Origin: a virus
Length of the DNA stretch: 64,000 bases
Virus record (IMG/VR): IMGVR_UViG_3300013132_000025
Location: 1-64,000 of that record
Strand: one strand, 5' to 3'
Both the position numbers and the translations under genes were made by a program. The notes beneath the pieces were generated by a model, which did not search any database, was not told where the DNA came from, and saw nothing but the letters and a program-made list of their open reading frames with translations. Below, piece by piece: positions 1 to 64,000 of this stretch (positions are counted from its first letter, which is position 1; each line of letters opens with the position of its first letter).

Positions 1-38
1 CTAGTAGTAACAACTGTATTTTCAGATAATGAAGTCAT
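1..38 (-). CDS. 5' fragment of a further tail-fibre paralogue (runs off left end)
   Basis: ATG at 38 overlaps the stop of ORF 38..1024 and reads MTSLSENTVVTT, similar to MTSISDTNVV and MTSISDTEVV of the two neighbours. Confidence 0.6.
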   Translation of the reverse strand, partial: MTSLSENTVVTT

Positions 39-1024
39 TATGCGCTCACTCTTATTGGGGTAAAACGAAGGTGTCTTTGTCCAAAGTTTGCAGTTCCCGT
101 TCCATTTCTTGCGTACAGAACTCTTAATGGATTCGTAGTAGTTAGTGTTAATGCGCGGCTAGTAAAAGAAGTTTGAACGTCAGCGGTCGTTGCATCAATT
201 TGAAAAAGAGCATTAGCAACATCTAATGGCGCTCCAGTTGACTGTGTAACAATTGTGGTAGAATATCCACCATTTGTTTCTTGGGAAATATATGAAAGAT
301 CTACCATATATTGTCCCGCGAGAGGAACTGAAAGCGACGGCCCAGAAGTTGCTAGATTGGTATAATTTGGGTAATTTGTTGTTGTTCCTTCCCAAGCAGC
401 AATAAAACTATATAAAGGTTGACCCCCAATAAACTCCCACTTATGGGTTGAAGAAGAACCAGCCCTATATCTAAAGTTCCATACAATTCCATTAGTATTA
501 TCGGCCAAGTATCTAACCTCTTGCCCATCTATAGCATTAGAAGGAAGGGATGTTACTAGGGGCGCATTGGGTGTTTGTACTATTAGTTGAGAGGCTTGGA
601 TGATTTTAGATACACGAAGATACATACCATGAGCATCTCCTGCTAACCCCAAAGTTCCACTTGCTAAATTTTTAGAACCCATAACTGTTATTGTATGAAC
701 CCCAGCAGCCGGTTCCCATCTTCTTTGTATATAAAAGGGGGTTCTAAATACTCCATTAGATGGAGTTGCAAAAAAACCGTTATTTTCTTGAGCAGCCCCG
801 TCTAAACTAAAACCTATCAATCCTTGAACAGTTGCAGTATCGGAATAACAAGTTGGAGAAAAATACTCTATTAATAAAGGACTTCCATCTGATACAATTG
901 TTATAGTTGGCATAATTGCAGCAGAAGATGTTGTTAAATTATAACTAGTTGTGCTTCTAGAGAAGCCCAACTCAACTAACCCACCCGGAGCATTAACAAC
1001 ATTAGTATCTGATATAGAGGTCAT
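38..1024 (-). CDS. putative tail fibre/adhesin, two-domain
   Basis: 328 aa, beta-rich. Shares the N-terminus MTSISDTxVVNAPGGLVELG and the linker LRVSKIxQASQL..APxVTSLP..GQEV with ORF 1028..2044. Confidence 0.65.
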   Translation of the reverse strand: MTSISDTNVVNAPGGLVELGFSRSTTSYNLTTSSAAIMPTITIVSDGSPLLIEYFSPTCYSDTATVQGLIGFSLDGAAQENNGFFATPSNGVFRTPFYIQRRWEPAAGVHTITVMGSKNLASGTLGLAGDAHGMYLRVSKIIQASQLIVQTPNAPLVTSLPSNAIDGQEVRYLADNTNGIVWNFRYRAGSSSTHKWEFIGGQPLYSFIAAWEGTTTNYPNYTNLATSGPSLSVPLAGQYMVDLSYISQETNGGYSTTIVTQSTGAPLDVANALFQIDATTADVQTSFTSRALTLTTTNPLRVLYARNGTGTANFGQRHLRFTPIRVSA

Positions 1025-1027
1025 GAT

Positions 1028-2044
1028 TTAAGCCATTTCATAAGTGATGTTCCATGTAAAATAGTCGCCATTGCCCCAAGTGAAGGGATTAGTCTGATTC
1101 ACTCCACCAAAGTTTCCAGACTCTGTGTGAATAATATAAAATTGTCCAGCGCTCCACGGCGCACAACTTCCCGTCCACGCTCTCGTTCCCCCATCAATCA
1201 TTAATACAGAACCAACAATTAAACTATTGTAAGCGTTTGTTGGAAGATTAACCACAAAGTATCCACTTGCTGAAGTAGTAGATCCCCACTGTAGTTGACC
1301 TATATAATTTATAGTTTTTCCATAAACACGATATCTACTTTGTAAAGTTCCGTTTCCAAGAGTAATATTTGCAATTCCGGGGCTAAATGATTGCCACTCT
1401 GCGCCTCTAGAATCTCCCATCATATACCAAGCAGAGCCATTCCATTTATATCTTTGATAGCCCGCATAGGGAGAGGTAACGTAAAGGTCAACTTCTTGAC
1501 CCGTAACGAGGTTGCCTGCGGGCAAAGAAGTAACAATGGGCGCATTAGATTGAGTTACTAATAATTGAGAGGCTTGGAGGATTTTGCTTACGCGGAGGAA
1601 GGCGGGGGCGGAACCAGTTGTACCGCTTCCGGCCTCAATGCGTCCAGTATTTGTAGATGGGGACGTATTGGTGACGTACGCCTTGACGCTGTATGTGTGC
1701 GAGCCAGCAGAGGGAGACAAGCGCGCCATAAGATGAACTGGCTTGTTGTCGAAGTTTGCTACGCCGTTGTACTGGCGACCCCAACTTCTGATCTTTTCAG
1801 ACGAATCCTCAAATAGAGAGATGTTGAGTTCATAGTTTGCCGCATTGTACGGGCGTGCTTCGGGAGTAAAAAACTCCACCATGATCGGGCTTCCGTCGCA
1901 CACAACTGTAAGTGGCGCGATAACTTCTACGCCGGTTCCAGCGACACCATTATTTATTGCAACGCCCGACGTAATCTGCGAGTACCCCAACTCAACCAAC
2001 CCACCCGGCGCATTAACTACTTCTGTATCTGATATAGAGGTCAT
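1028..2044 (-). CDS. putative tail fibre/adhesin, paralogue of 38..1024 with a different C-terminal domain
   Basis: 338 aa; same N-terminus and linker; C-terminus resembles phage RBP head domains (RYRVYGKTI..LP..). Confidence 0.65.
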   Translation of the reverse strand: MTSISDTEVVNAPGGLVELGYSQITSGVAINNGVAGTGVEVIAPLTVVCDGSPIMVEFFTPEARPYNAANYELNISLFEDSSEKIRSWGRQYNGVANFDNKPVHLMARLSPSAGSHTYSVKAYVTNTSPSTNTGRIEAGSGTTGSAPAFLRVSKILQASQLLVTQSNAPIVTSLPAGNLVTGQEVDLYVTSPYAGYQRYKWNGSAWYMMGDSRGAEWQSFSPGIANITLGNGTLQSRYRVYGKTINYIGQLQWGSTTSASGYFVVNLPTNAYNSLIVGSVLMIDGGTRAWTGSCAPWSAGQFYIIHTESGNFGGVNQTNPFTWGNGDYFTWNITYEMA

Positions 2045-2048
2045 TATA

Positions 2049-3146
2049 TTATCCCATCAAATTTCCAGTAAAGAAACAATGGTAACTATGCATTGTACCT
2101 CCTGTTATCCAAATTTCAATATAATCTCCAGCGTTAAGAGGAATAATGCCACTTGCAGTATTGGCAATATATTGAGTTCCAGAATAGCCTCGCGGGAACG
2201 ATCCGGTTGACATAGTAGAACCATTTTTTCTAAAATCTGCATAAAAAGCAGACGGTGCAGAATTAAGAAGCGAATAGTGAAAATAATATGAGCCAGTGAT
2301 CGGTGCTGTGAATCTATTATTTGCCGCACTCCAGCAATTTCCGTCATTCACAGAAACAAAATTGAATGTTGCTTTATTTGTTGCAGATACTGTTGAACCG
2401 ACTTCATTTGCAACAAAAAATCTTGGTTGAGTAGACCCGCCCGCGCCAAATATTGTCCATTGGGTTCCGTCCCATCTTTTATTCCTAATAACAGAATTTT
2501 CATAATGATAAACTTCTTCACCAATTTGAGGATTAGAAGGAAGTTGAGTGACAACAGGTGGAGAGTTTTGATAAAACCAACCGCCTCTAGGAAGATCGGC
2601 CACAGCCTTAATAATATAATTAACTACTAGATAGGGGGGCGCGTCTGTTGGCGAGTTTGACGAAGATGCATTTTCAGGATTAACTTTGATTCCTGTTGTG
2701 TTTCCTTGCGTATCACTATAACCAGCGCCTGAATTTAATTGTAATCTATAAACCGTACTAGTGTCTGTTCCTTGACCGCTAGCAGCAACATTTGTTCTTT
2801 GAATGCTGTGCCCGTGACTAGGATCATAAACAGTATGTTGGTGCTTGGGTCTTCTATTATCAAGAGAGGCACCTTCATTTTGTCCTAAAGATGCAACATC
2901 AGCATGAGTGCCTTTTCCAAATGGCATTCTTCCTCTAAGATCGGGTATGTTAAACGTAGCAGAACCATCGCCCGAACCATATGTTGTGCTTAACGCCGAA
3001 AATAATTCAGGATATTGAATTCTAGATATAGCAGAGCCATCGCAGAATAACCAACCGGCAGGGGCATTTACTCCTGCAAAGGCTTCTATGACACCCACAG
3101 GGGTAGTTTGGACTACATTGTTTGCTAATGCTGATAAATTACCCAT
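2049..3146 (-). CDS. tail-collar-domain fibre with C1q-like C-terminal domain
   Basis: Collar motif PVGVIEAFAG..PAGWLFCDG..YPELF..FNIPDLRGR; C-terminal FTAPITGSYYF..LNAGDYIEI is C1q-like. Confidence 0.75.
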   Translation of the reverse strand: MGNLSALANNVVQTTPVGVIEAFAGVNAPAGWLFCDGSAISRIQYPELFSALSTTYGSGDGSATFNIPDLRGRMPFGKGTHADVASLGQNEGASLDNRRPKHQHTVYDPSHGHSIQRTNVAASGQGTDTSTVYRLQLNSGAGYSDTQGNTTGIKVNPENASSSNSPTDAPPYLVVNYIIKAVADLPRGGWFYQNSPPVVTQLPSNPQIGEEVYHYENSVIRNKRWDGTQWTIFGAGGSTQPRFFVANEVGSTVSATNKATFNFVSVNDGNCWSAANNRFTAPITGSYYFHYSLLNSAPSAFYADFRKNGSTMSTGSFPRGYSGTQYIANTASGIIPLNAGDYIEIWITGGTMHSYHCFFTGNLMG

Positions 3147-4270
3147 TATTGCTCCGCATAAAAAGAAACTCCGTCAAGCCCTACCCAAGTATTTCCTGTT
3201 CTGCTTGGATAAACGTTTCCTGAAGAATCTATATCAATTCTTGAAACAGTCCACGGTTCTCCAGATGTTGCTGGAAATAATTTTCTTGATGCGGGTCTAT
3301 ACCCCGCTGGCAAAACAAAGGAAATATCATTTGTTTTAGATCCTCCGTTTAACAAACCTTTAAGTATAACCAAACCATCTGGACTTTTTAAATATCCGGC
3401 AGTATCATAACTTGCCCCATAGTTACTCCATCCATTAATTAGTGCTGGGGCAATCCAAGAAGGTTTGGTAACTGCTCCCGTATCATACCAAGTACCTCCG
3501 CTATATCTTTTAGCAGTTTGATATATCGTTCCTGCAACAGTTTGTTGTAAATAAACTTCTTGCCCCTCGTATGGATTACTAGGAAGAGAAGTAACTAAAT
3601 CAGGACTAGAACTATTATACCAACCGCCGCGAGGCAATTCACTAACTGCTTTAATTATGTAGTTAAGGATCATTGTGGGTTGGGTATTGTTGTGGGCACC
3701 CCCACCGCCCGTGTTTTGATTAGTTGCAGTTCGACTATCTGCATAAACGATACGAGAGGCGTCAGAACCGTCGCCGCCACCACCACCATTGTCTACAATA
3801 TTATAATAAACTCCATCAGCGGCATTATTTAATGTAATAAATCTATCACCGGCAAAGGAATTCACTCGCATTTGGTGAATGTGAGCGTCTTGGGTGTGAG
3901 TGTGGCTTGGCATCTGGGATGTTGATAAAGTATTACTTTCAACACCACCATTATTGCCCAAAGCAGTTCCCGAGGCCCCAAAATAAGTGGAAGTTAATCT
4001 ATTAGTCGGCCCATTATTCATATTATTAACACCATCTCTACCGGCGATAGTGCGACCTCTTAAGTCAGGAAGAGTAAAAGTAGTAAACCCATCTCCTGAA
4101 CCATAGGTAGTTCCAATAACACTAAAGAGTTCGGGATATAATGCTCTTGATACTTGTGAGCCATCGCAAATGAGCCAACCATTGGGCGCGTTTGATCCTG
4201 CAAAAGCCTCTATGACTCCTACAGGTTGTGGTTGAACTGCAATGTTTGCGACTTTAGATAATACTGCCAT
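3146..4270 (-). CDS. tail-collar-domain fibre with RBP-type C-terminal domain
   Basis: Collar motif GWLICDG..PDLRGR, HTH motifs, C-terminal LINGW..Y.K..V.L.G..F.LP.GYRP. Confidence 0.75.
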   Translation of the reverse strand: MAVLSKVANIAVQPQPVGVIEAFAGSNAPNGWLICDGSQVSRALYPELFSVIGTTYGSGDGFTTFTLPDLRGRTIAGRDGVNNMNNGPTNRLTSTYFGASGTALGNNGGVESNTLSTSQMPSHTHTQDAHIHQMRVNSFAGDRFITLNNAADGVYYNIVDNGGGGGDGSDASRIVYADSRTATNQNTGGGGAHNNTQPTMILNYIIKAVSELPRGGWYNSSSPDLVTSLPSNPYEGQEVYLQQTVAGTIYQTAKRYSGGTWYDTGAVTKPSWIAPALINGWSNYGASYDTAGYLKSPDGLVILKGLLNGGSKTNDISFVLPAGYRPASRKLFPATSGEPWTVSRIDIDSSGNVYPSRTGNTWVGLDGVSFYAEQ

Positions 4271-4602
4271 TATTCACTCTTTGGATATTTTTTTTTAATT
4301 TGAGATATTTTAGAAATCCAATTTTCAGTTCCATTAATTGAATCCCAATAAATCATATCTAACTGTTCTACTATTTCAGGATATTCTTTTTTTCTATTTA
4401 ATGAATAAGAAAAGTTATCCCAGTCTTTTTGCATCTCATCTATTTTATCTTGCACTTCTTTATCAGTAGGCTTTTCTTGGTGTTCGTCAGCCCAATTAAT
4501 TTTCCAATTATTTTTTGCATCATATTCAACTGACCACAAAGAATCTGGTTTTAAAATATGAAGTGCGTTTTCTACACATGGGAATTTATTATTATCAATC
4601 AT
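4270..4602 (-). CDS. putative tail-fibre assembly chaperone
   Basis: 110 aa with Y..NR..EYP.I.EQLDMIY..W...I..IK.KYPK, typical of small genes next to phage fibre genes. Confidence 0.6.
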   Translation of the reverse strand: MIDNNKFPCVENALHILKPDSLWSVEYDAKNNWKINWADEHQEKPTDKEVQDKIDEMQKDWDNFSYSLNRKKEYPEIVEQLDMIYWDSINGTENWISKISQIKKKYPKSE

Positions 4603-5867
4603 TGAGCAATCTCCATCGCAATTCCGTATGAAACCATAGATTCATACGCATCTTGTGTTGCTCCGTTTAAGGTTCTGTTTACCGCAAGAGTAAAGTTGCC
4701 TCCACTGCTAGATCTGATTGCTGGAGCGTATGTTCTAGCGTTTGTTGACCCCAAAGAACTATCTACATAAGTTAACTTCCAATTACTTGGTGTAGAATCT
4801 TCATTCTGATCATAAAAACCACTCATCATTCCAGACCATCTAGAGTTTCCAAGAACAGTATTATATCCATCTGAAACTAATGATCCATCTTTGTGAATTA
4901 GAAATACATTATCTTGATGCAATTCTCCATTGATAGTCCACTCGCAAATAATTCTAGAGTTACTAAATCTTGGAGTAATTGTTAAATTTAAACCAGTTAT
5001 TGTGTTTCCGTTTCCAGTATTTGAAGAAGCAAACGTTGTTCTGGTGTCCATTCTAGTAACTACTGTTTGAATAACAGAACCCGTAGGTTGTGCGACTCCA
5101 GAAACTTGCTGCCAGTTTGAACCACTATACCAGTAATAGACTAAAGCAGTTCCTCCAGTAGATAATAAAGCAGTTTCTCCATATGCTGGATTTAATGGAA
5201 GTTGAGTAACGACAGGTGGACTAGAATTGTTATACCAACCGCCCCTAGCAATATCTGCTACTGCTTTAATTATGTAGTTAACAATAAGAGTAGGTTGGGT
5301 ATTGTTGTGGGCACCATTACCACCTGTGTTTTGATTAGTTGCCGTAACTCCCATAGCCGTTAAATTTTGACCCCCATATACGCCAGCCCAAACCCCAGAA
5401 GGGGAGAACGTAAATGTTGCTCCACCTGAAAGACCTCCAAAGTTTGCACCCCAACTGTGTCCTCCGGGAGATTCTACAGAGTGTGAGTGAGCATTTTGAG
5501 TGTGAGTGTGAGATGCTAATTGTGCTTCTGTTAATTGATGGCTTTCAGACCCACCGGAAGCCCCAAGATTGGTTGCAGTTCCTCCAAAATAAGAACTTGT
5601 TAGCCTGTTAGCCGCAGTACCACCCATATTATCTTTACCCGCAGGAACCCGGCCTCTTAAGTCTGGAAGATTAAAAGTCGTTGCTCCGTTCCCGGAACCA
5701 TACGAAGTTCCTATGGTGCTAAATAAGTCAGAATAATCTCCACGGCTAACCGCACTGCCATCACAGAGTAGCCAGCCAGTAGGGGCGTTTGCTCCAGCAA
5801 ATGCTTGTATAGAACCGACAGGTAAACCGGGGGTGGCTACATTAGCAACAGTGGAAAGAACCGCCAA
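4599..5867 (-). CDS. tail-collar-domain fibre with a third type of C-terminal domain
   Basis: Collar motif, HTH motifs, linker NYIIKAVADIARGGWYNNSSPPVVTQLP, C-terminal GSVIQTV..TITPRFSNSRI. Confidence 0.75.
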   Translation of the reverse strand: MAVLSTVANVATPGLPVGSIQAFAGANAPTGWLLCDGSAVSRGDYSDLFSTIGTSYGSGNGATTFNLPDLRGRVPAGKDNMGGTAANRLTSSYFGGTATNLGASGGSESHQLTEAQLASHTHTQNAHSHSVESPGGHSWGANFGGLSGGATFTFSPSGVWAGVYGGQNLTAMGVTATNQNTGGNGAHNNTQPTLIVNYIIKAVADIARGGWYNNSSPPVVTQLPLNPAYGETALLSTGGTALVYYWYSGSNWQQVSGVAQPTGSVIQTVVTRMDTRTTFASSNTGNGNTITGLNLTITPRFSNSRIICEWTINGELHQDNVFLIHKDGSLVSDGYNTVLGNSRWSGMMSGFYDQNEDSTPSNWKLTYVDSSLGSTNARTYAPAIRSSSGGNFTLAVNRTLNGATQDAYESMVSYGIAMEIAQ

Positions 5868-5869
5868 TT

Positions 5870-6652
5870 TTAATCACTCTCCGTAAAGAAGGCAACGCTC
5901 TGAGTGCCGCTTTGAGCCACACCATGAATTGCCGCTTGTGGAGCGCGATCAATAACAGCAGTCTGTCCGGGGGCTAACCTTAGTCCCGAACCAGATGCAA
6001 CACCAGATGCTCCAAGCCAAATATAATCTGTTCCTAGATTGGTAAGAACAGCGGTTCTTCTCGTTGAAGATGCTGCAATAATTTGAGCAGATGATGAAAC
6101 AGCAGCGGAGCCGTGAGCAATAGCAGAACCGCGCTCAATTGTATTTGCTGTTCCTGCAACCGATACTGTACCTTGTGTATAAAGGGCACTTGCAGAACCG
6201 TTGGTAACTGTAGTTGTACCTGCAACATAAGCGGGGGCAGAGGCTGGAATAGTTACCGTACCAGCAACATAACCGGGAGCAGATGCGGGGATAGTTGCAG
6301 TAGTTGTTCCTTGAACAAAGAGTGCGCCAGCGGCTGCATTGGTCGCAGTAGTAGTGCCTTGAACAAACAACGCACCGGCAGCAACATTAGTAGCAGTAAC
6401 AGTTCCACCAACAAACCAGTTACCTGATTGAATAGCAGTTACGGGCCAAGTACCAGAACCAACATTAGCAGTAACAGTCCATGAGCCACCTTGATTGACA
6501 GTACCACCGATATTCCAGTTGCCTGATTGGATGGCATTTACATTCCATGTGGCATTTTGAGATACAGTACCAATAATTGCTGCGGTGCCCGAAGGAGTAG
6601 ATGTAACAGTTCCTTGAACCTTAACGGTATTTACTACAATTGGAGCGCCCAT
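5870..6652 (-). CDS. Gly/Thr/Ala-rich virion protein with short internal repeats
   Basis: Repeats AIQSGNW x2, AGALFVQGTTTAT x2, TIPASAP.YVAGT x2. Confidence 0.6.
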   Translation of the reverse strand: MGAPIVVNTVKVQGTVTSTPSGTAAIIGTVSQNATWNVNAIQSGNWNIGGTVNQGGSWTVTANVGSGTWPVTAIQSGNWFVGGTVTATNVAAGALFVQGTTTATNAAAGALFVQGTTTATIPASAPGYVAGTVTIPASAPAYVAGTTTVTNGSASALYTQGTVSVAGTANTIERGSAIAHGSAAVSSSAQIIAASSTRRTAVLTNLGTDYIWLGASGVASGSGLRLAPGQTAVIDRAPQAAIHGVAQSGTQSVAFFTESD

Positions 6653-7005
6653 TACGCTGTAATCCTATTCACGAATCCACCTACATTTACAACCGAGCCA
6701 ACGTCGGCATATGCTTTAACAACAAGTCCGTTTTGTAATAAGAATGAAGGGATAATTTCGATAAGACCTACGTTTGCAGGAAGAACAAATTTAACTTCAT
6801 TGTTTGCGCCAGTTCCACCATACTCAACAGTAAGAGTTGCGTCGGTGCTGTGATAATTAGTTGCAAAGATATGGAGTTCATCAATATTGGCGGTGCCAGA
6901 AACGGCAGTGTGGATAGTATTGGCTCCTGCCGTAGAAGTGCCAGTTACTTGAATGAATCGGCCATTAGTAGAGCCGGATAGTAATAGTTTGCTAATAGAT
7001 GCCAT
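6652..7005 (-). CDS. hypothetical virion protein
   Basis: 117 aa, translationally coupled within the fibre cluster. Confidence 0.55.
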   Translation of the reverse strand: MASISKLLLSGSTNGRFIQVTGTSTAGANTIHTAVSGTANIDELHIFATNYHSTDATLTVEYGGTGANNEVKFVLPANVGLIEIIPSFLLQNGLVVKAYADVGSVVNVGGFVNRITA

Positions 7006-7547
7006 TATCCAAATACCTCTTTGTTAAGTTTGACTGCTAGGGCCAAATCGTCCCCTCCTACATTAAGGTTCGTTCCAACAACAAAGGCTCCATCTGTAGT
7101 TAATGAAGCAGAACCCGAACGATATAAATTAGTATCTTCTTGTGCGGAACCTGAACCCCACTCAACAGTTCCTCCAGCATCAATGCTTAGACGAGGTTGA
7201 GTATCTCCATCATCTCTAATCTGAAAGTTTTCGTCATCGGGGCTATCACCTTGAAGAAGTGATTGCTGCGGGTGATTGACATAATAGCGAGAAGTTGCAA
7301 CTCCATATTGTGAAGAAATTGTTATGTCATATAAACCAATTTCCAACCAACCAGTGAACGAGCCATCGGCCCCCGAGATAAGAGGTTGCGATACTGTCCC
7401 TGCCCCAGTCTCTCCTGAGTAAACGGTAGCAATAGTTGTTCCGGGAGAAACTGTAATATCGGCTGTGGCACCGGAGATTGCATTACCATTAAGGTCTTGG
7501 ACCTTGCGAGTAATTGGAGTGCGAAGAATTAAGGGATTGGTTGACAT
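7005..7547 (-). CDS. hypothetical virion/fibre-associated protein
   Basis: 180 aa; WGSGS..DTNLYR motif shared with 59185..59979. Confidence 0.55.
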   Translation of the reverse strand: MSTNPLILRTPITRKVQDLNGNAISGATADITVSPGTTIATVYSGETGAGTVSQPLISGADGSFTGWLEIGLYDITISSQYGVATSRYYVNHPQQSLLQGDSPDDENFQIRDDGDTQPRLSIDAGGTVEWGSGSAQEDTNLYRSGSASLTTDGAFVVGTNLNVGGDDLALAVKLNKEVFG

Positions 7548-7551
7548 TTAT

Positions 7552-7947
7552 TTACTTTCTATAGTAAGCATAAATTGCATCATTTGCGCCGGGGGCAACA
7601 GTCATTGTAACTACGGTGCCGCTTAATGTATAATCTCCAGCAGATCCCGGAGACATAAACAAACCTCCAACATAAAGTTGGAGACTGGCAGAAGGTGTTG
7701 GGGTGCCAGCAAGAGTAAATGTTACATTATTGCTGTTTTTTGTTCCTACTGGAATTTCCGAATCAACAAAAGTAACAAAATTTGGAATTGCAGTTGGAAC
7801 ATAAGCCGTTCCATTAAAAATTAATGCTTGTCCATTTGTTGCAGAACCTGCTGAAAGAATAGATACTGGAAGACCAGCGGTACCGATATCTGCGCTACCA
7901 ATGTTTAGTGGACCCAATCTACTCTTTGGTACTTTAGAATAACTCAT
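7552..7947 (-). CDS. hypothetical virion protein
   Basis: 131 aa; FTL..TP....LQLYV.GL....DYTLSG..T...AP pattern common in phage structural proteins. Confidence 0.55.
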   Translation of the reverse strand: MSYSKVPKSRLGPLNIGSADIGTAGLPVSILSAGSATNGQALIFNGTAYVPTAIPNFVTFVDSEIPVGTKNSNNVTFTLAGTPTPSASLQLYVGGLFMSPGSAGDYTLSGTVVTMTVAPGANDAIYAYYRK

Positions 7948-9415
7948 TTACTTTTCTCCATTGTTTAGCAATTGTCATTTGATTTGCTGGCGCTTTAACT
8001 GGTTGTTGAACTACTTGCTTAGGCTTTTTTATTTTTTTCTCCCATTTAGTCTCCCAGTATGGCTTAAATCCAATTGGTTTGAGAGAATCGTGAAGTTGAT
8101 GAGTTCCGGGTCCAGTTCTCACGTTGTCCCAAACTCCCCATTGAAACGCGCCTAAAGGCATATTTTCATATTCTGGGTATTGAGATTTAACTTCTTTTAA
8201 TTGACTTTCATATTGATCGTATTGTTTATTTGTACTAGGAACAAAATCGGGCTTTCCTAAAAAATTCATCATGTGACGATCTACGGTTGCCAATTCAGAA
8301 CTCTTTGGAGCAAGTAATAGCCACGCAAAAGAAGCAACTTTATTATTAACACCGCTAATTTTAAGGTTTCTTAATCCCTCTCTCCAAAAATGTCCAGTAC
8401 CACCAGTTTTTTTAAAATCTTCTCGGGCTAACTCTGTTAAACGTTCGGCTATAGAACCTAGATTAGCAATGGAGTCTAAGTGTCTATAAATATACCCCGG
8501 ATACTTTTGCCAGTACAATTCTTCTTTTTCTGGCATATCGTATCCTTCATCGTCAAACAACATGCCTTGTTCTTCTTTCATGCCAAATGGGTGTTTGCGA
8601 TGATAAATATCTCTTTGTTTATTCCATTCCTCTCTCGTTATGCCGAGGTGTTGCAAATAAACATTTACATCGCTTTGATATGAAGGAATGTCTGCAATGT
8701 CTTGATAATGAATAGCATTATGTGAAAGATCTTTCATAGGAGAAAGAATGCCAACTCTAAGAGCATTAATTACAGCCTTTTTTTGATCTTCAGAAGATAA
8801 GTTTAAAAATGAGATATCTTGCGCTTCAAGAAGTTTTGCATGAGGCCCTTGCCCACCTTCCCAATCTAATGGATCATTTGGATTTTGTCCTTGCAAAACC
8901 ATAGATTCTGAAAGTTTATTCCATTTACCTAAAAACTTCTTTACTGGACTAACATCAACAATCTCACCCATAATTTCTTTTTCCGGTTCTTCAAGAGGCT
9001 TTTGAGGATTCTTAAGATTTCTTGGTTTTGTTTGAATAAAAGGGTGTTTTTCTGGGTCTCTAACCACCCTTTGAAAATCTTTTGTAAATCCTTGGGCTTT
9101 TATTAGATGAGGCTGTGAAGGAGCAGTTTCGTGGATAGGAAACATAACTATTGTGTCTATTTCATCTGAATATAAAACTTCTCCAATTTTACCTTTAGGA
9201 ATTCGAACAGTTTCATTCATTTCAGAACCCGGGGGGCCGCTTTTCCCGGGAGTTTTATTTTTTACTTGCTGTTTATATTCTAAATTAGCAGATTCTTCCG
9301 GTATTTCGTATTCTTCTCTAGTTGGAATTTTTAAGAGTTCGGGCAAGTATGGCTGAACAACGCCAAAAACATCCGTCTTAGTCTTAACAATATCACCGTT
9401 TTTAAATGCACTCAT
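7934..9415 (-). CDS. two-part protein with C-terminal HhH DNA glycosylase/AP-lyase-like domain
   Basis: ISGVNNKVASF (HhH with Lys), LATVDRHM (Asp), Y..YE and Q..VW, similar to Ogg2-type glycosylases. Confidence 0.55.
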   Translation of the reverse strand: MSAFKNGDIVKTKTDVFGVVQPYLPELLKIPTREEYEIPEESANLEYKQQVKNKTPGKSGPPGSEMNETVRIPKGKIGEVLYSDEIDTIVMFPIHETAPSQPHLIKAQGFTKDFQRVVRDPEKHPFIQTKPRNLKNPQKPLEEPEKEIMGEIVDVSPVKKFLGKWNKLSESMVLQGQNPNDPLDWEGGQGPHAKLLEAQDISFLNLSSEDQKKAVINALRVGILSPMKDLSHNAIHYQDIADIPSYQSDVNVYLQHLGITREEWNKQRDIYHRKHPFGMKEEQGMLFDDEGYDMPEKEELYWQKYPGYIYRHLDSIANLGSIAERLTELAREDFKKTGGTGHFWREGLRNLKISGVNNKVASFAWLLLAPKSSELATVDRHMMNFLGKPDFVPSTNKQYDQYESQLKEVKSQYPEYENMPLGAFQWGVWDNVRTGPGTHQLHDSLKPIGFKPYWETKWEKKIKKPKQVVQQPVKAPANQMTIAKQWRKVNELF

Positions 9416-9443
9416 CTCTTATATTAAGGCAAAGTGTCCCAAC

Positions 9444-9471
9444 AAAAATGAGGCCCCCGAAGAGACCTCAT
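9444..9471 (-). terminator. intrinsic terminator after holin
   Basis: Minus strand ATGAGGTCTC-TTCG-GGGGCCTCAT-TTTT. Confidence 0.8.
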
Positions 9472-9495
9472 CTGTCCTGCTTATTTATTTTTTGA

Positions 9496-9864
9496 CTACT
9501 TATTGGGAGAAAGTGGAGGAGTTACGTTTGTGTCTGAAATTACAGGATCATCCTCGTATGTAACAACACTATCTCCAACATCTGCGGTAACTGCTGCCGG
9601 ATTGGCGTAAGCAATGTTGCTTACAAGATTAACCTTCTGCTTGGCGAAGAATACGCGAGAGGCACCAACAATTGCCTGAGCAAGAGCAGAAACGATACCT
9701 GCGGCTGTCGCTAGCCAAAAACCGTATTTGTCTGAAACTGAAGCGGGCAGGCTACCTGTTAAGGTAGTCAAAAATGCTGCAATTGCAAACAATCCAGAAG
9801 TTACAGCGGTTACGATTCCAGTAATTGTTACTGGACCCCAACCAACGTTTACATCTGTGTTCAT
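9496..9864 (-). CDS. putative holin
   Basis: 122 aa, two hydrophobic helices, directly downstream of the endolysin. Confidence 0.6.
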   Translation of the reverse strand: MNTDVNVGWGPVTITGIVTAVTSGLFAIAAFLTTLTGSLPASVSDKYGFWLATAAGIVSALAQAIVGASRVFFAKQKVNLVSNIAYANPAAVTADVGDSVVTYEDDPVISDTNVTPPLSPNK

Positions 9865-9882
9865 TAAATCTCCTAGTTAATA

Positions 9883-10638
9883 TTAACTTGCTTTCTTGCG
9901 GAAACGGCGTAAACCGTGTCCAAGTCGCTTTTCAAGTGACTTTTGTGCGGCGTTTCTAATGTCAACTGTATCAAATGCGCCATAATACTTCAAGTTGCCG
10001 ATGAGGATAAAGTAACGCTTATTCTTACCCTCACCACGGCTTACAGGCCTAGGCCTTAGTTGACGGTACTCAGGATTATTCTTAAGTAGTTCAAGAGTCT
10101 TATCTCTTGCAGCCTTACTTTTCCAACGAGCAACTTTTCCATTAACTGTTAAAAGTTGAGGACGAGCCTGAGTATCTTCAAGCCAGTATTCCCACTTGGG
10201 AGGAGGCGGCAATAGTTTAATTGAGGGAGGGATAATAATAGTTGCCCCGGCAATCGGACGACGGCCAGTTGCTACCATGTTGTCTTTATTTCCTTCAATT
10301 GTTGAAACAGTTCCGTCATTATTGTGCTTAGTAATGATGGCAACATGAACTCCACAGTTCACCCAAAGGGCACCGGGAGGAATTGTACTTCTTCCATCCC
10401 ACTTATATTTCTTACCATTTACACAAATCTGCGAAGTAGCAGGATGATTAATACCACTATCATCTACATCTGCTTCCGCATACATTGCATCAGAATACAT
10501 TCCACACCAAGGTTCACCCTTTAAACCCCACCGAGCCTCCCAACGATCAATATCGGAGCCGCGATTAGAGCCTAGAGGTTGTTCTTTTACACCAAGGTAT
10601 TCAAACGCTTTCTTAACTACTTTTTCACCATTTGTCAT
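9883..10638 (-). CDS. endolysin, CHAP-type peptidoglycan hydrolase
   Basis: E.P.GSNRG..PWCG..HVAI..TIEGN CHAP motifs. Confidence 0.8.
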   Translation of the reverse strand: MTNGEKVVKKAFEYLGVKEQPLGSNRGSDIDRWEARWGLKGEPWCGMYSDAMYAEADVDDSGINHPATSQICVNGKKYKWDGRSTIPPGALWVNCGVHVAIITKHNNDGTVSTIEGNKDNMVATGRRPIAGATIIIPPSIKLLPPPPKWEYWLEDTQARPQLLTVNGKVARWKSKAARDKTLELLKNNPEYRQLRPRPVSRGEGKNKRYFILIGNLKYYGAFDTVDIRNAAQKSLEKRLGHGLRRFRKKAS

Positions 10639-10649
10639 ATATTTTTCCT

Positions 10650-11009
10650 TTACAAAATATTGGGCAACATAGCGCCAATAAATGCACCAACTAATGGGCC
10701 TATAATAGCAGCAGTAATTGCCATTGTCAAATTGCGTGTATGCCGTTTATCTTCTTTACTTTCAACCAGTTCCCGATCCATGCTCTTTTCTGTTTGAGAC
10801 AGTTGGAACTTTAATTGATCTATCTGTAATGTTTGAATTTCGTTTTTTAAACTTTCCACTTGAATTCCCAACTGGCTAAACTTCTCGTCTATAGACTTGG
10901 ACAAATCACCAAACGCATCCCGACTTTCCTGCCTAAAGTCTTCAAATTCTCTATAGTTAACAAAATTTGAATCTTCAGGAGAAATTGTTATAGGGAAACT
11001 GCTTGACAT
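10650..11009 (-). CDS. coiled-coil membrane protein of lysis cassette
   Basis: Heptad region followed by one C-terminal TM helix. Confidence 0.55.
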   Translation of the reverse strand: MSSSFPITISPEDSNFVNYREFEDFRQESRDAFGDLSKSIDEKFSQLGIQVESLKNEIQTLQIDQLKFQLSQTEKSMDRELVESKEDKRHTRNLTMAITAAIIGPLVGAFIGAMLPNIL

Positions 11010-11010
11010 T

Positions 11011-11568
11011 TTAAATCCTTTTCCACTTTGTTGTTCTTATCCCCGGCTGCGGGGTAGTATATTGTTCCATTCCCGGCAAAGTTAATTGAGTTCCCGGTTC
11101 TTCTGGAATGGTAACTTCAGGAACTTGTTGCTGCATAACTTCGTAGTTAGGCATAGGTGCTGGGGGCATTTGCCTTCTCTGCTTAAACAGAGTCATTTGT
11201 GGATCTGAGGTTAAAGGTTGTCCCCAAGATTGCCACATCGCGGCAACAATGTGTGAACAAGGACGACCTTCAAACTTCTTCCATTGCCTTGTTCTTTGCC
11301 ACGCATACTTTCCCCAGTCACAGCCACATTCCCAATTTGTTATCTTATTGTTGTCTGGATTTTCACGATAGATAACCACATCGTACAATCCATTATCTCC
11401 TTGAACTTGACCTTGGACAATCTTAACTTCATTGACATTAAGCAAAACCTGACCGTTATCTTTAATACGTTTTGCTTTATTTCTAACATCAACCCAAGCC
11501 GCTTCCTTTACTAAGGCAACGGCCTCTTTAACTGTTTTTGCTTTCTTAACAACATCTAACTCAGACAT
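11011..11568 (-). CDS. SWIM zinc-finger protein
   Basis: WECGCDW...GRPCSH (CxC..CxH). Confidence 0.7.
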   Translation of the reverse strand: MSELDVVKKAKTVKEAVALVKEAAWVDVRNKAKRIKDNGQVLLNVNEVKIVQGQVQGDNGLYDVVIYRENPDNNKITNWECGCDWGKYAWQRTRQWKKFEGRPCSHIVAAMWQSWGQPLTSDPQMTLFKQRRQMPPAPMPNYEVMQQQVPEVTIPEEPGTQLTLPGMEQYTTPQPGIRTTKWKRI

Positions 11569-13478
11569 TAATAACTCATTGCGTTTACGTTGTAATTTTC
11601 CTGCAAATGCTCAGGATTTGGATCGTCATCATCACGATCTATAGGATATTCATGAGCAATATCCGGTTGTGTATTAATTACTCTGCCGGAACTAAAGTCA
11701 TAAAAGGCTATTTGTTGTTCTTGTTGGGCCAGTCGTAAGGCGTTTATTTCTTCTGGGACAATTCTTATTAGGTCTAGATAAACTAAGCCTTTCCCACCTT
11801 TTGTGTCATTCCAAGATCCGATTTTTACATCAGGATTGTGAGATAAGAACTTAGCGTGTTCATTTTTAAATCTTTTCACATCTTCTGCATCAAAATGATT
11901 AATATCAATAGCAGTTCCGTGATCGTTAAGGCCGACCCCAAATCCTTCTCCTTCGTACCCTGAGAAGTCTGAGTTCCAAGTAAAGCCTTGTCCTTCTTCA
12001 AATGTTTTGCTTATACCTTTGTGAAAATTAGGATGAACGTTTGCGGCAAATTTCATTTTTGATGATACCTTAGAGGGGTATAGAGTTTTTACAATATTTA
12101 ACAATTCTTGACGATTGTTTAGGGAAGGATGCTCAATGACCAAATCCATTATTTTTTTAATTATTTGCCCAACTTGTGGGCCTGATGAGATCCCCAATAA
12201 CTTAATAATATCATTACCGTTAATTGCAAGGTCTTTAGGAGAAAAAACTGCTTGCGATGCGGCTTCATTATTAATAAGACTTCTCATCTTATCAGTCATC
12301 ATCCGGGTAGCATTTTCATTACCTTTGCCCATATGATCTGCTTCTCGGAGGTTAAGTAGGTCGTGGGCTGTTTCTGGCGATCCTGAGTTATTAAGAAACT
12401 TTCTTGCGCCTTTTGGAGAATTAAAAGAAGGAAACATATGATTGTTAATTAAGTGTTTAATTCTACCAATTCGGTTTGCGGGATAGCGAAGCCTTGACAA
12501 TATTCCTTCAGCCATTTCTGCGCCAACTTCGTCGTGATTAGCACCTTGTCCTTGCTCTCCTTTATAGAAATGACCCACCCCGTTTTCATCTTCCCACATG
12601 GATGAGGGCTTACCAATATCGTGCAATAATGCTGCCATACGAACATCGGTGTCACTTGTCAATCCCGAAACATTTTTTAATACATTCATAATGTGTGTGC
12701 CTAAATCATGCTTATGATAAAAGTTTTTTTGATCAAACCCAAATGTGGAGTGAACTTCGGGAAGAAAATGATCTAACACTCCAGTTTCTTGACCAAGTTT
12801 AATTGCCTCAGATGGATAATTGCCTGACAAAATCTTTTCTAATTCTTGTCCAACGGTTTCCATTGGTGTCTTTTTGAGATGTGGGGCGTGCAATCTCATT
12901 TGTTCTTTTGTTTCTTCATCTGGTTGAAGTCCGTGTTTGCTTAAGGCGGTTAAGGCTCTCATTGTGCGAGAAGAATCATCACGAAAAGAATTTGAGTGAA
13001 CCGTTTTTAGAACACCATTTTCAATATCTTTTAATCCGTCAAATGGATCAACGACTTGTCCGGTTTTAGCATTTACAGCAATTGCGTTTGCAGTAAAATC
13101 TCTTCTTTCTAAATCTTTTTCTACAGGAATAGAAGAGTCAGATTTAATCTGCCAATCTTTATTTCCTTCTCCAGTTTTTACTTCAATACGAGGAAGAGCA
13201 ATCTCTACTTCGCTTCCCCCATAATTAAAACGATATACTGGGAATTGCTTTCCGGTCAAAGATAATTTTCCTTTAGGAACGCTTTTTAAGACTGATTCAA
13301 TTGTATCTCCGTTGACCTTAGCCATAATGTCAATATCTTTAGGCTTTTTGCCAAGGACAACATCTCTTGGCGCTCCACCGACAACATAAACTTCTCCAAA
13401 AGGGGAGAGGCTGTCAACTGCCATCTTTGCAGCGGGGTCATCATTTACAAGTCTTAAAATTGTTTCCGATAAATTCAT
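11568..13478 (-). CDS. cca: CCA-adding tRNA nucleotidyltransferase (class II, HD domain) with extra C-terminal domain
   Basis: VVGGAPRD..KDIDI, DLERRDFTANAIA, DPFDG, FRDDSSR, HD motif LLHDIGK, DLAINGNDI...GPQVG. Confidence 0.9.
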   Translation of the reverse strand: MNLSETILRLVNDDPAAKMAVDSLSPFGEVYVVGGAPRDVVLGKKPKDIDIMAKVNGDTIESVLKSVPKGKLSLTGKQFPVYRFNYGGSEVEIALPRIEVKTGEGNKDWQIKSDSSIPVEKDLERRDFTANAIAVNAKTGQVVDPFDGLKDIENGVLKTVHSNSFRDDSSRTMRALTALSKHGLQPDEETKEQMRLHAPHLKKTPMETVGQELEKILSGNYPSEAIKLGQETGVLDHFLPEVHSTFGFDQKNFYHKHDLGTHIMNVLKNVSGLTSDTDVRMAALLHDIGKPSSMWEDENGVGHFYKGEQGQGANHDEVGAEMAEGILSRLRYPANRIGRIKHLINNHMFPSFNSPKGARKFLNNSGSPETAHDLLNLREADHMGKGNENATRMMTDKMRSLINNEAASQAVFSPKDLAINGNDIIKLLGISSGPQVGQIIKKIMDLVIEHPSLNNRQELLNIVKTLYPSKVSSKMKFAANVHPNFHKGISKTFEEGQGFTWNSDFSGYEGEGFGVGLNDHGTAIDINHFDAEDVKRFKNEHAKFLSHNPDVKIGSWNDTKGGKGLVYLDLIRIVPEEINALRLAQQEQQIAFYDFSSGRVINTQPDIAHEYPIDRDDDDPNPEHLQENYNVNAMSY

Positions 13479-14171
13479 TTACGCAATCCTCTGGCCAATA
13501 TTTCTCAATCTGTCAAATGTTCCATTATTGTCAAGAAATTTATAAATAATATTTCCTTCACTATAGTCGCCATAAATGATTTGATCTTCTTTTCTTCTCT
13601 GATGTGCAATTTTGTACATCGCTTTAGCATCATCATATTTATTGGCATCTATTAATGAATTAATCTTGTCTGAAAACTGAATCCCTGTTGCAATCCAATC
13701 TGGCTTTTCTTCAGTTATATCAACTGATTTTGAGCGATCTGGTTTAACAACCCAATCATCTTTTTGAAAGTCCCAAGCAGCCCTCATTCCGAGGGAAAAG
13801 AGGTCGTAAATATCTATTCCATAAGGCTGTACAAAATGTTGATACCTATGAAGTGTTCTGGGGAAGAATTCTCCATCTAAAGAATTAACCACAATTGAAA
13901 TAAGATCTGCACGATCTTCTTCACTAAAGTCATCAAGGTTACAAACAATAGATACATCAACATCTGATGTTTCAGAATATTGATATGTGCAGAGCGAACC
14001 AGTCAGAAAATAATCAAAGGCATGTTTGTTAAACCCGTACTGACGAAAGACTTCATTTACATGATCTAAATGATAATCAAATAGTTCTTTTTTAGGAGTC
14101 ATCCCGTTGAACACATCTTGATCAAGTGTGGCATGAATTGGATCTAATATGTTGGCTTCTTTAGTTTTCAT
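13479..14171 (-). CDS. Pol-beta superfamily nucleotidyltransferase
   Basis: LTGS....Y...SDVDVSI motif; C-terminal GDYSEGNIIYKFL. Confidence 0.7.
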   Translation of the reverse strand: MKTKEANILDPIHATLDQDVFNGMTPKKELFDYHLDHVNEVFRQYGFNKHAFDYFLTGSLCTYQYSETSDVDVSIVCNLDDFSEEDRADLISIVVNSLDGEFFPRTLHRYQHFVQPYGIDIYDLFSLGMRAAWDFQKDDWVVKPDRSKSVDITEEKPDWIATGIQFSDKINSLIDANKYDDAKAMYKIAHQRRKEDQIIYGDYSEGNIIYKFLDNNGTFDRLRNIGQRIA

Positions 14172-15107
14172 TTAAAAAATATCTTTCGGGTCTGGAGATT
14201 CTTCATATTTTTGTTGCCAGTCAACTCCATGAACTCGTCTTTCAGGAAGGCGAGATTGGTGATACGGATCTGGATGGAAATTACTAAAATCAAAAGGCAT
14301 GTTTTCAATTAGCGGAATAGCACCTTTTGCAGATTTACTAAAACTTCCAATCGCGTGAGGGAGCATATATGCGTCTACCGCATTGTCATCATATCTCATA
14401 GTAAGCCCAATTGTTGCTGGAGAATAATTATCCCACAAACTTGTGTGAGAGAGTTTGTCAGCAATTGCTTTCTTTGAAGATTTTGCGCCGTATCCAGTAA
14501 CTATATATTTGTATGGTCTCAAGTTATGACCAGATGACGCTTTAATTTCGGCAGCAAAAGGTTCCTTGCCGTTACCAACATCATAATTGAATAAAGCATC
14601 TACGGGATGTTGGTCTGCCTCAACATCATGTTCATCATCAGAAAGCATCTGTAGCCCCGGAATGCGCCCGTGCCTTATAATCATTTCACCCAGACGACCA
14701 ACAAGGCGATTTCTTATCTTCATAGTGTCAGGATCTTCATCAGGGTGGATGTGACCCGGAGAGTTCATATATTGACCAAATTCTGGGTACTCATCAAAAT
14801 CTAGTCTTTCCAGTTTCTTTTTGGGAACAATAATTTTGCTTGCGGCAGTTACAAGTTTATCTGCAACATGAATATCTGAAGCAGAGATAACTTTATCTGG
14901 ATAAGATGCATTCCACAGTCTCGTAAAGTAATCAAGATTTGCCGGGGCAGTGACATTATCTTGGTGCAGCACAACTTTCCAGCCATCATCTGTTTGATGG
15001 AGTTCTCCAGAGATGTACTCGCCCTCTGGATCGGCAGTATTATAATTATCCGTTACAAGGATCAGGTCGTTCTTGATATCCCACAATATTTGCTTCATGG
15101 CCTTCAT
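14172..15107 (-). CDS. PD-(D/E)XK nuclease-fold protein
   Basis: GRLGE ... HPVDAL ... AEIKAS. Confidence 0.55.
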   Translation of the reverse strand: MKAMKQILWDIKNDLILVTDNYNTADPEGEYISGELHQTDDGWKVVLHQDNVTAPANLDYFTRLWNASYPDKVISASDIHVADKLVTAASKIIVPKKKLERLDFDEYPEFGQYMNSPGHIHPDEDPDTMKIRNRLVGRLGEMIIRHGRIPGLQMLSDDEHDVEADQHPVDALFNYDVGNGKEPFAAEIKASSGHNLRPYKYIVTGYGAKSSKKAIADKLSHTSLWDNYSPATIGLTMRYDDNAVDAYMLPHAIGSFSKSAKGAIPLIENMPFDFSNFHPDPYHQSRLPERRVHGVDWQQKYEESPDPKDIF

Positions 15108-15346
15108 TATCTTATATCCAACAAACTTTCATAATATCCGGTAAAAAACGCGAGCGCAAAGTAATACATCTCTTTTCGTTCGATTTGGTTTTCAATTGCT
15201 GAGTCCCAAAACTTTTCCATCGCATCTCCAAAAGAATGATCTATCTTTTTAAAATAGTCTCTCTTTTTCTTATGCCCTAGTCCGTCAATTATCTTATCAA
15301 CTGACCTAAGCCATGCCGCTCCGATTATGGTGTCCATATTATACAT
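15107..15346 (-). CDS. hypothetical protein
   Basis: 79 aa with SD GGGGGTGA upstream. Confidence 0.6.
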   Translation of the reverse strand: MYNMDTIIGAAWLRSVDKIIDGLGHKKKRDYFKKIDHSFGDAMEKFWDSAIENQIERKEMYYFALAFFTGYYESLLDIR

Positions 15347-15440
15347 GGAATCACCCCCAAAAGGCTTAAATAGGTGCTACACTACAAGTTAAGGAGTAGT
15401 AATTATAGGTTACTTAGTGAATACAGAAAGGATATAACTG

Positions 15441-15875
15441 TTGGTAGAACTACCTATAGAACTTACTAAAGATGTAAGCCTAATGCTTGAAAAAGCACAT
15501 GATGGAGATGCTGGTTTTGATCTTCTAGCATCAGAAGAAGTCAACTTAGTTCCCGGAGAAGTTAGTGTTGTTTCTACAGGAATGGCAATGGCAATTCCAG
15601 ATGGATATTGTGGATTAGTCTTGCCAAGATCTTCTATGGGGAAGCATGGAATTATTATTCCTAATTCTCCCGGACTGATTGATTCTGGTTATCGTGGTGA
15701 AGTTAAAGTTCTGCTCTTGAATCTGACGAAGGAAAACTATAGAGTCTATATAGACAACAAGATCGCCCAACTCGTAATCGTCAAGTACGAAAATGTAAAT
15801 GCGATAGAAGTTCCTAAATTGCCACAGTCTCATGACGGAAGAGGTGTCAGCGGGTTCGGATCTTCTGGAAAATAA
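15441..15875 (+). CDS. dut: dUTPase (trimeric)
   Basis: AGFDL, PRSS, GLIDSGYRGE, KIAQLV, RG..GFGSSG. Confidence 0.95.
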   Translation: MVELPIELTKDVSLMLEKAHDGDAGFDLLASEEVNLVPGEVSVVSTGMAMAIPDGYCGLVLPRSSMGKHGIIIPNSPGLIDSGYRGEVKVLLLNLTKENYRVYIDNKIAQLVIVKYENVNAIEVPKLPQSHDGRGVSGFGSSGK

Positions 15876-15942
15876 GATCTTAAAACAAGCAACTTACAAG
15901 ACATTAAATATTACTTTCGTCTGATTTGTAAAAGGAGTTAGA

Positions 15943-17754
15943 ATGGTAGAGATGCAGAGTAAAGAAAAGTTTGAGCCGTCAGGATTGGGCGAGATTATCT
16001 TTAGAGAAAGATACGCTCGCAATGAGGAAGAGAGTTGGGAAGAGGCCTGTGAAAGAGTTGCGCGTCATATTGCCGACGCAGAGACTAATGGAAAGGTCAA
16101 TAAATATGCAGAGAAGTTTTACGAAGAACTTGTCAGTAACAGGTTCATGCCCGGAGGGCGTATCTGGTATGGTGCCGGTCGTCCCAAGGGTCAATTGCTT
16201 AATTGTTTTGTTATTCCAGTAGACGATTCCCGAGAAGGTTGGGGAAAGATGCTTTACGACACTACAGTTATTTCTGGACTCGGTGGCGGCATTGGTGCTA
16301 ATTATTCTAAGCCCCGCCCCCGTGGTTTTGCTATCAAGGGAACTGGTGGAGTTTCAACTGGCGCTGTTTCTGCTATGAAGATGCAGGATGGTATTGCTAA
16401 TGAACTTCGTCAGGGTGGTGGCCGTCGTGCTGCTCTTATGCAGTGTCTAAATATTAACCACCCCGACCTTGAAGAGTTTCTTCATGTTAAATTGGATCGC
16501 AAGGAACTTGAGAACGCAAACATTTCTGTTGTTCTTAATATGCCGACAGAAGAGTTTGTAAGACTAGTGCAAGAAGATGGCGATATTGAACTAGAGTTTA
16601 ATGGGCTTCCCACAGGTGAGGTACTTAAGGCCAAAGGGGTTTGGGAAACTCTTGTAACAAATGCGTGGAATTCTGGAGAGCCGGGTGTGCTTAATGGGCA
16701 CCTTGCCAACAAAATGAACAACATTTATTATTATGAGGAACTTATCTCAACCAACCCTTGTGGAGAAATTTGGCTTGGGGCATATGATTGTTGTGATCTT
16801 GGCGCTCTTGTCCTTCCTCGTTTTGTAAAGGATGGAGAATTTGATTGGGATCAGTTTGATGCATCAATTCGTCTTGCTGTTCGTTTTCTAGATAACGTTC
16901 TTGACGTTAATTATTTTCCACTTTCAGAAATTCAAGAGAAGTGCCATTTAAATCGTCGTCTTGGCGCTGGTGTCATGGGTCTTCACACGATGCTTCTTAA
17001 GTTGGGTCTTCGTTATGATTCAGATGAAGGTTTTGCTTTTGTAGATAAGTTGTTTGAGTTTTACAAAAATGCTGCTTATGATGCTTCTTGCACGCTTGCC
17101 GCAGAAAAGGGGCCGTTCCCCGGATTTGATCGTGAAAAATATTTGCAGGGAGGTTTTGCAAAAACTCTTAAGCGTGGCATCCGTAACAAGATTAAGGCTC
17201 ATGGTCTTCGCAATTGTGCCCTCATGACAATTGCCCCTACGGGCACGACTTCAATGGTATCTGGCGTGACTAGCGGTATTGAACCTCTATTTGCTCCAGT
17301 GTATTGGCGTCGTTATCGTATTAGTGATGATAAGGGCCGCGATCAAAAGAAGCAAGAACTTGTTATTACAGATGAATACAAAGAATTTGGAGAGATTGCT
17401 GTAGGAGCCTACGACATTCCAGTTAAGGCTCATTTTGAAATGCAAAAGACTGTGCAAAAGCACATTGATAATGCTGTATCAAAGACTATTAATCTTCCAA
17501 AGGACTATCCGCTGGATAACCTTAGCGACATTTGGCTAGAATATCTAGACTCATGTAAAGGAAGTACAATTTATCGTCAAGGTTCTCGCGGAGAGGAACC
17601 TCTGGAACACATTCCAGTCGCTGAGGCTAAGAAAATTATTAAGGAGCAGGGAGTTGTTATTGAAGGTTCAAACTTTGCCGAACTCAATTCTCTTGAGTGT
17701 GTTGGTGGAGTTTGCGACATTCCCACAAGTGAGGAAATTTTAGTCAAAGCATAG
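15943..17754 (+). CDS. nrdJ: class II (adenosylcobalamin-dependent) ribonucleotide reductase
   Basis: LLNCFV, TNPCGE, TIAPTGT, C-terminal CxxxxC; no beta subunit nearby; SD AAGGAG. Confidence 0.85.
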   Translation: MVEMQSKEKFEPSGLGEIIFRERYARNEEESWEEACERVARHIADAETNGKVNKYAEKFYEELVSNRFMPGGRIWYGAGRPKGQLLNCFVIPVDDSREGWGKMLYDTTVISGLGGGIGANYSKPRPRGFAIKGTGGVSTGAVSAMKMQDGIANELRQGGGRRAALMQCLNINHPDLEEFLHVKLDRKELENANISVVLNMPTEEFVRLVQEDGDIELEFNGLPTGEVLKAKGVWETLVTNAWNSGEPGVLNGHLANKMNNIYYYEELISTNPCGEIWLGAYDCCDLGALVLPRFVKDGEFDWDQFDASIRLAVRFLDNVLDVNYFPLSEIQEKCHLNRRLGAGVMGLHTMLLKLGLRYDSDEGFAFVDKLFEFYKNAAYDASCTLAAEKGPFPGFDREKYLQGGFAKTLKRGIRNKIKAHGLRNCALMTIAPTGTTSMVSGVTSGIEPLFAPVYWRRYRISDDKGRDQKKQELVITDEYKEFGEIAVGAYDIPVKAHFEMQKTVQKHIDNAVSKTINLPKDYPLDNLSDIWLEYLDSCKGSTIYRQGSRGEEPLEHIPVAEAKKIIKEQGVVIEGSNFAELNSLECVGGVCDIPTSEEILVKA

Positions 17755-17783
17755 TTGACAATTCTATCTACTGTTGATAGATT
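17755..17783 (+). promoter_or_regulatory. sigma70/SigA-type promoter of tRNA operon
   Basis: TTGACA-N17-TAGATT with extended TG; inverted repeat TCTATC/GATAGA overlaps the spacer and -10. Confidence 0.75.
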
Positions 17784-17789
17784 GAAAGT

Positions 17790-17831
17790 ATGGGGCCGGG
17801 GGTTTGATTGTCTCCTTTACCTCGGCCCCAT
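17790..17831 (+). ncRNA. candidate small hairpin RNA with anti-SD loop
   Basis: Stem ATGGGGCCGGGG/CCTCGGCCCCAT enclosing TTGATTGTCTCCTTT; starts at the predicted +1. Confidence 0.45.
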
Positions 17832-17835
17832 TCCT

Positions 17836-17907
17836 TCGGGAGTAGTTCAGAGGTAGAACGAATGGCTGTTAACCATTATGTCGCAGGTTCGATCCCTGCC
17901 TCCCGAG
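17836..17907 (+). tRNA. trnN: tRNA-Asn(GTT)
   Basis: TCGGGAG/CTCCCGA acceptor, AATGG-CTGTTAA-CCATT, TTCGATC loop; no CCA. Confidence 0.95.
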
Positions 17908-17910
17908 TAA

Positions 17911-17981
17911 GCGGCTATAGTTTAGCGGTAGAACACTGGCCTTCCAAGCCATTAGCGCGGGTTCGATTCCCGCTAGCCGCT
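17911..17981 (+). tRNA. trnG: tRNA-Gly(TCC)
   Basis: GCGGCTA/TAGCCGC, CTTCCAA loop, U73; no CCA. Confidence 0.95.
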
Positions 17982-18009
17982 TAAAATAAAAACAAAGATT
18001 GGAGTATAT

Positions 18010-18190
18010 TATGATTAATGAACGCAAAAAGAACACAGATCTTCACAAGGGTAATCCAGAAATACTTCACCCAAACAAGTCCGAACAAGACAGAATGCCT
18101 TCAGCAGAAAGGCCTAGAGTTAAGAAAGCCCAGCAATGGGCAGACAATATGCAAAAGGAGAGACCTAGCGGCATAGGCTTAAACGGTTAG
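18010..18190 (+). CDS. small hypothetical protein between tRNAs
   Basis: ORF 17999..18190; GGAG precedes ATG at 18010. Confidence 0.45.
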
Positions 18191-18200
18191 TCTTATGCTT

Positions 18201-18273
<73 letters not shown>

Positions 18274-18276
18274 TTT

Positions 18277-18349
18277 GGGCGAGTAACTCAGCGGTTAGAG
18301 TGCCTGCTTTACACGCAGGAGGTCGGGGGTTCAAATCCCTCCTTGCCCA
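18277..18349 (+). tRNA. trnV: tRNA-Val(TAC)
   Basis: GGGCGAG/CTTGCCC, CCTGC-TTTACAC-GCAGG. Confidence 0.95.
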
Positions 18350-18355
18350 TCAGAA

Positions 18356-18439
18356 CGGAGCGTGGTGGAATTGGTAGACACAGCAGACTCAAAATCTGCC
18401 GGGGGTAACTCCGTGGGGGTTCAAATCCCTCCGCTCCGA
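18356..18439 (+). tRNA. trnL: tRNA-Leu(CAA)
   Basis: CGGAGCG/CGCTCCG, GCAGA-CTCAAAA-TCTGC, long variable arm. Confidence 0.95.
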
Positions 18440-18440
18440 C

Positions 18441-18512
18441 TGGCCTATCGTTCAATGGTAAGGACGCGATTCTTATAAAGTCGTAATTCGGGTTCGATTC
18501 CCGGTGGGCCTA
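18441..18512 (+). tRNA. trnI: tRNA-Ile(TAT)
   Basis: TGGCCTA/TGGGCCT (U1-U72 mismatch), CGATT-CTTATAA-AGTCG, TTCGATT loop, A73. Confidence 0.85.
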
Positions 18513-18650
18513 TTTTCATATCATAGATGGTTAGAAAGGGAAGACACAAGAAGTAAATCGGTAGTTATCAGATATGAAAACGTAACCACTCGTTTTAAAG
18601 TTAAAAAACGAGCAGATAAGTTCTAACCTAACCCACAACAAAAGGTATTT

Positions 18651-19169
18651 ATGTTTAAGTATATTACAATTGCAGCAGTGGCAATAGCCACGGCTATTGG
18701 AGTTTCCGGTTCGCTTCAAGCAGCAACCCAAGTAGCCGGTGGAGCGGGCGTGCAGGCAAAACATGAGAGAACTTACAAAAAGAAAGTTCCTTGCTATCAT
18801 CATGAAGGAAACGACAAGAAGAAATGTCTGACAGAATATAAAAAGCATCGTCAGCGCGATCTTGTTAAGTTTCCTCCTAATCCAACTCGGGAAGATGTGG
18901 CAAAACGAGTCCCTGATTGGCAAGGCTTTGTAAGATTAGGCAGATGTGAACAACCGGGTCATTCTAAGTACGGTGACGGTGTTAATTGGTCACATTCTGG
19001 GCCAACATGGGGCGGTGGTTTGGGCATTTATAAATCCACTTGGTTTATGGCAAATTCCCCATACAAACTCTGGTCTGGAGATAAGTGGGAAACAATTTTA
19101 GTTGCAGACGCGATTCGTGATCAAGTCGGTATTACGGCTTGGGGCGCACACGCATGTTTCTATGGCTAG
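18651..19169 (+). CDS. secreted resuscitation-promoting-factor (Rpf)-like transglycosylase
   Basis: Signal peptide; W..L..CE....NW...GGGLGI..STW...I.VA.......G..AW...C matches the Rpf pattern. Confidence 0.75.
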   Translation: MFKYITIAAVAIATAIGVSGSLQAATQVAGGAGVQAKHERTYKKKVPCYHHEGNDKKKCLTEYKKHRQRDLVKFPPNPTREDVAKRVPDWQGFVRLGRCEQPGHSKYGDGVNWSHSGPTWGGGLGIYKSTWFMANSPYKLWSGDKWETILVADAIRDQVGITAWGAHACFYG

Positions 19170-19194
19170 GAAGTTAGCATGGTCTGAGGCTGTC

Positions 19195-19203
19195 TGGTAT
19201 ACT
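19195..19203 (+). promoter_or_regulatory. extended -10 promoter before tRNA-Leu(TAA)
   Basis: TGgTATACT 11 nt upstream of the tRNA. Confidence 0.5.
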
Positions 19204-19214
19204 TTTAAGACAGC

Positions 19215-19296
19215 GGGGATGTGGCGGAATTGGCAGACGCAGAGGACTTAAAATCCTTGGCCTTCGGGCTTGTGGGTTCGACTCCCACCTTCCCTA
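19215..19296 (+). tRNA. trnL: tRNA-Leu(TAA)
   Basis: GAGGA-CTTAAAA-TCCTT, variable arm GGCC-TTCG-GGCT, TTCGACT loop. Confidence 0.95.
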
Positions 19297-19358
19297 TAGT
19301 TTAAATAGTGCAAATTTATTAGAATTTGCGGGGCATTAAAGTGCAAAGGATTGGACAA

Positions 19359-19565
19359 ATGGTTGAAAATACCGTGAGTGAAGATCAAAATCAAAGTCAG
19401 TTCGATAATCCATTAGATGAATACGAACGGGCAAAATCAGACTATCTATATGCTAGCAGGCATTATCCAAATTACTACGCAGTAAGTAGTTATATTGAGG
19501 CCGAAGAACGTGCTTGGGAAAGATTTGAAAGAGCATATCGCGCCCTACAAAAACTTGACGATTAG
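19359..19565 (+). CDS. hypothetical protein
   Basis: ORF 19326..19565; likely ATG at 19359. Confidence 0.5.
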   Translation: MVENTVSEDQNQSQFDNPLDEYERAKSDYLYASRHYPNYYAVSSYIEAEERAWERFERAYRALQKLDD

Positions 19566-19583
19566 CCGCCTGATTGATAGTCT
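19555..19583 (+). promoter_or_regulatory. sigma70-type promoter before tRNA-Glu
   Basis: TTGACG-N17-TAGTCT with extended TG. Confidence 0.7.
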
Positions 19584-19599
19584 ACAAATATAAGCGCTC

Positions 19600-19671
19600 G
19601 GGGCGTTCGTTTAGTGGTTAGGACACCGGGCTTTCATCCCGGCAACGCGGGTTCGATTCCCGCACGCCCTA
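19600..19671 (+). tRNA. trnE: tRNA-Glu(TTC)
   Basis: GGGGCGT/ACGCCCT, CCGGG-CTTTCAT-CCCGG. Confidence 0.95.
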
Positions 19672-19694
19672 CTAATAAAACAACAAGGAAAAAT

Positions 19695-19865
19695 ATGGCA
19701 CGCGCAAAACATCGCTGGAAGCACGCTCATAATCAGATGATTGCTCTAGTTAATAGAGTAGAGAGGCAACGCAAGCATCAGGAAATGCTTGAAGAGCATC
19801 GTAACATTAAGAAATCTGGACTTCGTGCGGAGGCAAAGTCTATCGAACCAGATCCCCAAGATTAG
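19695..19865 (+). CDS. small basic hypothetical protein
   Basis: MARAKHRWKH... with AAGGA SD; the longer track ORF overlaps tRNA-Glu. Confidence 0.55.
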   Translation: MARAKHRWKHAHNQMIALVNRVERQRKHQEMLEEHRNIKKSGLRAEAKSIEPDPQD

Positions 19866-19871
19866 ATTTAT

Positions 19872-19942
19872 TCCGGGGTCATCTAAAGGTAGGATAGGAG
19901 ACTTTGAATCTCTTCATGGTGGTTCGAATCCACCCCCCGGAT
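19872..19942 (+). tRNA. trnQ: tRNA-Gln(TTG)
   Basis: TCCGGGG/CCCCGGA, GGAGA-CTTTGAA-TCTCT. Confidence 0.93.
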
Positions 19943-19949
19943 CTATATC

Positions 19950-20183
19950 ATGAATATACTTTGGCTGTCTTGGATATTAGCAATACTTAGTTTGATTGGC
20001 ATGTGGAATGTCGGAAAGTACCGTCTTTGGGCTTGGATTTATCTTGGCGTGCTAGAGATTCTTTGGACATTCTATGGTATATTAACTGAGCAGTATGGTT
20101 TTCTTCTACTCACCGTAGGATATATAACGATCTATACGATCAATTACAAGCGTTGGAAGCAAAACCAAAAAGAAGTGCTATAA
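19950..20183 (+). CDS. small membrane protein, PnuC-like
   Basis: 77 aa, three TM helices, W-rich, ending Y..W typical of phage PnuC-like half-transporters. Confidence 0.5.
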   Translation: MNILWLSWILAILSLIGMWNVGKYRLWAWIYLGVLEILWTFYGILTEQYGFLLLTVGYITIYTINYKRWKQNQKEVL

Positions 20184-20184
20184 T
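20176..20184 (+). promoter_or_regulatory. extended -10 promoter before tRNA-Lys
   Basis: TGcTATAAT 8 nt upstream of the tRNA. Confidence 0.55.
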
Positions 20185-20192
20185 AACCTTAC

Positions 20193-20264
20193 GGCTCTAT
20201 GGCGTAACGGCAGCGTAGGGGACTTTTAATCCTTCAGGTCTAGGTTCGAATCCTAGTGGAGCCA
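20193..20264 (+). tRNA. trnK: tRNA-Lys(TTT)
   Basis: GGCTCTA/TGGAGCC, GGGGA-CTTTTAA-TCCTT. Confidence 0.92.
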
Positions 20265-20295
20265 TGTTCTGTAAACTAATAAAGGAGGCTGTGCT

Positions 20296-20823
20296 TTGAA
20301 TGCGGCTCTTGATAATCGTAATGTAGTTGATCATTACAAGTATTGGAACGAAGATGCAATCCGGGCATCGCTTGATACTAAGCGTTTTCCCTTTATCGTG
20401 GTGTGTGAAAATTTTGATAAAGACTTTAATATTTCAACTGTGGTTCGTAACTGCAATGCTTTTACGGGCAAAGAGATGTGGATCGTTGGGAACAAGCGTT
20501 GGGACCGGCGAGGGGCCGTAGGAACCCACAATTATGAACACATTAAGCACGCAGCAACTGTTGGTGAAGTGGTGCTTAAGTATTTAGATTATAAAGTAGT
20601 CGTTTGTGAGGCTTATCCAGAGGCTAAGGATATCCGCGACTACGATTGGCCTTTGAAGACTATTCTTGTCTTTGGTCAAGAGAGCATCCGGGTAACTGAC
20701 GAAACTCTTGCAATTGCTGATGATGTTGTGTATATTCCTCAGTATGGAAGTACGCGCTCTCTTAATGTTGGGTGCGCTTCTGCAATTGCAATGTATTCTT
20801 ATATTCAGCAGCATGGAGGTTAA
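20296..20823 (+). CDS. SpoU/TrmH-family RNA 2'-O-methyltransferase
   Basis: NISTVVR..AF, LVFGQE, IPQYG.TRSLNV..A..I.MY SPOUT motifs. Confidence 0.85.
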   Translation: MNAALDNRNVVDHYKYWNEDAIRASLDTKRFPFIVVCENFDKDFNISTVVRNCNAFTGKEMWIVGNKRWDRRGAVGTHNYEHIKHAATVGEVVLKYLDYKVVVCEAYPEAKDIRDYDWPLKTILVFGQESIRVTDETLAIADDVVYIPQYGSTRSLNVGCASAIAMYSYIQQHGG

Positions 20824-21044
20824 TGATGGATCGTATTGATGATATTCGTGCCAACTTAAACGAGTGGAGCGATCTTGGCATCGTGGAGCAAATGCGTCAT
20901 GGCGATGATTACGCCGATGGCTTTGCAGACGACATTGCATACCTGCTGGCGGAGGTTGAGCGGCTGCAAAAAGTAGAAAAGCATAGAGAAGAGTTGAGCA
21001 TCAAGTTGCGTGATAATCTCAATAATAGGAATTATGATGGCTAA
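20823..21044 (+). CDS. hypothetical protein
   Basis: ATG overlaps the upstream stop; DIAYLLAEVERL motif common in phage small proteins. Confidence 0.55.
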   Translation: MMDRIDDIRANLNEWSDLGIVEQMRHGDDYADGFADDIAYLLAEVERLQKVEKHREELSIKLRDNLNNRNYDG

Positions 21045-21465
21045 TAAGATTGAAGAATTTTTAGCCGTAACTGAAAATATGGCAGAACGTTCTACCCTTA
21101 AGCGTTTTCAAGTTGGTGCCCTTATCCACAAGGATGGAGAGATTAATACCGGCTGGGCGCATATGTCTGACCTTAAGTTGGAGAAGTATATTTCTATTCA
21201 TGCAGAGATGCACGCTCTTTGGCGCTCTAACCCCAAGGCTCTAGAGAACGCCGATTGCTATATTGTTACTCTTTCTGCTAAGAGTAAGAACCGAACTAGC
21301 GGTAAGCCTTGTGAGACTTGCATGGCGCATCTTTATGATGCTGGCATCCGTAAGGTCTACTATTCGGTTAGTAATGATGAGTACGGAGTTATTGATTTTA
21401 GGAATGGTTTTCCTGAGATTGAAATGATTAAGACTCGCACTCCTAATGATTGGTCAAATAACTAA
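21034..21465 (+). CDS. cytidine/dCMP deaminase-family protein
   Basis: HAE ... PCETC zinc motif, AGIRKVYY. Confidence 0.85.
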   Translation: MMANKIEEFLAVTENMAERSTLKRFQVGALIHKDGEINTGWAHMSDLKLEKYISIHAEMHALWRSNPKALENADCYIVTLSAKSKNRTSGKPCETCMAHLYDAGIRKVYYSVSNDEYGVIDFRNGFPEIEMIKTRTPNDWSNN

Positions 21466-22550
21466 TGTATGATTACCTTATTGTAGGCGCAGGATTGTTT
21501 GGAGCAACCTTTGGGCGCTTAATGACAGACGCCGGTAAGAGTTGTATGATTATTGACAAACGCAACCATGTAGGTGGAAATGTTTATACTGAAAATTCTG
21601 ATGGGATTCATGTTCATAAGTATGGTCCTCATATCTTTCATACGTCCAACGATGAAATTTGGAACTTTGTAAATAAGTTTACTGAGTTCAATAATTACAT
21701 CCATCGTGTAAAAGCATATAACAACCATAAGTTCTATACGCTTCCTTTTAACCTTAAAACTTTTAACGAGATTATGGGTACGCAAAGTCCCGTACTTCTA
21801 GAAAAGTTTCTTAATGAAAGAGAACGGGACGAAACAAATCTAGAAACTTGTGCAATTTCTCTCGTTGGAGAAGAAGTGTATAAAACTTTGATTAAGGGAT
21901 ATACTGAAAAGCAATGGGGCAGGCAAGCAACACAACTTCCTGCTTCTATTATTAAAAGAATTCCTGTACGTCTTACGTTTGAAGATAATTACTTTAACGA
22001 TAAGTATCAGGGTATTCCAGTAAACGGATATACAAAAATGATTGAAAAAATAATTGAGGGAATTCCTATTCTACTTAATCAAAACTTTACTCATGATATG
22101 AAAGACATTGCGAACAAAATTGTGTACACAGGACCGATTGATCAGTTCTTTAATTACGCCCTTGGTCGTTTAGAGTATCGTTCATTAGAGTTTGTTGAAG
22201 AAGAATATGAATATGATTACTATCAAGGATGCGCTCAAATCAATTACACAAATAAAGAGATTCCTTTTACAAGGATAATAGAACATAAGCATTTTTACCC
22301 TAGCCTTAAAGTAGGCAAAACAATCGTTACTAGAGAGTTTCCTGTGGCATCTGGCGATCCATACTATCCAATAGCAGATGATAAGAACAACAAACTTTTT
22401 CTTGAATATAAGGATATGGCCAGTCAAAAAAGACCGGAGGTTATCTTTGCTGGCAGGCTAGGTAATTATAAGTATTATGATATGCACCAAGTTATTGGTC
22501 AGGCAATGAAGTATGCTAAACTAGAAAAAGAAAAGAGTGCGAACAGTTAA
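21465..22550 (+). CDS. glf: UDP-galactopyranose mutase
   Basis: IVGAGLFG, HKYGPHIFHT, YTEKQWG, YQGIP..GY, LEYRSL, PYYP, GRLG.YKYYDM. Confidence 0.95.
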   Translation: MYDYLIVGAGLFGATFGRLMTDAGKSCMIIDKRNHVGGNVYTENSDGIHVHKYGPHIFHTSNDEIWNFVNKFTEFNNYIHRVKAYNNHKFYTLPFNLKTFNEIMGTQSPVLLEKFLNERERDETNLETCAISLVGEEVYKTLIKGYTEKQWGRQATQLPASIIKRIPVRLTFEDNYFNDKYQGIPVNGYTKMIEKIIEGIPILLNQNFTHDMKDIANKIVYTGPIDQFFNYALGRLEYRSLEFVEEEYEYDYYQGCAQINYTNKEIPFTRIIEHKHFYPSLKVGKTIVTREFPVASGDPYYPIADDKNNKLFLEYKDMASQKRPEVIFAGRLGNYKYYDMHQVIGQAMKYAKLEKEKSANS

Positions 22551-22563
22551 AGAGTGGTAACTT

Positions 22564-22846
22564 GGGGATGAATTAGTTTCGACCTATAGAGAAGCCAAGT
22601 CAATCAGCGGTTAGTCACCTTATAACTCCTGCTTGGATAAGCAAATAAATATAAATGGCAACTTAAACGAAGTCATTGTCCCAGACACTTTCCCCGCCTC
22701 ATGGATAGAGGAATTTGCTGGGGTAGCCGCCTAATCTACCACTATTAGGCACTGTAGTTAAAACTGTAGTACAATGTAGTATATAGGCTGTATAAGTTGA
22801 TTTGATAGAACTATATGGGACACCGGGGCAGAGCCGGTCATCTCCA
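22564..22846 (+). ncRNA. ssrA: tmRNA (compact, about 283 nt)
   Basis: GGGGATG/CATCTCC-A acceptor with G3-U70; 5' TTTCGAC; tag 22657..22734 GNLNEVIVPDTFPASWIEEFAGVAA*; GGTAG/CTACC hairpin over the stop. Confidence 0.9.
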
Positions 22847-22851
22847 TACAA

Positions 22852-22926
22852 CGCGGGGTAGGGCAGTCAGGTCAGCCCGTCGGCTTCATGCGTCGAAGGT
22901 CGCAGGTTCGAATCCTGCCCCCGCTA
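22852..22926 (+). tRNA. initiator-type tRNA-Met(CAT) with atypical anticodon arm
   Basis: CGCGGGG/CCCCGCT with C1-U72 mismatch, G11-C24; anticodon arm TCGGC-TTCATGC-GTCGA. Confidence 0.88.
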
Positions 22927-22956
22927 TTAATGATTATTAACTTAAATAAAATTGAG

Positions 22957-22986
22957 AAGACCCGCCAAAAGCGGGTCTTTCTTTTT
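22957..22986 (+). terminator. intrinsic terminator ending the RNA island
   Basis: AAGACCCGC-CAAAA-GCGGGTCTT-TCTTTTT. Confidence 0.85.
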
Positions 22987-23027
22987 GAGTTAGTAACGAC
23001 AGTTGCAAAGGGGGTGATTGTATAAAC

Positions 23028-23120
23028 ATGATTGGACAGTTTATTATTATTTATAGTGCGGCTTTACTTGACTTGTTCTATGGTGCTGTTGCTATAATAG
23101 ATAGAGACAAGGAGATATAA
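23028..23120 (+). CDS. possible 30-aa hydrophobic peptide
   Basis: SD AAAGGGGGTGA; MIGQFIIIYSAALLDLFYGAVAIIDRDKEI*. Confidence 0.35.
   Translation: MIGQFIIIYSAALLDLFYGAVAIIDRDKEI
23068..23098 (+). promoter_or_regulatory. sigma70-type promoter
   Basis: TTGACT-N19-TATAAT with extended TG, followed by AAGGAGA SD. Confidence 0.55.
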
Positions 23121-23369
23121 ATGGAAGTTTGGATTAGGGATAGTGAAAGCGTGGCTCTTCTATACAGAGTCCACGAAGAAGAGCGCACAATGTTTAAAGA
23201 GTTTGCATTTGATTTCTATCAGCACTCACCACTTGGATGGGTAAAAATTGGAAAGACTTATAACTCTTCATCTAAAAAGATTGCCATCGAAAAACTCGTT
23301 AGGATGAATTATCGAAAGGATCCAAAACAGAAGGATCTATATCCAGTTGGGGATCTTCTAACGCTGTAA
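23121..23369 (+). CDS. hypothetical protein
   Basis: 82 aa, strong SD AAGGAG. Confidence 0.65.
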   Translation: MEVWIRDSESVALLYRVHEEERTMFKEFAFDFYQHSPLGWVKIGKTYNSSSKKIAIEKLVRMNYRKDPKQKDLYPVGDLLTL

Positions 23370-23769
23370 GTAGTTCATACATACCTTCAGATTCGTCATC
23401 TACCTCTCTCATTATGGCTAAAATATTCTCTAACGAATAATCTATTTGATCATATGAGGGATTGCCAATAGATAAATGCATAATCTTTTCGCACCATTCT
23501 ATTGCCTCTTTGACATGATAACGATCTGATAATTCTTTTTTTATACAATGGGGTGGACGGATTCCAATAAAGAATGCATGAGTACCTTCTTGTTCTGCAA
23601 GAAAGCCTTCAAGCATATCGGTTCGCATTTCTTGAGATTTTTCTGTTGCAAAAGAAGAAACAAGAACCTCTCCCTTGGCCTTTGACTCAATAAGAAAGAT
23701 TCCCGCTTTATCTTTTATATTTAATATATGTTCTTCTATTTCTTGAAAAGAACCGTATTGAATAATCAT
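23299..23769 (-). CDS. hypothetical protein
   Basis: 156 aa; last gene of the minus-strand tail block; convergent overlap with 23121..23369. Confidence 0.55.
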   Translation of the reverse strand: MIIQYGSFQEIEEHILNIKDKAGIFLIESKAKGEVLVSSFATEKSQEMRTDMLEGFLAEQEGTHAFFIGIRPPHCIKKELSDRYHVKEAIEWCEKIMHLSIGNPSYDQIDYSLENILAIMREVDDESEGMYELLTALEDPQLDIDPSVLDPFDNSS

Positions 23770-23784
23770 ATATATATTATATCA

Positions 23785-24693
23785 TTAAATATAAGTTGAA
23801 GTATATATTTGACCACCATACGCAGTTGCTACGAGTTTACTTCCATCTGCTGAGAAGGCTACTGAATACCAACTCCTATTAGATTGTCTAGCAGTCCAAT
23901 TAACTCCTGAGTCTGTTGAAGTATATATTTGACCGTTAAGCACAGTTGCTACGAGTTTAGTTCCATCTGCTGAGGAGGCTACTGAATACCAATTCCTAAC
24001 AGATTCTCTAGCAGTCCAATTAACTCCTGAGTCTGTTGAAGTATAAATTTGACCGTTAAACACAACTGCTACAAGTTTAGTTCCATCTGAAGATGAGGCA
24101 ACTAAACGCCAATTCCTAACAGATTCTCTAGCAGTCCAGTTAACTCCTGAATCTGTTGAAGTGTAGATTTGCCCATATCCGGCAGTTGCTACAAGTTTAG
24201 TTCCATCTGAAGATGATGCAACTGAACGCCAATCCCTATTAGATTCTCTTGCAGTCCAATTAACTCCTGAGTCTGTTGAAGTATAAATTTGACCGTTAAA
24301 CACAACTGCTACGAGTTTAGTTCCATCTGCTGAGGAGGCTACTGAATGCCAACTCCTATTAGATTGTCTAGCAGTCCAATTAACTCCTGAGTCTGTTGAA
24401 GTATAAATTTGACCGTTAAACACAACTGCTACGAGTTTAGTTCCATCTGCTGAGGAGGCTACTGAATACCAATCTCTATTAGATTCTCTAGCATTCCAAC
24501 TTACTCCTGAGTCTGTTGAAGTATATATTTGACCGCCGTACACAACTGCTACAAGTTTAGTTCCATCTGAAGATGAGGCTACTGATAGCCAACTCCTATT
24601 AGATTCTCTAGCAGTCCAATCTCTTCCCACAATTCCCGCACTAATTCTTTTTAATTTATGAGCGTTACATATATTGCCAATAGAAAGTGCCAT
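23785..24693 (-). CDS. seven-bladed BNR/Asp-box beta-propeller, probable receptor-binding protein
   Basis: About 7 near-identical 40-aa repeats WxSVASSxDGTKLVA...GQIYTSTDSGVNWTAR; ATG at 24693 is coupled to the upstream stop. Confidence 0.8.
   Translation of the reverse strand: MALSIGNICNAHKLKRISAGIVGRDWTARESNRSWLSVASSSDGTKLVAVVYGGQIYTSTDSGVSWNARESNRDWYSVASSADGTKLVAVVFNGQIYTSTDSGVNWTARQSNRSWHSVASSADGTKLVAVVFNGQIYTSTDSGVNWTARESNRDWRSVASSSDGTKLVATAGYGQIYTSTDSGVNWTARESVRNWRLVASSSDGTKLVAVVFNGQIYTSTDSGVNWTARESVRNWYSVASSADGTKLVATVLNGQIYTSTDSGVNWTARQSNRSWYSVAFSADGSKLVATAYGGQIYTSTYI
23795..24620. repeat. 120-bp coding tandem repeat, about 7 copies
   Basis: Sequence lines 120 nt apart are nearly identical. 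Confidence 0.95.
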
Positions 24694-25193
24694 TAGTATA
24701 AGTCTCCCATAAGTAACCATTCATCTGTATTTATCTTAATAATAGAAGCCGCTGAATATTGAGTTCTTAAAATAGCAGAAGGGGTTGATCTTAAAGTAAC
24801 TCCAGCGGTTCCTATAACAGTAACAGTTCCTGTTCCTAGTTGAGCCAAATCTACTTTTTGTCCAATTGCAAATGCCTGAGAAGAATTGACGGGAATTTGC
24901 ACAGTTCCAGAAGCAGTTCCAGCACACATTAGCAGTTTACCATTATCTGTTGTAACTAAAGTATAAACAGAACCAGCGGTAGCCGCGCTAGTAATTGCCG
25001 TCCCAATCGGCTGATTTACAATATTTATTACTGACCCTTGAGTTGCTGTTAAATTAACTGCGGTTCCGACGGTTCCTGCCAAAGCAGTTCCGTAATTTTT
25101 TAAATAATCAAGGTTATCTCTAACCTGCGTATTCCACATTGTCGTAGTTAATGTCCCTCCGGTTACGGCAGTGGATGGTGTTGTATATGGCAT
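24693..25193 (-). CDS. minor tail/fibre protein
   Basis: 166 aa, Gly-Thr rich, C-terminal LRTQYS.A..IK...DEW.L.GDL. Confidence 0.65.
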   Translation of the reverse strand: MPYTTPSTAVTGGTLTTTMWNTQVRDNLDYLKNYGTALAGTVGTAVNLTATQGSVINIVNQPIGTAITSAATAGSVYTLVTTDNGKLLMCAGTASGTVQIPVNSSQAFAIGQKVDLAQLGTGTVTVIGTAGVTLRSTPSAILRTQYSAASIIKINTDEWLLMGDLY

Positions 25194-25198
25194 TTTAT

Positions 25199-28100
25199 TT
25201 ATACTCCAAATCTAGATATATTAAATTGTGAAAAATCAAATTGCAATGTTGCAGAAGTCGGCGTAATTACTCGCCCTAGTGTTGCATACTTAGGTATTAA
25301 TTCATAACTCGCAATCCAAGCATCTTTAGTGTATGCTTTAGCCCTTACTTTTAACTTATTGTACTCAGATCTTGCGGCATTGTAGTGTTGTTTTACGGTT
25401 GATGAATCAATAACTTTATTGTAAGATATGATTGCATTTAACCACATAAACGGTGTTTCTACATCTAACTTCTTTACTGCTGTATTTAAGATGGGTAGTT
25501 GAGCGGTGCTGACAGAAACCGGACCATTAATTCTAAACGGACCTGTAAATATTGGCATTGAGCCAACTAAAGAAGCAGCAGAAGATCCAATTAATTCTCC
25601 ATCAAAATATATCTTGATGGAATTATTATCGTAAGTAAATCCTGCCTGATGCCACTGATTATCTTTCCACGTTGGAACATCAAACTCTAAAACAGTGCCA
25701 TCTATTGTTAATCCAATAGATGTGTTGCCACTGCCTGAATTAAGTTTGCCCAGCCCATCAAAAGACCAATACGGAGCAGTATATGGAAAAGTTACGTCGC
25801 CATGTTTGCCAAGATTGCAATTTTCTTCATCTTGATTAGAATAAAACCAAGTAAAGTAACTAATAATAGAATTTTCAAAGCCTGTTACTGAAGGAATTTC
25901 AATATAACTTCCATCGTATAAACAAGCAAAATAATCTCTACTTAAAGAGTTAATACAATTTGGTATATAATATTGCACTCCTGTTTGATAAGTATCAACA
26001 GTTTGAGGCATAAAGACTGGATAAGCAAATTTAGCAGAAGTTGTTCCAGAAGCCTGTAAAAAGGCTGGATTAAAATCAAATGGATATTGATTTGTCATTT
26101 TGACTGTAAGATTTGTTGTTCCAACCATTTGATATTGAATATCAATCCAATCGTCAAATGTTTGAAGAATAACAGGCTCTTCTTTAATAACAAGAGAATA
26201 AAAATTGTCAGATGGAAAATTAACATTTTTATAAGGATTAGAAAGCGCAGTTAAGAACGGAAGATATGTTTCTCCATCATTATTAGAAACTTCCCATTCG
26301 ACAGATTCTGTAGTTAGACTAGGATTTTCAATCCAATAACTTCCGCTACTTGATACGTTACCAAAGTGACCGAACTCAAAAAGCAATTCATCGCTATATA
26401 GGATGTTTGAGATAAGAGGTATTTCTACTTCGTTCCATTTATCTGGCACTAAACCTTTTAATTCTTGAATAAAAGCAATTCTTCTGCGATTTTTATCCCA
26501 GAAAATTACTTTGAATTTACCATTCATTAGTTTATCTTCAAAGCGCAATTTGACCTTAAATATGCATTTTGAAAAATTAGGAATTGTAATAATGTCTTGA
26601 TATTGAAGAGATGCTATATATGCATTTGGGCTTTTAGTTACTTTAATAGACTCTGTTTCATAAATAATTCTGTTGTCATCTGTAATAACAACGTCTGTAT
26701 CTAAATTGCCAACCTCATTTATACCAATTCTAAAATTATCTGTAGTTCGAACTTTTTCAAACCCCTCTTGTCCTCTGAAAAAAAGTTCAGTATCGGAAAT
26801 TGCTGTTGGGAATAGTGTCGCCGCCTCAACGGGAAGATTAGATTCAAAAGTTTTTGATTCGTACTCGGCTAAAACAACATCTTGCGAATATAAATAATCT
26901 AAATAAAACTGTCCCGAAGCCGGTTTAAATTCATATCCCGCATACCCCTCTCCTGCATCAAACCCGGCTGTTGCTGTTTGTCCTTTAAGCCATGTATCTG
27001 CAATTTCTATTTTTCCAGTTTCAACAACAAGATTTTCAATAAAATGCTCTTTGCCATTAAATACTTTTGCGTCATAAAAAGCATCTTTACAATTTACAAT
27101 AACATAAAAATCATTATCTAATGTCGTACTTGTAGAAACTGATGTAATTAACGTCGGCCCTTCATAAAAAGAAATAACAGTTTTTGCATCATCAATTTGC
27201 ACTTTTGTTTTTAAATATTTATCAGGGTAACTAGCACGATCTGGGTGAACCCGGGTATACATAGAAAATTCATGAGGAGTTGCTGTTCCGGGGAGTACTG
27301 TCCCAGCATTTAATTTTGCAATATATTTAAAGTTTTTTACAAAAAGCCCGTCTTGAACAATCGCGGGCAAGTCTGGTTGAGCCGTTCCCGGCCACCTTTC
27401 CATTGTAAGATAACCTCGTTTTGTGTCTACATTGGCTTTATAATGGTCATAAGAATTGGTAAGAATTTTCATTGGACCAGTTTTAAACGTATATTCATTG
27501 CCAACCATCGGGGCGCTTAAATCTACTTTTATTGCTCTCACATTTGCAAGGTCTACTGTACCCGGCCCAACCGAACCATTAGTTAAAACATTTCTATTTA
27601 TTTTCCAAACGACACTACCTGCGGAAGAAAGATCATTTATCAAAACAGCAGTCCCCGCATTAAAAGGAATAGAAACAGTATTTTCATCATCATAATTTAA
27701 TGAAGAAGAAAAAGAAACAGTTCCTGCTGCTACTGCCGTCCCGGGCCAGTCCCAAATAGGCATCTGTATGTAATAATCTTCAACTCCATTAAGAAAGTCT
27801 GTCAAAAGATTATCTTCAAAAGTAGACCTTAAACTATATGCGGGAGTATTAGGAGGAGCAGAAGTCCCGGGAGCATCAACCGTCCCAATTGTTATATACA
27901 AACCGTTATTATAATAACCATCTGCATTTTCAGAAAGGGGGCTTCCAACACTTTCTAATTTACCAATTCCAATTTGAGTCAATAGATTTAATTCATCTTG
28001 AATAAAAGCATTGGGGTATGGAGTGCCCGGATTTAACGATGGGTTACTTGTGCCCGAAAGAAAAGTTTGCGTAACTCCGGGCGCACCAACCCAGCCTTCA

Positions 28101-28279
28101 CTGACAGTGGTGTTAACATAAGCAGTTCCGCCAACCCCAAAAGTTGAAGTATACGCTGTCCCGTGATACAATAGGTCTCGCTCATTGATTATTTCAGGCT
28201 CTGTCTCTGGGCCAAAGCACCGAAGGGTATAAGACGGATCTGTAAAGGCGCTTCCATTAGATAAACGGATATAAGGCAT
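25199..28279 (-). CDS. large minor tail/baseplate protein with C-terminal LamG-like domain
   Basis: 1026 aa; WHQAGFTYD..IKIYFDG. Confidence 0.65.
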   Translation of the reverse strand: MPYIRLSNGSAFTDPSYTLRCFGPETEPEIINERDLLYHGTAYTSTFGVGGTAYVNTTVSEGWVGAPGVTQTFLSGTSNPSLNPGTPYPNAFIQDELNLLTQIGIGKLESVGSPLSENADGYYNNGLYITIGTVDAPGTSAPPNTPAYSLRSTFEDNLLTDFLNGVEDYYIQMPIWDWPGTAVAAGTVSFSSSLNYDDENTVSIPFNAGTAVLINDLSSAGSVVWKINRNVLTNGSVGPGTVDLANVRAIKVDLSAPMVGNEYTFKTGPMKILTNSYDHYKANVDTKRGYLTMERWPGTAQPDLPAIVQDGLFVKNFKYIAKLNAGTVLPGTATPHEFSMYTRVHPDRASYPDKYLKTKVQIDDAKTVISFYEGPTLITSVSTSTTLDNDFYVIVNCKDAFYDAKVFNGKEHFIENLVVETGKIEIADTWLKGQTATAGFDAGEGYAGYEFKPASGQFYLDYLYSQDVVLAEYESKTFESNLPVEAATLFPTAISDTELFFRGQEGFEKVRTTDNFRIGINEVGNLDTDVVITDDNRIIYETESIKVTKSPNAYIASLQYQDIITIPNFSKCIFKVKLRFEDKLMNGKFKVIFWDKNRRRIAFIQELKGLVPDKWNEVEIPLISNILYSDELLFEFGHFGNVSSSGSYWIENPSLTTESVEWEVSNNDGETYLPFLTALSNPYKNVNFPSDNFYSLVIKEEPVILQTFDDWIDIQYQMVGTTNLTVKMTNQYPFDFNPAFLQASGTTSAKFAYPVFMPQTVDTYQTGVQYYIPNCINSLSRDYFACLYDGSYIEIPSVTGFENSIISYFTWFYSNQDEENCNLGKHGDVTFPYTAPYWSFDGLGKLNSGSGNTSIGLTIDGTVLEFDVPTWKDNQWHQAGFTYDNNSIKIYFDGELIGSSAASLVGSMPIFTGPFRINGPVSVSTAQLPILNTAVKKLDVETPFMWLNAIISYNKVIDSSTVKQHYNAARSEYNKLKVRAKAYTKDAWIASYELIPKYATLGRVITPTSATLQFDFSQFNISRFGV

Positions 28280-31035
28280 TAGAAGGCAACTCCATTAAAA
28301 CTTTCCGCTCCATATTCTACAATATTTCTTGAGCCGATTACAAACTGTTGTTCGGGAGAAATCGTCCATCTCCAGTCTTTTTCAAAAAAAGTGTTTGTCT
28401 GAATAGTAGAGTCATCAACAAGACTCTCTCTATAATTAAAAGCATCGCTACGAGCAGTTTTGTCTTTTTTGTAAAACTTTACTTCACGAATTGCTACATA
28501 ATAACCTATGTTAGCAGATCTAGGTGATTTAATTACCTTATAAGCGTGGCGACATTTTCTCATAAACCACATATCGGGCCAATTTTTTTCTTCTACTATT
28601 CTTGTTCTATCTGACTTTGTAGAAACCGTGATAAGCGGTTTTGCAACAATTGGATTTTCTGGAATCCAATTCACAGAGTCTTCTACTGTAATTGAATATC
28701 TATACTTATTATCAACTAGTTTTGGCTTTACTGTATTTAAAAGATTTTGCTGGTATAAATTAGAAGAAAGATTTGGGTATAGAATTATTTCATTATCTAA
28801 AATTGGAGTAGTGCTTTTTTCTGTTTCGGGGTTTTTCCATACCTGATATTCTGACAAAACAGAACTCTTACGATTTGTTTGAACAAAATCAATAATGCTT
28901 TTGGGAGTTTCATCTTTTAATTTATCCATTTTTGGACCGATTAGGCCAAGGCTAGATGCGTTAAACGAAACACGATTGTAAATAGAAGGGTCTTGGAGGG
29001 GATCATTTATCGCCCCGGATGGGTTTGAGTAAATATATCCCTCCACCCAACTTGGAAAAGTCCGATAGGTAACGTCAAGTTGAATTGGCAAACTTAAAGA
29101 ATTGTAAGGAGTAACTGCCAACTTTGTGAATTCAAGTTTTATATATTTTGCATAAATTGTTTCAACAAGTTTAAAATTTCCACGTTTTAATAAATAATGA
29201 CGAGGCACTGGAGTCCAAAGTTTATTGTCCAAATTGTCAGAATTTGTATCGTCGTTACTGTAATAAACATGCATTAAACATTCTGGGGTAAGGGGGTCTA
29301 AATAAAGTTCATCAATAAAAGAAGGATCAGATCCTGTTCTTACGTCAAAATATAAACTTTCTACAGCGAAGCGAGATGGGTTAACTTGACTTTGCCAGTA
29401 AGTATTTTCATTTTCATCAAATGCTTTTGAAGAGTCGTAGGTTTTAGCCTCTGTGACATACGCATTGCCAAGAATGTCTACCCCGCTATTTGGAACAAAA
29501 TCATCTATTGATGCAATAACTTGAGCGAGTTTTAAGTTTCTTACTTCAACAGACCACGGGAATGGATCGGAATTAAAAAACGGAAATGGATCTGTTCTTC
29601 TAGAAAAGACAATTTGAATATCTTTTGCATTAATAGTATCAAAATATAAAACAATATTTTGCCAACTATAGTCTCCAGAACCGTTATAGAATATTCTAGT
29701 TTCATTATTCATATCAGTTCTGTAGTTAATGAGTTCCCAATCTTGTGTTGTCTCATCATAATAAAATATATCTATATCTAAAGGTTTTTGACAAAGTTCA
29801 AATTGGATCATATTCAGCGGTCTTACTTTACCCAGATCAACTGTTAAAGTTTCTTGAGCGGCAGGAAGGCGCTCTTGAGATGCCCAAAATAATTTTGTGG
29901 GTTTATTTAGGCTAAAGTTTTCATCAGCAAAATATCCAACTGGGTAATGCTCATTGATTACAAAAGAATCCTTGCCGGGATTTTTAAGAGTCCAAGGGCT
30001 GTTAAATTTATATATATCTGGATTGTCAGAAAGGGCTTGATCTGCTGAATACGGATATGTGTTTGTTCCTCGCTTTAAGTGAGTAAATAGATTTTGTTGA
30101 TCTGTAGAAAAGTTTCCTAAATGAAATGTGCTTGCTTCAATTGAATTGACAGTTAAATAAATAACTGATTCAGCACGATTTGAGTAAGCCTGAGTCGGGG
30201 CTTCTACAGATTCTCCGCTTACAATCCAATTGTTTTTATTTGTGTAAGAATAGTCAATAAGACTATTACCAGTAACATATCTTTGTATATAAAAATTGTA
30301 ACTAGAGGCAGTTCCGCTATTGATTGGAACCTCAGTCAAAGCATTAGAAGAAACTTCTATACTGTAAATTCCATTTGCCGGTTTAATTCTTCTAACAACT
30401 TCGGTAATCCTTCTACGTTCTTGCGGAGTAATAGATGCAATTTGGGGTCTAATAACAAATTCTTGAGAAGAGTTTAAGAAACCATAGTCAGGAATACCAA
30501 TTGGCTGATCTGAGTTAATATCATCTAGATATTTCCACCTTTCAAAAACCTCACACTCATAGCCTGTTGCGGCTCGTCCCAATAATTTAAGGCCTTCTTC
30601 TGTATTCCCTAAATTTGAACCACGCATAAAATCTTGCGCTCTGGCTTTGAACCAAGCATCTTTTCTTTTAATCTCAGCCCACTGATCTTGTGTGAGCATC
30701 TGATTGTATGGATCGTAATTATAAATTTCATCACTCAATCTTGTCAATTGAATGGTATTTGAAAAAAGAACATCTAAATCATTAAAATCTGTTGAAGATA
30801 ATGACTGATAAAGTTTTGGTGCTAGTAAGGCTTTTTTAATTGAGTTTACGCCAGCATCGCCCAAAATTGAATACAGAAATTTATAGATAAGACTGTCTGA
30901 ATTTAGATTATAAACCTCTTCTGGAAAGAAGTCTTTTAACCTCTCCATAAAATCTACAGGCGGATTTAATCCTTCAACTATTTCTCTTTTTTCTATTAAT
31001 TGACCATTATTTAACAGAGTAAAGATATTAGCCAT
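28279..31035 (-). CDS. baseplate wedge/minor tail protein with discoidin-like domains
   Basis: 918 aa, follows baseplate J; LTVDLG, AFDENENTYWQS. Confidence 0.65.
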   Translation of the reverse strand: MANIFTLLNNGQLIEKREIVEGLNPPVDFMERLKDFFPEEVYNLNSDSLIYKFLYSILGDAGVNSIKKALLAPKLYQSLSSTDFNDLDVLFSNTIQLTRLSDEIYNYDPYNQMLTQDQWAEIKRKDAWFKARAQDFMRGSNLGNTEEGLKLLGRAATGYECEVFERWKYLDDINSDQPIGIPDYGFLNSSQEFVIRPQIASITPQERRRITEVVRRIKPANGIYSIEVSSNALTEVPINSGTASSYNFYIQRYVTGNSLIDYSYTNKNNWIVSGESVEAPTQAYSNRAESVIYLTVNSIEASTFHLGNFSTDQQNLFTHLKRGTNTYPYSADQALSDNPDIYKFNSPWTLKNPGKDSFVINEHYPVGYFADENFSLNKPTKLFWASQERLPAAQETLTVDLGKVRPLNMIQFELCQKPLDIDIFYYDETTQDWELINYRTDMNNETRIFYNGSGDYSWQNIVLYFDTINAKDIQIVFSRRTDPFPFFNSDPFPWSVEVRNLKLAQVIASIDDFVPNSGVDILGNAYVTEAKTYDSSKAFDENENTYWQSQVNPSRFAVESLYFDVRTGSDPSFIDELYLDPLTPECLMHVYYSNDDTNSDNLDNKLWTPVPRHYLLKRGNFKLVETIYAKYIKLEFTKLAVTPYNSLSLPIQLDVTYRTFPSWVEGYIYSNPSGAINDPLQDPSIYNRVSFNASSLGLIGPKMDKLKDETPKSIIDFVQTNRKSSVLSEYQVWKNPETEKSTTPILDNEIILYPNLSSNLYQQNLLNTVKPKLVDNKYRYSITVEDSVNWIPENPIVAKPLITVSTKSDRTRIVEEKNWPDMWFMRKCRHAYKVIKSPRSANIGYYVAIREVKFYKKDKTARSDAFNYRESLVDDSTIQTNTFFEKDWRWTISPEQQFVIGSRNIVEYGAESFNGVAF

Positions 31036-33444
31036 TTAAACTATCCAATTATTTTGGGTCTTTTGAATCGGCGCAACAGGAGCGCTTGTTCCGTTAGTGT
31101 CTGGACCTAATGAATAGAACGCCGGAAGATCAATATCTTCTAGCAAAAAGTCTTCTTCATAAATTGATATGTTTGTTCCGTTGGTGGTCACTTCTTCTAA
31201 GCCGTAATGCACAGCATCGTCAGCACTTGTTGCAAAGCGAACATTATCTACTCCCGGAGTTTGATAAACAATTTGTAGAATGTCATTTAATTGTATAACC
31301 GCTCCAAAAAGTTGATTATTAAAATATGTCTCTAAATTGTTAGCAATATTTGTATTTACTGAATTAACAACAAATCCATTACTATAGATAACAACAAGGT
31401 TTGCAATAAAGTAGCGGAACCTTGCTGTGTGAACAAGAACATCTTGCCCAATCTGCCTGTGACTATCCATAATCTTATTTGTAATAAATGGAAGTTTGTC
31501 AAAAGTATATTCAATCGAAAATACACTCTGATTAATTTCGTTTGCCATCGTAGAGGTGATTTCAACTCCGTCACGACAACGTGCGCTATCTCTTAGATCT
31601 GTAATATCCTTAAGAAGCCAATAGTCGGTTCCTAGTGTATAATCTTGTCCATTTATATTTAAAATAGAAGGAATAGTTCTTACCGGCGTCCACACGAGAT
31701 TTATAAAATAGTTTGCCGTCCCCGGATGTGTTGTCGTATTGTCTCTATAAAAATTCTGATAGTGGTACTTATCATAAATATCATTCTTGATAAGATTACC
31801 CGGCCCTGCGGTAACGTCTTCAGCAGATTCTGTATTTTGTCCTGAAATGAAAACATCAATCTTGTTTAGATTTGAATAGTTATTAACAGTATCAATAATA
31901 TTTCTGCTCCACTTTGAAAGATATTCATACTCTAAGAATACAACAGAGCCGTCTGTTAGATCGTCAGTCGGAGGTTCTCCGACAGCAACGGATGAATTGT
32001 CATAAAAAGCAGTAATGTGTGCGATTGCAGTTCCACTAGAACTTGCGCTTCCAATTGAAGAAGTCCCAGAAGCATTTATATAAGTAATTGAAGAAGAACC
32101 AATCGCATACACGGTTCCAGAAGAGGGGGAAACGGTTGTGGCGGTTCCGACAGTAACAGTTCCCACAGAGATAGTCCCACCAACTTCAATCCCAGTAAGA
32201 GTTGCGCTACCAGAACCAAGATAAAGAGTTGTTGTACCCCCGGCTGCTCTGGCAAAAGAAGTTACTGCAAAGGTGCCGTGGGTAGCAATTGTTCCAACTT
32301 TTTCCCAAATGGGATTAGAAACTCCAAGATCTTTTCTATAAATATTTTTGGAAGTGACCGAACCACCCGCCAAAGATGTTCCAGAACTGTTATAGATATG
32401 AGTAACCGTTCCAACCTCATTGGAAAAAGTAACTTCGTTACTTGAAGGGCTAATTCCACTTTGCCCACCGGGCGTATAATTGTAACTATATGCATATTGA
32501 TAATTTCCAATTAAGAAATCTTCGTCAAGAGAAGTGCCCGCAACTGGAGTTCCTGTTGGAGCAGGATTTCTCAAATTTTCTGCATAAATCTGAGGAACTG
32601 GAGGGTCTGTCGCAGAGATAACATAAGTGTAATCTATATCTGGGGTATAAAAACGAGAAACATCGTTGCCCTCGGTGCTTAAATAATAGTTGAAATCATA
32701 AACATACTTTGAATTCGGATTAAAACTTGAAGCACTTCCTTGAGCATCAAGGGTCGTATATTCATTAAATTTACTTACGGGGCCAATAATGGTTGCTCTA
32801 TTAGTATATTGATTAGCAATTGCTAGGGCTAAGAATTGGTCGTCAGTTCCCGCAATGTTGCGAAAAATATTGTTTTTAAATCTAACCTTTAATTCATCAT
32901 CAGTTTCTTGGTTTGTTCCACCAGTCGTAGAGGTATAATTATTTACAATAGCAACATCGGAAACTTTGGTAATGATTCGATTAATCTTATTGGCTGTTAC
33001 ATTGCCAACTTCGCCAGCAGCGGTCGCTTCAATTGGCACTTCTGCATAAGTACCGTTTTCAGGTATGACTCCATCGGCCACAGTTATGAATAGAATTTGA
33101 GAAGAAACGGCAGAGGCGGTAGTGCTTATCTGAGTACCTGATGGGATAAAAATAGCAGTAGGAGATGGGGTTTTTCTACTAAAGGTAACAAATCCAGAAG
33201 CGCGACGGGCTGTTTGCCTTGCAAAGCCAAAGAGTTGAACAAAGTCATCAAGATCTTGACCAAATTTAGTATCTAAGTCTAATTGATATCTTTGAATAAA
33301 CTGGTCAAACTGAATATCTGCCAAAGATTGAGAGACAACATCAATAATTTTTCTTTCAGGGGTTCCTACTTCTAACGAGATTTCTGGATCTAAAACGTAT
33401 AGTTGGTCTCTTATTCTCTTACTAATCTCTTCTTGCGTAAACAT
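31036..33444 (-). CDS. baseplate J-like protein
   Basis: LD....FGF.R..A..A.G.VTF, IP.GT, GGT..ETDDEL..R. Confidence 0.85.
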   Translation of the reverse strand: MFTQEEISKRIRDQLYVLDPEISLEVGTPERKIIDVVSQSLADIQFDQFIQRYQLDLDTKFGQDLDDFVQLFGFARQTARRASGFVTFSRKTPSPTAIFIPSGTQISTTASAVSSQILFITVADGVIPENGTYAEVPIEATAAGEVGNVTANKINRIITKVSDVAIVNNYTSTTGGTNQETDDELKVRFKNNIFRNIAGTDDQFLALAIANQYTNRATIIGPVSKFNEYTTLDAQGSASSFNPNSKYVYDFNYYLSTEGNDVSRFYTPDIDYTYVISATDPPVPQIYAENLRNPAPTGTPVAGTSLDEDFLIGNYQYAYSYNYTPGGQSGISPSSNEVTFSNEVGTVTHIYNSSGTSLAGGSVTSKNIYRKDLGVSNPIWEKVGTIATHGTFAVTSFARAAGGTTTLYLGSGSATLTGIEVGGTISVGTVTVGTATTVSPSSGTVYAIGSSSITYINASGTSSIGSASSSGTAIAHITAFYDNSSVAVGEPPTDDLTDGSVVFLEYEYLSKWSRNIIDTVNNYSNLNKIDVFISGQNTESAEDVTAGPGNLIKNDIYDKYHYQNFYRDNTTTHPGTANYFINLVWTPVRTIPSILNINGQDYTLGTDYWLLKDITDLRDSARCRDGVEITSTMANEINQSVFSIEYTFDKLPFITNKIMDSHRQIGQDVLVHTARFRYFIANLVVIYSNGFVVNSVNTNIANNLETYFNNQLFGAVIQLNDILQIVYQTPGVDNVRFATSADDAVHYGLEEVTTNGTNISIYEEDFLLEDIDLPAFYSLGPDTNGTSAPVAPIQKTQNNWIV

Positions 33445-33451
33445 ATATTAA

Positions 33452-33943
33452 TTATCCCCCATAAGTTTGTGCAGTAGATGGTGTTTGAACGGGAATGTCG
33501 AATTGAAAAGCATCTCCACTAACCATTTCTAAATCAACCCTTACATATAGTGTGTCGTAATCTCGTTGATAATATATATTAAAATTTTCTATTATCTCGT
33601 CATCTGAAAAAGTATATAACCCATTATACTTTTGCAATTCAACTCGCAAACGTGACATTTGCTTTACTTGATACTCATTGATAATTCTTGATATTTCAGA
33701 AACTACCATTTGAGAATAGTCGTCTTCAAAGATATTTAAACGACCATTAGCATAGATAGAAGTTCCTTCCTCTCCAATATCAATAAAAGAACCTAATTCT
33801 GGGTTAAGGGGGTCCGTACCATATGGCTCTCTTATCCAACATATTAAGTCTTGGACCGTTTTAGATGGGCCTTGGACTGTTTCTATACTATTTCCGGGGC
33901 CTTTAACGATATCCCCATTAAAAAGCCTTAAACTCCAAGTCAT
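33452..33943 (-). CDS. baseplate wedge gp25-like protein
   Basis: QDL..W..EPYGTD..NP..GS; position before baseplate J. Confidence 0.7.
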   Translation of the reverse strand: MTWSLRLFNGDIVKGPGNSIETVQGPSKTVQDLICWIREPYGTDPLNPELGSFIDIGEEGTSIYANGRLNIFEDDYSQMVVSEISRIINEYQVKQMSRLRVELQKYNGLYTFSDDEIIENFNIYYQRDYDTLYVRVDLEMVSGDAFQFDIPVQTPSTAQTYGG

Positions 33944-33996
33944 ATTTAAAATAAACCTCTCTAATTAGGTGACGCTATCTGCAACATTACTGCCCT

Positions 33997-35058
33997 TTAA
34001 GCCCCGTTGTATGGCAAAATAGTAATCGGTTCTGGATCATCATTAACATCTGCCTGCACTCGGATGGGAATAATCTTCATCCACATAAACTTCAAACTCA
34101 AACTACCCGAGGCTAAAGCGTTAATTTTAAAACCTTCTCTTAAAATATCATTCTTTTGAAGAGTAATAATGTCGCTTGTTAACTTGTAACTTGTCGCAAC
34201 AGTTAGTGAAGTATTTGCATCATGCACATAACCAGAAAGAGTATATCCGGGAGTACCCCCATTTAATGAAAGACCAAGACTGAAAGAAGCATTGTTGTGA
34301 GTGGATGTAACTTCTGCTCCTCCAGATATGATGTACTCTCCAGTGTAAGGAATTGTAAGAGCGGGTATGGACGGAGATTGTGTATTATACCAAACCCCTA
34401 CTACACTACCACTAACAGTCGCGGTAGAAAAACTCATGTATTCTGGGCCGCCAACAAAATCCCACTTATAAGAAGAATTAGAACTGGTTCTATATCTAAA
34501 TCCCCAAACAATATCATCTTGAGATATTAATACTTTTTCTTCTTGCCCATTTACCACATTTCTTGTTGGTAGATATGTTTTAAGTGGCGTAATTAGTCGG
34601 CTAGATATATTTACAGTTCCTGCATTTATTTGATCCAGAGTTGCTGAACCATAGAGTGCGCTCCCGGGAAAGGTTGCCGTGCCTAGTTCTGCAAAACTAT
34701 TTTTTGCCTTGTTAAAATCACAAATAAGTTCTTGTTCTGGGTTAAGAAACAATCTAGAAGGAGCATTAACTCTCACATCTCCTCCAATTAAATCACCAAC
34801 AGGTAATGTTTCGCTATCTTCTTCAAATCTAGAATGAGTTACCCAGTTATTATCTAACTTGGTTACAAGCCAATGTTCTCCAATTTTTGGCACTTGTACA
34901 TAAGAGGGTTGAAAAAAAGCAAAAGTAACTTGGATTTGTTGATTTGCGGAATCTCTTCCTTCAATATATCCACTTACAGGATCACACTGAGTAATTCTTA
35001 TCTTTTTATATGAATACGCTTGATTCATCAAACGATATTCAGGAGTATTTCCCATCAT
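33997..35058 (-). CDS. putative baseplate spike/hub protein with fibre-like C-terminal domain
   Basis: N-terminal PKIGEHWLV (OB-fold-like); C-terminus similar to ORF 38..1024. Confidence 0.5.
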   Translation of the reverse strand: MMGNTPEYRLMNQAYSYKKIRITQCDPVSGYIEGRDSANQQIQVTFAFFQPSYVQVPKIGEHWLVTKLDNNWVTHSRFEEDSETLPVGDLIGGDVRVNAPSRLFLNPEQELICDFNKAKNSFAELGTATFPGSALYGSATLDQINAGTVNISSRLITPLKTYLPTRNVVNGQEEKVLISQDDIVWGFRYRTSSNSSYKWDFVGGPEYMSFSTATVSGSVVGVWYNTQSPSIPALTIPYTGEYIISGGAEVTSTHNNASFSLGLSLNGGTPGYTLSGYVHDANTSLTVATSYKLTSDIITLQKNDILREGFKINALASGSLSLKFMWMKIIPIRVQADVNDDPEPITILPYNGA

Positions 35059-35900
35059 TCTCCAAATATCCTTCCAAATGTAACCGTCTTACCTAAAACT
35101 TCATCTTCTGTATTCTTAAGATTATAGGTGTGTTTCTTTCCATACACACCACGCCCGCCTTGACCAGAGATGCCAAAAGAAATGCCACCAGAACTGTTTA
35201 CAGTTACTTCCTTATCTGGCCCAGTGTTGCCTTCTATTGTTGTAAAAAGACCGATTTTCCCTCGGTTTTCCCAAGGCTTAATTAACCATTTAGAGAAAAA
35301 GCCAACATGATCATTTTCGTAATCTTCAGTCTCTAAACCAAAAACAACAAGGTCTCCTGCTTGAACTTGCTTTACAGAAATTTCTTTTAGTTGTCTCTTA
35401 CCAATTAATCCACGTTCTCCCCAAGTTAATGCTAAAGCCAAGCCGTTTGTGTTTTTAATATCTTTAAATCCTGCTTGATAATAACACCATGCTGTAAACG
35501 ATGCACACCAAGCGGCATTGTAAGCGCCAGTAATTTCTTGATAGGGAGGAATTCCGGCATTAGGACTGCTACTGATATGTGGGCCAGCACTATTACCTTC
35601 AGTTGCTCTAATTTCTTTTTTGAATTCACAATAAGCAAATTCATAAGCGCGACGACGAACTAAAATGTTTGGCCTGTATTTATTACTTTCATAAAACGTT
35701 TTTCTTGGGTTTCTTTTTGTAAAATCAAACGGACTATTTTTTATTTCTAAAGAAAATACTTCAAATATATCTTTACTTTTGGGAGTTGCACAGACAGCAG
35801 GAAAGCCGGTAAAAGATTTAATAGTCGTAGGGAGAACTTTTCCATAGAAGGGATCAAACAATTGTTTTTTATTTAAAGGGCTAATGATATTACGGGGCAT
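35055..35900 (-). CDS. tail-associated CHAP peptidoglycan hydrolase
   Basis: AWCASF, GDLVVF, DHVG, TIEGNT. Confidence 0.8.
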   Translation of the reverse strand: MPRNIISPLNKKQLFDPFYGKVLPTTIKSFTGFPAVCATPKSKDIFEVFSLEIKNSPFDFTKRNPRKTFYESNKYRPNILVRRRAYEFAYCEFKKEIRATEGNSAGPHISSSPNAGIPPYQEITGAYNAAWCASFTAWCYYQAGFKDIKNTNGLALALTWGERGLIGKRQLKEISVKQVQAGDLVVFGLETEDYENDHVGFFSKWLIKPWENRGKIGLFTTIEGNTGPDKEVTVNSSGGISFGISGQGGRGVYGKKHTYNLKNTEDEVLGKTVTFGRIFGE

Positions 35901-35902
35901 TT

Positions 35903-38900
35903 TTAATCATCTCCATCTTGGGCATCAGCAGGCTCATATGAAGTTCCTGATTGTCCCGAACCAGTTCCGGGTCTTGCTGCTCCAGCACTATTGCCAGTAC
36001 GAGAACGAGTCTTTGGAGGTATTTTAACTCTAACTCTTTTTCTTTTAGATTCACCATCTGATGCTTGATCTGGAGCAGCGACGAGAGCCATAGCCCACTG
36101 ATTACCTTTATTAGTTGTACCGGGAGCCATCAAGAGCGCTTCTGTATAAAATCCATTTTGATAACTAAACGAATGAGTGACTTCTTTTACATAAAAAGTT
36201 ACAGACGTTTTTGGGTAGTTTGCAATTTGAGGATTTACATCTAATTCAACAATCATACCGGGAAATAATTCCGGCATAAAGGTCAGTTCTACTCTTGTAA
36301 TAAATTGCTCTGCCCATTTTTGAATGAAGGTGTGATAAGCATAAAAGAATTCAAATATTGGATGACGAATAGTAGGAATCTTTTCTAGATATGGTCTAGC
36401 ACCATATCTTTCTAAGAATTTATATGCAGATCCTTGTCCTTCAAGAATTGATCCTCTCGGCCTCTTTTTTGCACTTTTTATTTGATCAGCACTTAATTGA
36501 GAAGTATCTTCTAACGTTTCTATATCTTCTTTAGTCAAATCTTCATTTTCGAATGGTCTTAAAAATGAATCTAGTATGTAAGGTCTTTCGATTGTCACCA
36601 CTCCCGAACCAAGGAGTTTTTCATACCACTCTAAGCGTATATTTGATGCATCAGATTGGTTTAAGCCAAACGGGTTTCCCAAGACATAAACATGAGTTAC
36701 AAGTTGGCGATCTGAAAGGCTTATTGTGCAACTTTTAATTTCAGTTGTGTTTACTCTTAGCCAAGGATTCTTTTGACTTAAGTTAAAGTAATCGGGGTAC
36801 CACGCCATAAAGTCTCCATTAGGCAAAGATGCAAAAGTTCTCATTGATGCTTTACAAATCTCTCCAACTGATTCAAAAAGTTTTACATCATTTTCAAGAG
36901 CGCGGTCTCCCGTAAGGAGAATTGATTCAAGAAGACTCCCGGGAAAGTTGAATGCAACATTAAATGCAACAGTTTTTGCTAGAAGGAAACTGTTTACGGA
37001 CCCAGTACCACCCTCGCCAGAACCAGAACTGCTGCCACCAGAAGGAGGGTTTGTTGTTGTGCCAATTTTGTTATGCTCACATAACTTATAACGATCACTC
37101 TCTATAAATCTTTTAACAGTGCTGTACTGTGGCCCACGACGCTCTCCATAGTTTGCAGATGTATCGGGCCTAGTACATTCTGCTACTTGGCCGTCTGCCG
37201 AAACTACAATACAAACGTGGCCACCTCCCGCACCAGTGTTTGACACAAAAAGATGACCCGGCTTGTAGGCTGTTTTGTCTGCAATGATAGTTGAATTTGA
37301 TTCAAGATTTCCAGTTAGTTGATTTTCGTTTTTTGAAATAAGTCCTGCGCTTCTCATCGCCGCCCCGATAAAACTAGAACAATCAAAACAACGCGATTGC
37401 TCTCTTGTTTTTGCCATAACTTCTTCTATCGTTGCTTTATCATTACGACTTGGAATATTTGCTGGACCTCCAATGCCCATACTATAACCAAGATCCCAAT
37501 TACCTTCAGTATCGTTGTGGTCAACCGCTAGCCTGATTGCTGCAATAACTTTAGATGCAGGAGTATCATCACCGAGATTTATTTGCCCCGATCCTCCAGC
37601 GCCTTCTGTTCCCGAAGCAATTGACTCTTGCAAATTTTTTGCTTTGACTTTATCTTGATATTTAATAACTGTAGTTAAGAAACTATTTGCCATTTTAGTT
37701 ATATCATACTGAAGTCTCGTTCCGTCAGAAGGAAGTTCTGTGATCAGTGCGGCAGAAGAATTTGTATAATAAAACCCATAGTAGTTTCTCATACCTTTGC
37801 GAGCGCCATCTCTTGCTCCCGTTACAGATTTGCCACTTATGTTTGAAGCAACTTCTCCAAATATGTTTGCAAGTTGTGCTGAATTTTTATGCAAACCATT
37901 ATCTTCACTAATTATGTTTCTTCCGCCTTCTCCAGATTCGGGCAAAGTCCATCCAGTACCGCCGTCTGAATATTGATTAGGCCCCGGCAATCCGGGATCT
38001 TTAGAAAGATTACCTTGACGAGAATCTTTGCTTGGATATGCCATTCCAATTTTATTATCATTATATGTAGCGGCATCGTGATGTATTGATATATATACAT
38101 CTCCTGCCCATCCTTGAGGGCGAGAAGTGTAAGCAAAATTTATATTAATTTTATCTTTTGTTACTTGAGGAAGTGCATTGTAAAGTCTTTCAATTTCTTT
38201 AACAACGGCTATATTTGCATCTCTTTCAACAACGGCTTTTCCATTACTACGGCGATAAGTTGTGCCATCGCCCGCTTGATTTTGATAACCCGGTTGTCTT
38301 GGATCAGAATGCCCTGCTTCAATATATACGGAAAGTGAGGTATTAGACCCTCCGGTATTAGAAGAAGGATTGTTGGCGTTAGGAGTGTTTGGATTAGTTT
38401 GTGGTTCACTAGCAGACCCAATTCCTTGACCTGTAATAGAATATGGTTTTGTTGGGTCTACAGGATTTGCACTATTTGCCATTTGCTTCCAAAATGAAAT
38501 TACATTATTCTTATGTTCTTGATTATTTTGCGTCCAGTTAACTATCCAGCCATCAACAGTTTGATTAGGATCTCCATTTAAATAATAATTGTTTGGCTTT
38601 GGTTGTCTAATTTCTTGAGCAGAGGCTTTAATTGAAGCAACTCTAGAAGGAAATGCTCTATTCTCCTTACCCAAACCAAACATATTATAGTATCCTCCTT
38701 TTTCGGGAGCCTGCCCTTGACCATTGGTTCCATAGTGAGTTTCTGCCGCCGCAACTGCTGCTAAAAATCTTGGGTCAATATTATAATTTTCTCCATATTT
38801 AACAAAATCTTCTCCAGTCACATCGGTTTGGTAATATTGATTTTTTTTAATATTTTGATTAATAATTGAAACTATTTGACTTCGATTTGTTAATTTAGCA

Positions 38901-39688
38901 GAACTTGCAGATGGACTTTCGTTTCCTCCGCCGCCACCTCCATCGCCGCCACCAGAAGAGCCACCCGCAGTTAAAAATGTTTTTAGCCAATCTTGAGCAA
39001 GGTTATATCTGTCTTGCCAATCATTATTTACTTGGAATAATAGTGCTGCTCTTTGCATCCACGCCTCTGGCAGTGGTTCGATCCAAACATTGTCTGGATT
39101 CCATCCACCCACATCAACTAATAAAAAGTTAAGCATTGCAGCAAATCCGGTATCTTGAATGCTTGTATTAGATCCAACTTGTTGAGTTCCATTTGCTGAG
39201 GGTGTTGTTGCTAGATCTATTGGGGATAAAGCGTTGGGGTCGAAAAAAGAAATTCCACCCTCAGATAATTTTGGAACAAAACCATATTTTTGCAAAGTTT
39301 CGTAAACTTTAGGTAAACCGGGATCCCAGTAGGTGAATTCTAATCTTTTTAGAGTGCAACTTGCTTCAATTGTAAACGGTTCTGGCATTGCCTGAAAAAC
39401 AGGAACAAGATCTAAATAACCTGAAAAAATTAAAATAGGCTTTGTTTTTTTTAGGTAAACGACAATCCTATCCATTGGCCTAAGAAGTTGACTAAGAAGC
39501 ATCTCGTTTTCTTTATTTTTTCTACTCTGAACAAGAAAACTTGCCGTAGAAACTGCTTCTGTTCTTCTTGTGATATTGCCTTCAATAATATCGTTAGATA
39601 TATCAATTGGAGTATCTGAATCTCCCGGAAGAATATAGACTTGTACTTCTGGAGAATAAACAATTCTATTAAAATTAATCTGAGACAT
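35903..39688 (-). CDS. baseplate hub with lysozyme/glucosaminidase-like, Amidase_3 and NlpC/P60 domains
   Basis: IDPRFLAAVAAAET..G..YNMFG; IEAGH..E..ISIHHDA..TE; FDCSSF..GHV. Confidence 0.75.
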   Translation of the reverse strand: MSQINFNRIVYSPEVQVYILPGDSDTPIDISNDIIEGNITRRTEAVSTASFLVQSRKNKENEMLLSQLLRPMDRIVVYLKKTKPILIFSGYLDLVPVFQAMPEPFTIEASCTLKRLEFTYWDPGLPKVYETLQKYGFVPKLSEGGISFFDPNALSPIDLATTPSANGTQQVGSNTSIQDTGFAAMLNFLLVDVGGWNPDNVWIEPLPEAWMQRAALLFQVNNDWQDRYNLAQDWLKTFLTAGGSSGGGDGGGGGGNESPSASSAKLTNRSQIVSIINQNIKKNQYYQTDVTGEDFVKYGENYNIDPRFLAAVAAAETHYGTNGQGQAPEKGGYYNMFGLGKENRAFPSRVASIKASAQEIRQPKPNNYYLNGDPNQTVDGWIVNWTQNNQEHKNNVISFWKQMANSANPVDPTKPYSITGQGIGSASEPQTNPNTPNANNPSSNTGGSNTSLSVYIEAGHSDPRQPGYQNQAGDGTTYRRSNGKAVVERDANIAVVKEIERLYNALPQVTKDKININFAYTSRPQGWAGDVYISIHHDAATYNDNKIGMAYPSKDSRQGNLSKDPGLPGPNQYSDGGTGWTLPESGEGGRNIISEDNGLHKNSAQLANIFGEVASNISGKSVTGARDGARKGMRNYYGFYYTNSSAALITELPSDGTRLQYDITKMANSFLTTVIKYQDKVKAKNLQESIASGTEGAGGSGQINLGDDTPASKVIAAIRLAVDHNDTEGNWDLGYSMGIGGPANIPSRNDKATIEEVMAKTREQSRCFDCSSFIGAAMRSAGLISKNENQLTGNLESNSTIIADKTAYKPGHLFVSNTGAGGGHVCIVVSADGQVAECTRPDTSANYGERRGPQYSTVKRFIESDRYKLCEHNKIGTTTNPPSGGSSSGSGEGGTGSVNSFLLAKTVAFNVAFNFPGSLLESILLTGDRALENDVKLFESVGEICKASMRTFASLPNGDFMAWYPDYFNLSQKNPWLRVNTTEIKSCTISLSDRQLVTHVYVLGNPFGLNQSDASNIRLEWYEKLLGSGVVTIERPYILDSFLRPFENEDLTKEDIETLEDTSQLSADQIKSAKKRPRGSILEGQGSAYKFLERYGARPYLEKIPTIRHPIFEFFYAYHTFIQKWAEQFITRVELTFMPELFPGMIVELDVNPQIANYPKTSVTFYVKEVTHSFSYQNGFYTEALLMAPGTTNKGNQWAMALVAAPDQASDGESKRKRVRVKIPPKTRSRTGNSAGAARPGTGSGQSGTSYEPADAQDGDD

Positions 39689-40587
39689 TAAAACAATCTC
39701 CCAATGGAATTAGATATATCTTTTCCAAGGTCATTGATCCCCTTATTGCCGCCTTCAAATATTGCGCCGATCACGCTGGCAACGCTTCCAGAGCCTTTGA
39801 TTGCATTTTGTGCATTATTATATAAACTTCTATTAAATCCGCCAACTTCACTTTTGGGATTTTTAACTGCAATTTCATCAATTAATTGACCAACAATATA
39901 ATCTTTTTTATAATCATTGAACTTTTGCACCCAATATTTATCAGTATCAAAATTATATATAATTGTTTGTGCAGTTGTCCCAAACTTTTGCACATTATCA
40001 TTTAAATCTTTAAAGATTGTAAAATCAAAATTAAATTTAGGAGCAACTGGGACTCCTTTGTTTTGAGCATTAAATCCCCCCTGAAAAGATTCAATCACTC
40101 CCAAATAATCAATTTTAGCCGCTGGAATGTAAAGTCTAAATACATTTTCAGCATTTTGACTTGAGGCAATTTGCCCCTCTCTAATAAAGTCTGCTAAATC
40201 ATCATATTCATTTTCATCACGGCAAACTCCTTGCACATTTGCTGGAGTTAATTTGAATGAGTGGGTATAAGTTCTTGTATAATATTTAGAAACAGCAGAT
40301 GGGCCTATTGCAGAATATCCATATTTTGCTTCAGTAATCCATATATCAAAGCGACTATATTTAGTAATATTTCTTTTTGTATTTAATTTTTCTTCTTGGA
40401 AATAACCTTTATTTGTATTATCTAATAAAGTTCTTTGACTAGATACATCTGCTCCGCTATCTAGTGGGATTTTAATTTTTGCAAGGAAAGCATGAATTGT
40501 GTTACCTTTTTGAATTAGGTCAGAATTATTAGGAGGAGTCTTAAAACGATGCCTTGTTGGGGAAAAAGTTTCTCTTTCGTAAGCCAT
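39688..40587 (-). CDS. tail/baseplate protein
   Basis: Position after tape measure; likely ATG at 40587. Confidence 0.55.
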   Translation of the reverse strand: MAYERETFSPTRHRFKTPPNNSDLIQKGNTIHAFLAKIKIPLDSGADVSSQRTLLDNTNKGYFQEEKLNTKRNITKYSRFDIWITEAKYGYSAIGPSAVSKYYTRTYTHSFKLTPANVQGVCRDENEYDDLADFIREGQIASSQNAENVFRLYIPAAKIDYLGVIESFQGGFNAQNKGVPVAPKFNFDFTIFKDLNDNVQKFGTTAQTIIYNFDTDKYWVQKFNDYKKDYIVGQLIDEIAVKNPKSEVGGFNRSLYNNAQNAIKGSGSVASVIGAIFEGGNKGINDLGKDISNSIGRLF

Positions 40588-40594
40588 TTTGTTC

Positions 40595-41680
40595 CTATCC
40601 TCCCGTTCCAACAGTGTCAGCATTTGGGGGAGCAGGTACTCCAGAGCCTCTTGGTCCAGAGTGTGGTGTATACGGTCCTACTTGATAACTAAATCCTCTT
40701 GTTATCAATGTTTCAAGTTCTTTTTCGCTAAAATTTCCACCGATAAAATCTGAATATTTAGTTGCAACATCTTTTGCTGCTTGAGTTCTTGTTTCCTTAT
40801 TACTATATACTGGCTCAGACCATTCAATAAATTCAGAAAATCCAACACCATCTTTAAATCTTCCCAAAGCCTTTTTTGCTGTTGTGGTAACTTCTTGTTC
40901 AAAAGTATTTTGAAGATCTTCAATATAATCACATTTTAATTCCCATTGGGGCATTAACTCATCGTTTGCAAATCTTACTTGGGGAAAATCTAACGGACGG
41001 ATTCTCCAATGCCAATTAAGGTGAGGATAATGAAATACCATATTATTTTTATCAAAATTACCGGCTTGTGTAACGTAATAAAAATAACTTTTAAACCATT
41101 CGGCAAATTGAACCATTCCGCTTCTCATTGGTCCATCAACAAACTTTTTATAACCTTGGTTTTCGCTAAGGGAATACGCTATTTGTCCAACTCCAACTTC
41201 ATCTGGAAAATCTTCATAACGAGAAGCATATTGCTTATTAAAACCCCACATACCTTCTGCACCAAAAAATCCTCTTATAGTTAAATCTTCAATTGAAACG
41301 CCAAGTATTTGAATTACTTGACCTCCATATGTATCAATAACATTAGTTCTTAAACTATATTTCCAACTAACGTCATTCGGAGAAAGATATAGGGTAATCT
41401 TTTCTGGAAAACTTCCTTCAGAGATACTTGCTACTCCCGGAGCGCTAAAAGAACAAGTATTTTTTATACTTCTAACGCCGCCTCGAAAATAAGTTTTTTT
41501 ACCACCGTCATCTTTAGAGGCATCTCCAGTTTTTGAATTTACATCATCATCAGCCTGTTGAAGATAATCATTGTATTCGGCAGCATCTGGAAAATTAGAA
41601 CGCAAACGATCAAATCTTTTTACATATCTTTCCTGTATAGTATTTTCACCGGGTTTAGATATGGGTCTTATCTCAGGCAT
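40595..41680 (-). CDS. tail tube initiator/baseplate protein
   Basis: Follows tape measure; P..V.W.Y......TYGGQV.Q.LGV....L.I.G. Confidence 0.6.
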   Translation of the reverse strand: MPEIRPISKPGENTIQERYVKRFDRLRSNFPDAAEYNDYLQQADDDVNSKTGDASKDDGGKKTYFRGGVRSIKNTCSFSAPGVASISEGSFPEKITLYLSPNDVSWKYSLRTNVIDTYGGQVIQILGVSIEDLTIRGFFGAEGMWGFNKQYASRYEDFPDEVGVGQIAYSLSENQGYKKFVDGPMRSGMVQFAEWFKSYFYYVTQAGNFDKNNMVFHYPHLNWHWRIRPLDFPQVRFANDELMPQWELKCDYIEDLQNTFEQEVTTTAKKALGRFKDGVGFSEFIEWSEPVYSNKETRTQAAKDVATKYSDFIGGNFSEKELETLITRGFSYQVGPYTPHSGPRGSGVPAPPNADTVGTGG

Positions 41681-43977
41681 TATGGACCCCCGGGATTGGG
41701 AGTTGCTCTATTTTCTGGTCCGGGAGGAGCAACCATAACAAATTTACCTTGAGATGAGTTAGCGGCTTTGTTAAAGACATTAAACCATTTTTTAGCATCA
41801 TCGCTAAGACCAATCTTAATTTCGCCTTCTTTTTGAACTTTATTTTCCATTGCAGAAAGAACTTCTCTTTTAAACCCTTTAGAATCAAGTTTGTTTTCAT
41901 CAACTTTCTTTTGAATAAGTTTTCTCTGCTGTTCTGTAATCGCGCCACCCTCTTTATAACTAGACAACGCTCTAGTAAATTCTCCTTTAAGGGAATCAAG
42001 AACTCCTTTTGGAATATTTCCTTTAGTAGAATCCCACGTTACTCCCGGGCCTTCAAAAGAAATTCCATAACTTTCATTAAGAGTTTTCCATGCCTTCTTT
42101 GCTGCGCTCTCATTAGAACTTCCGGCTGTCATCAAAAGACTTGCTGCTCTTTCTGCATCAGTACCTTGTGCGGCTTCAATTGCTTTTGCTAAAGCCTCTT
42201 TATCTCCACTCATACGAGCATCATAAATATCTTTTACTTTTTCTTCAAAATCAGGGCCTTTTCCACCAATATCTATGTTTTCAAAATTAAGGCCACTGCG
42301 TTCTCTAAACATAGGAATCCCGGGGATTCCTCCTTCTGAAAGGCCTTCAAACCCAAAGTCTGTTGCGCCCTCTTGAGAAAGTTCTCTAAATCTTTTAAAT
42401 GCTTTCTTTCCAAGACCGCTTCTTGCTGCACGCTCTCCTCGTCTTCCTGTTCCCTGATAATATGCTTCATATCCTTTTCCAACTGCATCAATTTCTTTTC
42501 TTACTTTTGCTTGTGCCAAAACTTTAGGTGCTTGGTTGTACATCTCTCTAATAGCAGGAAGAGGTTTGTTCATCATTCCTGCAACTAGCATTAATGCTCT
42601 ATCCTTGTTTCCACCCGTTCTTTGGGCGATATCATCAACGGTTTTAACAAGCATCTTGATTCTTTCAGTCTCTACTTCGTCTGCCTTTTCCCCGCCTCCC
42701 ATAGCATAAGGCATATCTAGAGCAAGCGCAAGCATATCGTCGGAATTTCTAAACTGAGCGCCGGGACCGCCGCCCATAATTCCAGCCGCAAACAATCCTG
42801 ACATATCTGAAGAATTCAAAACTCCCTGAATCATAGATGCGTCTATGCCAGTAAAACTAGAGGCTATTTGCCCAGCCCTCATGCCAGAAGTCCCTACGGC
42901 TCCTCCTTGAAAAGTTGCAAAAGCCGCTTGACTTGTCTCTCTTGAATAATCTTGAACACTTTTACCAGCCATTCTAGCAGCAGGACCAAATTCTTTAATT
43001 AAATCTGCACTATCTTTTACGTCTGCCTTTAATTGCTTTACTGAAAGACTTAACATATCAATCGCACCGCTTATATCAATTGCAGTAGTATTAACAATAT
43101 CAGTTACGGCTTCTTCGACAGAAACTCTTTCTCCAAGATTTCTGAAGCCTGCTTGACTAACGCCTTGATTAATTTCTAAAGCCCTTTCGTAAGAAAGCAT
43201 ATCGAAAGGATTTAACGATCTTGTAAAAGCACGGTATCTAGTTTTAAATCCTTCTGACTGAGCAGGACTCATGCTGCTTCCAAAAAGTCCCCCTCCAAGC
43301 ATATTTGGATTTGTGCCTCCACTTAATATCATCGAAGGAAATGCCATCCTTCCTGAAACTAATGACCCAAAGGAAGATCCGCTTTGAGAAAATGATTCAT
43401 ATCCCGGGCCTTGATAACCCGCTAACATTCCCAATTCAGTAGGTTGAGTTACATATGGCTCAACTATCCTTTGGGCACCAGCATAGAAATTTTTTCCAAT
43501 GTTTTGGGGTAGGAAATTGGACGCAAGCGCTAGTGTTGAAGTGATACCTCCCCGCAAAATCATTGATCTTGCTAAGAAGTCATAAAATGGATTATCTTCG
43601 CTTCCTGAAAATATAGAATCAGATCTACCCTCTTTTGATACCCCCAATCCGGTTAATGCTTTGTTAAATATGCCAGAAGATTTTCCTCCAATTTGCCCCG
43701 GTTGTGGGGTTTGAGCATTCATATTAGAAGAGGGTCTTCCACCCCCGCCGCCAAGTCCACCACTTAAGTTTTGAATTGCCTGAGTAAGACTTTGGATTTT
43801 TTCCGTATTCTCTATCAGCGCAGCCTTATGTTGCTCAAGAACAGATGTAAAGTTTTGTTGAGATGCGCCTAAGCCAGTTTTTTCTTCATTAACTTTTCTA
43901 AATGCGCCCGTAAAAGTGTCCATTAAGACACCTTCCATATCTCTCCAATTAGTTACCTTTACATCTTGAGAAGCCAT
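41680..43977 (-). CDS. tape measure protein
   Basis: 765 aa, helical and Gly/Ala-rich, immediately after the tail chaperones. Confidence 0.7.
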   Translation of the reverse strand: MASQDVKVTNWRDMEGVLMDTFTGAFRKVNEEKTGLGASQQNFTSVLEQHKAALIENTEKIQSLTQAIQNLSGGLGGGGGRPSSNMNAQTPQPGQIGGKSSGIFNKALTGLGVSKEGRSDSIFSGSEDNPFYDFLARSMILRGGITSTLALASNFLPQNIGKNFYAGAQRIVEPYVTQPTELGMLAGYQGPGYESFSQSGSSFGSLVSGRMAFPSMILSGGTNPNMLGGGLFGSSMSPAQSEGFKTRYRAFTRSLNPFDMLSYERALEINQGVSQAGFRNLGERVSVEEAVTDIVNTTAIDISGAIDMLSLSVKQLKADVKDSADLIKEFGPAARMAGKSVQDYSRETSQAAFATFQGGAVGTSGMRAGQIASSFTGIDASMIQGVLNSSDMSGLFAAGIMGGGPGAQFRNSDDMLALALDMPYAMGGGEKADEVETERIKMLVKTVDDIAQRTGGNKDRALMLVAGMMNKPLPAIREMYNQAPKVLAQAKVRKEIDAVGKGYEAYYQGTGRRGERAARSGLGKKAFKRFRELSQEGATDFGFEGLSEGGIPGIPMFRERSGLNFENIDIGGKGPDFEEKVKDIYDARMSGDKEALAKAIEAAQGTDAERAASLLMTAGSSNESAAKKAWKTLNESYGISFEGPGVTWDSTKGNIPKGVLDSLKGEFTRALSSYKEGGAITEQQRKLIQKKVDENKLDSKGFKREVLSAMENKVQKEGEIKIGLSDDAKKWFNVFNKAANSSQGKFVMVAPPGPENRATPNPGGP

Positions 43978-43979
43978 GA

Positions 43980-44725
43980 TTAATTCTCCAACTCATCGGT
44001 TGACATTATATGAAGACCACTTAAGAAATCAGTAATTGACTGGAATTCTTCTGGAGAAGTTGGTACAATCTGCTCATACCCGTCCAAAGAATCTTCTTTA
44101 TTTAGATCATATATTTCTTGATATAAAGTTGGAAACGCTTGAACCATTGACTGCTTGAATTGCTCATTCTTGTTTTCATATTCATCTTCAATTTCCCAAA
44201 TAAGAAGAGCCGAGTTCATTTGATATGTCAGTTGGTTTAAGTGTTTTGAATTTCTGATAAGTCCTGCTCTATCAAGGGATCTGAGGAAGAATTTGAATTC
44301 CTCAGATCCGTCATTGATAAATTTTGGCTTTCCTCTATCGTCAGATAGACTTCATTTAATAAATCAAGATACTGCGCGTTAATAATTTCGATTACTGGCC
44401 AGTGCCAGTTTTTTCTAATATAATTAAACCTGTCTCTAATTGACTGAAGAACCGCATCGTCGTCAAATCTTGGCATAAAAGGCTTTTCGTTGATAGATAC
44501 AATTGATGCGGCTGCAATGGCTACGGCAACTGCCTTTTCTTCTGTAATTGTATCTTTATATTCTTTTACAAGTTGACCGACTGCAAGTTCTTCGTCAATT
44601 CTAAGAGTTTTAATTTCAAATTGATGACCTGACCATTCAAAAACTTTATTTAAATGACCGATATGTACAATCTGAACAAACCTATCCAAACTTTCTTTTG
44701 ATAAAAAATCCTGACTTGATTCCAA
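43980..44725 (-). CDS. tail assembly chaperone, frameshifted long form (GT-like, about 248 aa)
   Basis: -1 shift at A-AAT-TTA (44324..44318) opens a stop-free frame into ORF 43980..44219. Confidence 0.8.
44237..44725 (-). CDS. tail assembly chaperone, short form (G-like)
   Basis: 162 aa between tube and tape measure. Confidence 0.75.
   Translation of the reverse strand: MESSQDFLSKESLDRFVQIVHIGHLNKVFEWSGHQFEIKTLRIDEELAVGQLVKEYKDTITEEKAVAVAIAAASIVSINEKPFMPRFDDDAVLQSIRDRFNYIRKNWHWPVIEIINAQYLDLLNEVYLTIEESQNLSMTDLRNSNSSSDPLIEQDLSEIQNT
44277..44324 (-). other. programmed -1 frameshift signal
   Basis: Slippery AAATTTA, 8-nt spacer, 12-bp stem GGATCTGAGGAA/TTCCTCAGATCC. Confidence 0.85.
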
Positions 44726-44738
44726 TTCATTCTCCTAA

Positions 44739-45344
44739 TTATAGACCCCAAGGGGCATCTTTGACAGATCCAATACTATCAAATAGATCTGGATCATCTG
44801 CTGGGGTAACTGGGGCGGTGCTTGTGTTAATAAGTTTTGTATACCATACTGAGACTTGAAGAGGGTTGATTGTTGAATCAACTCTTGTTGTTTCATCTTC
44901 TCTTACGTCCACAATTCTTGCACCTAAGAATTCTTTTGTTCTAAATCCAGCATTTGGATTTGGATCACGAATCACTCTAACAAGTTTAATTTGACTTCCA
45001 TCATCTCCTGTTGCTGATGGATTTGTCATCATCCAGTTAAATAAGTCTGCTAGATCGTTAATCTTTGTATTTCCAAACGCAAGGCCTAACTGATCGTAGA
45101 TTGTTTTATCAAAACTTTCCATAATTGTCAAAGTAATTTCTCCGTGAGAAATTGCTCTAGGAACAATAACTTCAGTTGGCCTCAGATAATTCAAAGGATG
45201 AACTTCGACAGCAGGCGCAATTGGTTGGGGAGACCTGTGAGCAACTTCTTGACATAGAATAAATGTACTTTGCTTACTAGCCGATCCGATAAAGGCCCAA
45301 GCCGTAAATGCGGAACCTGTCTGTCTTACTCTGTTAATAGCCAT
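44739..45344 (-). CDS. tail tube protein
   Basis: 201 aa directly after the sheath. Confidence 0.7.
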   Translation of the reverse strand: MAINRVRQTGSAFTAWAFIGSASKQSTFILCQEVAHRSPQPIAPAVEVHPLNYLRPTEVIVPRAISHGEITLTIMESFDKTIYDQLGLAFGNTKINDLADLFNWMMTNPSATGDDGSQIKLVRVIRDPNPNAGFRTKEFLGARIVDVREDETTRVDSTINPLQVSVWYTKLINTSTAPVTPADDPDLFDSIGSVKDAPWGL

Positions 45345-45360
45345 TTTATATTCTTACTCC

Positions 45361-47196
45361 TTATAAGATTAGGTTAATTCCGCCACCAGAAGCGGTGTTG
45401 GTTGCGCCAGTAAGACTAATTCCAAATGTAATCTGGACATAGTGTACTGTGTAAACTGGCTTGTATTGCCAACGAACTTCGACTACAGTAGGATCACTTG
45501 CAGAAATCCTTGCTGCTAATCCATTGTAAGCGGTTAGTTGTCCCAAGTTGACTAGACTTCTAAGAACCTGATCAACAATTGAAGCAACTTTACCGGGAGC
45601 CGCAGCATCTGCAAAGATTTGTCCAATTACGGAATCATCAAGTGCTGTTGTTACTCTTTTAATCATATTATTTCTTTGAAGAGCAACTGGAAATTCTCTT
45701 TTATTAATGTCGCTTGGAGTAGTTGTGATTTCGTGACGTACTCTAATAGATCCTGTGCTTGAAATCTGTTCAACTACTAGAAGGCCAGAGGCGGCATCAG
45801 TATTCTTGTCTAGAGTCGTTCTTTCATCTTTAACAACAGAAAGTCCTGCTACTTGTTTTCTAGTCAGAGAGGTCGCAACATCTCTTCCTGCGTGCATTCC
45901 CGCGAGGGCTGCTGCAACAAATTGACCGCCAATATTAGTATTGACGCTAAGAAAACTGTTGTAATAAGAAAATACTGCTGGGGATAAGAGACAGATATCT
46001 CCTGCTGTATCTGAATCTCCTCCCAAAGTTAACGCTTGGGATCTTAGACTTTCTTTTGAAACCGCAGTAGAAGAGCCGTCCATGCCGAGAATTGAAGTCT
46101 TAAAGATATTTCTTAACTTCATTTTGACAATGTGCGCCTGAACAAGACTAAATACATTTGTTTCTCCAGTAAGAGGAACAATTAGTTGACCGTCTTCATC
46201 ATCTTCTAGTTTTAAAAGCGCATTTTCATAATCCGAAGTTGTAGCGCTTGGAGGAACTGCAACGGCAACTAGAGAAGATGCTCCATTTAAGATAGACAAT
46301 TTAGCAGCAAACGACAACTCAGAATCAATATTTCCGGTTGCGTCAAAAGCATCTCCATATTTATCCACTACATCGTTAAAATCTGAAAAAATAGTTGGTT
46401 TCCAATAGTCTACATCAGCATAGTCGTATTGAACAGTAACCGTGTCTCCACTATCAATTCCGGGGACTGGGGTTGGATACCCAGTAGGATCAATAGTATT
46501 GTCTGTATAAGTTGTCGCGGTTCCATTATTGATTGTTGGGATATTAGCCGCAGTTCCGGGAAGTTTATAGAACGGACCCCAACTTGGGTTTAGATTTGTT
46601 CCTAAGTTTTCTGAACGATATACATTTCTTCCAATAACTGTAACAGAGGCATTAGCGGTTCCAATGCTTGAAATTGTAACAGTATCCACAGGGTCATCTA
46701 GAGTCACCGTTCCTGTAACGCCACCGATTCCGCTTTCATAAGAGGTTGTCCCTCCCCCGCTGTTAATATCAAGAACATAAGAAACAGCGTATTGATATTG
46801 ACCGGCAGGAACTACGGTTCCTACGGCTGTTGCTGGGGTTGCGGTTGGAGTGCCGGGGTACGGTACTGCGCGAATCGTTGTTGTTTCATCACCAGTGGCG
46901 GTTCCCGCTGTCTGATTGATGATAAAATTACCCGGTCCAATTACTTCGTAAGAAACTGGCTTTGTAACAGTAAAAGACAAATTTGGGGTTGTTGCTGTTC
47001 CGATAACAATACCCTTTTTGCCCAGCGTTACGGTTGCAGTTCCGTCTAAAACAACATTTTCACTATAAGTTTGATAACCTCTAGATTCTCCAATTAAAAC
47101 CGGAACAACTTGAGATGGAACATTGCCCGGAGTTAATGGTGAAGGCTGAAGTTCTCTTACCGGAAGAACTCCGGGTGGTACATATGCCATTGCCAT
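45361..47196 (-). CDS. tail sheath protein
   Basis: 611 aa; YVPPGV N-terminus, AAALAG..A...SLT.K, VRH..TT, C-terminal V...YKPVY..HYV. Confidence 0.85.
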   Translation of the reverse strand: MAMAYVPPGVLPVRELQPSPLTPGNVPSQVVPVLIGESRGYQTYSENVVLDGTATVTLGKKGIVIGTATTPNLSFTVTKPVSYEVIGPGNFIINQTAGTATGDETTTIRAVPYPGTPTATPATAVGTVVPAGQYQYAVSYVLDINSGGGTTSYESGIGGVTGTVTLDDPVDTVTISSIGTANASVTVIGRNVYRSENLGTNLNPSWGPFYKLPGTAANIPTINNGTATTYTDNTIDPTGYPTPVPGIDSGDTVTVQYDYADVDYWKPTIFSDFNDVVDKYGDAFDATGNIDSELSFAAKLSILNGASSLVAVAVPPSATTSDYENALLKLEDDEDGQLIVPLTGETNVFSLVQAHIVKMKLRNIFKTSILGMDGSSTAVSKESLRSQALTLGGDSDTAGDICLLSPAVFSYYNSFLSVNTNIGGQFVAAALAGMHAGRDVATSLTRKQVAGLSVVKDERTTLDKNTDAASGLLVVEQISSTGSIRVRHEITTTPSDINKREFPVALQRNNMIKRVTTALDDSVIGQIFADAAAPGKVASIVDQVLRSLVNLGQLTAYNGLAARISASDPTVVEVRWQYKPVYTVHYVQITFGISLTGATNTASGGGINLIL

Positions 47197-47276
47197 TAGA
47201 AAACCATCCTTTTCGCTTGCTGCTTAATTAAATGTCTACCTATTAAGATTTAAGAAAACGAATACTTTATAGGAAA

Positions 47277-47939
47277 TTATTCAATCTCTTTACCCAGTTT
47301 CAAAGAAATGTCTTGGAATGGGCCTCCAACATAGGTTGTATCAATCTGAATACCCTCAACAAATTGCTGGTAAATAGAGCCAGAATCGAAGGTTCCAATA
47401 CATCCAAAATTATACCCAACTGTGTAAATTCTTTGGTCTGTAAGACCCCAAGACGCTCCACTCATAGTCTGTTCAGCAACAGGTTCTAGGCTTCCAATTG
47501 ATAATTGAACATCCACCCTTGCTTCGCTTTCAATAAGTCTTCTGAACGGAACATTCATAACGCGACCAAACGACAGCATATTAACTACGCTGTCTGAAAT
47601 AAAATCTCTATCCATAGACGTTAGGGCAAAGATTTCCAAGGTAATAACTCCCTCAAAATACCATTTTTGTGCAATATTATCATCATCATAATAATCTATG
47701 TGACCAATTCCAGCACTTTTAAGACTTCTTTCTTGAAACCCAACAATTAATGATGGATATTGCTCCGGTCTTTGAGGATATTCAATAGTAATATGTGATT
47801 TTGTTAACAATTCTGAAGATTTATAGCCGGGGAAATATGTTTCTTGATTATTAAAAACGGCTTGGAACGCTGTAACTACTGAGCGTTTTACTTCCATCTT
47901 GTAGTTAATAGGCGCTCTTAACATGCTTGTATTAGACAT
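47277..47939 (-). CDS. tail terminator/neck protein
   Basis: Before the sheath; IEYP....YP.LIV.F; start estimated. Confidence 0.55.
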   Translation of the reverse strand: MSNTSMLRAPINYKMEVKRSVVTAFQAVFNNQETYFPGYKSSELLTKSHITIEYPQRPEQYPSLIVGFQERSLKSAGIGHIDYYDDDNIAQKWYFEGVITLEIFALTSMDRDFISDSVVNMLSFGRVMNVPFRRLIESEARVDVQLSIGSLEPVAEQTMSGASWGLTDQRIYTVGYNFGCIGTFDSGSIYQQFVEGIQIDTTYVGGPFQDISLKLGKEIE

Positions 47940-48606
47940 AACCCCAACCATCTTCACCGCTATAATCGGCTAATGTTGTACCACTATTGATTTCAATTTC
48001 ATAAGTTGGATCAGATCTGGGGATTCTAACCGCTTCGAAATTTTGAGAAACAACAATATCTGTATTTTCTATATAATTTGTTTCTGAATTCATATATCCA
48101 CGATTTAATTCTGCTCTTAAAGGTACTGGAAAGACTTTTTGGACTCTATACCTATCTCCAGTACCTGTAATTGTAATAGGGCCTGTTGGGTTTGGCATAT
48201 CAATTCTTACTGTAATTATTAAATCACCATCTTGAATGAAAGGCATCCAAGGGGCGACTCCTGATGTGACAAATATCTTAAAATAACCAGTTCTATTTGG
48301 GCTGTCGTCATCAATCATCATATTACCATCCCCAAGAGTGAGATAAGTAAAATAACCATCACTCCAACCGGCACTAAATCCAAGGTTGCTACCGACTGTT
48401 GAACTTTGTTCATAAACATCATCAAATGTCTCGTCCCATTCAGTACGGCCAACAGCAACATCATCTGTGTTGTAAATACGCTTAATTACAACAGGATTTC
48501 CATATCTAAACATATAATCAAATACAGATTGACGAACATTTTTAACTTCGGCTGGAGTAGAATTGTCATCATATCCATATTTGAACATCATGTTTTCAAT
48601 AGCCAT
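47932..48606 (-). CDS. head-tail connector/neck protein
   Basis: Synteny; likely ATG at 48606 (the longer track ORF overlaps its neighbour). Confidence 0.55.
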   Translation of the reverse strand: MAIENMMFKYGYDDNSTPAEVKNVRQSVFDYMFRYGNPVVIKRIYNTDDVAVGRTEWDETFDDVYEQSSTVGSNLGFSAGWSDGYFTYLTLGDGNMMIDDDSPNRTGYFKIFVTSGVAPWMPFIQDGDLIITVRIDMPNPTGPITITGTGDRYRVQKVFPVPLRAELNRGYMNSETNYIENTDIVVSQNFEAVRIPRSDPTYEIEINSGTTLADYSGEDGWGYV

Positions 48607-48616
48607 GCTAATAACC

Positions 48617-49216
48617 TTATCTGTAACCCATAAAGCGTGGGTAACGGACGCGCATTGGGATTGGGATAAGGCGACCCTGCTTGCTGTCCACAAGACCGCG
48701 AGCCTTCCCAAGTTGCAGGTAAGAACGCTTGAATACACGAAGAGCATTTTTAAACTGTTCTTCTTCTGTGGTATAGATTTCTTTCCATCTGTTTTGATAT
48801 GTAGTTCTGTCAAGAAGGGTAATATTTCCCGATCCTGTTGGAAGAGCAACTTCTACATAAGAACGAATAAGGTGATGAATAATCTCTAATGTCATTGCTT
48901 GACCCATCAAGGTGTGATGATCTTTCCATGGGAAGTCCGTCAATGTAAAGGTGGGGCTTGAGGGGTTTGGAAAGGTATAGTTAATTCTTTCTAGAGCAAA
49001 AGGGAAAAGCAAAGATGATTTTTCTTGACTAAAATTCTTGCGAGAAATATCATAAAGATATGGACCTCCGGGAACAGAATCAAATCCATCTTCTACTTTT
49101 AACCATGCTAAATCTAAAGAAAATTGTTGTTCTGGAGTTAACTCCCCACTAGGAATAGTTGGATAAGTTGACTGCAAACTAGCGCCCGTTGAGGCAGTTG
49201 GTATGGTTAATGCCAT
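48617..49216 (-). CDS. head-tail adaptor/neck protein
   Basis: 199 aa; synteny between head and tail modules. Confidence 0.55.
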   Translation of the reverse strand: MALTIPTASTGASLQSTYPTIPSGELTPEQQFSLDLAWLKVEDGFDSVPGGPYLYDISRKNFSQEKSSLLFPFALERINYTFPNPSSPTFTLTDFPWKDHHTLMGQAMTLEIIHHLIRSYVEVALPTGSGNITLLDRTTYQNRWKEIYTTEEEQFKNALRVFKRSYLQLGKARGLVDSKQGRLIPIPMRVRYPRFMGYR

Positions 49217-49257
49217 ATCTTTTCCTTTCCATAAATTAAGTTAAAGAAAAAAGACAT

Positions 49258-49286
49258 AAAAAAGGCCCAGCCGTTAGGACTGGACC
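49258..49286 (-). terminator. intrinsic terminator
   Basis: Minus strand GGTCCAGTC-CTAAC-GGCTGGGCC-TTTTTT. Confidence 0.75.
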
Positions 49287-49313
49287 CCTTTTATTTACTT
49301 TATTTAATTTTTA

Positions 49314-49844
49314 TTAAATCTGGTCTGATCTAATAATAATTGAAGCATTACTTACAGTACCAGAAACTGCTGCAACTTCTACTCTAAGATATCCACCCTT
49401 AGCCCAAGTGGTGTTTGTTACACCATTGCTTGAGTCTGCAAAAGAACCAGTTCCGATAGTGGGACGGTCAGCAGTTACAGTTCCAAAGATAGAAGTACCT
49501 GCGGCATTTGGTCCTTGAGCGGCAGTACAGTATTTAACATCAAATTGTACAGTTCCGCCGTTTGCACCAACAGCAGCGTCTACGCCCTTGATTACAAGAT
49601 CGCGGGGAGAGCGTACTACCAATCCTGAAGCAGTACCTGAAGTTGACAGGTTGCCTTGGACGGCTAAATTAAAGTAATTATCAGATGCAGTAATATAACG
49701 ACCTTCACCGTATGTTCTTAAACAACGCAAGGTTTTCTGATTGTCTAGATTAACAGTAGCAATATTATCATACTTCAATTTTTGAGTTTCATCAACTCTA
49801 AAAGGCCTTCTTGATAAACCTCTAAGTCTTACATAGGTAGCCAT
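49314..49844 (-). CDS. virion (head decoration-like) protein
   Basis: Paralogue of 49854..50405 (TSGTASGLV, GTVTA.RPTIGT, YLR.EVA). Confidence 0.6.
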   Translation of the reverse strand: MATYVRLRGLSRRPFRVDETQKLKYDNIATVNLDNQKTLRCLRTYGEGRYITASDNYFNLAVQGNLSTSGTASGLVVRSPRDLVIKGVDAAVGANGGTVQFDVKYCTAAQGPNAAGTSIFGTVTADRPTIGTGSFADSSNGVTNTTWAKGGYLRVEVAAVSGTVSNASIIIRSDQI

Positions 49845-49853
49845 GATAGCCTC

Positions 49854-50405
49854 CTAGTATCCGAAGAGTTGTACAGTTAGATTCTCGCCAGCGACTGAAG
49901 AACCAACTTGAGCAACTTCTATTCTTAGATAATCTCCAGCGGCGAAGTCTTGATTTACGGGGACTCCTGCTGTACCATTAAGAGTAGAAGCAAACTGACT
50001 TGTGCCGATTGTGGGGCGACGAGCAGTTACGGTTCCATATACGGAGGCACCGGCTGCTGTTGGTGCAGAGGTTCCGGCTACCTTTTTAACATCAACAATA
50101 AGGGTTGCGCCTGTGGGGGCAACTCCAACTTGAGCAACTACGCCGGTTAATTTACCTGCGCGTGGGGCACGCCATACTAATCCCGAGGCGGTTCCTGAAG
50201 TTGCTACAGTACCAGAGACTTGAAGCACTGGATAAAGATCTGGAAGAACAACAAATCTTGCTCTTTCATTCTGTAGCGCTCTACGAGTCTGACCATTATC
50301 TAAGTCAAGAGTAGCAACGGCGCTACCTGATACGGTTGTGGTTGAGGCTGAACCGGCACCAAATGGTACACGGGCAATACCTTTTACATTTACTTCTTGT
50401 GCCAT
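49854..50405 (-). CDS. virion (head decoration-like) protein
   Basis: 183 aa, strong SD, paralogue of 49314..49844. Confidence 0.6.
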   Translation of the reverse strand: MAQEVNVKGIARVPFGAGSASTTTVSGSAVATLDLDNGQTRRALQNERARFVVLPDLYPVLQVSGTVATSGTASGLVWRAPRAGKLTGVVAQVGVAPTGATLIVDVKKVAGTSAPTAAGASVYGTVTARRPTIGTSQFASTLNGTAGVPVNQDFAAGDYLRIEVAQVGSSVAGENLTVQLFGY

Positions 50406-50505
50406 TCTGGGTCACTCCTTTTCTGAATGTACAAAGGGGACGCAGACCTTATAGGCCCATTCTATCCTTGCTTATAGGGGAAGGTAAATCGTCTATTATT
50501 TAATG

Positions 50506-51201
50506 CTAAGACAATTCGCCTTTTACAGTCTCAATTTGAGCAGGCACATTGAACTTTTCTGCTGCTTGTTTCATTAAATTAAGGCGATAATCAACATCGT
50601 GGTGTTGGCCGTGACCATGAAACGCCATAATTACTGGTTCTGGCGAATCATTTACTTGCCACGTTGAATTCCACCTATCGTCAGCAATTTGAAACATACT
50701 CATCCATTTAAATTCTCTAAGGAGACCATTAACAACATCTTGTTCATACCACGGAGGCCCAGAGAACCTGCGATTCCAAACTTCGTGAATAAATTCTTTT
50801 GTTCTATCCGTACATCTCAAAAGAATAACACCCATATTAAAATGCGCCCCCAATTGTGGGTGCCCGGGAACTCCCGGATGAAGAACAAGGCCGAGGTCTT
50901 TATTTTCTTCTAGGCCGCTTCTGAGGTCTGTAGAAAAGTCTACAATAACACAATCATGATCAACCCAGAAGATATATTCATATTTTTCTTCACCTAAAAG
51001 ATCCATCATAAGTTTAATTCTATCCCACGCCGGATTATAGTTTGGATCATCAGTCTCAATAACAACATCACGATTTGCCCAATAATCCATGCCCCACCTA
51101 TCGGCATAGGCTTGGTGAATAGGCTCTAGCCAATCTAGGGCCTTCACCATCTCTGCCTTCCAGTTAATACAAGATTGAAGAATTACAGCATTATTAGCCA
51201 T
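50506..51201 (-). CDS. glycosyltransferase, GT34/MNN10-like
   Basis: W.RI..M, YIFWVDHD (DxD), FN.GV.L.R, WYEQ. Confidence 0.75.
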   Translation of the reverse strand: MANNAVILQSCINWKAEMVKALDWLEPIHQAYADRWGMDYWANRDVVIETDDPNYNPAWDRIKLMMDLLGEEKYEYIFWVDHDCVIVDFSTDLRSGLEENKDLGLVLHPGVPGHPQLGAHFNMGVILLRCTDRTKEFIHEVWNRRFSGPPWYEQDVVNGLLREFKWMSMFQIADDRWNSTWQVNDSPEPVIMAFHGHGQHHDVDYRLNLMKQAAEKFNVPAQIETVKGELS

Positions 51202-52450
51202 TTTTCTTCGCCTTTCTTTCCTGACGACGCCTCTGCGCTCTGTTTGGGTTCGCAGGACTTTTAGAAATGGGCGTTGAGGTCTTTTCCTGCTCTTTCTTAA
51301 ATACTTCTAATTTATCCTCAATTACCTTTAAGGTAGGAACCCAATATTTATTTGTAATCAAATCAGCATCATATTGGAGCGCTCCCTCGCGTGCTGTTTC
51401 GCGTAACTTCATGCGATCTTCGTTGGCCATATCATATGCCTGCTCCAACTTATCAAGAATAGCATCAACTGAGGGAATATATTGCGTTGCTGCTAGTTGA
51501 GTGATATAAGGAATGGCCTCTGTGCGCCTATCTAGGCTCCATCCTGCCAAGACTAATTCCTCCATAGCGGTCCAACCACCAGCGATTACGGGAGTACCGC
51601 AAGCCTGAGCCTCTATGATTGGAATTCCAAATCCTTCACCCATCGTAGCCGACATTAGAACATCGCTTGCATTATAAACATCAACAAGGAATTCTGGTGG
51701 ATAACCTGCAATATATTGGAATTGCTCAGGAACCACTACGGCATCTTGCAATCCTAGCATTTGAACAAGATCCCAAAGATTATACCCACCAACTTCAGGA
51801 GTCATGAGAGTATGCAAGTATAACTTTGAATCAGGATGCTTCTTGTAAAACTCTGCAAAAGCCTGCAACTGTTGTGGCCACGCCTTGCGGGGTGGAATAC
51901 CCTTATTCATTGCTACAATAGATGCAATAAAACAATCTTGCGGAAGGCCGATTTGTTTGCGAGCAATCTCTCGCATTTTTGGTTTAAAGAGGTTTGTATC
52001 TACCCCATGAGGTACATATTCTACCTCTAAACCGCGATCCTTTGCTTCACGAACCCCAGACTCAGAGTACGCAATAGCAACCATTGCACGCTTTAGACGA
52101 TCATAAACGCCCTCTGGCATGGGTTCGTGGTCTACAGGATACCACGGGACAAATGGGATACCTTCCATATGTGGACCATCAAGGTTCATAACCCATGTGT
52201 CATACAGAGTAAGAAGAATGTCTGCTTTCCACGCTTTTGCATAAAAGCCCATAATATCTTGCCCGTGAGGATCAAATGCTCCAGAAAAGACGGGGACTCC
52301 CTGCCAATCAAGTCGGCCACCTTGGAGTCCCCAAAAAGCAGTTATAGACATTTCGTGCCCGAGTTCCCTGATCCTAGGAACAAACAGGGCAGTCTGATTT
52401 GAATAGCCTGACGGCCCCCAAGGGGCATTACTAAACCAATTAATTCTCAT
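51194..52450 (-). CDS. glycosyltransferase, GT4 (GT-B)
   Basis: VPHGVD, YNASDV, GEGFGIPIIEAQACGTPVI. Confidence 0.9.
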   Translation of the reverse strand: MRINWFSNAPWGPSGYSNQTALFVPRIRELGHEMSITAFWGLQGGRLDWQGVPVFSGAFDPHGQDIMGFYAKAWKADILLTLYDTWVMNLDGPHMEGIPFVPWYPVDHEPMPEGVYDRLKRAMVAIAYSESGVREAKDRGLEVEYVPHGVDTNLFKPKMREIARKQIGLPQDCFIASIVAMNKGIPPRKAWPQQLQAFAEFYKKHPDSKLYLHTLMTPEVGGYNLWDLVQMLGLQDAVVVPEQFQYIAGYPPEFLVDVYNASDVLMSATMGEGFGIPIIEAQACGTPVIAGGWTAMEELVLAGWSLDRRTEAIPYITQLAATQYIPSVDAILDKLEQAYDMANEDRMKLRETAREGALQYDADLITNKYWVPTLKVIEDKLEVFKKEQEKTSTPISKSPANPNRAQRRRQERKAKKNG

Positions 52451-52472
52451 GTTTCTCCTGACTTAAACTAAA

Positions 52473-52760
52473 TTAAATAACTAGTTCTGCAACAGTGTAT
52501 GGTGCTGAGTTTGTCGCAGTCTTAACATACATAGGTCCGGTGTATCCCCAGATTTCCACAGTAGTCGTTCCTCCCGCAACATACAATGCGCTTCCACCAG
52601 CGACTTGTGCTGATGAAAAACCATAATATAGACCGGCTGTGCCCGTTTGGATATAAAGGTGTTGTCTATCCTTCTCAGCATCAACAGCAAGACTTGTTGC
52701 TGTTCCGGCAGTTCCTAATGTAACTGTACCAGATCTAGTTCTATTAATGTGTGAACTCAT
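52473..52760 (-). CDS. small virion protein
   Basis: 95 aa, beta-rich; similar in style to the C-terminus of 5870..6652. Confidence 0.55.
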   Translation of the reverse strand: MSSHINRTRSGTVTLGTAGTATSLAVDAEKDRQHLYIQTGTAGLYYGFSSAQVAGGSALYVAGGTTTVEIWGYTGPMYVKTATNSAPYTVAELVI

Positions 52761-52761
52761 A

Positions 52762-53208
52762 TTAAATTCCCAGTTCGGCGCTTACTTCTTCAGAATTTCC
52801 TTCAATTCGAAGTTCTGAGAGAGTCTTGCCATCTCCGGCGTCGGGGCGGCTTCCCGTAACTCTCTCTGACCCAGCAAATCCAGCAGTGTCAATCGGAACG
52901 CGAATAGCATCCTGCTCAATTTCCATCTCAACGGGGAGTTTCTTTTCCTCGCCCTTGCTGTCAACATGAAAAATTTCCCGTTGCTTTGCCTGCTTAACTG
53001 GCTCATGCCACTTAGCAGTAATTCTTTCTTGATACTGTGGCTTTGTGATTTCCTCAACTAATAGCCCAACTGAAGGAGCAAACTTTGCGCTTTGAAACTG
53101 CTCCTCTGAAATCTCAGCAACATCTCGGTCTCCACGGGGACCAAGATTAACATCTGCAATTCTTACTGCATTTGGTGTGAGATTTCTAATGTATCTTACC
53201 TTTGCCAT
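52762..53208 (-). CDS. hypothetical protein downstream of major capsid
   Basis: 148 aa, SD AAGGAG. Confidence 0.6.
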   Translation of the reverse strand: MAKVRYIRNLTPNAVRIADVNLGPRGDRDVAEISEEQFQSAKFAPSVGLLVEEITKPQYQERITAKWHEPVKQAKQREIFHVDSKGEEKKLPVEMEIEQDAIRVPIDTAGFAGSERVTGSRPDAGDGKTLSELRIEGNSEEVSAELGI

Positions 53209-53239
53209 ATTTTCTTTCTCCTTAGCCTTACTTTAAAGT

Positions 53240-53274
53240 AAAATAGGGGGGATGATAAACTACCATCCCCCCTA
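53240..53274 (-). terminator. terminator after major capsid gene
   Basis: Stem TAGGGGGGATG/CATCCCCCCTA followed by TTTT. Confidence 0.75.
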
Positions 53275-53316
53275 CTGTATCAGACTTCTAAAATATTATC
53301 AAGCAATTTACTGAGA

Positions 53317-54303
53317 TTAAGCCTTGACAATCTTGGCAAGACCTCTGGGGTTGAGGATAAGCATTCCGATCAACTCATCCATTACCCAACCACGGTAGAA
53401 CTGCTCAACTTGGTTGTTCTCTTCTACGTCAAGTGAGTACATGACGGGCATGACACCCAAGAAATTGGGGTCTGGGACTAGGTATACATGACCGGGTGAA
53501 ATCATGATTGACTTCTGAATGGTGAACTCACCAAATTCAGTAATCATTCCACCACCGAATACGGTGTCCTTGAACTGCCAACCAGTTACGTTAATGTCCC
53601 ATGAGTAGAGGTCACGAACGTCAGCGGGATTCATAAGAATACGCTTGGTTTCGATTTGACGCTGCTCTAGGTTAGCAACTAGGTCGTAGAAGTCAACAAC
53701 TTCAAGAGGATTACCTGCACCAATTGACTTGGTGGTTGAACCAGTTCCGCCTGCACCAGCATAGCGGTTTGGTTCCTTGGCAGCCCAGTCAGTTACGGCG
53801 GTGTCAAGTAGAGTCAGGAGGCGTGAGTCCTCTTGACGCTGAATGGCTTGACGACACTCATCTTGGGCGTACTCAATAGCGTTTACACGCAAGTAGTATA
53901 GATCTTCCTTGCGAACGCGGGGGAACGCGGCGACCCTGAAGAGTCGTGGGTAGACCTGCTTACCTTCGAAGGGAGTGATCTTGATTTCTGAGTCAGTCTG
54001 GTTAAGAACGTAAGCCTGTCCAAAGTCATCAAGAACGTCGTAAGGCAAGAGTGGACCCTTTTCCAAGGTGTCTTCTACAAGCACGTTACGGACGATACCT
54101 TCGTAACGAAGACGAATCTGAATTGGACCAATCATGGCAACACCCAGACGCTTCATAGCGTTGGACTTGTCTGAAAGAATGGTCTGTAGTTTAGCCTTCT
54201 TTTGTTCATTTGTTAGTTTTGGCATACCAGCAAGTTTTTGAACGTAGTCATTGCTGTTAATTGCCTGTCTTGCTTCATCCATTATCATACTCTCCTTAGA
54301 CAC
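53317..54303 (-). CDS. major capsid protein, Bxz1/cluster C-like
   Basis: MIGPIQ..LRY.GI.RNVL.EDTL, ITPFEGK, KEDLYYLR, FLGV.PVMYSLDVEE.N, GWVMDEL.GM.ILNPRG; recognised from memory as cluster C mycobacteriophage capsid motifs. Confidence 0.85.
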   Translation of the reverse strand: MSKESMIMDEARQAINSNDYVQKLAGMPKLTNEQKKAKLQTILSDKSNAMKRLGVAMIGPIQIRLRYEGIVRNVLVEDTLEKGPLLPYDVLDDFGQAYVLNQTDSEIKITPFEGKQVYPRLFRVAAFPRVRKEDLYYLRVNAIEYAQDECRQAIQRQEDSRLLTLLDTAVTDWAAKEPNRYAGAGGTGSTTKSIGAGNPLEVVDFYDLVANLEQRQIETKRILMNPADVRDLYSWDINVTGWQFKDTVFGGGMITEFGEFTIQKSIMISPGHVYLVPDPNFLGVMPVMYSLDVEENNQVEQFYRGWVMDELIGMLILNPRGLAKIVKA

Positions 54304-54844
54304 TCAACAGTTCGATTACGATCTTGCTAGCACTTACATAGTCAATAAGTCTTGCAACGGCTACGCCAGAATCTACGGCTGAGTCGTTGAGCAGACCGTT
54401 AGCGTCAGCATATAGTTTACGATTTGCATCAGTGTCCTCGTCTGCTGAGGTAATGTTTGAGTTGAAAGCGGGTGAAAGAACTTCAAAGACGGCTGCTGGC
54501 CCACGCCATACACCGACTTCAGTAAAGTCACCAACTTCATCAAAATCACCACCGATGAAGTTACCAAATAACCCGAATGGGGAAAGGGACGTTCCACCGA
54601 CACTTACACACACTACTTCGCCAGCGGGGGCGAGAGCGGCGACCATACCGGGGAAGATAGGTCCGTTTCCAGCAGTTCCGGGAGCAGTTCCTGAACCTTT
54701 TGCAAAGGTTCCGGTGCTAGTACCAGCAGTACCGTAAGTGTTTGCAGATAGGACGGCGGCGTAAGGATACGCTTGAGTCTGAGCATACAAAGCACGGAGG
54801 GTACGTTGCTGATTTGCTGCTGAAATATTTTGAATTCGAAGCAT
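54296..54844 (-). CDS. capsid decoration/minor capsid protein
   Basis: 182 aa between scaffold and capsid; IFPGMV, FGLF, GVW. Confidence 0.65.
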   Translation of the reverse strand: MLRIQNISAANQQRTLRALYAQTQAYPYAAVLSANTYGTAGTSTGTFAKGSGTAPGTAGNGPIFPGMVAALAPAGEVVCVSVGGTSLSPFGLFGNFIGGDFDEVGDFTEVGVWRGPAAVFEVLSPAFNSNITSADEDTDANRKLYADANGLLNDSAVDSGVAVARLIDYVSASKIVIELLSV

Positions 54845-54914
54845 TTAAATCTTCCTCCTAAAAACCTTTTGAATTAAAATTCTCACAAATTGAGAACTGG
54901 TTACTACTTAAAAA

Positions 54915-57389
54915 TTAGTTAAAGATCGCGTCGTCTGGAACGACACCAGCGTTTGAAGATGCTGAAGATTCCTTAACACCCTTGAAGGATGGGAAACCAG
55001 CCAACTTCTTAGCAGGAGCCTCTTTCTTTCCAAGTCCAGCCTCTTTAATCTTTACTAAAGTCTCGTACTTGGCCTCAACAATTGAGGGTTCTTCGTTTTC
55101 TAACTCAGCGACTCTTGCATACTTCATTTCCGCCTCGTTAAGACCTAATTCAACTTCTAGGTCTGCGAGTTTAATTGCAGAAAGCACCGCAGATTCGCGG
55201 CCCTTACCCGGCAATTGTGCGTGATGTTCTGAAATACCCTTAGTACCACCCTCGTCTGAGAACTGAGGCTTTTCAACCTCTTTCTTGACTGGAGCATATT
55301 GCTCAGGCATGGTCTCTGGGTTGTGATTCTTAATATCTTTTGTATTACCCTCGTCGGCGTACTGTGGTTGTTCAACTTCCTTCTTTACACTCTGGTACTG
55401 TTCAGCCTGTGTTCCGGGCTGGTGTTCAGCAATGTCAGAAGACTCGTTGTTTTTGTCACCCTTAAATTGTGGGGTGCTTTCTCCACCGTTCGGTTGAGTA
55501 AGTCCGGGTAATTCACCAAGAGCAACCTTGGTAGCACTTTCTACTGGCTTAGTCTGGTCAGAAATTACCTTTTCGCCCTTTGGACGATCTGACGCAGGCT
55601 TACCGTCGTCTACCAGCGGAGTTGCACTTGAAGAAGCGCTTGATTCCTTTTCAGGAACAGTCCAACCAAGTTCGGCTAGATATTCATCGCCGGGGACTTC
55701 TTCAACATCTGCCGCAAGTGTTATATTTGCTTGTTTAGTATTCATCGTACTATTAACACTCCGTATTTCATTCTTTGATAGTGTTTTTTTCAATCTATCA
55801 ATAAGGCTTTTGGTATCAGACCTGAACTCTTCTTTGTTTTGTTCTTTCTTACGATCAAACGCCTTAGCCTTTGATAAATCTGGATCTGCTAATGGTGCGG
55901 GAGGTTCCTGATATCCACACTTTTCACATCTACCAGACTCATCATCTAAACCACATTCCCCGGCAAGCCCGTTTGGACAAGGTTTATCACCTTTCAATGT
56001 ATCAATCTTGCTAGGTGCAGTAATAGACTCCCCATATTTTTCTGTATTCATACTCGAACTTCTTTCACATGGAGATTTATCAAAATTATCCTCTAAACTT
56101 TGTGTTTCGGTATTCGCTGCTTTTAAGTTATCAGTTCCATTAACGGCAGTTTCTATACCATCTTCGTAGGCTTTCATATATTTATGCATATTTGCATTAT
56201 AAGGCTCTACTCCTAAATATTCTGCCATCTTAACAGAATCAAATTCAGGCACTTCTACGGGGCTATAGTGATAAGATTCTCCAGCATGGAAAGCCCTTTT
56301 AATCAAATCATTTTCTACATATCCAACCTTAGCGATCTTTGCTTGGATACCAACTTGATTTAACCACTCTTTATCTTGTCCGGTAATATTACTAGTGGGA
56401 AGCAATGAGGTCGCCTCCACTTCGGTTTGACCACCATCGTCCCATTGTACCTTGTAAGTTTTAAAAGAATCCCCATATTCGTCAGAATTAAGTTCTTCAA
56501 CATATTTAACAACGCCTTCTTTGCCAGATTCGGCTTCTTTAACTTTTTCTCCAACAGAAAAATCTGTCGTTTCCACCGCAGCGTGCTTAACCACAGGTTC
56601 TGTGAATAAAGCGGTCACATCTGCGGGATCAAATACAGCCGAAATCTCAAAAAAGTTGACATTATAGCAATCTTCATAGGCTAACTTGTCAATGCTTCCA
56701 GTTTTAAACGTTGTTCCTTTTTTCTTTATGTGGCTACAATAATCTTCTACCGTAGCCGCCTTGTGATTACAGATAGAACAAAGAGTATGTTCAACATTAC
56801 ATCCCATAGAAACTGCGTTTACTTTTCCATCAAACAGGGCTTTGGCTAGTTTGGGAAAAGATTTTCCATCAATTTCAAGTAATAATTCAATCCATGTTTC
56901 TGGTTTGTGATTATTTGGGGCACTTGACCAATATGAATCCGAGGCCAGTCTTTGAGGATTTTCAATATGAAGCATTGCATCAACAACAACACCTCTTGCT
57001 CTTTGCGGATCTGAATTATTGTGATCAATAAAAACAGGCCTTCCCACAAAGGTTCTGAACCCGTAATCGCCTTTAGACTTAATTTCAGCACTATCGCCAG
57101 TAAAGGTTAACTTACTTATTCCGCCAGTCTCTGAAGTCTTGGCTAGTTTTGAAACAACTTCTCTGAAATCTGTCTCATCCATTCCAGCAAGTTCGTTGAC
57201 AGGCCAACCATCAAAATTCTTATTGACCCGAGAAGAAATAGCACGAACTTTTACATAAATATACCCATCTCCAGTGCGGTAAGTGTTTTTTGGAATGTGA
57301 TCAAAAGAAGATAGTTTTGCACCACCTTCAATTTTCTCATCGGCACTTTTTACTTCAATTACTTCACAATTGGTATATTTAGTTAGCAT
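54915..57389 (-). CDS. prohead protease/scaffold protein
   Basis: RAISSRVNKN.D.W, F.G.PVF.DH.N, VSMGC....CSIC...YC.H, FFEISAV..PAD; acidic scaffold-like C-terminus. Confidence 0.75.
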   Translation of the reverse strand: MLTKYTNCEVIEVKSADEKIEGGAKLSSFDHIPKNTYRTGDGYIYVKVRAISSRVNKNFDGWPVNELAGMDETDFREVVSKLAKTSETGGISKLTFTGDSAEIKSKGDYGFRTFVGRPVFIDHNNSDPQRARGVVVDAMLHIENPQRLASDSYWSSAPNNHKPETWIELLLEIDGKSFPKLAKALFDGKVNAVSMGCNVEHTLCSICNHKAATVEDYCSHIKKKGTTFKTGSIDKLAYEDCYNVNFFEISAVFDPADVTALFTEPVVKHAAVETTDFSVGEKVKEAESGKEGVVKYVEELNSDEYGDSFKTYKVQWDDGGQTEVEATSLLPTSNITGQDKEWLNQVGIQAKIAKVGYVENDLIKRAFHAGESYHYSPVEVPEFDSVKMAEYLGVEPYNANMHKYMKAYEDGIETAVNGTDNLKAANTETQSLEDNFDKSPCERSSSMNTEKYGESITAPSKIDTLKGDKPCPNGLAGECGLDDESGRCEKCGYQEPPAPLADPDLSKAKAFDRKKEQNKEEFRSDTKSLIDRLKKTLSKNEIRSVNSTMNTKQANITLAADVEEVPGDEYLAELGWTVPEKESSASSSATPLVDDGKPASDRPKGEKVISDQTKPVESATKVALGELPGLTQPNGGESTPQFKGDKNNESSDIAEHQPGTQAEQYQSVKKEVEQPQYADEGNTKDIKNHNPETMPEQYAPVKKEVEKPQFSDEGGTKGISEHHAQLPGKGRESAVLSAIKLADLEVELGLNEAEMKYARVAELENEEPSIVEAKYETLVKIKEAGLGKKEAPAKKLAGFPSFKGVKESSASSNAGVVPDDAIFN

Positions 57390-57397
57390 TAATTACC

Positions 57398-57655
57398 TCA
57401 AATCGCCGTTCCTGATTGAACTTCAATCTTTTCGTTTTGATAACGATAAAGTGCTGTTCCGTTTGAATGTTCAAATAACTGAGAAAAAGTATCCTGAGTT
57501 TGATAAGAAAGTTGTTTAATTAAAGCAATTGCAGCACGCTCTTGCTTTTCGGGAAGATGCATTCCTTCTATTACAGAACACATTTTGCCTCTCAAACTAT
57601 TCATTTCTCTTATTGCGAATTCAGACGCAGGAACCCAGTCGTTTCTTTGAATCAT
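57398..57655 (-). CDS. hypothetical protein
   Basis: 85 aa, coupled. Confidence 0.55.
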   Translation of the reverse strand: MIQRNDWVPASEFAIREMNSLRGKMCSVIEGMHLPEKQERAAIALIKQLSYQTQDTFSQLFEHSNGTALYRYQNEKIEVQSGTAI

Positions 57656-57656
57656 A

Positions 57657-58250
57657 TTACTTTTTTAGTTTTGCAACGAAACTGTCTTTGGTTTCTGATA
57701 CGCTTGCAATCTTGTAACCTTCAAAAGAGGCGTCAAATGAAATAAGTTCTTCAACTTCAGCAGTAGCAGAGGCTAGAGTTAAGCCATCTTCTTTTTCTCT
57801 TTCAAGATCCATTTCTTCACCCTCATCGCCCTCTTCGTCCTCTGGGCCAAAATCGGGGCGAACCTCGTCTTCATTTCCTTCAGATTCTTTGATTTGAGCA
57901 ACAAGGTCTTCAACCTTGTCTAGAGCGTCTTGAAGTTGTCCCATAAGTCTTTCTTGCTTACCCTCTTCTGCTTCATACGCAGTGTCAGGCTCGTCATCTG
58001 CTCCGGGAGAAAAAATTTCATCCGGTGCCGTTTCGTCCATTCCCATTTCATCCATTGCCATTTCTTTAGCAGGGATTTCATCTTGAACATTCTGATTTTG
58101 GTATGCTTCTCTTTGAATAAAAGCAATCCAACCAGTGTTTGATTCTTTTAGACCGCGCACCTCATATTCTGGGTAGGCTTGGCGGAAAGTGTTTAGCGCT
58201 TCATCATATGAGGCTTCTCCCTCAATGCGAGCAATTGCGGTTTTATACAT
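57657..58250 (-). CDS. acidic hypothetical protein (head assembly region)
   Basis: 197 aa, very acidic, SD AAGGAG. Confidence 0.6.
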   Translation of the reverse strand: MYKTAIARIEGEASYDEALNTFRQAYPEYEVRGLKESNTGWIAFIQREAYQNQNVQDEIPAKEMAMDEMGMDETAPDEIFSPGADDEPDTAYEAEEGKQERLMGQLQDALDKVEDLVAQIKESEGNEDEVRPDFGPEDEEGDEGEEMDLEREKEDGLTLASATAEVEELISFDASFEGYKIASVSETKDSFVAKLKK

Positions 58251-58307
58251 AAAAACTCCTTGTTCTATCTGTAACCATTTATTATTTAATAGGAAAGATT
58301 TAAAACC

Positions 58308-58445
58308 CTAGGGTTTCTTCGGCTTTTCCTTTTTTAATTCTTGATTTTCTTCTTCTAACTTTTGAATATAACTTTCTAAATTTAGAATAGATAATTGTAA
58401 CTGTCCAATCAAAACTGCTATTTTTTCCAGACTTAGGTGTTCCAT
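58308..58445 (-). CDS. 45-aa coiled-coil protein (not in ORF track)
   Basis: MEHLSLEKIAVLIGQLQLSILNLESYIQKLEEENQELKKEKPKKP*. Confidence 0.55.
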   Translation of the reverse strand: MEHLSLEKIAVLIGQLQLSILNLESYIQKLEEENQELKKEKPKKP

Positions 58446-58454
58446 TTACTAACC

Positions 58455-59183
58455 TTATGTTTTGATTATATATTGTAACGTCATGTACGGAGGATTGTTA
58501 GAACCAGTTTGCCCCGTTCCAGCGGCTCCAGTATCGTTAGTTGAAGGAGCGCCCGTGTTGGCAGAAGAGGGGGTTCCCGTACTACCTACAGAAGCCCCAC
58601 CTGTTGATCCGTTTAGATTTGGAATATAAATAGGATGATAATGATTAAATGCAGCGTGCGTACTGAGAGATTTAACTAAGTAAAAATTTTTAGGGGCATT
58701 TTGGGCACCCACATCTTCTACCGCCTGTCTTGCTGCTTCAGGATTTGTGTAAACCCCGCCACCGGAAGTGTTTATAACCGTTCCACTTACAGTAACTCCG
58801 TGAGTGTGTTCCATTCCGTGGGTGTGATTTTGCATTGAATGGGTGTGATTCCCCATATTGTGAGTGTGAGAGGGACCAGAGTGAGTGTGATCAAAACTTC
58901 CCCCGGTTACACCAACGGCAGTTCCAGATGCTGTTGTGCCAAATCCAAGGATCATTCTTCTTCTCAGGTCGGGGACACCGAATGCAGATCCCGAACCACC
59001 ATAAGTTGTTCCAATTGCGGCAAAAAGATTTGGATAAGTTGCAGTTCCATAACTTTCTCCATTACAGAAAAGCCATCCTGTTGGGGGAGTTGTTGCGGTT
59101 CCACCATAGGGCATTATAATTCCAGACGGCAGGTAGAAAGATTCTCTCGGTTCGTCTGATAGAATATCACCAAAATCTGCCAT
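58455..59183 (-). CDS. collar-domain fibre protein with HxH repeats
   Basis: PSG.I.PY.G...P.GWL.CNG...PDLR; five HTH motifs; NNPPY..L.YIIK. Confidence 0.75.
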   Translation of the reverse strand: MADFGDILSDEPRESFYLPSGIIMPYGGTATTPPTGWLFCNGESYGTATYPNLFAAIGTTYGGSGSAFGVPDLRRRMILGFGTTASGTAVGVTGGSFDHTHSGPSHTHNMGNHTHSMQNHTHGMEHTHGVTVSGTVINTSGGGVYTNPEAARQAVEDVGAQNAPKNFYLVKSLSTHAAFNHYHPIYIPNLNGSTGGASVGSTGTPSSANTGAPSTNDTGAAGTGQTGSNNPPYMTLQYIIKT

Positions 59184-59184
59184 A

Positions 59185-59979
59185 TTATGCTCCTAAGATT
59201 CCATTATTTTTAAGATCATTGATCAAATTGCCAAGAACATCTGCGACTTCATAAAGCGAAACCGACTCAGCATCGTAAGTTTTTACACCCGGAGTTACGT
59301 TAGACACATTCCATCCAGTTGATGATGGAGAACCTAGAGATACAGATCCTGAAATAACAACATTTGCATCAATTGTCAACTCTGCGCTTCCAGATCTAAA
59401 TATAGAAGCATCTTCAATAGCGGTTCCGCTGCCCCAGCCAAGATATCCCTCAGAAGTTACAAGGAAAGTTGGGACAGTACCGGCAGAACTTGTAACTGTT
59501 AACGCCGTGCCTCCTGCGTTTCTGTTAATAGAAAAAAGACCATTTGTATCAAGTTTATTTGTCGCAGAGTTTGTTGCAATTAAATTAACCGTTCCGCTTA
59601 AAAATTGAACGCTGCCGCTTGCAACTCTAAAAGCACTATCTGTGGCAAGCATCGAAGTTCCGGCTCGGTAAAGATTTGTATCTGGAGCAGCGCTTCCGCT
59701 TCCCCAACTTGCGGTTCCTCCCGCAACAACTCTAAACCTATCTTGAGTATCTGCGGTTCCAAACCTTACAGTCAAAACAGAATCTGAAGCATTTACTGTT
59801 CCTAAAAAGCGAACTTGTTCTGCTTCATCTCCAGAAGCCCCCCAACTTTTCTTTAAAAGTTCAGAATCAATAATATCCCAGTTGGTGTATAACTGAGTGT
59901 GATTATAAAGATCTGATCCGTCTTGCCACGCATACAGATTTAATTGTGGCGTAAATTCAGCAACTCCAGCGGTGCCCAT
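59185..59979 (-). CDS. virion fibre-associated protein
   Basis: 264 aa, Gly-Thr rich; TP.L.L..W.....Y.....NW..ID N-terminus. Confidence 0.55.
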   Translation of the reverse strand: MGTAGVAEFTPQLNLYAWQDGSDLYNHTQLYTNWDIIDSELLKKSWGASGDEAEQVRFLGTVNASDSVLTVRFGTADTQDRFRVVAGGTASWGSGSAAPDTNLYRAGTSMLATDSAFRVASGSVQFLSGTVNLIATNSATNKLDTNGLFSINRNAGGTALTVTSSAGTVPTFLVTSEGYLGWGSGTAIEDASIFRSGSAELTIDANVVISGSVSLGSPSSTGWNVSNVTPGVKTYDAESVSLYEVADVLGNLINDLKNNGILGA

Positions 59980-60018
59980 TCAAATCTCCTCAGAGTGTTG
60001 TTCTTTTATTAAATACCG

Positions 60019-60423
60019 CTAAACCCATTTTTCATGATTATCTTTTATAACATAACCATTTTGTTCATACTTGTCATGTATTTTCTTGCAAATTCTTTCT
60101 GCTGAATCGCTTGCCAAGACAAAGGGTGTCCCAAAGAAGTAGTGACTGTTCTGGAATTCCTTACAACTTACTTCGGCTAGCCATTCTTCAGACACCATGC
60201 TGAATTTATCTACTATCTCGTTCTGGAAAAATTCTTTGATATCTTCATCTTTAAAGAATTGTAAGATATAATGATCATCATTATGATCAGATACTGCAAT
60301 GACCCCAACGGCAACTAAATGATCCTCCTGAGTGGGATACCTTGCATAGATTGTTGAGTAAGTATATCTTTTGTCAATGTCAACTGGGGGAAAATAACAA
60401 AAGAACTCCTCACTCGCAGACAT
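60019..60423 (-). CDS. hypothetical protein
   Basis: 134 aa, coupled to the upstream gene. Confidence 0.55.
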   Translation of the reverse strand: MSASEEFFCYFPPVDIDKRYTYSTIYARYPTQEDHLVAVGVIAVSDHNDDHYILQFFKDEDIKEFFQNEIVDKFSMVSEEWLAEVSCKEFQNSHYFFGTPFVLASDSAERICKKIHDKYEQNGYVIKDNHEKWV

Positions 60424-60424
60424 T

Positions 60425-61195
60425 TTATAGCCAATCTTCTTCTACATATTCTCTCATTAGGCGCTCCTCCCAATTTTCTCCCAGTTCTTCAGAAAGAGCC
60501 TTTTGCATTGAATGTCTTGCCAGACGAGTTCTTTCTGCGGGATCTGCTTCAGGAGCGCGGCCCAATTCAAACATATTGTTATTGTGCCGATGCATTTCTA
60601 AACCTTCGTGAATGTAAATACCACGACCATCTCTGCGGGCTTGCCATGAATAATATAGATCAGTTCCATGTATGTGGAGGCGAGGATCTAGCCAATCAAC
60701 TGAGTCAAACCAGTCTGCTCTAAACAGGGCGCATGAGTGTTCCATCATCCATGTACGTCTTGGAGCATCAGCGCCTCGGCTGCGAAGATGTTGCCAAAAG
60801 CCAATTGATTCTTCATCGTGGGCTGCTTGTATTATAACGGCATTTTCATCTTCTTGCAAGTAGTTGTATAAAGGAAGAAGAGGATCTGTTCCATCATTCA
60901 TAAGTTGCCCAGTTGTGGTCATTATAAAGTAGGCAAAATACTTTTCATCATTAAGGGCTTCTAATGATTTAACATATGCCAAGCCCATTCGATATCCGTG
61001 AGTGGCCCTAAGATTATAATCTAAATAAACCATGTGGATATCTTCATCATCGGGAACAAACATCCACTCTTCGTCTGAGCCATTTTCAACAACGACGATA
61101 TCCATGGGGACTTCTGAGGTGTTCAACACCCGGATATTATGCTCAATAATTTCTGGCATATTATAATTCAACATAACTACTGCAATTTTTTGCAA
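60425..61195 (-). CDS. glycosyltransferase, GT2-like
   Basis: IAVVMLNYN.P....IVVVENGS; LFR...F..V...D......GTD. Confidence 0.6.
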   Translation of the reverse strand: MQKIAVVMLNYNMPEIIEHNIRVLNTSEVPMDIVVVENGSDEEWMFVPDDEDIHMVYLDYNLRATHGYRMGLAYVKSLEALNDEKYFAYFIMTTTGQLMNDGTDPLLPLYNYLQEDENAVIIQAAHDEESIGFWQHLRSRGADAPRRTWMMEHSCALFRADWFDSVDWLDPRLHIHGTDLYYSWQARRDGRGIYIHEGLEMHRHNNNMFELGRAPEADPAERTRLARHSMQKALSEELGENWEERLMREYVEEDWL

Positions 61196-61231
61196 TTTAA
61201 ACTCCTAACTTTGTTTTATTTTATCAAATTT

Positions 61232-64000
61232 TTATGTTCCCCAAATGCTGTGAATTCTATTATATAAACTCATGAATTCATCTAGCATTTCTGGCGGAAC
61301 TTTTTCTGCATTTGCAATAATAGAACTTAGTAAATACTCTTCAACCCTAAGATTTTCATCTTCAATACCCGTTTCTGCATTTTGTATAGTTATGTCTATA
61401 TCGTTCATTACTTCTTCTAACCATTCAGGATTGTAATGTATTGCATCAGCGGGAACTCCACCATTTACAGCAACCGAGCCTATTAAATTTTTACTTGCCT
61501 TGACATTTTTAGGAGTATCTAAATGAGAATGTTCGTGCATCCAATCTCCAAGCGTACTGCCTTGATGTTGTTCTTGTTCAAAAGGTGGACTTTTAATATT
61601 TTTAAAATCTATTAAGTGAGAATAATTATTGTTATACCCATAAACTGGAAATAAATCTTCATCCGGGGCTAGCGTAGAGGGATCTACTTTAGACATATCA
61701 ACTCTTAACGCAGGTTTTCTTGATTTTGAATAAAAATCTTTTTTTCCTATATAAACATGATCTGGCCTTGATGTAAGCCAGTCATCGTACTCTGCAATCC
61801 CCGTTTGTTCCTTTGGTAAAATTCCATTCTTAAATATAGAATCTATGACGGGGATATGTTCTATCCACCCATCCTTACTTCTTGCTGCCGAAACGTCATG
61901 ATACATATATGGGTCTTCAGCAAACAATTCTTTTGCTTGTTGTTCATTTAATACAGATCTTTTCTTAAAGTTGCGTACTTTGTGTGTTTTTAGCGGTCCA
62001 TATTTACGAACAGACTTCTGATGATCTTTTAGAGATGTTTGAAATTTGGGATGAACTTTTCTTTTATTCTTGTTTGCAATCTTCCATTTAGATTGTCTTT
62101 CCCATTCATTCCATCGAAACGGTTGCTTACCTTTAGCCGCAAACCATTTGTCCCAATATTTTCTATATTCGGGTTTAGGTAAATCATTATGTCTTCCTAA
62201 TATTGGACTATCAAAGCCTGTTGCGCCTCCAGAATCATAGGTTGCGTGAGGTAAGTTTTCGGGGTCTCTCAAAGAATAAATTGCCTTATCATCTCTTCTT
62301 ATTTCTTTATCAAAATAATCTTCCCACGGGAAATCGTGGTGTCTTTCAATTGAAAAGTTTGGGTCTATACTAGCAGCAACATCGCAATATGGTGGTGGCC
62401 ACTCTCCTTCTGGAGTCATACAATTGCTCATCAAAGTTCCCTCTCTATGAGCATCACCTATTGTATTTAATTTGCGAATAGTCCACCCATCGTCAAATGT
62501 GTGAACAATATCCGAAGTATCTGTATAATTTTCATCTAAATCTTTAGCATCTTGCAAAAGACGAGTTTTTGTTTTTCTTGCAATCTTCCATTTTCCAATT
62601 TTACTTAACTCAAAATCTTCTTTATTGCTTGGTAATGCTGGATTTGCATTTCCCTCTGCATCAGAAAAGAGATAAATGCCATTGAGGGGATACCCAGACC
62701 GATCAGCGGCTTCTTGCCAATAATCTCGGTAATGTTCGTGTGGGTGCTGGAAATCTTCTACTCCACCAGCAGTTTCTGTGTAGCCAAATCTTTCATACTC
62801 GCTTGGAGTTGAAAGGTGCAACAATTCATTAGTTTCTGGATTATAAAGACCGCGCCAACCTTGAGATGGCTCAAATATTTTATATAAACTTTTTGGAGTT
62901 TCCATTTCTCCGTGGTAAGTTGTCCATTTCGGGCCGACAACCATATCGCCCTCTGGGGTTATCCCTGCGGCATGAAAACCTTCCACCCAATGAGAACGCT
63001 TCTTCCATTTAGATTCTTTTGTTTCCCACCCATTGTAAAACGCATTGTCTTCGAAACCCTTTACTTTTTCTTTAACAGGAATTCCTATCATATGAGGAGG
63101 AAAATGTGGTGGAATATAAAGATTTCCTAAAGCATCTGTTTGATTTCCTTGCCAATATGCAGGCAGTTCTTTAAAGTGTGTTTTGCCGTAGCCGCGAATA
63201 CCTCTAGCGGGAATCCATTCCATTCCTAATTTTTTTGCAACTTGAACTCTATGATTTCCTTCTGCAATATAGGCCGTATTAGTATCTTTATTAAATTCAA
63301 CAATAATTGGTTCTAGAAATCCATGTTCGGAGATATGTTTTGTAAGATTATTAATATTTTCTCTTTCATAATCTTCTTTGCCTCTTTCAAAGTCCAACAT
63401 TTGCATTGCAACATCTACAGGAATTTCTTCAACAGCCTTTGTTTCAAAGTATCGGGAGGGTTCTGTGTTTTCTAAATCCCAAAGGCCTATTGCAATTTTT
63501 TTCCACTTAGATTCTTTATATCCAACAGGTTGAATAATTAAATCGTATGGGTGTTTGCCATGATCAAAGTGAAAGGACCAACGCTTTTTCTCTTTATATA
63601 ATTTAAGATCTTCTAAAGCGTGCCCATCTTGTTCTTTTGCTTCTGAATCAATCTTTTTATTGTCGTGGGGATTCTTTTTATTTATATATCCATTTTTAAG
63701 TTGCTTTAGCCATTTGACGGTTTGCTTTTTAACTTCTTCCCACGTTCCTGTTGTAATAATATCGTGGCCCAACTCTCCATCAAGGACGGCTTCCCATGCA
63801 TCTTTTTTAGATACTTTCCATTTAGATTCTTTAAATGAAGCCCATTGATCCCAAGGATGGTTAATGCCGTATTGATCAAAAAAAACTTTCCAATATGGGA
63901 CGTATTCATCTTTTATATCAGAATTGTGTCTTCCTAAAGGTGGATTTTCTGGATTTTCTGGATCATACCGATATTCATCATCTTGCCAATCGGCATTATA
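61232..64000 (-). CDS. giant multidomain (polyvalent) protein, 5'-truncated by window end
   Basis: Frame stays open from 63772 to 64000. Contains ParB/Srx-like (EGNHR), PcfJ-like (EG..M.NC..IYSLRD..PHAT) and ART/Tpt1-like (YH..SI.KNGI.P..VY..LRVD) domains. Confidence 0.8.
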   Translation of the reverse strand, partial: YNADWQDDEYRYDPENPENPPLGRHNSDIKDEYVPYWKVFFDQYGINHPWDQWASFKESKWKVSKKDAWEAVLDGELGHDIITTGTWEEVKKQTVKWLKQLKNGYINKKNPHDNKKIDSEAKEQDGHALEDLKLYKEKKRWSFHFDHGKHPYDLIIQPVGYKESKWKKIAIGLWDLENTEPSRYFETKAVEEIPVDVAMQMLDFERGKEDYERENINNLTKHISEHGFLEPIIVEFNKDTNTAYIAEGNHRVQVAKKLGMEWIPARGIRGYGKTHFKELPAYWQGNQTDALGNLYIPPHFPPHMIGIPVKEKVKGFEDNAFYNGWETKESKWKKRSHWVEGFHAAGITPEGDMVVGPKWTTYHGEMETPKSLYKIFEPSQGWRGLYNPETNELLHLSTPSEYERFGYTETAGGVEDFQHPHEHYRDYWQEAADRSGYPLNGIYLFSDAEGNANPALPSNKEDFELSKIGKWKIARKTKTRLLQDAKDLDENYTDTSDIVHTFDDGWTIRKLNTIGDAHREGTLMSNCMTPEGEWPPPYCDVAASIDPNFSIERHHDFPWEDYFDKEIRRDDKAIYSLRDPENLPHATYDSGGATGFDSPILGRHNDLPKPEYRKYWDKWFAAKGKQPFRWNEWERQSKWKIANKNKRKVHPKFQTSLKDHQKSVRKYGPLKTHKVRNFKKRSVLNEQQAKELFAEDPYMYHDVSAARSKDGWIEHIPVIDSIFKNGILPKEQTGIAEYDDWLTSRPDHVYIGKKDFYSKSRKPALRVDMSKVDPSTLAPDEDLFPVYGYNNNYSHLIDFKNIKSPPFEQEQHQGSTLGDWMHEHSHLDTPKNVKASKNLIGSVAVNGGVPADAIHYNPEWLEEVMNDIDITIQNAETGIEDENLRVEEYLLSSIIANAEKVPPEMLDEFMSLYNRIHSIWGT

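Follow-up and report, generated by a model that had tools for sequence, protein, structure and literature searches.

A short SKWK joint marks the cassette borders and crossover points of a giant polyvalent protein in a 130-kb myovirus

Polyvalent proteins are thought to be an anti-defence payload that phages inject together with their DNA, and to our knowledge the route of their assembly and diversification is not known. In other phages, head-internal proteins are cut by the prohead protease, among them the IPs and Alt of T4 (capsid-targeting sequence, gp21) and the inner-body proteins of phiKZ (gp175). The sites used by T4/phiKZ-type proteases end in Glu (L/I-x-E or S/A/G-x-E) and are common to capsid and scaffold substrates. 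In RNA-virus polyproteins, conserved protease junctions are found at every domain junction. For polyvalent proteins, an autoproteolytic release of domains by metallopeptidase domains was predicted, with reference to the processing of P1 DdrB (Iyer, Burroughs, Anand, de Souza, and Aravind, 2017; PMC5512222); the main text of that article contains the words "linker" and "PcfJ" 0 times each, and we saw no standard junction peptide there. Conserved glycine-rich motifs or His boxes between hypervariable segments have been described for the T-even tail-fibre adhesins gp37/gp38 (PMC3157838, citing Tetart 1996/1998), and in the promoter/stem-loop (PeSL) cassettes of T4-type phages repeated short sequences are described to flank and mediate module exchange (PMC2839356, PMC4122927). 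Polyvalent proteins and motif-mediated domain swapping are, as kinds, already known.

The window analyzed here is a stretch of 64,000 nucleotides (positions 1 to 64,000 of the IMG/VR record IMGVR_UViG_3300013132_000025), and at its end (61232..64000, minus strand) it holds the C-terminal 922 codons and the stop of a giant polyvalent gene, identified by its ORF and by 16 giant homologues. The first-pass annotation had noted that this ORF runs off the window end. In the whole contig the full ORF was recovered; it occupies 61232-70876 on the minus strand with its ATG at 70876 and encodes 3214 aa, so that the first 2292 codons lie outside the window. The record of 129,640 bp represents a 129.6-kb myovirus with sheath, baseplate, capsid, portal and terminase genes, in which the giant gene lies in the late/head block, upstream of the protease-scaffold and capsid genes and on the same strand. 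The same order of polyvalent gene, protease-scaffold and capsid genes was found in the relatives L005 and L007. No cultured relative was found: a tblastn search with aa 293-3214 detected nothing at E <= 1e-3 among 50,697 phage records. Myrna gp96, which occupies the syntenic position, is unrelated and carries no SKWK-type motif.

Like the polyvalent proteins in the account of PMC5512222, the giant protein is phage-encoded near virion genes, unites unrelated effector-type domains in one polypeptide, includes a ParB-type domain and a putative metallopeptidase-like module, and belongs to a family of fast-changing mosaic architectures in which some homologues have methyltransferase domains. Unlike the proteins described there, it has one conserved joint at most borders, which is also the crossover point, and most of its cassettes match no Pfam family.

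The consensus of the joint is [KR]-[EQ]-S-K-W-K-(K)-[IVTK]-[AS]. The five linker peptides reported at first inspection are all present at their positions on the minus strand, namely KESKWKVS (63809..63832, aa 2349-2356), KESKWKKIA (63491..63517, aa 2454-2462), KESKWKKRS (62993..63019, aa 2620-2628), KIGKWKIA with Gly replacing Ser (62579..62602, aa 2759-2766), and RQSKWKIA (62075..62098, aa 2927-2934). Over the 3214-aa protein, exact SKWK occurs 8 times against 0.038 expected from its composition (~200-fold), beside the four variants GKWK, SKWE, SKWI and SKRK; some domain borders are without SKWK and show K-T-[SA] instead. All 11 matches of [SG]KW[KEI] in the set of 155 ORFs (40,208 aa) fall within the giant ORF, and a six-frame scan of the genome found one further SKWK only, outside this set. 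Scanning the whole ORF set and the related giant proteins, as had been suggested earlier, showed that the motif is enriched and, among the ORFs of this genome, confined to the polyvalent gene. Exact SKWK is present 2-11 times in 15/16 of the giant homologues, all from uncultured phages, against 0.02-0.04 expected, and persists in proteins that are <50% identical. A chance or low-complexity repetition might be suspected in a Lys-rich protein (8.4% K), as might an artefact of assembly or annotation; given the excess over expectation, the retention in 15/16 homologues on independent contigs and the location at domain borders, we regard the probability of such an origin as negligible. An internal translation start or a frameshift at the joint was also considered and set aside as improbable, the ATG in AAA-TGG being out of frame and no consistent ribosome-binding site being seen by eye. 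No phage paper was among the listed literature matches for "SKWK".

The cassettes between the joints were characterized one by one (all on the minus strand). Ahead of the first joint lies the tail of PcfJ-like cassette no. 1 (63842..64000, aa 2293-2345; domain start near aa 2187), which was linked by BLASTP to P0014, P0018 and cassette no. 2 and aligned in A5. The second PcfJ-like tail suspected at this place is real, as aa 2187-2345 are a paralogue of aa 2766-2928. The following cassette Ac (63518..63808) of ~100 aa has no assigned function; in the 11 family proteins in which it was delimited, it spans 105-106 aa between motifs. It is modeled by AF2 with a pLDDT of 70-91 and has a stand-alone homologue of 107 aa (P0037). 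Among 8 candidates for short stand-alone Ac proteins there was 1 match, an 81-aa fragment. The ParB/Srx-like cassette (63020..63490) was recognized both by Pfam ParB_N (PF02195, E 1.6e-7, 31.7 bits vs a cut-off of 26.3) and by Foldseek (Noc/ParB/sulfiredoxin, E 9e-5 to 1e-3, with a probability of 1.00 at E 9e-5), and its GNHR motif is visible. No function could be assigned to cassette Aa (62603..62992; HW.G[FY]HAA ... RGLYNP.T..L[IL]H..[ST]P), of which 18 motif-delimited copies occur in 8 proteins; its similarity to DUF5648 is weak (E 9e-5, under the cut-off), and the XOO_2897 and MafB19 deaminases are Atlas leads only (0.78-0.85, thus <0.9). Copies of Aa were misaligned in A3, which included 2000-aa mosaics, and A4 was used instead.

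PcfJ-like cassette no. 2 (62099..62578) was assigned by hhalign and by stand-alone homologues of 141-186 aa. Alone, the cassette had no Pfam match at E <= 10, and the PF14284 profile matched 0/24 of the A5 members at E <= 0.01. Comparison of profile A5 with residues 308-417 of P0016, a protein in which Pfam detects PcfJ (PF14284) at 340-405 with E 2.4e-11, gave a probability of 97.6% and E 3.8e-12, which points to a remote homology only with a bona fide PcfJ domain. The C-terminal cassette (61235..62074) comprises a basic low-confidence lead-in of ~40 aa, a putative ART-like core and a helical hairpin, with an AF2 pLDDT of 77. Its VIA-align superposition on DarT1 (8baq_A) reached Z 7.5 with rmsd 3.5 over 147 aligned residues, values within the band that the tool calls common. 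Foldseek returned nothing at E <= 0.001 for this cassette; its weak top rows include OspC3, DarT1, DarT, Tpt1, KptA and PltA, and the Atlas leads (DarT/PARP, Arr, OspC; 0.83-0.86) remain under 0.9. Alignment A2 shows Y59-H60, Y109 and D139-E140-D141 without variation across 12 sequences, which makes them candidates for the catalytic H/Y/E triad. Together, the models weakly suggest an ART-like domain of the H-Y-E clade (DarT, Tpt1/KptA). A further, HExxH cassette (aa 706-938) with the motif WHELQHAY is present in 10/17 family members; its Pfam scores for the peptidase families M91 (E 0.023) and M78 (E 0.077) are both under the cut-offs, so that it is a candidate zincin metallopeptidase at most. 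PDB sequence searches with the C-terminal profile and with the N-terminal, HExxH and Aa cassettes gave nothing usable. Among the domain types proposed by the first-pass annotation, ParB/Srx was thereby confirmed by Pfam and Foldseek, the PcfJ-like assignment holds as remote homology only, and the ART-like one is a weak candidate.

The joint recurs in a family of at least 16 giant proteins. The homologues contain the same cassettes in differing orders and numbers, including the ParB/Srx, PcfJ-like, ART-like C-terminal and HExxH cassettes and several without assignment, and the giant polyvalent protein P0001 has at least 12 motif-delimited segments. Cutting the family at the motif yielded 153 segments, which can be grouped into 19 cassettes that recur with almost constant length. 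The joint allows giant unannotated phage proteins to be parsed into units, and most of the 19 cassettes, being without a known family, are candidates for new host-takeover functions.

Several lines of evidence place the joints between folds. Of 310 BLASTP HSP ends, 126 are no more than 10 aa away from a motif (7.7% by chance), and where Ac or the PcfJ-like cassette exists as a stand-alone homologue, this protein has its two ends at the joint positions and does not carry the motif. The expectation that the motifs lie in disordered linkers was borne out by AF2 for joint 2 (KESKWKKIA), which falls in a stretch of pLDDT<50 between two confident domains, and for joint 1, which is in coil; at joints 3 and 4 the low confidence is uninformative, because the Aa domain folded poorly (pLDDT 27-65) in the multi-cassette model. 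L007 has its cassettes distributed among three successive ORFs, and gene borders replace some joints in relatives: ORF3 of L007 begins with MGIMKKRSYFEEF where P0012 has SKWKKVSYFEEF. The homology ends, stand-alone homologues, constant cassette lengths and AF2 models agree with the original description of unrelated autonomous domains punctuated by one linker outside the folds. A conserved short junction motif, and the same units as separate genes in some relatives, are also what RNA-virus polyproteins show; unlike there, the junctions double as recombination points, and a dedicated protease is only hypothetical here.

The exchange was followed at the nucleotide level. A 12-nt core, TCTAARTGGAAR, is present in 7 copies in the 129,640-bp record, all in the giant gene and on the coding strand, and the reversed-pattern control gave 0 copies in the record. 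Comparison of the giant gene with the L005 gene revealed that nucleotide identity starts or stops exactly at TCTAARTGGAAR in 4/4 junctions inspected; it begins exactly at KESKWKVS, stops right after KESKWKKIA, and resumes at the RQSKWKIA joint (GKWK in L005). Ends of blastn HSPs lie within 15 nt of the core in 9/20 cases vs 5.6% by chance. The exchange of cassettes between related phages at the joint, to the nucleotide, is directly visible, and since the crossovers fall within the 12-nt core, the reading frame is kept. The joint is an in-frame cassette border and a crossover point, and exchange at this place leads to new combinations without breaking frame or fold. The rule seen in the giant family is that of autonomous domains bounded by one standard joint and exchanged there; the protein is in effect a natural set of interchangeable modules, and its joints may be sites of cutting as well.

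On two relatives' contigs the 12-nt cores stand on one strand (5/5 and 4/4), and by coordinate conversion all 9 are in polyvalent ORFs. A scan of IMG/VR with a 20-nt pattern gave 27 matches, only 2 of which (L022 and L026, contigs of L005/L006) are by translation clearly family; the others were mostly out of frame or unrelated, with one core each in L034 and L013.

The joint shares with the gp37/gp38 motifs, as presented in PMC3157838, that short conserved intra-ORF motifs serve for the in-frame swapping of segments by recombination. However, the gp37/gp38 motifs are described there as the structural core of one domain whose loops are swapped, whereas the SKWK joint is an unstructured spacer between whole autonomous, functionally unrelated domains. 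The PeSLs, in the accounts of PMC2839356 and PMC4122927, resemble the joint as repeated short sequences at exchanged modules, yet they are intergenic regulatory DNA, and the joint is translated inside one reading frame.

Such nucleotide-exact crossovers at 4/4 junctions, together with the clustering of blastn HSP ends near the core, raise the question whether the joint is primarily a DNA-level recombination element, with a 12-15-nt core acting as microhomology or as the site of a dedicated enzyme and the peptide as an uncut, tolerated spacer. TCT encodes the Ser in 21/23 joints (p between 4e-6 and 2.5e-3 with the different backgrounds), a hint that DNA or RNA is constrained and not the peptide alone; the whole motifs found at protein ends resemble flanks that were transferred together with a cassette. 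However, the exact identity spans at most ~12 nt, the motif persists at <50% protein identity, both Lys codons vary freely between AAA and AAG with the rarer AAG enriched (11/22), and the neighbouring positions are conserved by amino-acid class (K/R at -2, E/Q at -1, a small residue at +5/+6) and not by base. Moreover, there is no associated recombinase gene, the only recombinase being UvsX-like and encoded elsewhere in the genome. We consider such a primarily DNA-level role rather unlikely; the mixed Lys codons and the flanks kept as residue classes argue for selection at the peptide level. In a further variant, a dedicated enzyme would recognize TCTAARTGGAAR as its exchange site, making the core an "integron for protein domains", while S-K-W-K would double as a cut or loading signal. 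This would explain the nucleotide-exact crossovers, the near-fixed TCT beside varying Lys codons, the terminal motifs and the confinement of the core to polyvalent genes. Effector cassettes could then be gained, lost and rearranged by these phages inside a single giant gene without loss of frame; we judge this variant very unlikely.

The motif also varies between lineages. The distant member P0018 has an acidic W motif (...N.W[DE][DE]), with "[ST][AS]N.W[DE]" occurring 5 times, and in P0015 and P0017 the junctions are longer, rich in W/K and mostly end with SK[WR]K; such W/K-rich elements are 25-45 aa long in relatives. These lineage-specific junction motifs suggest a co-evolving reader. The motif is found at the extreme N-terminus of P0029 (which starts "MKWKIVS"), P0005 and P0011, and at the C-terminus of P0011/20/21 ("...SKWKIC*") and P0059/70/81 ("...FSKW[KQ].AKV*").

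Lys-Trp-Lys is the classic DNA-stacking and AP-site-binding tripeptide. The joint might be an uncleaved cationic Trp anchor, repeated along the chain, that would fasten the polyprotein to one of three partners: packaged DNA, an acidic component of the scaffold or inner capsid, or, at the time of ejection, the host membrane. A K-W-K core flanked by more Lys, the tag-like tolerance of the motif at either protein end and the long W/K-rich junctions of relatives would fit such a role, as would the acidic sequences encoded beside the protease, namely a 197-aa protein of very acidic composition (57657-58250) and a region of the scaffold. We nevertheless think that an anchor of this kind is unlikely, since P0018 uses an acidic W motif, one tag would be enough to load one polypeptide, and the stand-alone homologues are without the motif.

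Cleavage at the joint is the reading we favour, although we give it somewhat less than an even chance. The polyvalent protein of the 130-kb myovirus is a chain of autonomous effector-type cassettes with unstructured standard joints between them; by analogy with viral polyproteins, selection would keep the joint peptide as the recognition site of a protease, which could be the prohead protease or the HExxH cassette. The chain would thereby be separated into single effectors, inside the head or once it has been injected, and in relatives the ordinary gene borders at the same places would give the same result. Delivery with the DNA is suggested by the late/head position of the gene and by the proposals made for polyvalent proteins generally. 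The joint is a testable candidate for a cleavage or loading signal and a natural design for modular fusion proteins.

The candidate trans-acting protease is the prohead protease-scaffold fusion of 824 aa (54915..57389, minus strand), which matches the head maturation protease phrog_18299 with E 4.9e-24 and has 41% identity to Myrna gp97 over its aa 41-215. As in the case of the T4/phiKZ internal head proteins, the cargo is encoded with head genes and carries a short conserved signal, which there is read by the maturation protease. Unlike the T4/phiKZ sites, SKWK has no terminal Glu and is absent from the other head proteins here; a prohead protease would be expected to cut the same site in the capsid, scaffold-protease and portal proteins, all of which lack it. 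The joint may have the processing or capsid-targeting role proposed earlier, but it lacks the marks of a T4-type signal, as SKWK is absent from all other ORFs and no L/I-x-E occurs at the joints; any protease or packaging signal of this form would be novel. Among the family members, 7/17 (P0012-P0018) lack the HExxH cassette, of which P0012-P0017 still use the joint, and no protease co-varying with the joint was found in the family data reachable. A complex prediction of the HExxH cassette with Zn and a 36-aa joint peptide scored 0.01, which in a run without controls is evidence neither way. The terminal motifs argue against cutting, as cleavage there would free only a few residues.

The resemblance of "AK[IT]AKV" in the protease-scaffold (aa 341-346) to the C-terminal "SKWKIAKV" of P0059 is a lead only, because [KR][TIV][AS] is too common to test. 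"K-E-S" was considered as a shared prohead-protease site and rejected: the proteome has 19 KES vs ~11 expected, one site in L005 reads KEA, and "GYKES" is the tail of Ac even where SKWK is missing (P0017, P0026). KES is also found at the capsid N-terminus, and KESSASS occurs twice in the protease-scaffold.

The giant gene, which the first-pass annotation had described as running to the window end, lies on the minus strand at 61232-70876 of the contig, with its other end beyond the window, and encodes a protein of 3214 aa (P0001). All five linker peptides reported in its C-terminal part were found in place. Exact SKWK occurs eight times in the whole protein, versus 0.038 expected from composition, and with the variants GKWK, SKWE, SKWI and SKRK these peptides between domains, here called joints, total 12. 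In the proteome-wide scan that had been proposed, [SG]KW[KEI] was detected in none of the other 154 called ORFs (a set totalling 40,208 aa), so that among called ORFs the motif is confined to the giant ORF; a six-frame scan of the genome added a single SKWK, outside the called ORFs. The DNA core TCTAARTGGAAR is present in seven copies in the record, all seven in the giant gene and on its coding strand, and a reversed-pattern control for this core gave 0 matches in the record. Among the matches listed in a literature search for SKWK, no description of the joint in a phage context was found.

A full-length search with the giant protein (E <= 0.001, 3706 candidates) retrieved 17 proteins, the query itself and 16 homologues of 1876-3396 aa from uncultured phages, nine of them from contigs of 105-135 kb and the others from sources with a longest contig of 9-46 kb. 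Exact SKWK was found 2-11 times per protein in 15 of the 16 (expected 0.02-0.04), and 119 distinct windows gave the joint consensus [K74/R14]-[E32/Q24/K13]-S108-K119-W119-K100-[K45/I44]-[A33/S27/K18]-[S40/A15]. Longer W/K-rich junction elements, 25-45 aa in size and mostly ending in SK[WR]K, are found in the divergent members P0015 and P0017 ('KHRK.I.DKWEP..WWKGSK[WR]K' and '...DKWKVQ...LEWATEEDFPKKRWESS.K'). P0018, the most distant homologue, has an SKWK count of 0 and, instead of the short joint, uses the acidic '[ST][AS]N.W[DE]' (five times); it also carries ten copies of '[KR]T[AS][AN]'.

The giant gene strings together autonomous domains, with one standard unstructured joint between them. 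When the giant protein was compared with the 16 homologues by BLASTP (155 HSPs), 126 of 310 HSP ends lay <=10 aa from a joint, against 7.7% by chance. Cutting the 17 proteins at the motif yielded 153 segments of >=25 aa, which group into 19 recurrent cassettes, near-constant in length, and 41 singletons; among the recurrent ones are Ac (105-106 aa, 11 proteins), ParB (164-182 aa, 7 proteins), Aa (94-196 aa, mostly 138-167; 18 copies in 8 proteins), HExxH (232-238 aa, 9 proteins when delimited by the motif) and the N-terminal cassette (196 aa, 8 proteins). Cassette order varies among the 17 proteins. Moreover, when the window's 922 aa were searched exhaustively without a profile, 501 matches reached E <= 0.001, and among the best 150 of 501, which were inspected, are small proteins that each cover one cassette end to end. 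P0037 (107 aa) terminates in '...PVGYKEDN' where the giant protein reads on '...PVGYKESKWK', and P0066, P0063, P0067, P0120 and P0122 (141-186 aa) correspond to the PcfJ-like cassette. All of these stand-alone proteins lack the motif. The proposal that the motifs fall in disordered linkers is supported for two of the joints covered by an AlphaFold2 model of aa 2340-2775 (20-row alignment): the joint between Ac (pLDDT 70-91) and the ParB core (90-97) sits inside a 24-residue stretch with pLDDT < 50, a value that the shallow alignment at joints itself lowers, and the first joint is coil following a helix. The Aa cassette was poorly folded in this model, and joints 3 and 4 are therefore uninformative.

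As to the identity of the cassettes, the ParB/Srx-like assignment made earlier is solid. The PcfJ-like domain stands as a remote homology (97.6% probability for the cassette profile against the PcfJ region of homologue P0016), but not as a direct match, since the Pfam PcfJ model matched 0 members of a 24-sequence alignment of the cassette. The C-terminal cassette (AF2 pLDDT 77) can be called ART-like and nothing more specific: Foldseek gave no significant match, its weak top rows being ART-fold proteins below significance, the sole domain-scale match in VIA-align was DarT1 (Z 7.5, rmsd 3.5, 147 aligned), and Y-H, Y and D-E-D are invariant in 12 sequences. A 233-aa cassette with WHELQHAY (HExxH) is found in 10 of 17 family members, all its peptidase-family matches lying below threshold. 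The N-terminal cassette matches phrog_3170, a family of unknown function, and homologues contain additional SAM-methyltransferase, DUF5661 and HTH cassettes.

Cassettes are exchanged between phages at the joint, with the frame kept. Indeed, in four junctions aligned between the giant gene and its counterpart at L005, a locus of a related phage, nucleotide identity starts or stops exactly at the 12-nt core, with ~75-90% identity inside the common cassettes, and 9 of 20 blastn HSP ends lay <=15 nt from a core (5.6% by chance). Two relatives' contigs hold 5 and 4 core copies, each set on one strand, and conversion to locus coordinates places all nine within polyvalent ORFs. These data could mean that the joint is a site of DNA-level exchange whose encoded peptide is incidental, which we consider rather unlikely. 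Its two Lys codons vary (AAG in 11 of 22 versus 20% gene-wide, p 0.0016), which shows that exact identity is short (<=12 nt) and that selection acts on the peptide; if a functional peptide has to be preserved, this alone would create short conserved DNA where in-frame crossovers survive. Besides peptide selection, something also holds the Ser codon, TCT in 21 of 23 joints of three phages (p 4e-6 versus all Ser codons, 2.5e-3 versus TCN only), for example at window 63815-63826, 63500-63511, 63002-63013 and 62081-62092 on the minus strand; with TCT in the joint, the +1 frame reads TAA, directly followed by ATG or GTG. T-even adhesins work in the same way, by exchange at conserved glycine-rich motifs (PMC3157838), and PeSL cassettes are similar at the gene level; unlike in either, whole unrelated domains are swapped here and the motif is a spacer.

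Judging from the sequences, gene borders can stand in for joints in relatives. In L007, a locus of the P0017 lineage, the cassettes are divided among three successive ORFs at 899-10645, 10686-14141 and 14132-15433 (3249, 1151 and 433 aa), the last two overlapping by 10 nt at a junction element; the third starts with 'MGIMKKRSYFEEF', and the corresponding stretch of the family member P0012 is 'SKWKKVSYFEEF'. Fused and split states of the polyvalent region thus seem to interconvert. Among other homologues, P0029 begins with 'MKWKIVS...' and P0005 with 'MWKKV...', and several proteins terminate in a complete motif, '...SKWKIC*' in P0011, P0020 and P0021 and '...FSKW[KQ].AKV*' in P0059, P0070 and P0081.

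The joint peptide would be conserved because a protease reads it, and this protease would cut the chain into separate effectors, a reading that we favor tentatively and rate somewhat below even. It is suggested by the resemblance to viral polyproteins of a short, strictly conserved motif placed in disordered spacers that separate unrelated domains, by the relatives that arrive at the same units through ordinary gene borders, by the distant lineages that use their own junction motif, as expected of a co-evolving reader, and by the processing predicted for polyvalent proteins (PMC5512222). The giant protein shows every examined feature of the polyvalent definition, and its delivery with the DNA is predicted; the main text of that paper does not mention linkers. 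Cleavage is rendered less likely since the motif has no protease linked to it, 7 of 17 family members lack the HExxH cassette, other head proteins are without the motif, the motif is found at protein ends too, K-T-[SA] replaces it at some borders, and complex prediction returned no answer. The joint might instead act as a cationic Trp anchor that stays uncleaved and tethers the protein to DNA, capsid or membrane, which appears doubtful. Protease site, DNA exchange and tether are not mutually exclusive. The SKWK observation is confirmed and extended, and its earlier interpretation, a processing or capsid-targeting signal in a gene of effector cassettes, is partly supported: the chain of autonomous domains with one joint stands, but the tested features of the T4-type capsid-targeting/gp21 signal were not found in the joint, and other head proteins lack the motif.

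The source phage is a myovirus. Its record (a single one of 129,640 bases, with the window covering bases 1-64,000; ~40% G+C, completeness estimated at 82% by CheckV) encodes tail sheath, baseplate, tail-fibre/collar, cement, major capsid and protease-scaffold proteins within the window, and portal, large terminase, DNA polymerase, primase, helicase and UvsX-like proteins past its end. The capsid protein is 53-55% identical to Myrna/cluster-C-type mycobacteriophage capsids and the protease domain 41% identical to Myrna gp97. The scaffold part of the protease-scaffold contains a tandem duplication of ~33 aa, '..EQY.(S/P)VKKEVE.PQ..DEG.TK.I..H' (55224-55412, minus strand; aa 660-722), and a 'KESSASS' stretch at both aa 581 and 806. 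Between protease and collar gene, a very acidic 197-aa protein (57657-58250), for which a family search found no match, is also kept in L007. The tail-collar-domain protein at 58455-59183 (Pfam Collar, E 7e-19) contains H-T-H / H-x-H repeats in a run, is placed among head genes and adjoins an unassigned 264-aa protein. Three consecutive paralogous tail-fibre/collar genes at 2049-5867 have common N-terminal and different C-terminal parts, and 11 tRNA genes (Asn, Gly, Arg, Val, Leu x2, Ile, Glu, Gln, Lys, Met) are clustered on the plus strand at 17835-22926. Beyond the window, a pyrimidine-dimer DNA glycosylase ORF (Pfam Pyr_excise, E 2.3e-21) lies immediately upstream of the giant gene at contig 70930-71364 (L001:9930-10364, minus strand). 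Farther on, in the stretch L002, the neighbouring ORFs at contig 76032-77120 and 77142-78329 correspond to consecutive parts of the phrog_1967 DNA helicase profile (positions 457-696 and 151-463), and the helicase gene at 76032-78329 is split or interrupted.
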